A program made the position numbers and the translations under genes. A stretch of 64,000 nucleotides of DNA from Chlorokybus atmophyticus (taxonomy: Eukaryota; Plantae; Mesostigma and Chlorokybus algae): positions 424,002-488,001 of the forward strand of contig RHPI01001132.1 in NCBI GenBank assembly GCA_009103225.1. Direction: 5' to 3'. The notes under the pieces were generated by a model, which was not told the origin of the DNA, searched no databases, and saw only the letters and a list, made by a program, of their open reading frames with translations. How positions within the stretch are numbered: the first letter of the stretch is position 1; each line of letters begins with the position of its first letter. This document shows positions 1 through 64,000 of this stretch, piece by piece.

Positions 1-238
1 CCATCCTGAAGGTGTTAAACTACTGCACTTGATGCATGTTGAAGGCAAGCCATGTAACAAGCATACACTGCCAGCTAATGGGCCTTCAATGCATAAACGG
101 CTGCAGCAAAAGCAATGTGACGTTACTCCAGCAGGAAGCAGGCTACCCCGGTCCAGCAACACACAGCCACACGCACACCCACACACACTTTCTGCAGTCC
201 GCAAGCATGCACCCAAGCTAGGCTGAGCAGTTCCTCAC

Positions 239-331
239 CTGGGCTTGCTGGGGGCGCTGAGCCTTCTTTGTGGTTGAGCGGAGCTGCTCGCCGGACAGTG
301 CCTTGAGTTGGGCGTTGATTGCCTGCGCCAT
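239..331 (-). CDS. Probable first coding exon (MAQAINAQLKALSGEQLRSTTKKAQRPQQAQ) of a gene continuing leftward; resembles a plastid transit peptide
   Basis: ATG at 331 in CCAACATGG context, 31 open codons, then a phase-0 donor CAG|GTGAGG at 238. Ala/Gln/Ser/Lys/Arg-rich composition. Downstream exons were not identified. Confidence 0.4.
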
Positions 332-681
332 GTTGGCTGCTTTGCTTGCTTATCCACACACGCGAATAACGAGCTTCAAGAGGTAGCGCTGCAAGGAGGA
401 GATAGCTGTATAGTGGGTTTGTTACGCAGACTGTCGGAAGGTGCTGGTATATATATGCTGCTAGCAAACACCCCAGAAGGAACTGGAGTGCAAGCCATGC
501 ATGGCCATGCATGCCGTGGCCGATAGCCATGGCGTGGCGTGGCCGCGTAGCAGATTCCATGCATTGCTACTGAATACGTGAATACATAAAGTACAATCAA
601 CCATCTCATCTGATCTAATCAAAGCGCTTAGTTTGGATAAGCGCAGCGGCATATTCAGCGGGAAGGGTGTCAGGCCGCACT

Positions 682-838
682 GCCACGTTCGCATGATGGT
701 GACGTCAGCACCCGCCTGCGGGCGTCCGTACGGCTGGTAATCTGCACCAGAGATCTGACTGGGCGCTCAGCTGGCAGGCAGCGGACTGACGCAGTGCGCC
801 AGAGGATCTGCCACCTTGGATCTGCCCATGCACACGTG
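682..838. promoter_or_regulatory. Cluster of bZIP-type ACGT-core sites upstream of the 331 ATG
   Basis: ACGTGGC (ABRE-like, minus strand, 682-688), TGACGTCA (700-707) and CACGTG (833-838). Short motifs can occur by chance. Confidence 0.25.
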
Positions 839-2348
839 GATGCGGCGACACGAAAGATCCCGAAGGCGGCATTCTCACTTTCTCATTCTTTGTGCTGGAG
901 ATTCTCTAGGCCTATGGCTGGCTGACTCTCTGAGCATATGAGGGCATGTAATCTGCAAGCGGTATGTTACAGCATGACAACTTGCATGCCCTCATAAGCT
1001 CATTAAGTCCTAGCTCGCTATGCATTTGATGCCTTACAATGGCGTTATGAGTATTCACTAACAACGGTTGCTTTGATCAATGCAGACATCGCCTGTGGCC
1101 CTTGAGGTTATGCACAATCAAACTGTTAATGTGTATAATAGCAACAACAATATTATACATAATGACCATCTGTTTGCTTAATCTAATTGCACATTCCGAT
1201 AATTAGAACAAACGGTAATTTAAGTGAGCATTAACGCATCAGTTCAGCTGCAACAGCTTTACTCTCTTTTGATGCATGTGACATCAAAGCTGCCCCCCCT
1301 TCTTTTTTTCTTCCCGCTCTCTTTACCATATAAAAGTAATGGTGCATTTTTTATAATTGAATACCTCTCTGAAATCACCAAACATGTGCTCGACCTTGTA
1401 TTCAAGAAATAGCTGAGTTTGATATTAATTAGACAACGTTTGATTTAAATCAAACAACGTATTACTTTACAGCAAGATGTTTTGCTATTTACGTTAATTT
1501 ATCTATTGAACATTGTTTGAAAAATTGCATAATAGATGCAAAAGGACCACGTGAACAGTTAAATTGACGCAAGTTGAGTAATATAATCGGATGTGTTATT
1601 TGAATTAAAGCCACAAAACAGCTTGCCATATAAAAATTAATTCCTCGTTTCACGGATTATTCTTGCTCAAACAGCAGCTAGCTTTTGGTAGCCCACACAA
1701 GGCCGACCATGTTTGCCCGTTTGGTTAATGTATGTCTTAACGATAATAGATAAATGTACAATGCCGTAATTGTAACACACTTGTGCACGCAGCGAACTTA
1801 CATTCTTACTGTCGGTAAAAATGAACCGAAAAAGCAATAAACTTCAAATGAGAAGCGCAAGTGTATATAAATTTAAAAACATCGCAAGATGCACCGGAGA
1901 TTTGCATTCAGCAAGATGCATTGATGTGTGCGGTTTGCACAACCCACATGCAGCGAAAGCACACAAAAGACCTGCTTGACCACTATGGACTACCATACAT
2001 ACTACCGTATAGAATTACCACTACCACTCCATTCAACATGCATGCATGCATTCTCGCATAGTGCCTGCGGCGTGTTTAGCTGTTCATGAATCAGCATTAA
2101 AGTATTCATAGGTGCTATCTTTGGGTTCGATGTGCACTATAGCAAGCATGTCTATTCATGCAATATCCACAAGCTGGACAACAAACCACTACACGCTTTG
2201 TATGAATGCCATGCCTAGAGCATTAAAAAGAAGGTAGTTGCAACAACACTGAATGTTACCTTTTCATTGTTCACACGGCGCAGCTACTATGTTTGCACTT
2301 ATTCGTGGACAAACATTGTCCATGACCAATCCCACAGCAAATGTGGGC

Positions 2349-2383
<35 letters not shown>

Positions 2384-2768
2384 CCAAAGCACATATCAAT
2401 GTACTAGGTTATGCAGCTGCAGCCATCATCAAGTGCAACTGCAGACATCAGCAGTCTGCGCCACTGTGCACATTTCGTATAACTGACACCACTGCGCAGG
2501 GCATGCAACAGCCTGCCCAATGTGCAAAACCAGCTTACATACCATGATAATGTCACGCAACGTACCACACAATATCAGTACTCAAGAAACACCACATGCA
2601 TAACAACACTAAGGCACTCAAACCACGAGATGCACCAAGGCAGAAACAACAACGCCGACCAGGAAGCAGGGCAGCAGCACAAGTAAATACTCTACTCAAC
2701 TATTTACAACACCAGCGGAGTGTTTGTTGGCTATGTACTGGCACTAACTCTATTGTGCGTGTGATAGT

Positions 2769-3204
2769 TTACTTGTTGAAGCGTGACTTGGTGTCGTCCC
2801 ATGCTCCCTCTGCGCGGTGCTGCGTGTCCTTGGCGGCGTCGCGGGTGTCGCGGGTGGCATCGCGCACGTTGTCGCGCACGTCGCGGTAGGCGTCCTTGGC
2901 GTTGGCCTTGGCGCGCTTCACGTTGTCGGTCGCCTCATCTGGCTTCAGGAACACGTACAGCGCCAGGGCGACGGCGCCAGCGATGGCTGCGCCAAGCACA
3001 ATCTGCACACACCATGCGAATACTGCACTAAATACTGCAGACAACACGACATGGGCAGCTTCGCTTGATCACTCTCATGCAAGAACAACCCAACCGAGTG
3101 CAATAAATAAGCCTGCTGCCACACACGCCCACACAAGGGACAAAACAGCAAAATAGCCATTCATCACAACCCACCTTCCTTCCGGAGTCGTCGCTGCCCG
3201 ACAT
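2769..3204 (-). CDS. Small LEA-like (group 3 / LEA_4-like) hydrophilic helical protein with N-terminal hydrophobic segment, 87 aa, 2 exons
   Basis: Exon 1 3204-3175 (GCCACCATG; MSGSDDSGRK|GTGGG) and exon 2 3002-2769 (gtgcag|IVLGAAIAGAVALALYVFLKPDEATDNVKRAKANAKDAYRDVRDNVRDATRDTRDAAKDTQHRAEGAWDDTKSRFNK*). A/K/D/R/T quasi-repeats are typical of LEA proteins. Confidence 0.7.
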
Positions 3205-4570
3205 GGTGGCAGTCTCAACGGTTTTGCTCGCAAGGATTAGAAAACCCGCCGCTCCTGTACCCTTGGCACACTGACGCCCTCAAGAAGCAACCAACCAACA
3301 ACACCGCCGGACACTGCTCACGCAGACGGGCGGAGACAGGAAGATGCCAAGGAATCTGCCGCAGGGGCTGACGTCGTGGCAGGCGACGCGAGATCTCACA
3401 CGCATTGCCAGAGGGAATTGCTGATTCCGGATATCGGCATTTTCCTGCTATAGCAGGAAAGTATATCACTTTATGGGTTACCTTATGGGTATGTGGATGC
3501 TTTCAAAAGCATCTGCATAACTCGCCATGCAAGGCAATTGAGCAGGCGACTGAGCAATCAGATGAAGTAACTTGTGGCCCTTAAGTCAGCCCTACTTTCG
3601 TAAAGCTTGTTACACATTGAGAACAGTGCGCATATGTGGATAATATATGTATGCACACCCGAAAGTCGTTTGCTTATATGTGAGACTTGCAACTTCAAGC
3701 TTTATGTATGGGGTTACAGATTGTAATTCGTTATTATAATGAATAATATCAAATGTTGTGCCTTTTCAACCAATTGTGGTGTGGTTCAATTACAAACCAC
3801 TCAGCACCTTTAAATCAACGAATAACAAGAGTGCAAAGTTAATTGAAGCTAATAATGTGAATATGTGGATCGCACGTCAAATGCAATCCTTTGTCAATGT
3901 AAATGCTGCCAGTAATTGCTTGTGCTGTACTGATTTGAATGCTTGATAACCAATCTGTGATTGCAAGCTTTACAATTAATTAACATATATAGTTAAGTCG
4001 TCTGTTAATATGCCATCTTGAAAAAGAGTGGTTGATTGAGAAAAGGCATGACTTAAATTCGTACTACATATCCATCATTAAATCATAGCAGTAGTATCAT
4101 CTGTTAAAGCTGTCACGGGGGATTACATAACTCTCGCAAGAGTTGCTAAAAGCAAACTCCCAAAGCGAACGTCATCCCAACGTCTTCCTGGGAGGCGGAT
4201 AGCATACTGCTATTAGCAGTATACTGTGATATATGTGTTATCATGATGTTTATTTACCCGAGAGAGCCGTCAACATATTCGTGCTGTTCTCTAGCATGTT
4301 AGCCCAACGCGTACGCTGCACTTATACTTAGGCAATCATCTCCTTGGCGCTCAATTTTCTTGACATGTTTCACATGGCATCATGTATTGACTTTTTGTTT
4401 CAAGCACCGATAATTCGTCATCATTTTTCACATCAACCAGATCAGACATAACGACGCTCTTGTCTCCGGGTCCACAAGGTGCAGGTGCATGTTGTCACAC
4501 ACTGCCAACGGCGTCCTGCAGTAACACAATTTTATGCAGATGGCATATGCGCGCATGCACACATACATGC

Positions 4571-4790
4571 TCACGCAGATCTACGTTTGAACGCACACAT
4601 GCGTGCGTGCACACATATGCCCATTATTGATCGGTGTTATTGCCAATGCATGTGCGCACGCACAATGCCTGCAAACACATACACACTCACGCAGATCTAT
4701 GTGTGAACGCACACATGCGTGCGTGCACATTATTGATCGGTGTTATTGCCAATGCATGTGCGCACGCACAATGCCTGCAAAGACACATAT
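4571..4790. repeat. Tandem duplication of an approximately 116-bp unit
   Basis: tcacgcagatcta...attattgatcggtgttattgccaatgcatgtgcgcacgcacaatgcctgcaaa starts at 4571 and again at 4687. Confidence 0.85.
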
Positions 4791-5368
4791 AGCATGCTTG
4801 CTGGCATGCCCACACCAAGACGAGACTGTTTCCGGCACGCACATGCATGCGTTCAACAGTGTATGTGTGCCAACACTCACTTGGAGACCGATGTGAACGC
4901 CACAATGTAACGGTCTTGCTGCTGCCATATGATGCATGCAAACACACTGCAACATGTGCGTGTGCGTGTCTGCATGCGAGTGCATGCGTGTGTGTGCCTG
5001 CGCAAGCGCAAGTGTGTGTGTGTGTGTAGCAGCACTGCATTGACATGAAGTGCATGTTGGTTTTTTCCACGGCAACACGCACGGAAGAGTTGTTTCTTTC
5101 TCACCCGCAAAGCTGATGTGGTGGCTTTGCCCAACACTCTGCACACACAGAGATTCGGCCTTGTTCCCTCTCCAACCACACGCACGCACACATCAAAGCC
5201 ACCGCCAGGATGCATGCTTTCAGCACAGCAACCCATTCACAGGCAGTTTCACAGCACCATCTGCATTGCAAACTTTTATCACCTTTCTGTTTAAACGAAG
5301 GTGATGCATGTGTTATGCACAACTCACATGTGTGCGTGCGTGCATGCGCGTGCGTGTGCATGTATGGG

Positions 5369-5404
<36 letters not shown>

Positions 5405-5593
5405 ATGTTGATCATTGCTTCTACTTCATTTTTATACTCATGGGACTCATCGTGCCGCAAGAAGGCTAGTTGATATAGGTACTCGATTACTTTATTATCA
5501 CTCATGGGCACTTATGGTAGCTACGCTTAACAAGCTTCTAGGACTATTACATACTGATACAGTCATATACACATTACTTGAGCACCGCCGACA

Positions 5594-8500
5594 TTAAGCA
5601 CTGTAGATCAGGATGCCGTTGACATGGGCATTGTCGACATGCGTCGTGAACGAGATTGTCAGTGCACCATCTGCCACTTGAGTTGTGAACTGCTGTTTGA
5701 CCGCGATGCGTTGCCCGCCGGCAGCTGCACACAACTCAACATCAGCATCAATAGCTACACACATGCAAGTAAGGTTGTGCATCCATGAAGGTGTTGCACG
5801 GACCTTTGTACGTGTCAAAGTTGGCAAGCACTTGGACTCCCTCTAGGGTGACATCAAACACTCTCTGTCCTGCTTGAGTCCACCAAGACTCGATGAAGTA
5901 CATGGTGACAGCGTAGCGTCCAGGCGCTACGGGGAAGTTGTAAGTGAACACCTGCAGATACAACAAAACATGGACACGATTTCAAGAAAATCAGCGTCGT
6001 CTAGTAGCATGCAGCGCAATTCGCCAAGCTTGCACGTGCGGTGTATACACGCACGAGCATGTATGCAGACACAGAGTAGGTATTGATCACCAGGACACAC
6101 ACACACACACACACACAGAATCGGATTGCAACTGACCCACCTGTCCGTATCTTTCCGTGTGGCACAGTTCCGTTCTCCCCGCGTCGATCTGGCACGCCCA
6201 GTCGTTCCCCGCCCAGCTGTTGTCGTTGGTGCCGCCCGAGTAGTAGCCACTATACGGCAACGCACCCTCTGAAGCCCACACTATGTTACTGCTGTCGGTG
6301 AAGCTAACCGCACCCGCACCCGTCTTGCCACAGTTGACGGCATACTTGAGGGCACCAACACCACCACCTGCACACGAACACACGCACACGTAAACAACAT
6401 TGCTTGATACACTGACTGACCCGATTCATTGTTGTGTGTGTAACATTTTCACTTACCGCTTGTGGTGAGTTCGTAGTATGCTTTGTAGGTGGCTTTCTTG
6501 TCGGTGCCGATGGTGATGGCGTGCGTCTGCGCGCCACCGTCGGACCAGCGGGTGAAGACGCGTTGACCGCCGCCGGTCTTAGACGGAGCCAAGATGGCTA
6601 TGGTACCACCTTGAACAGCCTGAACGGGGTAGGCGGGTGAATGCGTGGGTGAGCGTGTACAAAGGCATGCGTTGGTGCGTGCATGTAAACAGTTATGCAT
6701 GCATACGCGCTCGCATGCACGTACACGCACGCACACGCACACGCACACGCGCAAGCACACGCGCACGCGCACGCGCACACACATACATGTACATCCCAAC
6801 CTGTGCGACGAATGGCGTGCGCTGCACGAGGTTTCCAAAGGTCAAAGTGATGTTTCTGGGGCTCGAGTCCATGGTGACGTCGACGGTCTTGGGGTAGATG
6901 CTGACGGATCGCGTCTTGGTGATGTTGCCCTTGGACGCCGTCAGGGTGACGATGATGTAGGTGGGCATCTCGTGCTGGGGGCCGAGAAACTGACCAGAAG
7001 AACCAACAACACCCTGACAGAGTGACACAAAACAGTTTGTACACATAGACCCACACATGACTGTTCCCCACCTGCACGCACACACGTGCACACGCACACG
7101 CACACGCACACGCACACGAGCCTTATCGCTGCAATCAGGCATGCCTCACTCTCCCTTACTCTGATGATGTCGTGCGAGTGGCAGCTCGTTGCCGCCGTCG
7201 TCGTGCAGTGTCTGATATACACGTCCCACGTGAGCGTGGCGTCCGGCGCGGTGCTGTACCCGGCGTAGTTGACGACGCCCCCCGCGCTGTATCGGAACGA
7301 CGGCAGCGGTGCCGTGATCACGGGACGCGGGTCGTCACCGCTCGACTGAACGACCACCACGCTTGTGGATGCAGAAGACACCTTGCCTGTGTGCATGTGG
7401 ATACTCGCATCATGTGTATGTGTATATGTGCATATGTGTACGTGTGTGCGCACACAAGTGGGTTTGCGTGCATGCGTGTGCGCGTGTGCAACCTGCCTGT
7501 TGGCCCAGAAACTTGGACAGTCACCTTGTACGTGCCAGCCCTACGCAGCACGCGAGTGTGAATAAGCACGCACGTACAAACCACAACAGACCACGCCCCA
7601 ACACCAGAACCTTACTTCATATACGTCGTTGTAATCTTGGCCGTTGTGGATACATCCCCGTCCCACTTGTACATGAGGGGTCCACCTGTCGGCCCAGGTT
7701 GGGATGCAGATGCATCGCAGTTGACCTGCAGTGGCGCGACGCCGGAGTCGGGCGTGCACGTCAGCGCGGCGGTGGGGGCGGCGTCGGCGTAAGAGAGGCG
7801 GTACACGCAGTTGGAGCCATAGTCGGAGACGTAGAGGGAGTCGTCGCCGGGAGGACCGGGCTCGAGACCGGCGACGTTGGTCTGCAGGGAATGAGTGTGT
7901 GAGTTAGGGAGGAGTTGCTTGAGCACACACACGACCAACTGTTCTGCCGCTACACGCACACGCACACTCGCACGCGCACTCACGCACACACACATACACA
8001 CGCACACGCACACGCACACGCACAAGCGTACCCTATCCAGAATGGTGACAATCTTCGTTGGGTCCGGCCTTCCGTCTGCTCCTGGCATCATTGCCCACAC
8101 TCCCTGCTGCGGGAAGTCCCCGAAGAACAGCGCCCCGCGCAGTTGCGTCGGGAACGTCGTATTTGCGTTTGTCAATGTTGGGTAGAACGTCATGCCGCTG
8201 ATGGCGCCGGAGTAGGGTGAGGTGATGCCAACAGGGTTGGGAGCCATGCCGTGCGCGTAAGAGTAGAGAGGAGGAGTGTATGAGTCCAGGCGAGGGTAGT
8301 AGGAAGTGCACACGTCGAAGCCGGAAAAGCCGCCCTGGCGCGGAAAGCCCTCGAAACAAGGCCTGATGCAACGAGAAGGTGTGAGTCAATGTGGCAATGT
8401 GTCAAGTTGAGGTTCAGTGGGGGATGACAGCAACACACGCAGCTTGCCAGCAGCTTACCAGCCAAAGTTGCGCATCTGTACGAGCGGGCGCGAGCGGGTG

Positions 8501-10252
8501 TGCAACAAGCAGATGACAGTCAGTCAGACACATACAACCGTATGCGAATTCCGTACTAGAACTCGAGTAAGTTGTGTCTCGCACCTGCTTGTCGAGGATG
8601 TTGGAGACCACGTTGATCTCTTCGTACTGGCCTTGCCCCACATCCCCCAAGTATCTGCCAAATCAGGCAACACACATGAGCGTGACTACACCAAACCAAC
8701 ACACATGCTTGTGTGCGCACGCGTGCGCAAGCGCGCACACAAGCACATGGGCGTGACTGGGTGCACGTGCATATGTGGATGCAAGTGCTGTGCGTGTGTG
8801 CAATTGTGCAAAGTCCCCAATGCAGCCTCATCTCCACTCACAGTTCATCTGTTCCCGGTCTCATCGCCGAGCTATATGGGTTCCTTAACCCACACGCCAG
8901 TATCTTCCCCCTCTCGCTCCCCGGTTGCGTCACGTCATACATGGGGTTGTCCGGCAGTCCACGCCCCGTGTCGGGGTCCAAACGCAACACGCAGCCGTTG
9001 TAGGAAGGGTTAGAGGAGGAAGAGAGGCGGAAACGGTAGGACTGGGAACGGAGGGAACCGCCTTGGGAAGAGGGGAAAGAGAGGGAAGGGGTGGGGGGAT
9101 CTGGAGTGGTGAGGAGTGTGAGAAAAGGAGTGAGTAACTAATGTGATACACACTGTAGATGTTTACCTTTGCATGGGTTGGTGAAGCCTGGAGGGCCAAC
9201 CATGCCGTAGTCGAGGGACCACCAGGCCGAGCCATCGCCTACAACAATGATGAAATGGGGTGATTGATTGATGGTGGTGATTGACGGTAAGTTGCACACA
9301 CAAAGAGACTCACTCTCACGTGCGCACATGCAAGCGCATGCGCAACGCAATCAACGCATTGATGTTGACTCAGATGATCGATTCTTAACATACCGTTTGG
9401 CACGATAAGCGCCCCGTATCGGTCGAATTGTATGGTCCCTAGCGTGTGCGATCCCCACTCGTAGCACATGGACTGCCCTCCCAGGATAATCTGCTCGCTT
9501 GCGGCATCAGTGCGCCACTGAGCTCCATTTGTCATGTCGACAGCCCAGCGCGAGAGGCGGCCGTACGTGACGCACGGACCGTCCGAGGCGCACTGACCAC
9601 GGTGAGTGTTGGCTGGAGGGAGTTGTTGTTGTGAGCAGTGAGTAGTGGGAGTAGTGGGAGACAGAGAGTACAGTAGCTATGTTGTGACAGGCACTGAGAC
9701 TAACTCACTCACTTGGGTCCCAGGTATAGACGGCGTAGAGGTATGGTCGGCCTTGCAGGAACTTGGGCTGCAGCGCACATGGGACGGTGTAACAGTCAGT
9801 GCATGCATGGGTGCACCAATGCAATTCAAGGATCCATGGATGAGGACAACAAGTGTACTCACATCAAGGGCGATGCCGAGCAAGCCCCGGTCGTTGACGG
9901 TGTCCACGCGCGGCCGGATGTCGAGCAGCACGTATGGCGTGGATGACCACGAGTCCAGCACAAGCACAGTGCCCTGTGGTATACCATTGCTGTGTGCTCG
10001 GAGTACAGGCAACGCACACACACACATTCCTCTATCTCCCTCTATCTCCCTCTCTCTTACCTGTTTCTGCACGAGTAGTATCTTGTTCCCTGCCCACTTG
10101 ACAGCGACGATTCCCGGCACGACAGGCGGCATGCGCTCCAGCTGGAACCCTGCGTACCGCACTACCGCCTGAGCATCCACTAAAACGTGGGAGGGACCAA
10201 GCAGCAGCAACGCCAGCAACGCCGCCGTGAGAAAGAGGAGGGAAGGTGGCAT
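5594..10252 (-). CDS. Secreted PQQ-dependent glucose/sorbosone dehydrogenase (GSDH beta-propeller) + PKD domain + C-terminal malectin domain; multi-exon
   Basis: Signal peptide MPPSLLFLTAALLALLLLGPSHVLVDA. GSDH motifs DRGLLGIALD|PKF..YLYAVYTWD, GSHTLGTIQF, GDGS, GGSLRSQ, LRLDPDTGRGLPDNP, KILACGLRNPY, YLGDVG..YEEIN and ALFFGDF. PKD APTAALTCTPDSGVAPLQVNCDASAS. Malectin YAVNCG...TERYG...YAVTMYFIE...GQRVFDVTLEG...FD...AHVNGILIY*. Canonical GT-AG introns rich in (CA/GT)n. Confidence 0.9.
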
Positions 10253-10296
10253 GGTTTGACTAAGTGAACGGACGCCTGGACTCCCACTCCCACTCC

Positions 10297-10331
<35 letters not shown>

Positions 10332-11671
10332 CGTGTGCCTTGTTCGCAGCTCCACCAGCCCGACACACCTTGTGAAGACCCCCCTGCCTACAAGATGGTG
10401 GAGCAGCACTACGCTGCGAACACGTCGGCAATGCTACACTCACGTGCGGCGGTGGGCGTACGGTACGTACGGTAGGGTGTACGGTACGTGTGCGTCGTCA
10501 ACTTCAATCTCACGTGCGTCGGCGTGCGCGTACGTACCGTCGTGCGTCATGACTAACGCGCAATAAAGTGGCCCTTTTCTATACCAGGTAATGGTCGTCG
10601 CTGCAATTCCGGCTTTTCACAATTGCATAAGCCCAAATGTTCCCACGATAATATTGACTGTAGGCTACAACTTATGAAGACACACACATGTAGCAGCGCC
10701 GTGTGGTATAGACCAGTAGCTAAACTAATTCTTTTTTATTTTATGTGTTTCGACATGCTGACAACTTTGATGAGCGACCGCATTCTACGGCCTACAATGT
10801 GCCAACATAGGTGCAACAGCAATCACGTCGTTATACTACTCTCCAGCATGCTCGCGCTCTCTCTGCGCCACCAAATGCCACAAGTTTAATGTCATGCTGT
10901 GCATTAACATATGACTGCTTTCGAGCACTACAGTGATACTAACTTGTTAATTCAGTTTCTGCTGTCCTACATAAACAGGCGCTGACTATTTAAGCGTGCG
11001 CCATATGCATGTCCGCCTCCATGGTCGCAGGCTCATGGCACACAGCTCCTCGCCCCGGCATCGCCACCATTGTTGCACCTCCTCTCGCCATAACGGCCAT
11101 CTCCTGCGCCCTTGAACACAACATTGTACAGCATAAACAATGTTTTGCTTGGCATCGACACGCCTTTGTGCAAAGGAATGGGTTTTAGCCCTTGTCACTT
11201 TGCTGTGCATGTGGACCCAACGGAACAAGTTGGCTATATTTCTTATGGACTGCCTCTATTGGCAAGCATATATTACATCACACAACCAGCTTGGAAAGCA
11301 GCAGCGTGCATGTGTACACTATCAACACTATTAACAAATTTAAATATATATCGATGACAATCACCCTAATCACATAAGATGTATGTCTAGCACTAGGGTG
11401 CATGCGCCTTGCTATTGGAGCATCTAAGCATGCAAACGCAAACCGTATATGATAAAAATTGGTTTGCAATGTTTTATGCTAGAAGTTCCTTACACAGTTG
11501 GACACCATGCATGTACGAAATGCGCAACAAGTTGTGCTCATTATAGCACACACGTTGCTGTACACTACCGCATTGCATGAAGCATGCATTATACATGATG
11601 AGTTGTTGCACAGCACCCATGAATGTGCGCATGCATGGGAGTTGTGCAACACCTCCAATACACATATTCTC

Positions 11672-11737
11672 ATATATATATGTATATATGTATAATATAT
11701 GTATAACATATATATATATATATATATATATGTATAT
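11672..11737. repeat. Imperfect (TA)n microsatellite
   Basis: Direct reading. Confidence 0.9.
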
Positions 11738-12239
11738 GTTAAGCGGCAAGCTATTTGCATTCACAATTGGTGCTCATTGCATAAGCTGGGCTTGTTGTCC
11801 CTCTCCTCAAACATGTGTGGCATCAACTGATGGTACGCGTTAGCTTACGCAATGTTTGCTCAACTCACAATTGTCGTCATATCATACCATTTATGCCAAC
11901 TCCAAGCTGAACTGATTGGACTCATTTGTGCATGCATGGGCCTAGTCTACACATGATGCATGATTCAGACTCCGTCAACGCGAGACTGCCATCCACCATG
12001 CAAAACAGAAGGCTACCATTGCATCACACAATACACCAGCAAATTACTAGTACACAATCTAATTTACCGCTACCACTAGCAGCGGAAACCAACCACCAGA
12101 TTAACTTAGAGGCAGCATGGTTGGGGTGTTGTTGCTTCACTCGTGCTTTGCGTGTTGCGTGTTGCGTGGGAGTGAGAGCCTTGACCAAGTTTGGGTGAAA
12201 CTCTGTGTCTAGCTGCATGCACATATCTTGTGGCAGGTG

Positions 12240-15200
12240 CGACTAAGCGCCTTGGACGGAGAGTACCTGAAGAAGCAAATGCAAAGAGCCATGTACGGGG
12301 AGATGTTGGGATGAGGGCGCTGCTTTGAGAGAGTGGGCAGGGGCTAGACTTGGAGATAAAATACGAATGCCGCTGTGAACGCACCGGTGATTGCCTGCGT
12401 GTCGCCCAGCTTCATGCCATCTAAGTACATCACGCTGATCATGCATGCACTTGCAAGCCAAGAATCTTGAACAGCTGCAAGGTGGTGATGAGGGTGGGCC
12501 GGCCCTGTCGTATGCTGTGTGCGACGGGCATCACGATGACTGCTTTGCTGTGAATGGGCATGCCATCAACTGAGGCGTCTCCAAGCTGCACCAGCAGCTT
12601 GTCTGCCTGAGCCATCTCTTCCTCCTTGTCTTTAACCATTGCTAAAGCTTGTCCTGCGCCTGCTTGTGCTTGTCGTTTACTGTTGTACTGATATTGCTCG
12701 CGCCATGCATCCTTCGCTGCCTCGCCAGCTGTTGATTGGAGTCCACAAGCGCAGACCCATTCTTGTCGCTGGGTCTTTGCTGGAGGCTTCTTTTTTGGTG
12801 GTGGCGCATTCCACAACGCAATCACGCTGGCCTGCTTCAAACCTCCCGCATTATTTGTGCCGTCACTGCATATGAGTGTCACCCGACCCGCTGCCTTCAA
12901 GGTAGTAAGAATGACTTCTGTTTGCTCCGGCGACACTTGCGCAACGACTTGCACGTGAGGCACAACATCAGCAAGGGCCCCAATATTGTCCAGCATGGTG
13001 AGGCCGTCACCGGCCACGCAAAGGTCAAAAGATGCGGCTACACACTTTCTGCATCTCTAACGCAAAAAGGTATACGTTGGATTTCATCAGATGACAGCAA
13101 CTCGAACTCGGACATTCTGCCTGCGGCTGCTGCAATTGGTAAAGCAGGGTGGCCTTGCGCCCACTGAGTCAGCACCAACACGGGCTGCATGACAACGTGA
13201 ACGCGGCGTGGCACGCCGTCAACACCTGATCACCAGTGATCACGACCACATGCAAAGATCAGCGTCAACGAACACGAGAACACCGCAAAACCACCGAAAG
13301 TCGGATCACGCTCAACCTCATCCCGGTCTGACGCTTTGACTCCGCTCACCATCGTGTCACTGATGCATCTGTAGCCCAACGCAAGCACACGCGCGCCCTG
13401 ACGTGTGAGGTACTTGTACGCGCATCGCTGTAGCCTGCAGGCACGTCCTGCATGCCAAGGGCCAGCGCGCGATTTCAAGACACCCACATGGCGTCGGCTT
13501 TGACCATGCGGGCGATGACGGACGAGCGCTTGAGCTGCGACAAGAAGCGGTCGCGATGCACTTTCCTGATGGTGTTCGTGGGGGAACGCTTGCTGGCCAC
13601 AACGTCGCTGCCAGTGTAGATCCATGCGACATGCAATGCAGCGTTCTCCAGAGGGTCTTCCACCTGCCATAGGCATGTTGCACGGCGGGCTGACATCACG
13701 CAGACGCATGAAGGCACACTGACCAGCTTCGTGTCAACTCAGACCAAAGCATGGCAAACTGCCAATGTGTATATGACAGGCTCAGATAGTATGGTTGAAT
13801 CACTTTGCAACTCAGGCTTGTCTGCACCACTTACACCTTCAAACACCTGCGTGCAACAAGACAAAGCCTGTTGGGTGGCCAATAACAACAGCACACACAC
13901 ATTCATTTCCATGCCACATTGTACCATGTTGTCGCTAGTCAGCATGCGATGTTTTAATGGCTATGCACAGCTCCATTGGGTGGGATGACAGAGGTGATGA
14001 TCAACGAGCAGTTGAGCAGCAGCATGTACCTTGAGCGGGTGGGCTCCTCCAACCCTGAATACAGAAGACATCATATACATGGACCAGACCGTCACACATA
14101 CACACACACACACGCGCACGCACACACACACAATGCAGTGATTGCAAAGCACAGACCTTCATGAGCACATAGTATACGGGCATGAGCGAAGACTAGCAGG
14201 ACAAGGATGAACAGCCCGCTTTCCAAGTTGTTCGCGCTCATGGTCTCCGTGGAGAAAAGAATACGCATGAGCTTCCCTTGGGTGTCAAAAGTTCTGAGGA
14301 TGACTGCAATGCACCCGCCATCCGGGGCCTTTGATCGAGCATCCTACCCACAGAAAGGTGCCTAAATAGTTATGAGAAGCCTGGACAGAGCAACTGCTGC
14401 ACTGCAGCTGTGAAGCAAACTTGATTAGAGCGCACTTTGTCGGGAGTCTGTTGCAGTATCTTTGTTCCGCCGACCAGAACAGACAGCTTGTCCCGCTGTA
14501 CATTCAGCACCAGACTGCGTGAGCTCTAAGCTGATGCTGGAACCTGTCAACAAGCCTGTCAGCGTTGCAACACACACATGCACGCGCATGCGCAAACACA
14601 CGCACACACGTGTACACGCGCACACACGTGCACATATGCAAGCATACACAAACGGGCACAGACAGCAATGCAGCTTTAAGCTGAACTACCAACTTTCCAC
14701 TGTGGGTGAGACTTCCCGGTGAGCTAGGCCTCATTGGCAATGCACTTGCCACACAACAGCAATGCATCCGCTGGCAAAGTTCGCTCCTCACTTCCCGCAC
14801 CAGCAACATGCCGATTGATACAAGATCTCCGGGCAGCAGCTCCTCACCCTTCACCTTGACCCACCTGTACACCTGATGCATGTGTTCACATGCAATCAGC
14901 AGCAAACATACCAACCAGCAAGACGCATGCTGACTCACTTGCCACCGCACTGAGAGTGGAGCTCGGATGGGTTGGTTCACACACGCCGCAGCTCCATGAG
15001 ACAGCGTTGACGGCTATTAACAACTCAAACATCAACAGCAACGTCAATATGAACAGCGGGTACCGCCACAACTCATCAAGGCACCAAAGCCCAACACAGA
15101 AGACCTGCAAACACCAGGACATACATGCAGAAGAGCAGGTAAGTAAGTGTAATCGAAACATATTAGACAGATGCAAGCAGGACCATGAACGCAATCAAGC

Positions 15201-15670
15201 GAAATGCCATGACTATGTAATCGCGTTGATGCACACCTGAAACACATAACACGGGGCTGCTTGAACAGCTCCCAGAAGGTTGGCATGGAAAGAATAAACC
15301 TGCGTAGGCAGCAATGAAATGCAAACAGAATAAGCCCGCCAGTACCTGTTGTGACAGTGGACGATGACATAATGGAAAACTACGCTTGAAAGTTGATGCT
15401 TGGCTGTGTTAGGTATAGACACTCACTTGTTGAGACCGAATCTCTCGCGCGCTGGCTGCACCTTGGCCTCCGTTCTATACCCGGAGCACGCAAAACAACT
15501 GCTGATTGGCTCCTTTGTTAGACACTGCAGCTTGCGAACTGTGTCTCCGTCATGTATGAAACGTTGCTTCCTGTACTTGAAACTCACTTCCACCACAGCG
15601 CCAGCGGCCTCCTTGTCCTTGTTTGCCTGCTGGTGCGGCAGAAGCCCCCAACTTCCGGCGGCCTGACATA
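12240..15670 (-). pseudogene. PDR2: Intron-containing pseudogene of a P5A-type P-ATPase (ATP13A1/Spf1/PDR2 family)
   Basis: Recognisable segments: [135 protein letters not shown]. There are frameshifts and stops, and the DKTG phosphorylation site is deleted. Confidence 0.85.
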
Positions 15671-16412
15671 ACATCACACAGACAAGTTACATTATGAGTA
15701 ATGTTGGGTCAGGCATTGTGTGCTTAACAGATAGCTGGATTATTTACCTTAGGCAGGTCTTGTGCTGGCGTGCAAGTTCACTTATTATGTGCACAGCTTG
15801 AACATATGGCAAGGGAACACTCTTTCAAGTACAACAAGAAGCTGACTGCACGTTCGTGCAGTGACGGTCGACACTTTTAAAGCTTTCCATCAGGCCGTGC
15901 TAGACCAGACCATTTAAGAAGTTGTAGTGAGCGGTGCCTTGAGGGCGACCAGCACAGTGTCCATCCACCGCACTTTGTCGGTAACGGCCGCAGGTCATGG
16001 TGCAAATCTGGTGAGAGCATTTCCGGGGGTTATGCTCCTGGTTGACCTTGTCGGCCAGCTGCTCATCTCCAAGTTGAACATAACAACAGCAGGACAAGGA
16101 GACGCCCAGGTGGGTAACAATTGACTTCTGATCGCATGAAATGTTTTGTGTTAGTGCAAGCCAATTAACCCATGGCCTGAACGCTATGCTACATAGCTAG
16201 AGTGACCGGCACACCTCAAACGCCAACAGTTGTAGACCACCTTCGCTGCACGCGCGCACACAAGTCTGACATCCACAGCCATGCATCCATGTGCATTGGT
16301 GTCGGCTAGCACAAATGCAATCATGGTGCAGGCTATTCAACTGTTTCCTCCGTAGCTGCATGGCATTCTGGGGCATTCTGAGGGGCATCATGAATCAATT
16401 GCTGGGAGCCAG

Positions 16413-16416
<4 letters not shown>

Positions 16417-16478
<62 letters not shown>

Positions 16479-17252
16479 NCTCTCGCTCCCTCTCGCTCCC
16501 TCTCGCTCCCTCTCGCTCGCTCCCTCTCGCTCGCTCGCTCCCGCTCTCGCTCTCTCGCTCGCTCGCTCTCTCTCGCTCTCTCTCGCTCTCTCGCTCTCTC
16601 GCTCTCTCGCTCTCGCTCTCGCTCTCTCGCTCTCTCTCGCGCGCGCGCGCTCTCTCCCTCTCTCCCTCTCTCTCCCTCTCTCTCCCTCTCTCTCTCGCTC
16701 CCTCTCGCTCCCTCTCGCTCCCTCTCGCTCGCTCCCTCTCGCTCGCTCGCTCCCGCTCTCGCTCTCTCGCTCGCTCGCTCTCTCTCGCTCTCTCTCGCTC
16801 TCTCGCTCTCTCGCTCTCTCGCTCTCGCTCTCGCTCTCTCGCTCTCTCTCGCGCGCGCGCGCTCTCTCCCTCTCTCCCTCTCTCTCCCTCTCTCTCCCTC
16901 TCTCTCTCGCTCCCTCTCGCTCCCTCTCGCTCCCTCCCTCTCGCTCCCTCTCGCTCGCTCCCTCTCGCTCGCTCCCTCTCGCTCGCTCGCTCCCGCTCCC
17001 TCTCGCGCTCTCGTGCTCTCGCGCTCTCTCGCGCTCTCGCTCTCTCGCGCTCTCGCTCGCTCGCTCGCTCGCTCGCTCTCGCTCTCGCTCTCGCTCGCTC
17101 GCTCTCGCTCTCGCTCTCGCTCTCGCTCTCGCTCTCGCTCTCGCTCTCTCGCTCTCGCGCTCTCGCGCTCTCGCGCTCTCGCGCTCTCGCGCTCTCGCGC
17201 GCTCTCGCGCGCTCTCGCGCTCTCGCGCTCTCTCTCTCTCTCTCGCGCGCTC

Positions 17253-17291
<39 letters not shown>
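16417..17291. repeat. Compound (CT)n/(CTCG)n/(CG) microsatellite with an internal ~200-bp higher-order repeat
   Basis: Direct reading. The block at about 16480-16690 recurs at about 16690-16900. Confidence 0.95.
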
Positions 17292-17429
17292 GCGTGTGTG
17301 TCTGTGCGTCTGTGTGTCTGTGTCTGTGTCATCGCCAGTATGGGGCGCTCTCCTCTGTGTTTCGACGCACTCTGCTCGCAGTTGCATGCGCTCATTTCTT
17401 GCTCGCTCGCTCGTCTCTCACCTTCAGTA

Positions 17430-19831
17430 AGCATATCCCCAGGGCTTTGACTCGCCAGTGGTGATCCGAGGTGCAGCCACATTCACTAGCTGCACATTTG
17501 AGGGCAACCAGGCAGCAGGTGCAGGTGGTGCCATATGTAACACGGGCAGTCTGACACTGAGACTCTGCCAATTCAGAAACAACCAAGCGGTGAGAGCGGC
17601 AATACCGCCTGCTTGTGTCCTCACTGCATCACTCCAAAACGACACTGCTGTAGCTCTGTAATTTCTCCCCGGTGTGCGCAGGAAGTCAACTTGCATGCTT
17701 ACTATTATTATAGGTCACGTCAACAAACTTGCGAGATGCTCTCATGAGTGTACCATAACATGTCTTTCTTACAACACCAAGGGGGTACGGTCTTCAGCAA
17801 TGGTGAATCAACCATAGAAGACTGCGAGGTTCACCAACTTTTGACGCGGGTGGACCTTGAGGATTGGGAGGACACATTGTTGTTGGCGAAATAGGGCTGC
17901 TGGTGGCCAAGCATTGCCATTTCTTCAAAGGCAGCAGTTCACAGGTCAGCCACGCCATCATCTCCCACTCATGGCCTGCGACTCCTGAAGCAGTAAATCT
18001 TTGGCAAGGACTCATTAGTAGCTTGCCCATTATAGCTTGCTGTTGTCAGGATGGCGGTGCTGTCAGCCTCTACAGCGCTGCGGAGTTTGATATCTGCTCT
18101 TTCCAAGACAACTCTGCGTTTGTGAGTCTGTGGAATGCGACCAAGTCACACATGCGCCTTATTAGTGAGAACTGTTCACAACTAACAGCTGAGTCCACGA
18201 TATAACATGAAGATCTTTTGTGCAGAATGCAGGTGGTGCTATCCATCAGCAATCTGGACGCTTAACCTTGAAAAACACCTAGTAAGCAAAAGTCTTGTGC
18301 TGCGTGTGTTTGCTGCTTTTTGGATTGAGATGACTGTGAAGTGCGTATCTCAGTGCTGATGTTGCTCGTCTCATTCTGGCTTGGCAGATTCACAACCAAG
18401 CTTACGATGGTGGCGCGTTGAGTTCAAACGACACAGGCTTGATTACTAACTGTTCGTTTGAGCGGAACTTGGTGAGTTACCAGGAGTCCATTACACGCAT
18501 ACTATACGCACGTGCATATGGTATGTGTGTAGTGGACTGCTGGTAACTTCAAGACGGGAGTGCACTATTGTCTGTTAGTGCGGCAAGTGCGCCTTATGCA
18601 TTGTATTTGTTGTGTAGTTTATCCATGTGTTCTTTCCTTGTGTGGTTCTCTCTCGACGCTCAGTACACGCGTATGTTGGCAATTGCCGCAGAGTCGCAAT
18701 CAGACAGGAGAAGCAATAGACGCCTTGGAGGCCGCTGACCTAACGATACAATTAACCAACTTCACTGGACGCTCATGGGGATGTTAATTAATGTCGTTTC
18801 TGCGCTTAGCAACGACACTCGCATTGTGGTGTCGGGCTGCAGATTCTATGCCGTAAGAGCATCTTCTTGCTTTGTCATAAGCGTATGATTGCGCATGTAT
18901 GCTTCGTGTGTTTGCTGTTGTATCATCTTTCTGGAGGTGAGCCTGTTTCCCCTCTGTTGCATGGTCTGTTATGTAAACTCACTGCTTTGCATAACAGATT
19001 AGATATATGCAAATGCCGCATCTGCTGCACTCAAAGACTTATACATAGTGGTCTGGTTGGCAGTGGAGGTGGCGCTGGTCTCTGCTCTCATTGCGCTGAC
19101 AGTCGTGCCAGTTGCCAGCATGGGGCCGGTGCGCATCGGCCCCTCACGGCTCAAAATGGCTATCCACTTCCTTCAAGTGGTGGCCCTGGCCTTCACCATC
19201 CAGCATGAATGGCCTGCGCCAATAGACTACATGACGGAGGCACTGGTGATCCTACTCTCTCAAAACCAGCTGCTGCCACTGGACTGCTACTTGTCTGGGT
19301 CTAGCAGCGACAAGGCGTTTGCAACCACAGTACTTTATGCTGTACTGCCATTTGTGGCAAACGTGCCTCTCGTACTGTTCTGGAGCATTTTGTGGTTTTG
19401 CTCTCAACAGCGCAAGCGGGCTGCATGGCCATACCGCAGGACTATCTCGCAGCGCAGCGTGTACCGAGCATAATCAGCGTGGAGTTTTTCCTTTGTCCTA
19501 TCACAGTAGCAAACTTCCTCGCCCTCTGCCACTCTATCCGTCCACGATTCTTTCTACAATCCAGATCAGGTGCACGCAGTTGTGCTCTTCCCTATCTTGT
19601 ACCTCTTGCCCTTGAGTGAGTGGCATGCAACCATGTCTTGATGCTGTGCTGCTCAAGAGGTGATGCGACATTATTGCTACAGGTGCTGGGGTTTTACTGG
19701 AAGCAGCAAATGAGCGTGAGGTGTTTCAAGGACAAGCACCTGGCATACGTGTTGGGACTGGGCATTCCTGGGTTGCTGATCTTTGTGAAAATGCTTCCCG
19801 CATGCGTGCTCTGGGTGCTGTATGCCAACCG
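17430..19831 (+). pseudogene. Degraded, internally deleted copy of the Pmp-like beta-helix / multi-TM gene A
   Basis: Exons VIRGAATFTSCTFEGNQAAGAGGAICN, DGGAVSLY..CSFQDNSA, AGGAIH and YDGGAL. 18498-18890 aligns with the reverse complement of about 63500-63918, and about 19010-19831 aligns with about 59168-60000. Frameshifts are present and the intervening exons are missing. Confidence 0.85.
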
Positions 19832-19848
19832 CGGGGGGGGGCGGGGGG

Positions 19849-20673
19849 TAATATTCTCTACTAACAGCAAAATCGTCACACCAAGCTATGCACTGTCATC
19901 CCTGCCTATCATTGCACAAGCATACTCACACGCATGTCAGCGGCATGCAAGCACGCCTACATAACTACACTGCCGCAGCTGCCAGTACAGCGTCCGCTTC
20001 CGCCGTTGGCGCCGCCGTCTGGACCGGATCCCAGCCTGGTACTGCCGCCACGACTGCCGCCCCCCGCTCCAGGATGGTGATGCCCTGGGCGCGCTGCAGC
20101 GCGCAAGACACGCGCTGCCGGTACAGGGCCAAGTAGCCCGATAGCCTGCGCAATGGCAGGTCACGTGCAGCCAGTGCCCTCCTAGCGCATGTGTCGATGA
20201 CATCGTGAAAACTCTGGCCCCGGGTGCCGTGCGTCTCGGCGGCGAGTGGATGGAATGTGTCGGCGGCTGGGTGATCGTGGTATTTTCGCCGCTTCGCCTG
20301 CTCCGCCGCCTTCGCTGCGCCTCCCGGTTGCTCGCCGCATGCGGTGATTGTGACATCCAAGAGCATGCGCGTATCTCGACCGGGTTCGGAGGCCACCAAG
20401 TCCACCCGCCTCCCCCTCGTCTCACCCGGCAGTATTGGCATAAAACCGCTCTGCTCCCTACTGACCGAGAACCCTGCGTCACGCATCACACCATATACCT
20501 CGTCGCGCAACACGTCATGCGTTGCCGTGCGGCACCTCCCCAAGGGGCAGCGGAGTAGGTGCGCGCCCTCGGCCGTGAGCGGCCCCCCGCACAAGCAATG
20601 CTCGACGTTGACCAACAGTGGGTGCGGTAGTCCTAGCATCGTCCTAAGCGCGGTCCGGAAGATGTCGGCAGGA
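19849..20673 (-). mobile_element. 5'-truncated CRE-like non-LTR retrotransposon (CCHC knuckle + restriction-like endonuclease), flanked by poly-C on its sense strand
   Basis: CLC..HLLRC..GRCRTATHD, RRVDLV, LLDVTIT, AEQAKRRKY, FHPLAAETHG and QRVSCALQR. Stop at 19965, then an approximately 116-nt 3' UTR. G tracts at 19833-19848 and 20674-20828 (the latter with an N gap). Confidence 0.85.
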
Positions 20674-20752
20674 GGGGGGGGGGGGGGGGGNNNNNNNNNN
20701 NNNNNNNNNNNNNNNNNNNNNNNNNNNNNNNNNNNNNNNNNNNNNNNNNNNN

Positions 20753-20828
<76 letters not shown>

Positions 20829-20831
<3 letters not shown>

Positions 20832-23800
20832 ATGGTGGTAGTGGTCTCGTTGTCCCATAATATAATGCAGTACACAATGTGCACACAAGTGAATGTGATG
20901 GACAGGAACGCGCCCGTCAAGTTCCTGCGCGTCACGGACAAGGCACTGTAGGGGTGGGACTTCGCACGACATTGATGACATCCTCAATGTCGGCAACACT
21001 GCAAATGAGCACCTCCAACACATCAAGATGTTGAAGAGGTTGATGGGCGTATGGATGCCTATGCCCCGACAAGTGCACTCTTGCACTCTTCACCCCACAA
21101 AGTGCCCTACTTAGGGCACATAATCGTGCCCAATGGCATGTGTGTACAACAGGCTTATATAGAGGCATTGGTGTCTATCCCAGCCCCCACCAATGTCACG
21201 CGCGCGGCTTCGTGCCTTTTTAAGGCTGGCCAATTACTATTGCAGGTTTGTAGGAACTTCGCGAAGATTGCGCGCCTACTCAATGAGCTCCTAAAGAAGA
21301 ACGTTGAGTTCAAGTGGAAGGAGCCATAACATCAGGCTTTCAATGAGTTGAAGCAGCGGCTGACGACATCCCCCATCCTTCAACGCCCCCATTACACAAA
21401 GCCCTTCAACCTATGCATAAATTGGAGCACAATTGGGTATTGAGCTATCCTCGTGCAGCACGACAACAACAAAGAGGAGCGCGTGGTCCTTGTCGTCGTG
21501 CTGCACGAGAACAGCTCCATACCCAGTTTTGCTCTCATAGGAGGGCGTGGTCTCTTACGCCTTTCGAGCAACAACATAGCCGAGGCCAACTGCAGCGGTT
21601 ACGAAGGGGAGTGCCTCGCAGCTGTATGGGCTGTCTCCAAGATATATCTTGGAGACATGAGTCATCCTTTCGGCCCTTCCTATTTAGCAAGCAGTTCCGA
21701 CCTATTACGGACCGTCAGCCCCTGTGCTGGCTAATGACAAACCAACACTTGACATGCAAGTTGGCAAGGTGGGCCTTGCTGCTGCAAGAGCACATTTTCA
21801 AAGTCGAACACTGCGTCACCCTCGCCGACGAAGACGCGGATGCATAAGGATTGAGTTGTAACCCTCAACGCTCCACCAACAATGCCACAGGAGCTCGATA
21901 CGAGCTCGGGCCTCTAGCACCACCTCCAGGTGTTGCCACCATATTTGCTAGTGCAGAATTGCGTGCGAGACGCAAGGTAGGCCGCCCTGTGGTAACGTCA
22001 ATGACAGCGAACACGCCCGTGCCAATAATTGGCAGCTAACACTCCTTAGTGCCTCCCCGCGCTCGAGACACCGCCGTTGACAATAAGGCCATGCGTGCCA
22101 TTGACAGTCGATAGGACATCGCGCTTGACAAACACGCTCTGCCTCTTCGTTACATTGAACACCTCCCCGCAGGACCGAGCGCACGAGACTGCGTCGGTCA
22201 GTGCAATTTGCACTTTTGGTGAACAGATGAGAAGTTATCGGCGCATCCATATCTGTCAAAAGGAGGTCACTGCGCACGGTGCCCCCGCTGCAGGCATGAG
22301 ATGTACATCCTTGTAATAATTGAGCGCTTTCCTAGCTGGGTGGAATTAATGCCTCTACCCAACAAGAGCAGCAGAAGGGGGGGGGGGGGGGGGGGGNGGC
22401 GTGCCGTCCTTGACTATGTTCTCAGTCGTCTTGACAGCTGCGCTGAGATCGTCACCGACTAAGGGACTGAGTTTGCTGAGGAGTTCACCACTCTAATCTA
22501 CCGCTGCTACATCGATAGTTGATGCACATCAAGAGACCATCCGAAACAAGATGGCCTCGCGGAGCATTCACTGCGGACTCTCAAGAAGGCTCCGCGCAAG
22601 TATGTGTAGGAGCTCCCCAAGAATACTTGAGATGACCACCTGTCATGGGTTCTTTTTAAGACACCACTTGTCCAGGCAAGCATTGCTGCGCAACAAAAGC
22701 CCATAATACCTTCTGCTTGTGTGCGACCCACTGCTGCAAAGCGACTCTTTTTACGCACAGCAAGAAGTGGACTAAGTTGTGGACATCCTCGACAAGCTCG
22801 ACGAGATGAGCTATTACCTCACCACTCGTGCAACCTTGTTCGAGAATATGATACCCATGGCCACGAACAACCTACGCATCACATAGCACCACGACACCCA
22901 CCGCGATGAAGAAATTTGTTCAGCGGCTTGTACAAGCAACGACAGCGGCGTATTATAACAGGAGACTTCGTTTACCACACGGCATGCTGAACACTAGCGT
23001 TAGGTAGCCATCCATAAAGTGATGAAGGTCTTCTCCAGCGACGTGTTGGACTTGCTAAAGCAGGACGGCAACAAAGTAAACGGTTACTAGTGTGATACTA
23101 CTGATATGATATGGTCAACCGTGCCCCTTGTCACTTGCCACAGGCGACAGGGTTTGACAGGATCCACCAACCGCACCCCTCGCGCAGCAAGAGGTGTAAG
23201 AAGTGTGGCAGCGCCACCGATAATGTGAAGATGCTGTGACGGATGCGACAAAGGCATGCACTGCTATTCTCTCACAAATTCAAAGGACAACATAACCATG
23301 GAAGAGTATTGGTGCGACGACTGGCCGTCGCATCAGACCACCCAGCATGCGCTGAAGAAGTGAGCTCTGCTAAAGTGTCATGCCCATTGTCCTCGTGTGC
23401 CAGCTTGCATCGAGCATGCTTACATTAAGACCCTCGCCCGGACTATCGGCACACCAACCCGCGCGTCATTTACCAGTAGCTAGATCATGACCTTGGACTA
23501 GCTCATGACCGTAGCCTATAGGCACTGCGCGTAGCTGTTTCAGTTGTGAATTTAGTTGCACGTTATGTTCTATATTGAGGGGGAGTTGCTTGTGGGAATA
23601 GCCAATATGACCGTTAGGTTGTGTTCTAAACAGTCATGATTTGACTTGTATAAGTAGTCGCGGTGTTCACCGGATCAGTTGGTGACACTGTAAGTGAGAA
23701 AGCTAGAAGCTTGTAAAGCGATTTAAACTATGAACACGCCGACATGGTTACTCAAAATCCCCTTAACGTGTAAGAGTTTGTCCATGCTCGTTTGCACCGT

Positions 23801-23875
23801 GCTTATCGTTGCCGTGAGCTTGGTGCGCTTAGTCGCGGTGTGCTTGTTGGCATTAGTTAGGGCATAGCATCCACG
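20829..23875 (+). mobile_element. Degenerate Ty3/Gypsy remnant (RT end, RNase H, integrase, PHD finger, PPT, putative 3' LTR)
   Basis: HKVPYLGHIIVPNG, FAKIARLLNELLKKNVEFKW, NNIAEANCSGYEGECLAAVWA and KLARWALLLQEH. Integrase remnants at about 22200-22900 and C..C...C.GC.KG.H at about 23190-23330. PPT-like tattgagggggag at about 23573-23585; TGTGG..CCAC bounded segment 23591-23875. Confidence 0.8.
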
Positions 23876-24302
23876 TGTTGCTTGCTCATTCACCTAACAA
23901 GACAGCATAACACATTTTCCACTCATGCAAAGAACTGTGTAAACAGCACTATTTATAATGGTGGCTTGTTGACTGCGTGTCCTACCGCACAGCATGTATA
24001 CCAAGGAGGAGATTCGCTCCACATGTCCGCACCACTCTACATCGACGGACGTGCTCCAGGAAGCACCTGCTGTGACAAGAGCTGGATTATCTTTTTGCTT
24101 TTGCTGACACCACCAAACATGATATGGCATGCTGCAGTAGCATGTCCACCAAACATGTCTTTCCTTCCAGCGGCACGAGACAACGTGACCCTCGACTCTC
24201 CTCGACCGACAAAAGGGACTCCCGCCTGTCTCAAGGGGTGTGGCTGTTGCCTCTGTTTCTTATCCATCGTGCAGAGCATGTACACATACATCACTGCGCA
24301 TG

Positions 24303-24828
24303 TGTCACAGCCCACTCGACCACCAAAGACTTGGTGCTTTTATGGTCGATTTGTGGTAATTTAATGTACCTTCCCGTTACATTCCCCCCCACTTAAGAAC
24401 GCTGACGTCCTCGGCAGCTGCGCGGTCAGCTGGGGAATTACCCAAGGGGTTTGTTAGGTCGGTCACCGGCCCCACAGCCAAGGACCGGCTAATTTTAGGC
24501 CCATACCGGTCAGCGCGCGCATAGCGCGCCGCTGCCGGCCCCACAGGTCGCGTCGCCGCGATAGGCAGGTCGCACCCTGCCGCGCCGACTGAACTGGTCA
24601 GTTCGGCGCGACTGCCATTAGGCAAGTCGCGACCCATCGATGATGGCACTCATAAAGTGACCATTTACGATTATTGGATTGAGAAACAACGACCGCGGAA
24701 TTCGTGTGCAAGGCAGGAATCGAACCCGGGTCTCAAGCTCCGATACCAATGTCACAGCCCACTCGACCACAAAAGACTTGGTGCTTTTATGGTCGATTTG
24801 TGGTAATTTAATGTACCTTCCCGTTACA
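24303..24828 (-). mobile_element. TRIM (terminal-repeat retrotransposon in miniature), 526 bp
   Basis: 79-bp LTRs (24303-24381 and 24750-24828; TGT...ACA; 1 mismatch). PBS TGGTATCGGAGC (24737-24748, tRNA-iMet type), PPT AAGTGGGGGGGAA, exact 5-bp TSD GCATG. Confidence 0.95.
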
Positions 24829-24867
24829 GCATGACTTCATGAAAGCCCTGGAGAAATCTTTACTTGT

Positions 24868-24929
24868 GCTTTGCTGTCTTCATGTCATATAGCTGCTGCT
24901 GCAGCTATATGACATGAAGACAGCAAAGC
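24868..24929. repeat. Perfect 29-bp inverted repeat with 4-nt loop
   Basis: gctttgctgtcttcatgtcatatagctgc-tgct-gcagctatatgacatgaagacagcaaagc. Confidence 0.95.
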
Positions 24930-26206
24930 TCCTCGACACAATGTCACCCTCGACCCCAATTTACCGCAAAGGCATTGCTTCAAAAAACGAAGCGCGCGTT
25001 TCAATCCGAGATATTGTGTCACAATGAGCCCTTTTACATAATACTCGAAACAGAGATTAACCTTTTGATGTGAGACTGCAGTAACACCACCATAAATCGC
25101 GGTTCTACGGCATAAGAAGAAACATCACTTCTCACTCTTTCTTGTACAAGCGAAGGAACAATGTAGAAATAACGTGGTGCCTTGATGACATGTGCTGGAG
25201 GGGATATCTATAACAGGGGGGAGCTGAGGACACGACATGGTAATTACGTATACATATACATATGCTATTAGTAACTTATAAACCACTTAAGCAGTTGTAA
25301 GCAAGAAAGGGTAATAAGCGTCATTCTTACATCAATTCCACTTGCATGAATCAATACTACATGCTAGTGTCAATGCACGCACATGGCCTTTGTCTTTATC
25401 AGCACATGCAGAACATCTTGTACGATGGAGGTGACGTGCTCATCCACCCGTCTTTCGCAATGCCATCACTAAAACAGATGCACGCCAGCGGGATGCAGTA
25501 CGAGCTCCATCTCCTCCCCTCATCTCGCTTCCCTTCTCTACCCCCCGCTTACTTGGAGGAGCTGCAGCGTCCGCTTCCTATCTTCCTCCCATCAATTCTT
25601 CTCCTCCTTTTCATGCTTTGCGCTTTGCTCCCTCCTCGCTTGTCGACACTCTCCTCTACCTCTGGCACCTCTATTTTCGCTTTCCGTCCCTTCTACACTT
25701 CCTACTAATCCCTCCCTCTTCATACTCGTACACCTTCGGGTCTTATTTTAGCATCTTTCAACCCTCCTCTCACCCGTGATGTGTTCACATCACATGTTCT
25801 TTCAAAGTTGCTGCTGCATTGAGTGAATTCTTGTAGCATCAATATACACTATTGTCTTATAATAAACTTATGCATTTGCGCTGTGCAATTTCGCTTTGCG
25901 GCTGTAGCTGCTTCGTGCTTCATTTACCCGTAACTTGTACTTGAACTCTCAGTTGTTGTATGTATCAGTGTTTAAGGCAAGTCCATACCATGAAGTACAC
26001 TGGACATTTGCTGGAGGCATTCTCAGTGGAATCCGGCAGCTGAAGTCGTCTGCACCGCGTCTCCGCTTTGCACCCACCTGTAGTACGCACCAATATCTCA
26101 TGAGGATTAAGCAATATGCTTCCTCGTGTGTGTGTGTGTGTGTTTGCGCGTATGTGTGCGCATGCATTATGCTGATTGTGCGGGTGTTTAAAGTGTTTTA
26201 TTAGCA

Positions 26207-28650
26207 CTCACTATTGTGTCCATTGTGCTTCAGTCATGCACAAAGCGAGTTTGGGCGTAATGTTGCATGCTTCAAACAAAGGTGTACGCGCCATGGACAG
26301 CTATCACAGTAGTGCCCAGCCCTACAAATGCAGGGGTGAGGGCCTTGCGGAGGGCAACTGCAACATTGTCGTTTGTGATAACCTGCTGCCGCTGAGGTGA
26401 GGGAAGTTTGCATTCCTTGAATGAACTCTGCTGAGAGCATGAGCAGAAGGAGAATGGAACTAAGGGAGGCAGGAAGAACAGCCATCCGATATAGAGAAGA
26501 AGAGTACAATTTTACACCCATGCCATCGTCTGCATGTTGCAGAGCTTGTTGGAGGCAAAGAGCCGGCACGCACGGGACATAAGCGTGAAGATGAATGCGA
26601 GTCCAAGAGACAACAAAACTTGCCGCTCCGTTCCAAACTGGCTTACAAAGACGAGCACGAAAATTAAGGCGAGCTTCGGCAAGCAAACAATGCACTCCCA
26701 GTAAAAGAATTTACGCTTGTACCCTGCGTAGAGAAACCCGTAGTACTCAGCTGTTGCTGCCGTGTGCAAGGAGTCCCGCTTTATGTACATTATGATGAAG
26801 GTGACGAGGGGGGTTTGCACACAAGAGATAATGATGCCGGGGATGCCAATCGTTGCCACCATCACCATGTGCGTGCCCCTGTAACAGCGCTGCTTCATGG
26901 CAAGCTCCCAGAAGCTGCCGACAGCTGAGGGTGGCACATTGGGGCCGTCACTGTTGACAGTTATGCATGAGAAGAGTGCCAAGATCACGTCATGACCGCC
27001 GGCCACAGGAAGAACTCCGCAACAATGACGCTCAACGCGTATCGCGGCTTCAAATAGTCTGCAAATGACGTCTCCTCCATCTGCTTGGGTCTTAGTGTCA
27101 ACTTGTGCAGCAGGAAACGGTGTTAAAGTCTCACAAGGTGCAACACAAAACAATGGCAGTCGTGACGCTACGTATATACCCATGTGGCGTGGAGGCAGTG
27201 CCATCGTAGAGACTGGAAAACGGCAGGGAGGGCTACAGCAACGAAGGGGAGGGCAGCGAAGGCAAGGAGGACCTGGAAGGTCTTGTCCAGGTGCAAGCCG
27301 TTGTCAAGGAGGCAGTTCGAAGAGAGGAGAGGTATGCCAATCGTGCAGGCGCTCGAGATGACCCCCAATGCACGTGACACAAATGCAGGTCAGCGCAGCT
27401 GTACAGCGAAGGTGATGGAGGTCACCTTAAGGTACGACATAAGCAACTTCGCCATTGCAGGAATTGCTACTCCCCGCGTCACTCCCATATGCTCGTCAAC
27501 CGCATCGAGTGGCAGATCTGATGCTGAACGGATGTTCAACACAACCGCCAGTACGGAAACAAGCGCAACCCCGTTCATAGCAAAGGCCGTAAGAAACTTT
27601 CTCCCACAGCGCTTGCATTTAAAGCTGCCGACCTATTGGTGACAAGCAAGCTGTCACCAAACTGTCAAGTGTTGCCACAGTGCAGCGAACAAAGGTAGAT
27701 AAAGAACAACAATTCTCTGCGAAGTTGCCTGGCCAGATAGGCCGTATCCTTCCTAGCAGACATTGCACATGTTGCCTTTCTACCCCGTTGCACACTGAGC
27801 ATCTTCCGTCCAGGTCCCGTTTTCAATCATGTCCTTCAGCAACTATAGAGGACAGCTCAGACACCTTGGAGTAAACTGTACGCAAATGACTGCAATTTAA
27901 ACACACAGCATTACATGTTAACTTACGCTGTCGCGGCCTATGAATGAACATGCTCTCCCAATTCGGCATTGCACAACTTGATTAACCAACAAGGCAGACT
28001 GCTTGTAGCCAACCTGCGCCACAACCTAGAGGCAAGCACCCTGCCAGTCAGCAAGAAACGTCCCAAAAGTGTTCATGCAGTCGCTACATGATTGACCCAA
28101 TACTGTTACTCACTTGTGCACCACCGTAGCAGGTTGCAAACTCTAGGCATTGCAAGCAAATCAGGTTGTTTGGATCAAAGCTGATAGACAGAATACCATT
28201 GGTTGGTGAGTTTGCACCTTCATGCCTTTGCTCACAGAAACCACCGTAATGGCACTGCCTTGCATACACAGACATGTTCTTCCTCAAGTACAGTATATAA
28301 ACACCTGTACATTGGCTGCTGGCAGGGAACGCACAAATCGCCTTGATCATTGGTGTGCTCACCCTGGATTGGTGATGTAAAGAGTATGGCAACACCATTA
28401 CGTAAGAGAGAGATGTGTATCACAGGTGTCAGTGTTGTGCATACCAGCACGCAGGCTTAGACTCCAACATGGATGCGTGCTTCCAATTCAAGGACGGTAA
28501 TATTAATTGTACTCACGTCAGGACTGGAGCGCACAGCAATTGCATTGTACTGTGCAACACCACCTGCTATGGCCTTTTAGCAGCCAGCAAGGCCACGAGG
28601 GGCAAGCAGACCTTCTTGTCTTTACTTGCTCGGTTGTGCATACGAGTGCG
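26207..28650 (-). pseudogene. Degraded 3' half of Pmp-like multi-TM gene B (paralog of 49658-52138)
   Basis: NSDGPNVPPSAVGSFWELAM..YGFLYAGYKRKFFYWECIV, AMAKLLMSYLKVTSITFAVQL and GILSISFDPN..CLQC..ATCYGGAQ. Frameshifts relative to the intact copy; 5' end replaced by a chromovirus fragment. Confidence 0.88.
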
Positions 28651-29050
28651 CAGCAGTGGTGAGCATTGGGCAACACGTGTTGCCCAGCACGAAAAACATA
28701 CGGATCAAGAGGCGGGGAAGCTTCTACCCTAGTGGATTGGCCCTTTTGAAGTGCTTGGTCCCATTGGCGTCGTGGCGTATAAGCTTCGCCTCCCGGAGCA
28801 CTTTAAGATATATGGCGTGTTCCATGTGTCGTTGCTAAGGTAGTACAAGAGTAATGGAAGCGTCAAACCCCCACCTCTACCCGAGTTGGTGGATGGTGAG
28901 TGGGAATATCAGTAGAGGCAATCATTAACACGCCGTCCTCATGGTAGAAACCATTCTCCCGAGTACTTCGTACAATGAAAGGGCTACGGTGTAAAACACA
29001 ACCCAGGGTCTTAACACTATGCATGTAACTGTACATTAAAATTGGAACTT
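28650..29050 (+). mobile_element. Chromovirus-type Ty3/Gypsy fragment (integrase C-terminal GPY/F region + start of chromodomain)
   Basis: VL.STKN, KLLP*WIGPFEVLGPIGVVAYKLRLPEHFKIYGVFHVSLL and PPPLPELVDGEWEY..EAI. Confidence 0.8.
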
Positions 29051-30772
29051 GGCAAATTGCCAAGATTTAATGCAAGAGTTCTCCTTGCAACTCACGGAGA
29101 CTTAACCCAAGCATAGCTAGCCCGTGATGTAGCTAACATGCCCTTCCATACATGTGCACAAAGCCTGCACAATTCCAAGCCAAGTCTACCAAGTAAGGGT
29201 GCACCCACGAGAGAGCAATCATGAAGGTTGGCCACCTTCATGTACTGTTGCTTCTCAACCAGATTGTATGTGACGAAGGCCGTCACAAAGTAGGTGGGGA
29301 GGAGTGCAACGCGGCTAATAATTACGCTTTAAGTGCTTAGAAATACGTGAGATAGACAATTAACCAGCATGTATGCTTGCTGCTACACGACAGACATTGG
29401 TGTGGAACCATTAGCCACGAATGTCTACATCATAGATGTTAACATCTTATATGTAGATGTCTATAAGATGGACATTGATGTGGGCTAGCCAGCCATAAAT
29501 GTCTATGTTATATATGCTTTTATTATGTGCAAACATTTAAAACGTCGAATATCTTGCACATGAATGCGAATATGCTACATACAAACGTTGAAATCACAGC
29601 TTGGATCTTGATATTAAAGAGACTCGTGTTCGAGAATATGAGAAGAGTCAAGCAATTATATTGCACACAAGGGTGTTGATTTTACTAGCAACGAATGTTC
29701 ACATTGTAGAAGACATTGTGGATATTATGCATGCACTTATGAAAAGTGTCAAAAGATGCATATGTTGATATCGCACGAGTAGATGTAAACATCGAATGGA
29801 GGTATGTTTGTATTGCAGACTACAATACTGATATCACAGAGATTGGTATCCACAACCGGTGGCCTCGAGACCGTGTGGCCAATACCATGAGATTATAGTA
29901 AAAGCTCATGGTTGCTCATACTTACACAAGATGGTTGGCCGCCTCAGATTACACTAGGGTCCAAACAAGGCACCATTGGTGGAGACACCCACTATCCTTA
30001 AGTGATCACATAAGGCACTTGGGGTATATAAGTAAGCATGCTCAGTAGGCAAGGATGCGGGACTTGGGTCTACCTTGCCTTGGCGTGCTCGCTTTGTGGG
30101 ACTTCATGTGGGGTGTTCAGGTGAGAGGCCGTTGAAGGGGTGCCAAAGCTCTTCAACCTCAAGGAGTGAAGCTTGTCCTTGTGTAGCACTTGTGTGTGAG
30201 TGTGTACACTTGGAAAGCGTGCTTACACTTGCATGTGTAAGTGTATGCACGGTGAGATAGCATTTGCACTTGTGCATGAGTACTAATACTTGTGTGTGAG
30301 TGTGTGTACGTTGCCAACACTTGAAGGTGAATGTTTTCCACATTAAGAGAGAGTGCTTGCACTTGTGTGTGCGCACGACTCGTGCTTGCACTCTATTTTG
30401 GAAGTAAAGTGCAAGACCCTTTTTGGCAAGAACTCAGTATTCCAGCCTAAGGTGGCGTTACTTGTATCTTTAAGTTAAGAGGGCTCCAAAGTGGCATAGC
30501 CTAGCACAAGTTGAGAGTGACTTATCGTTAGCTGGTGAGTGTTATGAGAAGACTACACATGAGTAGCCTCGTGCACAAGTGTGAGGGCGCTGTTAATCGG
30601 ATAGCACGCAACGACGGTCGACCGTCTCTCAAGTGTGGTACAAGTGTGTCAAGCTTGGGCCGGCGGTACAATTTGCTTCGAGCCCGCAAATGCAGGTGTG
30701 ACCTTGTGAAGCTTGGCAGCCGATGGGTCGTCTTCATGTCAATGAGATGAAAATATTCAAAATAGTGATAAC

Positions 30773-31302
30773 TGTAACGGGAAGGTACATTACATTACCA
30801 CAAATCGACCATAAAAAGCACCAAGTCTTTTGTGGTTGAGTGGGCTGTGAAATTGGTATTGGATCTTGAGACCCGGGTTCGATTCCTGCCTTGCACACGA
30901 ATTCCGCGGTCGTTGTTTCCCGATCTAATAATATCGTACATGGTCACTTCATAAGTGCCATCATCGATAGGTCGCGACTTGCCCAATAGCAGTCGCGTCG
31001 GACTGACCAGTTCAGTCGGCGCGGCAGGACGCGACCTGCCTGTCGCGATGCGACCTGTGGGGCCGGCAGCGGTGCACTATGTGCGTTGACCGGTATGGGC
31101 CTAAATTGGCCGGTTCTTGGGTGGTGGGGCTGGTGACCGACCCTAAATCAGCCCCCTGGGAAGATTCCCCAGCTGATGGGCGCCAGCTGCCGAGGACGTC
31201 AGCGTTCTTAAGTGGGGGGGAATGTAACGGGAAGGTACATTAGTTTACCACAAATCGACCATAAAAAGCACCAAGTCTTTTGTGGTCGAGTGGGCTGTGA
31301 CA
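30773..31302 (+). mobile_element. Second copy of the same TRIM family, 530 bp
   Basis: LTRs 30773-30852 and 31223-31302, PBS-like TGGTATTGGATC, PPT AAGTGGGGGGGAA, TSD ATAAC/ATATC (1 mismatch). The internal region matches 24382-24749 in reverse complement. Confidence 0.93.
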
Positions 31303-32479
31303 ATATCAGTCACTAATAGTCACGCACACAGATAAAAAGACTTGCTTTAAACATATTAACGACAAACACATGGCACACTGTGTTGCATGCAATGCATGAA
31401 GCTTGATATTGTGCGCATTTGTGATAAACTGTCATGTGTGTAACATGCAAATGGCGATAAAGATACCGATTGCGACTATGTCGCTGAATGTCATGCAAGG
31501 AACATAGTACACATACACCACCATGTGCTGAGTTAACAGCGTAACTTAACAGCAGTAACAATGACAACAGTGTAAATCCACAAGTGCGGTGCAAAGAGTA
31601 ATAGCATGCATGCATGGAGCTGAATGGCGCCAGCACTCACCTTTCTGAAGCGGTCGAAGCAGCGACATGTGCTTGATCAGAACGTAAATATGAAGGCAAG
31701 TGTTTGGAGTGAGACGGCGGTAATGGCGACAGTAAGGGCGTCGGCAACAAGGAAGCTCTCAGCCAACCACGGGAACGCTAGCGTGCAGCAGGTAGGGCCA
31801 CAAGTCCAGCACGCCTCCACAAAAGCAGCAGCCGGTACAGCTCCACCCGCCGCAAACCCATTGGCGGCAACCTCCACCACCATGTGGACAACGACAACAG
31901 CTAGGTGATGAATGTTCATACCTTACGAAGTGCCTTATCAAGTGCAGAAACAGGGTCATGAGAATGTACTACTATACCTTGAGTGTAAACTCGGCTTTCT
32001 CGCTATCTGCAATAAGCATAAATAGCCTAGAGTCGGTTACCGACATTGTCCGACTCCCCGTTTCATCAATGTCGCGCAAAAGTCGTATTATTATATTGCA
32101 CATCAAATCCTAGCGAACTCCCGTAGGGTAATGTGCCCAAACTTTGGACACCATATACCAATAAAAACACCCATCATGCAATTGGTGTCTGATTGAGGTG
32201 TTTGATGGGGCAGCTGGTAGCTCAGCTGGCTGGCTGTCAGCTACGCGTGTCAGCTCATTTTTAGTCAATCAGAGCAGTTCACACCGATTGGTCCAAGACC
32301 AATTGCTAAGGCAGCCATTTGCAAGCAGGCTGTGCCCAACTTTGGACGGTTGGGGAATAGCCTGCGTGATGTAAAGCCCTCGAGGTTGTGGCGGTGCTGT
32401 GGCGGACAATCTTGGCACACTTGTCGTTTGGTGACTCAGTGTAGATGGTGGCGGCGGTGGCGCAAAGGTGGCGCTGCCT

Positions 32480-35400
32480 GGACCTGGCGGAGGTTATCGT
32501 CGAGCTGGGCCAAGACAGCACCCATGCCGAGTTTGCTCCAGTCGGTGTGGAGAACAAAGGGCTTGGTGTAGTCTGGTCGCTGCAGAATGGGGGCTGATGT
32601 GAGCCTGTGCTTCAGCTCCTCGACAGCCTGTTGCTGGGCCTCCTTGCAGCTCCACTCTGTCTCTTTCTTGAGGAGTTTGTTGAGGGGGCGCGCCACCTTA
32701 GTGAAGTCTTTGACGAACCTCCTGTAGTAGTTGGCGAGGCCAAGGAAGGCACGCAGTCGAGTCAAATCTGTCGGGCTGGAAATAGATGCCAGACCCTCCA
32801 CCTTGGCCTGCTGAAGGTATACGCCGTTGGGCACGATCATGTGGCCGAGGTAGGGGACCTTGTGGGTGAAGAAAGTGCACTTGTTGGGGTGCACAGTCAT
32901 CCCTACTGAACTCTCCTTAGTACCTCCTCGATGTGGAGGAGATGCTCTTCTGCGGTGTGGCTGAAGACCAGGTTGTCGTCGATGTAGCACCGTGCGAAGG
33001 AGCATACCTCAACGCCTTTTCCATCACGCGCTGGAACTTTGCTGGCGCGTTTTTCAGCCCGAAAGGCATGACCTTCCAGTGATACAGCTGCCGGTTGCCC
33101 CAAAATGCCGTTTTGTGCTTGTCTTCGGGCTTGATCTCGATCTGGTTGTACCCCTGCCGCATGTCCAGAATGCTGAACACGATACGTGAGCCGACGTCGT
33201 CGAAGATGCCCTCTGCGGTTGGCATTGGGTACCGACCCTGCTTGGTTTTGTTGTTGAGTGGGCGATAATCCCCACACATCCGCCATTCTGTCCAAGTGCC
33301 CTCTGAGTCCTTTTCGAGGGGCATGACTGTGGCGGCAGCGAAGTTGGACGTGGATTCCTCGATGAGTCCCGCCTCCAGCAATGCTTTGCGTCGCTGTCCA
33401 CCAAGTCTTTCTCCAACTTGCACAGCTTGTACTGTCTTCTGAGCACCGGTTCTTCGTCGACGAGGTCGATGTCCATCTGGTACACTGAACACTTGCCCAG
33501 CTCCTCGACATTGAATTTGAATTGAGCTCTCCATTTGTTGAGGAGCGCCTCCAACTGCTCCTTTACAGATGCTGTAGCCAAGGGTCCCATGACGTCATCC
33601 CATGACGTGGCGGTTGCCTTCACAGGGATGTCCTCCACTGTGATTGCTGCCTGCTCCTCCATGTGAGCGATCTCCAGGGCGGTGTGGGTCACGACAGCGT
33701 CGGAGCGATTGACCCACCCCCCAGACAGGTTCCGAGATCCTTGAGAGACACCTGTCGGTCTTGAATGGCGAAGCAGATTTTCAGTAGCCAAACCATACTG
33801 TTTTGGTCCATGGCGCAACCTAGGAGTTGCCTCTGTTGACTGTCGGTTAGCGCGCAGCTTGTGATGCTGCCCGAAAAGAAACCCATGGCGCGTTCGCGCT
33901 CACGTGCGTTGGGCTCTTCCAGTTGGTTCGTTGTGCGGTCAAAGACCATGCCGTCCCCGCCATTTTAGAAAGCATAAGAGCCTGGATATGAGACCAGCAT
34001 GGGGAGTGCTCTGCGTGGTTCGCCCGGTTGGTTGCACTAATGGAAGTGGGCGTGGTCGTGGCGAGAGACTGGTTGCGATGTTCTGCCATTCTCGAGGATG
34101 TCATCCACGAACAAGTTGCTGGAACGTGAACTGAGTAGATGCTCCGCGGCCGTCAGCTATTCCACGGCGGCAAGGTTGGTCCACTTGGCACGGACACGAT
34201 GTGCACGTGACCGATGCCGATCAGCATTCATCTTGGTTGGATGTCTAGGATGGAACATACCACACGATAGCTGTGCACGTGGTAATGGCGATCATCCTCA
34301 GAGTGGACGTTCTCGGTGATGTACGCTAGGGGACGTTGAATTTGGTGGTGTCGCAGCAGGTGAATGACTCGCAGCAGCTCCCAGAAAAGAGTGGAGCGTG
34401 GGTCGTCCAACCCCTGTCCTGTGCCGGCCCTGGAGTGCCCTTGGCACTCCCATCTAGCAATCAACACATTCACATTGCTCAAGGCAATGAGATGATGGAG
34501 CTGAGATGAGGCGGATGTCTTGAGGCAGTGCCTTAAGACTTCCATGCATGGCAGACAACGGTAGGAGGTGTGGATAACGCAAGTGCTGACGCAAATGATG
34601 GCGGACAGCAGTCTGAGCATGCGGATCAAGGTCACAGTAGTAATACTGTGACCTTGATTACTGTGTTACCTTGATACCGGTGTTGAGGAGTGCCGCCAAG
34701 CCGCTGCCAATCCCGTCGAACAGTTTCAGCGATGTGAACCCTTGTTGGCGTCATGCCGCACTGAAGTCCACAACTCTGGTGGCCACGGTGAATTGCTCCG
34801 CAAGTTGGACGTCCTCGTGGTAATCCGGGACGCGTATGGGAAAGGGCGTCTTGTCCAGCAACACGCGCGCATCCACCTCTACTCTCCAGCGCCGTTCTGT
34901 TGGGTCTTGCAAGGCTACCTCCTGGGTTGCTGTCACCTGCGTGTCGGAGTAGGGCATGAGGGATGTGGCGACAACAGTAGCGGTGGCTCCCATGAGCCGG
35001 CGTGCACGTGTGGGCAACACCAGGTCGAAGGGGATGAAGCCAATAACAGAACCATCTCCGCTGCGCCAGCCGGGCCTGAACCATGCTTGCTCGGTCCAGT
35101 TGTCCATGCCAATGGCTACGAGGTAACTGAAGTCCTGCCCGATCAACAAATCATAGCTGGTGGCGTTGGTAACCACACATTGCTGGGCCAGCTGAGTGGT
35201 GTGCGTGGGGTCCAGCCCAGTCAGGGTGATGGTGAGGACTTCCTTGGTGATGCCAACAGGGCTTTCGCGTCCTCCCGTGGCGGTGTTAATCTCAAAAGGG
35301 CAGCTGTCCAGTGACGCTGCCGTGAGCCCCAAGGCTTTGGCCAAGTGTCTGCCAATGATACATGGTTGTGCCCCTCCGTCCAACATGACGCGTTTGGGTG

Positions 35401-38400
35401 CGCGTACGTTGATTTGCACATGCTTGCCCTGGTTGGCAACCATGACGGCGTTGGCGTTGAGCCGCGCGCGATCGCTGGGACGTCGAGGAACAGCGTTAGC
35501 TGTGGGGTGTTGCTCCAGGGTGCCGGACCTCGAGGCTGCCATGGCTCCTCTTGCTGCAGTAGGAGCGGTGCCCTGTCCTTGTGCGCTTCCTTGTCCGGTT
35601 CCATCCCCCTGCCCTGGCCCTTGTCCGGGTGATGCCGGAGCCGGTGGTGGATTGCGATGAGGAGTCGGGTCCATACTAGGAGCTGGTGGTGGTGGTGGTG
35701 GAGGCACTCGTTCTATTGTTGTCACTGCCTCCCTGTTGATTCAGTAGAGTGCATGAGCGGCCTCCCGCACCAGCGTACCCTCCCATGTGGCTGAAGGGTG
35801 ATAACGCCAGTCGTCGAACTTTTCCACCTGAGGCATAGGCGTGAGGTAGACGGCGCGTACCAGCTGCCTTCTCAAGGCGTCGCCAATGGTGGGTAGTCCA
35901 AGGATGCTCCGCATGTACGTATCCCACCGACCTCTGGTGATCCCGACGTCAATCACTGTCATGGCTCGCCCTCGCAGGGTGTCGGGCGAGTCCTGCTGTC
36001 GACGCTGGTTGTCATAGGCCTAAGCGATGCGCCGAAGCTGCCATGCTGCCTCGATGCCTGGTAGATGCATGAGCGCGACCTTCATGGTGACTCACGTCAC
36101 AAATGCCGTAGGGACACATTTAGTCCACCACTTGGTCATAGGCTTGCCGTACAGAGCGCATGAACGCACTCATCCAATGCAGTCTCGACGGGAATGCGAA
36201 TAGTGGAACTATGGGGTGGTTGTTGATCAATCATGTGAGTATCTGAGCCCGTTCTCCCGTGGTTTGCTGCAAGCGCAGCATCCCTCTGAGTGCGGCGCCC
36301 TCCGGGCCTTGTTGTTGCAACGTCCCCCGGATGGCTTCCTGCAGTAGCCGTGTCCGCAACTGTTGCTCCCCGTATGTTTGTTGACCAGCAAGATAAGGGT
36401 GAGCTCCTTGATGAAGATAACCCCTCCTTGGTTGACGCTGATTTGCTGGCCACATATTGGTCATATTGACGATGAGGGCGGCGATTTCCCCCCTAAAATA
36501 CCTGCTCAACACCCTCGTTTAAGCAAGCCTAATGCGCTCCCTGTCCACGTTGGCGGGATACTGCGGCCTGTTTCACCCAAATGTTGCCATATGCTTCAGC
36601 GCGGGTGTCATTGATGATGACTCCAGGTGGCGCTTCGTCCATGTCTCGCTGGACATCTTCATAGCAGTCCCGCTCGCGGCGGCGGACCACCTGTTCTTGC
36701 TGCTCATGGGTTTGGCGAACCCAATCCAGTGCCTAGAAGCGACGGCATTGCTCACGCCATGAGCACGTGTTCAGCTCAAGATCGTTGCCCAACGGGCGCA
36801 CAGCAAATGCTCGAAACAGTTGAACCACCTGTGGGTCCAAGTCGTCGAAGTGGTCCAGGTTGGATGGCTCTTGGTTGGGTGGTTTCAGCAAGACTGGGTG
36901 CTCTGGAGCCAGCCGATGACGGTTGTACAGATTCCAGAACATGGTGAGGGTCTCGTCAGTGATGCGAAGGGTGCAAAAATCGTGACCAAGCTCTTAGCGG
37001 TGGAGAGGGACATCATCGACACCATATAGCAGAGCGTCCTCGTCAACGCGCCACCCGAACTGATCACCTCCTGCATAAGCCGGGGTGATAGGCATGCCAG
37101 CCGCTGTTTGGATCGGCCCCTGTCCGGGTGGGCGCACTGCTGCTGGAATGTCAATTGCGCCGGTTGAGGCTGCGTCTGCTGTCGTGGACGTGGAGGGCCC
37201 TGCTGCTGTGGCAGCCGCGGTGGACGTCGATGGTCCAGCCATGGTTATTTCCAAAGCACCGATACTGAGCTGGGCGGTAGCCACAGTACTAATGGGCTGC
37301 GCGGTTGTGTTGATAGCGGCGATGGTTGCTGCTGGTGAAGCTGCTGCCGCCGACTCAGCAGCGAGGACGGCCGAGGTCGCAGCGATGGTTGCCGCGAGCC
37401 CTTTGTCGAGCGCACTGGCAGCTGCTGCCGTGGCCGCTTGCGTGGCAGTTGAGACGGTGGGATCCGCAGGTGCTGCCGCGGATGCAGACAATGATCCTGA
37501 GACCCCAGTGGTGGCAGCTGGTGACGATGCTGCGGTGGTCGCTGCTGTTGTTGCCGCTTGACTAGCAGACCGAGCTGCTCCCACTGTGGCGGATGGCCCG
37601 GCGTCTCCTCGGGCTCGCCGTGGTGGCTGTATGCGCATGGGCGTGGCGACTGCCTTACGCTTGGCTGCCATTGCTGCCCAGCGCGCCGTGTAGCACGCGC
37701 GGTATTCATCCTCCTTGCCCTTCAGCATCGCGTGAAGCTCATCCATCCGTGCTGTGAGGGCAGCAACCACCTCTGTGTCCTCTGCGACAGGCGCCTTGTG
37801 GGCGGCGTTGCCTGCCTTGGGTCCACCTTGATGGTTCTGTTTGTGTTTTGGAGGATTGTTGTTCCCCCGATAGCCGTTGTTGGCTGGCTCCTTGCCCTTG
37901 TTGCCGTTATTGTTGTAACCGCTGCTGCCCTTGTAGCTGCCTGAGGGTCTCAACTCAGGGTGCTTGGTGTAGCAGACTGCCTCCAAGTGTCCATTTTTGT
38001 GGCAGTGGTCGCACACCAGGTTCGCGTACTCCTCTGTGCAGTTCCTCTGGTAGTAACCATGACGTCCACACCTGTCGCAGACGACAGGGGCAGGGAGTGC
38101 AGCGTGAGCTGACTTCACAAGAGGTTTGGGTGTGCTGGTGGTGTAAGACTTGCGGTCATGTCGGGGTCTAGAGCAGAGGCAGGAGCACGTGAAGGACCAG
38201 AGTTCGTATCCAATACTGCTCATCCACACCTGGCGGTCATGGATGGCTTGGGCTTTTTTTAAGGCCTGAAGCAGCGAATACCCTTGTGGTCGGGTATTGT
38301 TGAGAGCGTTGTCCACCGTCCTGTTCAGTGCAGGCTCTAGTTGGCTGACGAACACCACGGCAGCAGCTTCGTCGCTGAGGATTCTGTAGTTGGTGTCCTT

Positions 38401-40099
38401 CAGCAGCTTGACCGTCCGGGTGTAAGTGCGCAGATGTCCTCCCCTGCTTTGCGCCTGAAGTGACGCAACTCCTCCACCTTCTGACTGGTTTGTGGTGGAA
38501 ATGTGCGCCGAAGCGCCAGGTACAAGTCCTGTAACGGTGACAACGTGCGGTCCACCCTGATGGTGAGCGCGGGTTCCCGCATGCTGACCGAGCCTGACGA
38601 CAAAGTACTGCCGACAGCTGTGTCTCGGATCCCTTGAGTCCTTGTCTGAACAGGAGTATCATGTACAAGGGCACGTTGTCGTGCTTGTGCCTCCTGAAGT
38701 GCAGTTTGTTGCTCCACCATTAGTTTGAACGCCAGAAGTTGCACCTGAGAACGGCGTGCTTGCTGCGCTGCCGCCAACTCACGGTCGACCAATGCAGGAT
38801 CAACTGCTGGTATGTCTGCTTCAGCTGTCAGCTGTGCTGCGGCCAGAGCTTCAGTAAGAGTAGGGCCTTGCAGTGGGGCAGCTGGAACAATAGGCGTGAC
38901 AGGGACGCCAGGAGTTGATGTCTCCATGGGCAGAGCTCCGGTGCCGGCCAGAACTCCGTACCCTCCAATCTCATGCTGTGCAGCAACTGACCTATACACC
39001 TCATGTGCCTCGTGGTCTAAGCATGTTGCAGCCATTCAAAAAGACATAAGACCTGACCGGTTGGGAGTCTTGATCGCATGGTAGCTCATCCTGGAGTCGA
39101 ACTCGATGATCTATTTGTCCAGTGGTGTTGTACCAGGACGTCCGGAGAATAAGACCATGAGTGGAGCCGGATGCCTCCATGTCGTCGCCGTCAAGCTGAT
39201 CGACGAAGCTTTCAACTCGATGATGAGACTGAGTATGTCTGGAACGGGGTGTTGGGGAAGTGTGAGGGCTGTCGATATTGTTGTCGCCCTCTCCTTCGCC
39301 GTACCGCCCGGAAGATAGGTTTGAGCCCAACCAGCTGTCGAAGTTGCTGGTGGTCTCCTCCACAACAGGGAAAAGCCCGTAACGATGGGTGGACTCTCTG
39401 ACTGCTGGGGAGTCACTCATGCAGGTTGCACGGTGAGCGACGAAGAGAGCGAGGCAGAGTGTGTGTACCCTACTGGTGCTCCCCGAACGCTACCACTCAA
39501 CACACTAGTGCTTGGCAATGTTGCACTCTGTGCTGACAATGATAACACGACACTGATGCAACCACCGTTGCTGCAAAGATGCAACCCACGCTGATGCACG
39601 ACACTCACTTGCACAAGGAGGATGACACTGTAAGTTAACAAGCCACTACTAGAGGTACTGCTGCTTTTACAGTTCCTTGCATGAGGTCAAGATAATTCCA
39701 CTGTTAAGTGAGGTGTATGAATGCGGCAACCTGTAGATACCACACTCTGATGCGGACTACACAACGTGCACCCACGAAACCACAATCACATCAAGTGACA
39801 AGCAATGCCCGTGTGCATACGCTGCATTCTCTCACGTGTAGATGTGTCTTGGCAACCGGGGCGGCAAGGTGATGCAGTCACATCAAGCCACAACCTCCAG
39901 AGAGCAAGTCCAACGCGCTCCGAAGATCAACATCCGTACTTCGTTATTCCAAGTCTCTCAATTTCCACTTACAGTGTCATCAACGTACAGAGGCTAAGTC
40001 CTAAGCCTTTATAGTCAAGTGTCCGTTGTGAGTTGACTTAGGTCTGATCTAGGTCATTTCGTAAACTAGCCGTTATCTTAGTACTAAAGTCAACTCACA
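32480..40099 (-). mobile_element. Ty3/Gypsy LTR retrotransposon (gag-unknown domain-protease-DNA methyltransferase-RT-partial RNase H), 3'-truncated and frameshifted
   Basis: Gag zinc knuckles CDRCGRHGYYQRNC and CDHCHKNGHLEAVC. Protease VMLDGGAQPCIIG. RT WRMCGDYRPLN, FSILDMRQGYNQI, KTAF, MPFGLKNAPAKFQRVM and YIDD. RNase H start PFVLHTDWSKLGMGAVLAQ. LTR-like 5' end TGTGAGTTGAC at 40099. No integrase or 3' LTR was found. Confidence 0.92.
33790..34740 (-). pseudogene. DNMT3-like C5-cytosine methyltransferase catalytic domain inside Gypsy pol
   Basis: Motif I LKLFDGIG (LFDGIG at 34706-34723), IV ARWECQGHSRAG..GL.DPRS.LFWE (Cys 34444-34446), VI ENV (34306-34314), VIII SRAHRVRAKWTNL (about 34172-34210), IX ERERAMGF (33878-33901) and X RQLLGCAMD (33805-33833), all in canonical order. 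Confidence 0.9.
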
Positions 40100-42444
40100 A
40101 CTGCTCAGCGTCGTGCGGGACCCATGTTGGTAGCCAGGGTTGATGCCTGACTGTAGGCATAGCTGATGGGGAAGTGCTGTGATGCCGGTAGCGCGGGAAT
40201 GATGCTTGGCTGTAGGCATCCTCGAGGAAGTTGGCCCCTCCTGGACCGCTGGCATGACACCTCTTCTGCGCCATATCTGCCTTTCTTGTGATGCGTGCTT
40301 GTGTTAGGCGTTCCTTCTCCTCAGCAACTGCTCTCAGATTTTGGATGATCTCCGGGCTGGTGAGGATGGTGGCATGTCTCGTATATGTGCGGGTTGCTTG
40401 GGGGAGTTGACCATGGCCGGGCAACACCTCTTTGGTGCCAAGATCTTCTTCTGGAAAGTCAGGTACATTCCGTGCACATTACACAGGTTCTGGCCCTGGC
40501 TCCTGCTCCTCTTCCTGCCCATATCCATGTGTGAACAATGCCTTCAGCAGGACAGGGCTGATGGTGCCTGGCTCTGGTTGCTGCACAGCTTCTGCCCCAG
40601 ACGCATGAAGGCGATTGTCAAGTGCATGTGCGTCCACTGGCCACAACCTTGCAAGGTTACAACTTGTCTTACTGTATGCATGATCTCTAGCGCTTGTCCG
40701 TGCAACTGATGCATGTATTGCGTGCATGTCACTATCAGGAATCTAACATGTGCATGTTGCTTGCAGTGTACCTGTTTTGCGAAAGCCGTTAATGATGTTG
40801 TCCAGGGCCATGGCCGAAAGGAAAGGGGTGGCAGTGAGTTGTATGAACATCTTCTTGCACATCTCGACGTTCGGGTTGGCGGACATGACGCGCATGTACT
40901 GCTGTTTGAAGGTTTGCTTGAAGCTCCGAAAGCAGGAGACGTCCAAGACCTGCAACAACAGAACAGGTGTGTGAGGCCTATGCACAAAAGCACTCATGCA
41001 TGTGTGTGTAACACTGCGACTAACTCAGTGCTTGTGTGCAACGTGTATGCATACCTGCATAAGGTGTGTCAAGTGCGAAGGGAAGGTCAAGATGTGCACT
41101 CCGTTGCTGAGGGCAGCTCCCAACCTGTCGGGGTCAAACCTGTACGAATGGCCATCCACAAGCAGCAGGCATGGGTTGTCTGTGGTAGCCCCACCAGGTA
41201 TATTCAGCATAAACTGGGTCATCCATTGCCTGAAAATCTAAGTCATCATGTACGCATTCTCCTGCACAACATGCACTGAGTTAGCAACTGTGTGCAGCAT
41301 GCATGCTGTCAACCACTTCACACCTACATGGCCAGCCCGCTTCCAGGGGGGGCATCCTCCAACTAGTCGTTTGTCACACGCTTGCCCTTGCAGATGTAGA
41401 GAGGGGGCATGTGTGCACCTGCTGCGTTCACACATGCCATAATGCTCATGTGCTCTCGGTTCCCCGAGAGTCTATGGTAGGGGTTGCGGAAGCCTCTGGG
41501 CGCAACCACCTTGACAGTGCCCAGGTTGTCCGGTTCGAGACCTATCTCATCCGCATTCCAAATGCGGGAAGGGGTGAGGCGCAGGTCATACACCAACCGT
41601 TCATACACAGCAAAGGAGGACACAGCTTCGGGGGTGGCCCACTGCCAGCGACACCTATCCAACCCTTCTGCCACTCTCATACTGAGGTTGTGTCTGGACA
41701 GGAACATACGGCACCACTTCCTGCCCGGGATCTGAAACTCTCCAAACCTCCTCAGCTTCTCCTCGTTGCCCTCCAGCAGGGCTATCACCTGTTTGCTGAA
41801 AGTTAATCTTTTGTTGCAACTGTCATACATGCATACATGACACTCACCCTGTGTTGCAGTGCAGACACTGTGACGGCGTTGGCGTGCCGGCACATGTCAA
41901 CAACCCAAGTCACTAACTGTTCTTCTTCACTCTTAGACAAGATTGGAATGCGCCCCGGAGAGCGGGGGTCGTTGAACTTGTTTGGGTTGCGGAAGTAGTC
42001 ACTGAGAGTGCTCCGGGGTACACCAATGTCGTCTGCAACCTCACGCAGTCCTCTCTCACTAGCGCGCACCAGTTTGTATGCAGCCATCATCTTCTCCAGC
42101 AATGTAGAGTTGCGGGAGTACATAGCATATTTCAGCCCTTGTGCCTTCACTAGGGAGCGCAAGTCTCAGGTGCTGCGTTTGCGCGCTGTACTCTTGCCTT
42201 TGGCTGGTGCAGCTGGTGTAAAAGGCTGCTTGCGCTTGCCCTTGGCCTGAGGGGTGCGGTCCTTGGGGGCCTGCCAAAAAACCCAGAATGATGAGAGTTG
42301 ATAAGTGCAGCAGTCATTGCTGTCCAACCTCTCTGATTGGTCAGCCAGCAAGCCAGCAAGGCAGTGTGTAGCTTTACTTGTATAGTCTCAAGACAGCAAT
42401 AGTACATATGCAAACAATCAACTCACCCCACTGTTGCCCGTCAT
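40095..42444 (-). pseudogene. Intron-containing pogo/Fot1 transposase (HTH_psq, CENP-B HTH, DDE_1)
   Basis: GLREVADDIGVPRSTL, LSKSEEEQLVTWV, PGRKWCRMFLSRHNLS.R, RIWNADEIG, SIMACVNAAGAHMPPLYI.KGK, LLLVDGHSY and HLTHLMQ|VLDVSCFRSFK. In-frame TGA near the N-terminus and another stop after RVTND. Confidence 0.88.
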
Positions 42445-43170
42445 ATCACTGTCATGAGTGCTTCGACTCTCTTGGCTGCGCCTTGCACGCGTAGACACCA
42501 TAGTGGCAATTCGAGCAACACCACCAACAAGATGCACATGCATATTGCAGCCTTGTGTTGCAGCTATATAGGCCCACATATGTCAACTAGTAACAAGGTT
42601 AACCATTCCCCACCCTTTACACGCGGTTTCAACATGAATAGCACAAAGTGCACTTTTCATCTAATGCGTAACGATATGTGTGGTTTGGCTTTATGGGCCA
42701 TAACTTCATGCCTAGGCGGCCTAGTAATGTGATGTAAGATGTATAGTAGACTACATTCAATCACCTACCCAATGCAAACCACCGCTCCGCCAAAGCTGCT
42801 CTCATGGCTTATTGGCGAGGAATCAAAGTTAGCACTACACACACGCGCCAACTGCAACATTTCAAATCAATTTGTATTTGCGCCCGAAACGCTAACCAAT
42901 GAGCGTCTCGAGCTGGTGGTGTGCTCCTTGTGACCAATGAGAGCACACTACCAAGTCTTGGCCCAATTGGCCGCGGCAAACAACATCTACAGCCAAAAAC
43001 TACCGGCCATAGGCCAAGTGTCCGAAATTAAGAAATGTCCGAAGTTAGGACACAGTACCCTACTTCGGCATGCTGCGAGCCCAAGTTCGCCTTAGCAAGC
43101 CCAGCTGCGATGCCTCAAAGCTGGAGGCTGCCATGTGGCGCATCAACGCGGCGGGGCGGCGACGGGCAGC

Positions 43171-52138
<8,968 letters not shown>

Positions 52139-52686
52139 GTGATAACAGAACACTTCGAACATCTGCACAGTCAGCATAATGCGTGCGCACACACACAAAC
52201 ACACGAGTGCTTATTGGTGCGTTCTACAGGTTGGTGCAAAGCGGAGGCGCGGTGCAGACGACTTCAGCTGCATGATTCCACTCAAGATGCTTCCAGCAAG
52301 TTTAGTATTCATGCTATCAACTTGCCTTGAACACCAGTACATACAGCAACCAGAGTTTGCACTTACTGATTGTTTTTTTGCACAACAAATGGACGGAGAG
52401 TACAAAAAGCGGAACTCCTGAGAGTTCGAGTACAAGTTAGGCTAAATGAAGCACGAAGCAGCTACAGCAGCGAAGCGAAATCATGTAGCACAAACGCAAA
52501 AGTGTATCTAGAAGGGGTTTGCTGTTGTGTATGCTATGAGGACATGCTATGAGGACATAATCAATGCAGCAGCCTTGAAAGATATGGTGCGAAAACATTG
52601 GCCATGTGGGCAGGTGAACGCATATGCATGTGCATGCTTGCATGGCTATCAGGGCAGTAGGGGTAGAGTATAGTGTTAGGTAGTGA

Positions 52687-53390
52687 ATGAACCCGATGGT
52701 TAACGTTACAATAGTGTGGTTGATATGCGCTATGTCACTCTGCATGCTGCTGATTGTGCGCTGTGCGTTGATAGAAGTGCTGCTGCACAGGCAGAAGCTG
52801 GCTCGCAAGCTGACTTCGCTTGAAACCATGGTGCTCATCATGCCCGGGGCGGCCATCATACTGGCCTTTGCCACATTCATACCCTACAAACGGTGCTCCG
52901 TAAGCATTACATCATCACTGCACTTGCATGATCATGCAATCTTGGTTGACTTATACTCACATCATCGGATCCATGTCACAGATTTGGATTGATGGGTCGA
53001 TACTGCAGTATTGCAACCTAATGCCGTGTTGTTTTGTTTTTTCTGGGCAGGAGTTTTGTCATGAGGGCTCAGCTCAATTTTGCATCCCAAAAGCTTGGAA
53101 GAACGATTTTTGCAGCGAAGCAGAGTTGTTGGTGCGGCAGCTGGCATTGATGTTGCGTTTCTTCTCCACATTAAAACATTCAGTAGCCATGACATATGGA
53201 TTACTTGGTTGCTGTGCAGGTGCATGGTTGGGGGCACGTGAGCGCCAGTGGTATCCTCCTAGTTGTCTCTATAGGCGCCGCGCTGGCGTATGGCACACGA
53301 AAAAATATCACTTCTCACTTCTCACCCTTGCTTTTACGTGTACAAGCAAGGAACAATGTAGGATTAACGTGGTGCCTTGACATTTGCTAG
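52687..53390 (+). CDS. Possible small multi-exon membrane protein or gene fragment
   Basis: Hydrophobic ORF MNPMVNVTIVWLICAMSLCMLLIV...AIILAFATFIPYKRCS|gtaagc, and later ggcag|EFCHEG and gtgcag|VHGWGHVSASGILLVVSIGAAL. Family not recognised. Confidence 0.25.
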
Positions 53391-55299
53391 AGGGGATACC
53401 TATAACAGGAGGGAGCTGAGGACACAATATGGTAACTACGTATACATATACATACTATTGGTGACTTATAAACCACTTGAGCAGATGTAAGCGAGAAAGG
53501 TCATGAGTGTCATTCTTACATCGATTCCACTTGCTTGGATTGACACTACATGCTAGTGCCAATGCACAAACATGGCCTTTGTCTGTATTGGCACATGCTA
53601 AACATTTTGTACAACTTGCAAGTTGTATAAAATGGTGTTTTGAGGTGACGTGCTCATTTACTCGCCCTTCCGCAATGCCATCACTAATAGATGCACGCCA
53701 GCGGGATGCAGTAGGAGTAGGAGCTCTGTCTCCTCCCCTCTTCTTGCTTCCCTTCTCTACCCTCCCACTTATTTGCAGCGTCCGCTTCTTTCGTTTCTCC
53801 CGTTATTTCCTCTCCTTCTGTTCATGCTTTGCGATGTGCTCCTTCTTGCTTTCCAAGACTCCCCCCTTACCTCCTGCACCTCTATTCCCGCTTTCCTGCC
53901 TTTCTACGCTTCCTACTAATTCCTTTTTGAACTTTAAACTTTTTATACTCGTACTCCTTTATGTCCACGAACCATAATTTGTGGTGGTGTTAGTCCGTTC
54001 TCATATCAAAAGATTCAATCTTTGTTTTCAGCAATAGCAAATGAAGGGCTTATCATGCTACAGTGTTGTGAATTGTAACGCGTATGCTGGGTTTGAAGCA
54101 GTGCCTGTGTCGCGTTACATAGGGTCGAGAGTCACTGCAACGATACCACGACCAATCTGCTGGTCGGGCCTTGGTAAACTTATGCACAAGCACTTAGAAC
54201 TTACATATGGAAGTCACACCAGCATCACCGGCGCAGCACCTCGCAGGGGAAGATGCAGCTCAGCACCGAGGGAGTAGAGGATGACCACCGGCCTCTCCAG
54301 TCAGCTCGAGCCCCAGGTACGCACTCAACATACCCACGTGCACAACACTACAATACCACACCCAACAAGGGATGAAGGGGAGAGCCCCTTTAACAGCTAA
54401 CAACTAGGCACCCCATGCACAAGTGGCCCTCTTGTAAGGCAAACACACACCGATGTCTTAATCAACACAGATCCCTACTCAAGAATGCAACGTAGCATTT
54501 ATACCACATGCTGCTCTCCCGACCTAGAACACAGGATGTTCAAGGCCATCTAGGCCTTGAACCTATGCGCTGACCTTATTCCAACATCGGAACCAACAAG
54601 CTCCACCTTGGGAGTATCAAACCACCTCCGATTCTCATAGGATCAACAATCCTACCTCGGAATCAGAAACTCAGGCTCCCATAGTACACATGTACTTGCG
54701 GATTGCCCGCATGCACCACTTGCCTTGCGATTGTCACACCTGTGGCAAATCGCACTACCACAGTACAGATCCTGTGGTTTGCCAACTTGGCTCACTTATT
54801 TTGCAATAGCCACTTTGTGTGGCAACTTACAGTACAATAACAAAGGCTAACATGCCATAGGCATTGACCAGCTCTGTGCTAGCCCAGCATCAATGCCTTG
54901 TGTAGTTTATCAATACCCAAGGCCCTCACAGGCTCAAGAGTGGACCGCATGAGAGCACACACCATAAGCACTTACACCCGCTTAGGAAATGAAACATCCC
55001 ACTTGCTCCCTTCCTACTAACATAAGTAAGGGACAAAGAATGATTTTTGCTAGCCTGATAGGCGTGACAGTCACACTGTCTAGAGGAGCTGCAGCAGCTG
55101 TATGACAAGAAGACAGTAAAGCAATAGCAAAGAATTCCTCCTTGCTTCCATAAAGTCATACGTACTGATGTATGTGTACACAAGTTGCACGTTGTACATC
55201 CACAGTGAGCTAGTGTACATGCTCTGCTTAATGGATAAGCAACATAGTCAACAAGCCACCCCCCCTTTTGGCTGTCATGAGTCCCTTCATCAGAGCTCA

Positions 55300-58200
55300 C
55301 TTCTTTAGCGCATGTTGGGTGGTCTATTGTTACGGCCATCTGTTGCACCGATACTTCTCCATGAGTACATCGTCCTTGCGGTTTGTTCGACAATAGCACT
55401 GCATGCCTTTGTCGCATCCGTCACACACCATCATCTTCGCATCGTCGATGGCGCTGCCACACTTCTCACACCTCTTGCTGCGCGAGGGGCGCGAGTGGTG
55501 GATGCTGTCGAAACCTGTCACCTATGGCAAGTGCCAAGGGACACAATGATCATACCATATTCATAATACCACGTAATTTAGTCTTTTCCCGACCTGCTTC
55601 AGCACGCCTAGCATGCCGCTATAAAAGACTTTCAGCACTTTATATGGCTCCCCTAACGCTGGTGTGAAGCGTGTCGTGCAAGGCTTCCATGCGGTTAACA
55701 AAGTCTCATTGTCAAGGGCTTTTCCTTTAGTTAAGGTTTTCACCTTGACATCATTTAACATGACCCTAATTGGTTAATTATATGCCAAGCTCCATTGGTT
55801 CCTCGCTCTATGCTTAAGACCCTTATATAAGTCTAATTTAAGTTATGAGTCCCAACGGGTGATATCCACGACTCTTACCTAATTGGTTGATATCAACTAG
55901 ATTGGTCAAAGCTATGGCTGATGTGGCTGAGTGAGTGAGTTGGGTTGAAAGTTCTTTACGACACGACAGTCACGGCGGCGGCGTGGGTAGGGTCGTTGGC
56001 GTGGGTGTTAGGGTAGAGGATTTAGGGGGAGTTTGGCATTTCCCCTTTGCACTGATGCTTTAGAACGCCGTTGTCATTGCTTGTGAAACATTACGATAGC
56101 CCTTGATAAGTTATAAATCCTATGAAAACCTCAACATGTAAGCGCCTTTGCTTACACGGCTTAATGAAAGATCTCGACGTAACTTAAAAGCCGCTGCGAA
56201 CTCGTTTGTCGCGGTGCTGTGCGATGCACAGGTTGTTCAAGGCCATGAGTATCAGGTGCTTGAACAGGGATGCGCAATTTGTAAGGTAACAGCTCATCTC
56301 GTCGAGGTTGTCGAATATGTTCACAATCTAGTCCACTTCTCGTTGTGCGCGAAACGGAGCTGCTTTGCGACAATAGGTTGCGCCCAAATACAAGATAGTA
56401 TCCATGGGCTTTGGTTGCGCATAAATGCTTGCTTGGACAACCGGCATCTCAAAGCAACCCATGGCATGTGGTGCTCTCAAGTATCTTTACGGTGCTCCAA
56501 CACATGCTTGCGCGCGCGGCCTTATTGAGGGTCTGAACTGTACGCTCGGCGAGGTCATCTGCTTGCAGATGGTCTCTCGATTTGCGGCAATGGTCAATGC
56601 AGCAGCGGCAATCAGAGTAGTGAACTCCCCTCCAATCAAAGTCCTTTGGTTGGTGATGATCTCGGCGCAGCAGAAACGGCGCAGAACATGGTTGAGGAAG
56701 GCACGAGCCACCCCCTGCTGCTCTTGTTGAGTAGAGGCACTAATTCCACCCACTTGCAGCACTCAATCATTACAAGGATGTAACGGTTGCCTCGCGCTAA
56801 GGGGAACAAGCCCTTTGGAATGTTAAAGCCCCACCTGTACAACAACCCGAGATGGAAAGCTTCCCTCCCTTAAGGGGGTTCAACTTGAAGATGCCGTTGC
56901 GAGTGTTGAGGCTGGCCTTAACCATATCGCACTAATAGCGGTTGTGCCCACATGCTCCTGCACATGCTTGCACAAGCCATGCCACCAGTGCCGCGCTTGC
57001 TCAAGCCGGGCTGGCGTTGCGATGAACACCAAAGTGTCCCAACTCTATGTGGAGAGACTAAACGATGCCCTTCCGTGCCTACGGCCTGGCCACCGTGCGA
57101 GATGACCTCCTTTTCGTCAGGTATGGATGCATTGATATAGCTTCTCATCTGTCCATTAATAGTGCTAATGGCACTGGTTGACGCGGTCCTTTTCCCGAGC
57201 ACTTAGTCCTGCGGGGAGGTGTCCGGTCTAAAGAAGAGTCAACGCGTGTTTGCCCAGCGCAATGTCCCATCTGCTGTCGGTGGTAGGCAGGGCCTCATCG
57301 GCGACGGCGACGTTTTCGAGCACGAGGAGGCACTCATAATTGTTGGCTGGCACGGGCGTGTCTGCTGTCAATCACATTGACGTAGCGGCCTGCCTTGCGT
57401 CTTGCACGCAGTGCTGCAACATCAAACATGGTGGCAACACTTGGAGGTGGTGCTAGAGGCCCGAGTTGTATCAAGCTCTTGTGACATCGTTGATGGAGAA
57501 TCAAGGGTTACCACTCAGTCCATCCACGGCTTGGTCGGCGAGGTTGGCGCGGTGTTGACTTTGAGGTCGTGCTCTTGCAGCAGCAAGGCCCACTTTCTCA
57601 ACTTGCTTGTCAAGTGTTGGTTTGTTATCAGCCAGCATATGGGCTAATGGTCATGATGAGTTGGAACTGCATGTTAAACAAGGGCCGGAAGAAGAAGATA
57701 GCCCACACAACTGCGTGACACTCCCGTTCGTAGCTGCTGTAGTTGGCTTCGGCGATGTTGTTGCTCCGACAGGCGTAGGAGACCAAGCGCTCCTCCTTGT
57801 TGTCGTCATGCTGCACGAGGACAGCTCCAGACCTCGATTTGCTTCAATTTATGTATAAGATGAAGGGCTTTGTGTAATCGGGGCGCTAAAGGATGGGGGC
57901 TGTCGTCAGCCGCTGATTTTACATCATTGAAGCCTTGTGCTATGGCTCCTTGCACTCGAACTCGACGTCCTTCTTTGAAAGCTCGTTGAGTGGGCGCTTC
58001 ATGAAGTTTTCTACAAACGTGCAATAGCAATTGGTCAGCCTCAAGAGGCATGAAGCTGCGTGAGGTCCATGAGGGTTGGGATAGACACTCATGCCTCCAT
58101 CTAGGCCTGTAGTACATATATACACGCCGTTGGGCACAATAATGTACTCAAATAGGGCACCTTGTGGGTAAACGTGCACTTGTCGGGGTACACTCATCCA

Positions 58201-58450
58201 CACCTTCTTAACTTAAAAAGTTTGAAACCTTTTCAACACCTTGATGTGTTGAAGGTGCTTATTTGCAATGTTGCAAAAGATGAGGATGTCATCGCTGTAG
58301 CCACGCTTGAAGTTGCACCACTTCAGTGCCTTGTCCATGACGCGCTGGAACTTGGCAGGCGCGTTCCTGTCCTCCACATTCACTTGTGTGCACGTTGTGT
58401 ACTGCATGACATTATGGGACAATGAGACCACTTGCTTCTTCCACCATCTG
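55300..58450 (-). mobile_element. Degenerate Ty3/Gypsy remnant with C-terminal PHD finger (inverted paralog of 20829-23400)
   Basis: NAPAKFQRVMDKAL...YSDDILIF, YACRSNNIAEANYSSYERECHAVVWA, LFPLARGNRYILVMIE, AEIITNQRT..GEF and CEKCGSAIDDAKMMVCDGCDKG. Confidence 0.85.
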
Positions 58451-58746
58451 TGGAAGCGACCACACTAGGCATAGAGCAAAGATTGGTGCTTACAACAGAC
58501 TCTCAAGCTGTTATACATTGTACCACATCATACATAGAGCCAGTGAGACTGTTGAATGAAAATAAGACGAATGCGATTGCAAGCTAGCCTTGGTAATTGA
58601 GCTAGCAGCGAAATGATGGATCCGCAAGCCATGCCTTCCTGTTTTATCCTCTGTTATGCTAGCAGCTTGCTAAGCAGGTAAACTTGCAGCTAGTAACACA
58701 AGTAAACTGTGTATGTACTGGTGCATCTGCGTCCGCATCATCATTA

Positions 58747-61700
58747 TCAGCGGGCACGTATGTCTTCGATGGCCCCTTGTGCAACAGTCAAGAGTGCGAT
58801 CACAATGCTGACCATCAACCCAACAGTGAAGAACACATCAATGATGATCTCCAGCCTTTTGGTCGGGTGAAGAAAAACCAGCATGCCCATGAAGATAAGG
58901 TAGCGGGCAGCATTGTAGGCAAAATCGCTTGATTGTTCATCCCTCTGCTGTGCATGCGGTTGAACTTGCCATTGCAAGACTGCAAACATGGACACAATCC
59001 CGAAGGCAGTGGCGTTCTGAGCCTGTCCACCAAGCACGAGCACGCAGTTGATGATGAGGGTAAGCTTCTCCAAGTGCATTGCACCTTCCCATAGGAAGGC
59101 ACTTGGTGCGTACATTGTGTAGTAAAAGCCCCAGCAGCGCATAACTTCGGGCCCGTCATGCCGTTTACGGTTGGTATACAGCACCCAGAACACGCATGCG
59201 GGAAGCAGTATCACAAAGATCAGCAACCCGGGAACGCCCAGTCCCAACACGTATGCCAGGTGCTTGTCCTGGAAACACCTCACGCTCATGTCGCTCTTCC
59301 AGTAAAACCCCAGCACCTGTGGCACAATGTCGCATCATATTTGCGCCATTCACTCAAATGCAAGAAGTACAAGATGCAGAAGAGCACAGCTGCGTGCGTG
59401 CACCTGATCTGGATTGTAGAAAGGATCATTGACGGACAGAGCGCGAGAGTCTACACGCTGGCAGCTGAAGAGTGCAAGGAAGTTTGCCACTGTGATAGGC
59501 CAAAGGAAAAACTCCACGCTGATTATGCTCGGGAGAATGCGCTGTGAGATGGCCCTGCGGTATGGCCATGCAGATCTTGCAACCCCCTTGCGCTGTTGAG
59601 AACGAAACCACAAAATGCTCCAGAACAGTACGAGAGGCACGATTGTCACAAATGGCAGTACAGCATAAAGTACTGTGGTTGTAAACGCTTTGTCACTGCT
59701 AGACCCAGACAAGTAGCAGTCCAGTGGCAGCAGCTGGCTTTGAGCAAGTAGGATTGTCACCAGTGTCTCCGTCATGTAGTCTATTGGCGCAGGCCATTCA
59801 TGCTGGATGGTGAAGGCCAGGGCCACCACTTGAAGGAAGTGGATAGCCATTTTGAGCCGTGAGGGGCCGATGCGCACCGGCCCCATGCTGGCAACTGGCA
59901 CGACTGTCAGCGCAATGAGAGCAGAGACCAGCGCCACCTCCACTGCCAACCAGACCACCATGTACACGGCTTTGAGTGCAGCAGATGGGCATTTGCGGCA
60001 CTGCGTCTTGCCAACGAACCGCGTCAGGCCATAGCCTTCAGCGCAGACAGCACACACATTGCCAGCGTATCCCTCAGCGCACTGCAGCGCATGATAGCGT
60101 GTAGTATCAAGTGCTTCACCAGCTAAGGCTGAGGTGTTGAGGAGAGCGGTGCGGGCGCTGTAAGCACAAGCCTTTGAGTTTGGACACTCCACCATCTCAC
60201 GGGAGTAGAAACTTGAGCGCCAAAAACCTTCTTGCGGCACCACCACAGCACCGCCATAGCAGAAGGCGTTCGGCGGGCATAGCGTGCACGGCACGGACGA
60301 ATTCCAGCTGAAGGTTGGAGGGCTGCAGAGAGTACAGCTGCTGTCTGTCACAACAACATGTTGCAGTTAACAACTGAGGCGCTGATTACGTTAGCAGACC
60401 ACTACACTAGTGCAGATCAGTATACATGCATACAGCCCTAGCCCTGGCCTACTATGGTAGTGAGTCTGGCAGTACCGTTTTCAGCCGCAACTTCGCCTGG
60501 AACGCACTCGCGTATCACGACCACAAGGGGAACGCTAGCAACGACTTGCGCCCCGGTTGTTGACAATTGCAAACGGTTGGAACCTGGAGTGCCATTGACA
60601 TTGAGATTGGAGAAAGTTGCCACTCCAGCAAGTGTTGCGGTCGAGACCTCGCCAGAAAGGTTGCAGCTTCCGTCAATCACCTGCAAGGTCATGACCATGA
60701 AGAATCAACGTTTGACCACCGCTAATGCCATTGGTGCTGATGATAGGAATGCAGAGAGTTCCAATGCAGGCTGCGTTGTCTGCAATTACCTTTGTGGTGA
60801 TAACTGTGCCGTCGTAGGACGTCAACGTCACAATCTGATTGAACATGTCAACAAGGTAGACGCTGGCATTGAGCAGGGGCTGCTGGCTGGCTTGATCCGT
60901 AAAGGCTGGTTGGGAGGTGCGCAACGCAACGGGCGGTGAAGCGAGCACATCACCATAGCGGTCTGCGCGATTGCCAAGCCAGCCTGGGCAGCCCTCAGCA
61001 GAGTGGTTCAGTTGCCGCCCGTCCTGTGTCAATACGCGCTACACTCAAGCATAGACACCAACGCACTTGAACATAGGCAGCAGAGCCTACAGCTGCACTC
61101 CTTGCGTAGTCAATCAGTGCAAAGCTGCAACCCTCTTACTGGGGAACAGAAGATGTCGGGAAGGTGGTTGCAGTAGATAGCGCCACCCTTGACATGAGCA
61201 TGGTTGCCAGAGACAGAAGGAAGGGAGTCCAATCTTGGGCAGGTCGTAGAGTTGAAGCAGAGAATAAACAATGCACCTCCATCGCTGGCGCTGTTATTTG
61301 CGAGGGTCAGGTTCCGCATGGAGACATTGGCTGACTGATCGCACAGCGACGTGTCGATAGCCACCGCACCGCCCTGCTCGGCTGTATTGCCGAGGAAGAT
61401 CGAATCCTGCAAGAGCAGTCAATCAACTACTGCAGAGCGCGCGCACAAGGCAATACAAAGTACATCAAAGAGGCATGTGTAATGCAACCATGCCTTGGTG
61501 ATACATGAGCGCAAACCACTTCTCAAAGTCTGTAGGGTAATGATGCAGCGACGCATGTGCCAGACACCTTGCTGCTGTCATGCAAATGCCGGTCCACAAC
61601 AGGTACGCCAAGACGCATCTGGCACACGCACCTGTATCAACGCAGATGTAGGCCAGGTAAAACAGCTTGTGCTGAGTGAAGCGTCGCCACCGCTGTGATA

Positions 61701-63723
61701 AAGCGCGCCTCCAATCTGAGGCCAATGTCGTCGTAAGCCTCAGATGACATTGCGCATGGGTCAAGACTAACATACCGCACAACTGTTGTTAGTAAACGTA
61801 GAATTGGTGACAACAACATCGCCAAAGTCATTGCTGATAGCCCCTCCCGTTCGGAAGCTTCCGGCCTGGAAGGCAATGAACTGTCAGTGAGTGCATGCAA
61901 GAGCCTTACGAGTATGGTGAATGCTTGACATGGCACAACCCTGGTTGACAGTTGCCCGCTGTTAATTGTGTCTCATGTGTGGCGTGCGTGCAAGCTGTGT
62001 GTATCATGTGAGCAGTACCGTGCAAGCATTGTCGAGGAGCGTGCATCCTGTAACAGTGAGCAAATTATCTATGGCATAGTTGTATCGCACGCGTATGTCG
62101 TTCCCCCCCCTCTTTATCTGCAAATGCAAAGGGCTGTGAACAACAGGGAAATGATGCTTTTAGCAAGTGCGCTCGTATAGTGTGGCGTGGCTGCAACTCA
62201 CATGCAGGCCATCATTGCAGATCGCGCCACCAATCTGGTAAGGAGGCACGTTCATATAGTATCACCAGCAGGTCTTCCCAGCAAACACTGGACAGTACAC
62301 GTGCGCAAAATGCCGCATGTGATCCTTGTACCTGAGCCACATTTGCAACAAACGAGGAGTCTTTTAGCTTCAGCCTGTGTTCGCTCACTATCGCTCCGCC
62401 ACGAGCCTGGGAGGCAATTGTGCTGGCATTTGGCATTCCTTTTGCAGCGATGTAATATGCTACGAAGTGCATCAAACAGCACGCATACTTGCGCGGTGTT
62501 TCCATTAAAGGTGCATGATGCAATGGTCGTGGCGCTCTCCACAGTCAGATTGTCAGCACGAACATGGACTGCGCCAGAATCCCTCTGCATAACAAGTGTT
62601 GCACGAGGCTGATTGTCAAGCAGTAGGATGATGATATTGACTAATCTGGTATGAGACGAGCAGATTAAGGCAACAGGATGAACATCAACTGACCAAGCTC
62701 AAGAGCAGTAACAGATGATGCTTACAGCAGCAAAGTTGCTGGTGAAGTTGCAGCGAGAGGCAACTAGCGGGCAATCCTTTAGGTAGATTGCACCTCCACT
62801 GTCTAGGGCTGTGTTGTTTATGAATAGCGTGTTGTCAACATGCAGAGACTGTGCGGCGTCACAGAGGATAGCCCCTCCTTGCTGCAAGCACAAACGTCTT
62901 TTCAGCGCAACGAATTTCAACATGACTCTGCAGCATGATGCCCAATGATGTCTTCTCAAGGTGAATCCAAAGCACGCTCAATTGAAATTGCATTGTGCAT
63001 GGTGACCATAGTTGGCATGGCATAACGTAGAATGTGGCACTTTACATATACACGCTTACTGCAGCGGTATTATTTCCGAAGACGCAATTGGATATCTTCA
63101 CGATTGCATGCGCACCAGAGGCCCGTACAGCTCTTACCTGAAGAGAACATGCACAGGACACACTCAACCTCAGAACTGAAGAGGACAGGAGGAGGTAGCT
63201 GCCAAGCAAAGTGGAGTGCTGCGCAGCGTGAATGAACACATGAAGTGCTGAGCTGGACTCACTCTGCTGTTCACGACCATGCTGTTGTTCATTTCAAGAA
63301 CGCCGTAAACTGCAAGCAACCAATCGTCAGCCTGCGCCCCCCCACCGTCCAGTGCTTGTCCATCAATGTAAGTTTGGTCCACAAAGAGCCTGCTCTTCTC
63401 CGCGATAGACGCAATCAAGTCACCCTGCATAACAGACCACACAACAGAGGAGGCACAGGCTCAATCACCTCCAAGTGGATGATACAACAGCAACTACAGG
63501 AAGAATACATACGCAATCATATGCTTATAAGAAAGCAAGAAGTTGCTCTTACGTTTGCATTGAATCTGCAGCCCGACACCACAATGCGAGTGCCATTGCT
63601 CAGCGCAGAAGCGACATTTATTGCAAACCTTCCCAATGACCCTCCAGTGAAGTTGGACAATTGTATCGTTAGGTCAGCGGCCTCCAAGGCGTCTATAGCT
63701 TCTCCTGTATAAAAATCGGCATT
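58747..63723 (-). CDS. Pmp-like beta-helix / Cys-rich / multi-TM gene A, 5'-truncated by the telomere
   Basis: Open exons with GGAI/GGAV repeats, CTLCPPNAFCYGG..GFWR, CAEGYAGNVCAVCAEGYG, KMAIHFLQV and WGFYYTMY.PSAFLWE; stop at 58747. The first surviving acceptor is at 63724; no signal-peptide exon or promoter remains. Confidence 0.8.
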
Positions 63724-63918
63724 CTGCGGCAATGGCCAACACACGCATGTACTGAGTGTTGAGAGAGAGCCACTTCACACAAGGAAAGAACATGGAAGCA
63801 CTGCACACCGAATACAATGCATAAGGTGCACTTGCTGCACTAACAGACAGTAGTGCACTCCTGTCTTTTGGTCATCAGCGGTCCACTATATACATACTCT
63901 ATGCACGTGCATAATATG

Positions 63919-64000
63919 GGGTTAGGGTTAGGGTTAGGGTTAGGGTTAGGGTTAGGGTTAGGGTTAGGGTTAGGGTTAGGGTTAGGGTTAGGGTTAGGGT
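63919..64000 (+). repeat. Telomeric repeat (TTAGGG)n, G-rich strand running to the window end
   Basis: About 13.5 perfect GGGTTA units to position 64000, in the orientation expected at a right chromosome end. Confidence 0.95.

Follow-up and report, generated by a model that had tools for sequence, protein, structure and literature searches.

The Gypsy retrotransposon KnitGypsy-Dnmt3, described from the charophyte alga Klebsormidium nitens, carries an intronless, unrearranged DNMT3-type cytosine methyltransferase (DNMT) domain within Pol, and its DIRS-like terminal repeats are arranged as A-coding-B-A-B (legend of Fig. 4c in the available part of PMC5890265). In K. nitens, according to the same source, copies of the element carry methylation and are silent. 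When the Klebsormidium Gypsy DNMT was expressed in yeast no activity was seen, an outcome the authors regard as inconclusive since human DNMT3B failed too. A DNMT3-type domain is also found in Pol of SymbioDIRS-Dnmt3 from Symbiodinium, a DIRS element with a tyrosine recombinase that is reported as an independent capture and is likened here by its description alone; its domains methylate CG de novo in yeast (available part of PMC5890265). A third group, the EpiLTRs of Cymbomonas and Euglena (one of the two a chlorophyte), consists of LTR retrotransposons with a cytosine methyltransferase. According to the accessible text (bioRxiv 10.64898/2026.05.21.726589), these are distinct from Gypsy-DNMT3, which that paper assigns to streptophytes.

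We analysed a 64,000-nucleotide stretch of eukaryotic DNA with short spliceosomal introns (the window), which contains a Gypsy element with a DNMT domain. An earlier note on this DNA had cited captures of this kind as a precedent in concept; the precedent is confirmed and proves closer than that, as the element belongs, on sequence grounds, to the KnitGypsy-Dnmt3 lineage, a kind already described in a charophyte alga (PMC5890265, as far as available). The K. nitens protein KFL_009030040 (P0318), which we take as a KnitGypsy-Dnmt3 copy, shares the window's order of protease, DNMT, reverse transcriptase (RT) and RNase H and falls in the same clade, albeit on a long branch, with 42% identity to the window DNMT over 258 aligned residues. 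The two differ in motif IV, which is Pro-Cys in P0318 and Glu-Cys in the window. The window element furthermore has a different host, is dead and truncated, and possesses a longer gag region without detected relatives. It has lost the 3' end, whereas the A-coding-B-A-B repeats of KnitGypsy-Dnmt3 are seen in related loci. In contrast to the EpiLTRs, where a DNMT sister to DNMT4 lies at the 3' end of pol together with DAM and a chromodomain, the window domain is DNMT3-like and precedes RT; neither a chromodomain nor DAM was present among the Pfam matches of 26 + 7 relatives.

The element and its surroundings

The element reads on the minus strand as gag-like region, protease, DNMT, Gypsy-type RT and RNase H (Table 1), which bears out the Ty3/Gypsy identity proposed earlier. 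The DNMT was correctly placed between protease and RT, while the span then given, 33790 to 34740, falls slightly short at both ends. Translation of the minus strand recovered all six major C5-methyltransferase motifs named in the earlier note in canonical, unrearranged order, spread over three frame pieces. The middle piece matches PF00145 above the curated cut-off (E 5.5e-7 and 2.2e-7), and Pfam gave no match for either the motif I piece or the motif VIII-X piece when these were submitted separately. With X placed at the breaks, the domain scored 358 bits against a profile of its relatives, covering positions 7-339 of 340, and the top score from 500 shuffles was 4.5 bits. By its sequence, the region is a complete DNMT3-type C5-cytosine methyltransferase domain inside a Gypsy element, in a broken copy.

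Table 1 Features of the element and of the rest of the window (window positions; strand given where assigned)
Feature	Position	Strand	Evidence or remark
Possible 5' terminal repeat remnant	39633-39685	-	79% like 23922-23974; weak
Gag-like region, frameshifted; two CCHC-type knuckles (~37950-38090), Ala/Thr-rich stretch	36994-39489	-	weak P0074 and P0161 matches; no Pfam match
Broken coding stretch, gag to protease	35741-36993	-	no relatives among fetched proteins
Aspartic protease, LDGGAQ at 35366-35383	35030-35460	-	PF13975 E 1.1e-5, under curated cut-off
DNMT domain, DNMT3-like, C5-cytosine type; ~330 codons	~33755-34750	-	4 stops and 2 frameshifts
Motif I (SAM-binding FxG), LKLFDGIGSG	34700-34729	-	translation
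Motif IV, WECQGHS; catalytic Cys present, Glu replaces Pro	34432-34452	-	translation
Motif VI, ITENV	34306-34320	-	translation
Motif VIII (RxR...W.NL), AHRVRAKWTNL, DNMT3-type wording	34172-34204	-	translation, profile
Motif IX, ERERAMGF	33878-33901	-	translation, profile
Motif X, RQLLGCAMD	33806-33832	-	translation, profile
Ty3/Gypsy reverse transcriptase, YIDD at ~32975-32989, frameshifted	32766-33396	-	PF00078 E 7e-14
Connection domain and first part of RNase H	32493-32765	-	PF17919 E 1.5e-15
Intact-looking intron-rich gene, glucose/sorbosone dehydrogenase-like plus malectin domains	5590-10260	-	
Decayed P-type ATPase-like gene pieces	12442-15013	-	
Duplicated genes, Chlamydia-PMP-like repeats plus TRP-like membrane region	18498-19831; 25944-28649; 43577-52357; 58750-63918		some interrupted by transposons
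Non-LTR retrotransposon fragment, presumed restriction-like endonuclease end	19968-20560	-	resemblance; no Pfam match
Decayed Gypsy 3' half (RT end, RNase H, integrase)	20895-23375	+	
TRIM-like element	24303-24829	-	perfect 5-bp target duplication
Near-perfect hairpin	24864-24935		
TRIM-like element	30773-31302	+	
Decayed HTH and DDE_1 transposase fragments	40743-42165	-	most CpG-poor repeat measured, o/e 0.53
Decayed Gypsy 3' half (RT end, RNase H, integrase)	55285-58432	-	PHD trace at 55381-55476
(TTAGGG)n array	63922-64000		up to window end; likely chromosome end

In-frame stops interrupt the DNMT at 34658-60, 34157-59, 34037-39 and 33965-67, and the frame changes near 34505 and near 34235. 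All four stops are TAR, and a genetic code reading TAR as Gln was considered; it was rejected, given a TGA break at 34751-53 and intact-looking host genes that stop at TAA. The protease is 42-52% identical to those of relatives. Further breaks occur inside RT, and the element ends abruptly at ~32493, within RNase H, so that integrase, PHD finger and 3' repeats are absent from this truncated copy. No LTR pair for this copy emerged from a self-comparison of the window, and ARAGORN found no tRNA. In a small pairwise search, the putative 5' remnant matched the 3' end of a neighbouring same-sense Gypsy copy over 53 nt (E 2e-8). With its stops and frameshifts in DNMT, the RT breaks, the cut RNase H and the missing integrase, PHD finger and paired repeats, the copy is very probably a dead, 3'-truncated retrotransposon of the Gypsy-Dnmt3 lineage, and the earlier statement that it is inactivated holds. 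Between DNMT and RT, the frame shifts within a run of G near 33720, and no in-frame stop is present there. We considered natural recoding at this site and set it aside; decay is the more likely cause, as the nearest relatives read through openly.

The two decayed Gypsy 3' halves in the window are 66-68% like the RT-RNase H of this element, and their remaining parts hold no DNMT. The two TRIM-like elements are 530 bp long, 90% alike and bounded by 80-bp TG...CA repeats. An Rfam search over 24000-43500 returned microRNA matches on one hairpin only, all far below gathering scores.

Downstream of coding regions, TGTAA occurs 61 and 43 nt past the stops of two intact-looking genes and 253 nt past that of a third, against a background of 0.97 per kb per strand; it is absent within 600 nt of the stop of a fourth gene, whose end is uncertain. 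According to the available part of PMC1868727, UGUAA occurs only in later-branching chlorophytes. As for (TTAGGG)n, the part of PMC3622300 at hand places it, within green algae, in two Chlamydomonadales clades, the tested streptophyte algae having other repeats, and notes that it is common outside green plants too. Taken by themselves, these two features hint at a chlorophyte, whereas the named kin of the element are streptophytes.

Relatives, domain orders and trees

Searching with the RT piece yielded 316 relatives from 545 candidates; among the 120 listed, 12 have PF00145 in the same protein, and those with a name belong to Closterium, Calypogeia, Marchantia and Klebsormidium. The C-terminal DNMT piece returned 561 cluster representatives (best match 54%, from Spirogloea), and the domain of a relative, used as query, found 83 matches out of 2972 candidates, KFL_009030040 included. 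No chlorophyte occurs among the named family matches, a minority of all matches. A word-index search with the 98-residue middle piece found none of 20 candidates to be related, and none of 44 pattern matches in viral contigs was a relative; phage records gave distant methyltransferases with 25-32% identity among the best 10 of 584. In metagenome DNA, 57 of 180 pattern matches were related loci.

The resulting set of 344 proteins contains the domain in 254 cases, 151 of them whole. Two domain orders were found: DNMT before RT (type A, 46 proteins) and DNMT between RNase H and integrase (type B, 59 proteins), with 149 of the 254 domain-bearing proteins lacking RT in the same protein. The window and all named streptophyte proteins are of type A. 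A single change separates the two orders in the DNMT tree and likewise in the RT tree, with SH-aLRT supports of 95 and 98 (12 type A and 26/51 type B rows; larger FastTree versions were also built), and in both trees the window sits within type A beside its nearest relative, P0003. DNMT and RT have been inherited together, and the domain is present across a wide family. As the trees are unrooted, one capture followed by relocation is indistinguishable in them from two captures.

A DDE integrase follows RNase H in both P0003 and the metagenome locus L003, and a PHD finger closes many relatives of either domain order. A survey of terminal repeats covered 23 loci with a PHD end, many of them too short or decayed; the A-coding-B-A-B arrangement is complete in L031, and the B-A-B end is present in L025 and L054. 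The type B loci L013, L020, L030, L036, L040 and L042 have a GC content of 52-64%.

The dN/dS check suggested earlier was run on relatives from other hosts. The DNMT of the stop-free pair L002/L003 gave 0.14. Over 73 pairs with dS of 0.1-1.5 the median was 0.40 and the maximum 0.83, these pairs being non-independent and mostly decayed copies of one family. In the relatives, the values fit purifying selection on the DNMT. Neither of the two outcomes that the earlier note named as refuting its reading occurred, since PF00145 matches the domain and many relatives retain it. A heavily broken copy without an LTR pair might be read as a single event in which the mRNA of a host DNMT3 was captured, as an insertion nested in the element or as a chimera of the assembly, the domain then having no role. 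Such an origin is highly improbable, since proteins of K. nitens, Closterium and Marchantia as well as metagenome loci have the same domain order, and the DNMT and RT trees agree.

In the literature outside most subscription journals, including the available part of PMC5890265, we found neither the Glu-Cys variant, nor the second domain order, nor the readthrough site described below. The PHD end of the relatives was likewise not found in the portions in print that were accessible, although KnitGypsy-Dnmt3 may carry a PHD finger (PMC5890265, in part). No report of a chlorophyte Gypsy-DNMT3 was found within the same literature.

Enzyme type and the Glu-Cys motif IV

Comparison of a 24-relative profile with solved structures ranked DNMT3A/B/C first (E 1e-23 to 6e-17, with DNMT3A at 1e-23), followed by DRM (6e-12) and M.HhaI (4e-7); DNMT2 was also below DNMT3. 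The fold gave the same ranking: a model of the intact WEC-type domain of P0003 (pLDDT 96) had DNMT3B/3A as top structure matches, with a TM score of 0.71 when normalised to the query length and 0.81 when normalised to that of the target, matches to viral methyltransferases being weaker (best E 6.5e-16, TM 0.61). By similarity rankings made on relatives, the domain is thus placed nearer DNMT3 than DRM, DNMT1, DNMT2 or bacterial enzymes, in agreement with the affinity first read from its motifs. The human DNMT3A and DNMT3B catalytic domains are the best solved-structure matches by both sequence profile and fold, yet structural alignment to them gives only 21-23% identity. Unlike the human proteins, the element's enzyme lacks PWWP and ADD domains, and additional segments follow motifs I-II and separate motif VIII from motif IX.

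Across the 151 whole domains the residues expected of an enzyme are well kept: the motif I Gly and the ENV Glu in 150 each, the catalytic Cys in 143, and of the two motif VIII Args one in 145 and the other in 144. More variable is the position preceding the catalytic Cys, where 83 domains have Pro and 56 have Glu. Motif IV of the window lacks the Pro-Cys dipeptide and has Glu-Cys instead. The earlier note was right to see WEC with the catalytic Cys kept, but the change needs to be viewed as a variant of the family. Pro and Glu exchange about 13 times across the tree, compared with a mean of 45 after shuffling, and on this sequence evidence WEC is an inherited family variant, neither decay nor a peculiarity of this copy.

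The effect of this residue on catalysis can be argued from precedent in either direction. The motif IV Pro has been treated as required, its loss predicting inactivity (PMC2965745, available part), while an active DNMT5 has Ser at this position (bioRxiv 2021.10.01.462825, available part). It is conceivable, if rather unlikely, that the domain is a non-catalytic or weakly catalytic module for binding nucleic acid, at least in Glu-Cys members, and for example binds cDNA or protects it against methylation by the host. The replacement of Pro by Glu in 56 of 151 domains would fit such a module, as would the negative yeast assay of the K. nitens domain (PMC5890265, available part) and the missing CpG depletion in the window copy. 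On the other hand, the 56 Glu-Cys members retain Cys in 55, Glu in 56 and the two Args in 51 each, which is near invariance, and Pro-Cys members keep these residues to a like extent. The roughly 13 Pro/Glu exchanges indicate a tolerated state as opposed to one decayed clade.

A candidate leaky stop and a proposed methylation of new cDNA

We examined the 31 loci, representing about three subfamilies, that contain both the DNMT end and the RT start. Of these, 23 have TAR-CAR-YY in frame at a distance of 261-282 nt upstream of RT, the stop being TAG in 18 and TAA in 5; the exact TAG-CAR-YYA is found in 5 loci. In one further locus TAR-CAR-YY is not in frame, and it is absent from the other 7. The stop is conserved in a Marchantia-like subclade (L001-L004, L008-L012 and related loci, e.g. 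L003:5083-5091). In L003, a 1369-codon gag-protease-DNMT frame is separated by one stop from a 1047-codon RT-RNase H-integrase-PHD frame. Since CAR-YYA is the readthrough context of TMV (PMC2754532, available part), we infer that TAR-CAR-YY is a candidate stop-codon readthrough site; in one subfamily, translation might instead restart at a Met close by. No TAR-CAR-YY stop is present in the window copy.

Our favoured overall reading, which we hold with somewhat more belief than doubt, is that the window contains a dead Gypsy-Dnmt3 copy whose intact relatives have a DNMT that is likely set free from its polyprotein and whose likely role is to methylate newly made cDNA of the same element. An intact element would translate DNMT within its polyprotein, and its protease would presumably release the enzyme, which may then be packaged in the particle. 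By analogy with SymbioDIRS-Dnmt3, the freed enzyme could act on DNA with a preference for CG. New cDNA would become methylated in the particle, and the most likely benefit is that a copy would integrate pre-marked like host repeat DNA. In the one subclade, a leaky stop after DNMT would yield more gag-protease-DNMT than RT and integrase. The idea of cDNA methylation was already put forward in PMC5890265 (available part). The catalytic mechanism itself we consider slightly better than an even proposition.

In the duplicated stretches of the window, C/T changes affect 122 of 479 CG, 67 of 491 CHG and 165 of 1476 CHH sites. They are about twice as frequent at CG as elsewhere, which fits methylation of CG sites in repeats by the host. 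The CpG o/e is 0.84 for the DNMT stretch and 0.53-0.83 for other repeats of the window, with one fragment at 1.03. The DNMT stretch is therefore not more CpG-depleted than other repeats, and there is no footprint of self-methylation in this copy.

The enzyme might also be active for the purpose of self-restraint, methylating integrated copies or element RNA and so damping transposition to the benefit of both host and element. This option was raised in PMC5890265 (available part). The methylated, silent state of KnitGypsy-Dnmt3 copies would accord with it, and a DNMT encoded ahead of a leaky stop would be made in large amounts. Host enzymes explain silent methylated copies equally well, however, and the DNMT itself lacks a chromatin-targeting domain, the PHD finger being located after integrase; we view self-restraint as improbable, a shade more so than the binding module. 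The conserved stop after DNMT yields a direct prediction on enzyme stoichiometry in the particle.

A single dead copy adds little, since elements of this kind are published, but the family is much wider than the available text of the 2018 paper conveys. It supplies natural intact Pro-Cys and Glu-Cys domains with which the one negative activity test can be repeated. In the accessible part of PMC12344493 (Table S1), 1 of 12 chlorophyte species has DNMT3. If a core chlorophyte carries a Gypsy-Dnmt3 element that groups within those of streptophytes, a reading we hold as somewhat less likely than not, the lineage would have diversified into two domain orders, an active Glu-Cys variant and a form controlled by readthrough. 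It would then be either green-plant-wide or horizontally moved, with a range beyond streptophytes, and genomes without a de novo DNMT3 could acquire one through the element.

Follow-up and report, generated by a model that had tools for sequence, protein, structure and literature searches.

The 64,000-nucleotide stretch of the Chlorokybus atmophyticus genome analyzed here (hereafter, the window) closes with telomere repeats that directly abut an intron of a protein-coding gene, the first part of which is missing. We regard it as probable, if not strongly so, that this is a genuine chromosome end, at which a terminal deletion was followed by telomere addition well after the gene had been duplicated. 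The preliminary description of this DNA had pointed to the lack of any subtelomeric buffer, and this still stands: no subtelomeric element lies between the repeats and the intron of what was once a longer gene.

The last 82 nt of the window (63919 to 64000, plus strand) are filled by an array of 13.7 GGGTTA units with 100% matches, which is perfect from its first unit and shows no degenerate units at the junction (TRF). Furthermore, the motif TTAGGGTTAGGG gave 12 overlapping matches, all within 63922 to 63999, compared with 0.09 expected by chance; the remainder of the 64-kb window had none. Read 5' to 3', the G-rich strand points to the end of the window, as it does at the right-hand end of a chromosome. 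In a published survey, the telomere motif of C. atmophyticus is CCCTAA and not the plant-type CCCTAAA (PMC8287931), and the (GGGTTA)13.7 array on the plus strand is made of this same repeat, as a healed end should be. Additionally, as a fixed tiling would rarely stop within such a tract, the fact that the window stops 82 nt into it suggests that the assembled piece itself probably ends there, and the window end would then be the physical end of the molecule.

Homology between the terminal copy of the gene (gene A) and an internal paralog in the same window runs to the last base before the repeats, as the preliminary description had claimed. Both blastn and a global alignment carry it to ...ATG at 63918/18498; beyond this point, the terminal tail reads GGGTTA and onward (GGGTTAGGG), and the paralog reads CGTGTAATGG. 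The break-point equivalent in the paralog falls between 18497 and 18498, and its earlier placement 26 nt into the intron behind the exon ending at 18471 is confirmed by the GTGAGT donor at 18472. That exon (P5, in phase 0) ends in ...NCSFERNL, and the next exon of the paralog begins after an AG near 18697. On the minus strand, the equivalent downstream exon of gene A begins at 63723, after ...CCGCAG. Thus, 195 nt of the broken intron are retained in the terminal copy, whereas the initial 26 nt of that intron are gone, along with all sequence farther upstream. The repeats therefore abut unique, nonsubtelomeric sequence that once continued, with the continuation read from a proxy, the 82%-identical paralog, and not from an allele or orthologue. 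At the join itself, ...ATATG is followed by GGGTTA, giving a run of four Gs; pairing of the broken end with the telomerase template may have involved a single G, or TG at most, an overlap at chance level. The features of both copies are collected in Table 1.

Table 1. Coordinates of the terminal gene, its internal paralog and the sequences that flank them (window positions)
Feature	Position	Strand	Remarks
Telomere repeat tract	63919-64000	+	TRF, motif count; motif agrees with PMC8287931
Residual intron upstream of gene A exon 1	63724-63918	-	81.8% identical to paralog intron 18498-18700
5'-truncated gene A	58747-63723	-	15 inferred GT-AG exons; stop TGA 58749-58747; 1,086 open codons
Gene A exons 1 to 5	63723-63553, 63424-63263, 63137-63060, 62881-62726, 62584-62489	-	Inferred
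Gene A exons 6 to 10	62406-62332, 62234-62202, 62117-62019, 61865-61776, 61715-61632	-	Inferred
Gene A exons 11 to 15	61406-61140, 61023-60790, 60680-~60474, ~60344-59404, 59316-58750	-	Inferred
Paralog head relics	17443-18471	+	PMP-type units; absent from gene A
Paralog relics P1, P2, P3	17443-17589; from ~17782; 18050-18121	+	P2 frame-broken
Paralog relics P4, P5	18226-18281; 18388-18471	+	P4 phase-inconsistent
Paralog intron matching the broken intron	18472-18697	+	Alignment, splice signals
Rest of the internal pseudogene	18698-19831	+	E1 equivalent, deletion junction, E14 and E15 equivalents
Dead Ty3/gypsy relic	55196-58432		Collinear in both duplication arms (partner 24303-20840); 74-77% identity

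The two copies belong to one collinear inverted duplication, in which 55196 to 63918 matches 24303 to 18498 at 74 to 86% identity when the last 10 kb are compared with the rest of the window by blastn. Within it, the gypsy relic forms the block of 74 to 77% identity, 59168 to 59996 matches 19831 to 19009 at 85.6%, and the last block, 63428 to 63918, matches 18973 to 18498 at 82.2%. The terminal copy has 3.4 kb (59997 to 63427) that are absent from the internal copy. The arms lie tail to tail, the distal one ends in the telomere, and the 31-kb spacer between them holds other genes. Introns diverge by 17.2% between the copies (Jukes-Cantor 0.195), and exons are 87 to 94% identical. In the exon encoding the membrane domain, 59353 to 59996 and 19009 to 19640 are 93.6% identical and share about 70 consecutive residues, between flanking introns of 82 to 85%; the likely cause is either strong constraint in the past or a patch of gene conversion between the arms.

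Gene A was modeled as 15 exons, E1 to E15, nearly all of them in phase 0. The preliminary description had stated that the surviving exons are still open, and in our model all 1,086 codons are; it is important to consider that the exons were chosen from reading frames, motifs and splice signals, a procedure that selects open frames by construction, and that strong evidence for open frames, independent of exon choice, comes only from the two long exons. Gene A has no start codon or signal peptide, and no in-frame ATG precedes exon 2. An alternative first exon within the residual intron was considered and rejected, as it would also lack an in-frame ATG. One exon, 62234 to 62202, is very short. 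It belongs to a repeat unit (62160 to 62234, minus strand) in which the full-length donor, at the position expected from paralog exon P5 (...TTG|GTGAGT), reads CT and not GT; if the consensus GTGAGT located 33 nt into the unit is used, the exon has 11 codons. The CT donor may be a first sign of decay, or the short exon may be genuine.

As for the product, Chlam_PMP (Pfam PF02415) matched gene A at 62699 to 62959 (28.9 bits) and 61110 to 61412 (40.6 bits) and the paralog at 17458 to 17661 (26.5 bits), so all three exons score above the gathering cut-off of 20.6 bits and can be assigned to the family. A GGA[ILV]...N.A motif is repeated across the ectodomain exons. The large exon carries a Cys-rich stretch with a weak, sub-threshold match to DUF7630, and the eukaryotic proteins that a language model places next to it are hypothetical ones, of which some have ephrin-receptor-like domains. 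Many hydrophobic helices are encoded by the large exon and the last one. We infer a surface-receptor-like protein that combines an ectodomain of Chlam_PMP repeats with a Cys-rich region similar to ephrin receptors and a domain crossing the membrane several times. Neither the 333-residue ORF of the large exon (59350 to 60351) nor the ORF of the first surviving exon had a match in word-based protein searches of a length-filtered collection that apparently lacks this genome. A scan of the 64-kb window at Rfam gathering thresholds gave no match.

The internal copy is a pseudogene. Its E1 equivalent carries deletions of 9 and 4 nt, its E14 and E15 equivalents carry indels of 1, 2, 3, 4, 9 and 23 nt, and its 3' end has been replaced by a retroelement/poly-G block. 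Further upstream exons had been described in this copy, and PMP units are indeed present at 17443 to 18471, but they are partly frame-broken relics. These units were also considered as displaced copies of the missing 3.4 kb; this was rejected, since only the generic motif is alike and none of them matches an exon of gene A. At the 3.4-kb deletion, the two edges are bridged by a 35-nt filler (18974 to 19008; flanks 18960 to 19020) that contains GCATAACAGA, the reverse complement of TCTGTTATGC, which is present in the terminal copy at the left edge of the deletion. The filler looks like a product of snap-back templated synthesis during end joining, in a repair of the polymerase-theta type.

In view of this decay, the proposal that the ancestral gene survives in the two broken copies taken together was not upheld. 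Neither copy has a start codon or a signal-peptide exon like that of the intact family member at about 43.1 kb, and the internal one has been reduced to a pseudogene by frameshifts, by the 3.4-kb deletion and by the retroelement at its 3' end. A first exon or signal peptide of the internal paralog was searched for upstream of an 875-bp CT-rich block and was not found. This block (16417 to 17291), with a higher-order period of 212 bp, lies just upstream of the paralog head relics. Proximal to it, ORFs on the minus strand at 12400 to 15000 include a stretch ...LLPGDLVSI... reminiscent of P-type ATPases and would represent an unrelated gene.

Two more distant family members are found in the window, one at about 26.6 to 28.9 kb (minus strand) and one at 43.1 to 52.1 kb (plus strand). 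The latter is intact and opens with a signal-peptide-like ORF at 43135 to 43266. It carries a perfect (CT)125 at 43797 to 44047, early in the gene, and a CT microsatellite may be a common feature of an early intron in this PMP-repeat family. Altogether, four genes or pseudogenes of one family, interleaved with retrotransposons, occupy the last 47 kb before the telomere (17443 to 19831, plus; 26600 to 28900, minus; 43135 to 52138, plus; 58747 to 63723, minus).

The decay expected of gene A was estimated from the between-copy ratio of indels to substitutions, the stop-creating fraction in gene A codons and the splice sites. Had gene A decayed neutrally ever since the duplication, approximately 34 disabling lesions would be expected over the 1,086 inferred codons, and none was seen. 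For E14 and E15 together (approximately 500 codons), about 13 lesions are expected under neutrality, and again none was seen. The selection-free period of gene A is bounded at less than about 0.9% divergence, that is, under a tenth of the time of the lineage (95% confidence). Ka/Ks between the copies was 0.69 over the 302 shared codons, a small sample that indicates weak constraint only; this is about the value that would be expected if one copy drifted while the other was constrained. The lack of lesions in gene A against a prediction of approximately 34 implies that the truncation would be much younger than the duplication, or else that the gene is still intact in most cells. The deletion had been described as recent, and it would be so only relative to the duplication, which is itself old, with 17% intron divergence.

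These results can be arranged in a history of two separate events. An old inverted duplication would have copied the gene along with a dead gypsy element, after which the internal copy would have decayed while the distal copy remained under selection. Much later, a break distal to E1 would have removed the promoter, the start and the first exons of gene A. The end would have been resected to ...ATATG-3' within the intron, and telomerase, rather than recombination, would have added TTAGGG repeats de novo, leaving gene A headless and probably dead. The long exons that are open in gene A, E14 and E15, have frameshifted equivalents in the paralog, which supports this history.

It is unlikely, in our judgment, that the repeats are instead an interstitial telomere-like tract within the intron, left for example by a break repair with telomerase-made filler, at which the assembly stopped; the gene would then be intact, with its front on another scaffold. 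Only 82 nt of repeat are visible, and the assembly is scaffolded, with N gaps at simple repeats. Moreover, a search of public sequencing runs for this DNA returned two low-depth DNA runs and no RNA run; when 58000 to 63930 was used as a query, their contigs were identical to the window, in pieces, at 58699 to 62153, and none covered 62158 to 63930. A search of metagenome contigs for an exact 35-mer beside the junction also gave no match, which weighs against our main reading in general. Against an interstitial tract, the array is perfect and has the polarity of an end, whereas interstitial repeats, which have unique sequence on both sides, are often degenerate; here the far side falls beyond the window. 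The window also ends inside the array, suggesting that the piece ends there. The sequencing design bears on the same point. A published Illumina-only assembly used libraries of 170 bp to 20 kb, with mate pairs of 2 to 20 kb, at 775x (PMC7027972); if this is the assembly at hand, its mate pairs should have bridged a short internal tract, which favours a true end.

The N gaps in the window, at 16479 (1 nt), 20691 to 20752 (62 nt), 22397 (1 nt) and 44048 (1 nt), all fall in homopolymer or dinucleotide runs. The restriction of gaps to simple repeats fits the Illumina-only assembly (PMC7027972); it also means that the piece is a gap-filled scaffold in which the lengths of those repeats are unreliable.

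A second alternative is that the junction is an artefact of the assembly or library, or that healing was real but confined to a sub-population of a long-cultured clonal strain in which most cells keep the intact gene. Healing in culture is common in other organisms (PMC5550746; PMC12636532), the scaffold was assembled from short reads, the junction lies outside the stretch covered by read contigs, and fully open frames in gene A are what would be expected if the gene were intact in most cells. However, many concordant reads must underlie a consensus contig of very high depth, and a random chimera would not yield both the right telomere polarity and a clean join. We therefore consider this alternative, in either form, quite unlikely.

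Inverted duplication with terminal deletion by breakage-fusion-bridge is well known from McClintock's work on maize and from human inv-dup-del 8p. The end described here resembles such products in its inverted arms, the distal one of which ends in a healed telomere, and differs from them in that the arms are old and unequally decayed and are separated by a 31-kb spacer. A one-step origin of this kind, in which the distal arm arose by fold-back as a mirror copy of the internal gene and the resulting dicentric snapped at the 18498 equivalent, with immediate healing that left gene A headless from birth, fits the tail-to-tail geometry but is very improbable, because the arms differ by 17 to 26%, making the event old, yet gene A carries none of the approximately 34 lesions expected; because the internal arm is riddled with lesions, which mirror arms of equal age should not show on one side; because the spacer, with its other genes, is long for a fold-back; and because a truncated gene A would have no start codon or signal peptide to explain continued selection. 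The evidence thus favours two separate events, a duplication and a much later terminal deletion healed by telomere addition.

Chromosome ends of this sort have precedents. In the Plasmodium falciparum 3D7 reference, four ends lie inside var genes and were accepted as healed, a view later confirmed with long reads (PMC5550746). As at the Chlorokybus end, the repeats run straight into a gene of a subtelomeric surface-protein family, no telomere-associated element intervenes, the gene is left as a pseudogene, and the same hallmarks sufficed to identify the events in the reference sequence by itself (PMC5550746). The P. falciparum events differ in that long reads verified them, that they were also induced in experiments, and that their junctions lie in coding sequence (PMC5550746); in Chlorokybus, the junction is intronic, the comparator is a diverged paralog, and the event is known from the assembly sequence alone. 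Among green algae, truncated subtelomeric elements abut telomeres in variable phase in Coccomyxa and Ostreococcus, a pattern interpreted as deletion with subsequent repair (PMC8287924), and for Auxenochlorella a chromosome fragment with a putative de novo telomere has been described (PMC12636532). These cases are similar to ours in that a telomere joins truncated sequence, but what is truncated in most of them is shared subtelomeric sequence rather than a gene for a protein. The conserved Sultan/Spacer architecture of Chlamydomonas has no counterpart at this Chlorokybus end. Healed ends that truncate genes are therefore already well known, green algae included, and the Chlorokybus end would be an ordinary event of that kind.

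A broader proposal, which we think improbable at present, is that Chlorokybus, apparently asexual and long cultured, lacks a buffering subtelomere genome-wide. Erosion or breakage would then recur at its chromosome ends, which telomerase would cap anew inside genes or transposons, sometimes after inverted duplications, and which would act as a continuing sink for genes of the receptor family. The value of the present observation would grow only if most scaffold ends of the Chlorokybus genome looked alike, and a general absence of a subtelomeric buffer would be the more interesting result. If confirmed, the end described here would be a base-resolved case of chromosome healing in the earliest-branching streptophyte lineage, and it would indicate that telomerase in this lineage needs hardly any G/T overlap to start on a broken end. 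A further implication would be that surface-receptor-like genes are clustered at the chromosome ends of this alga and are disappearing as those ends erode.
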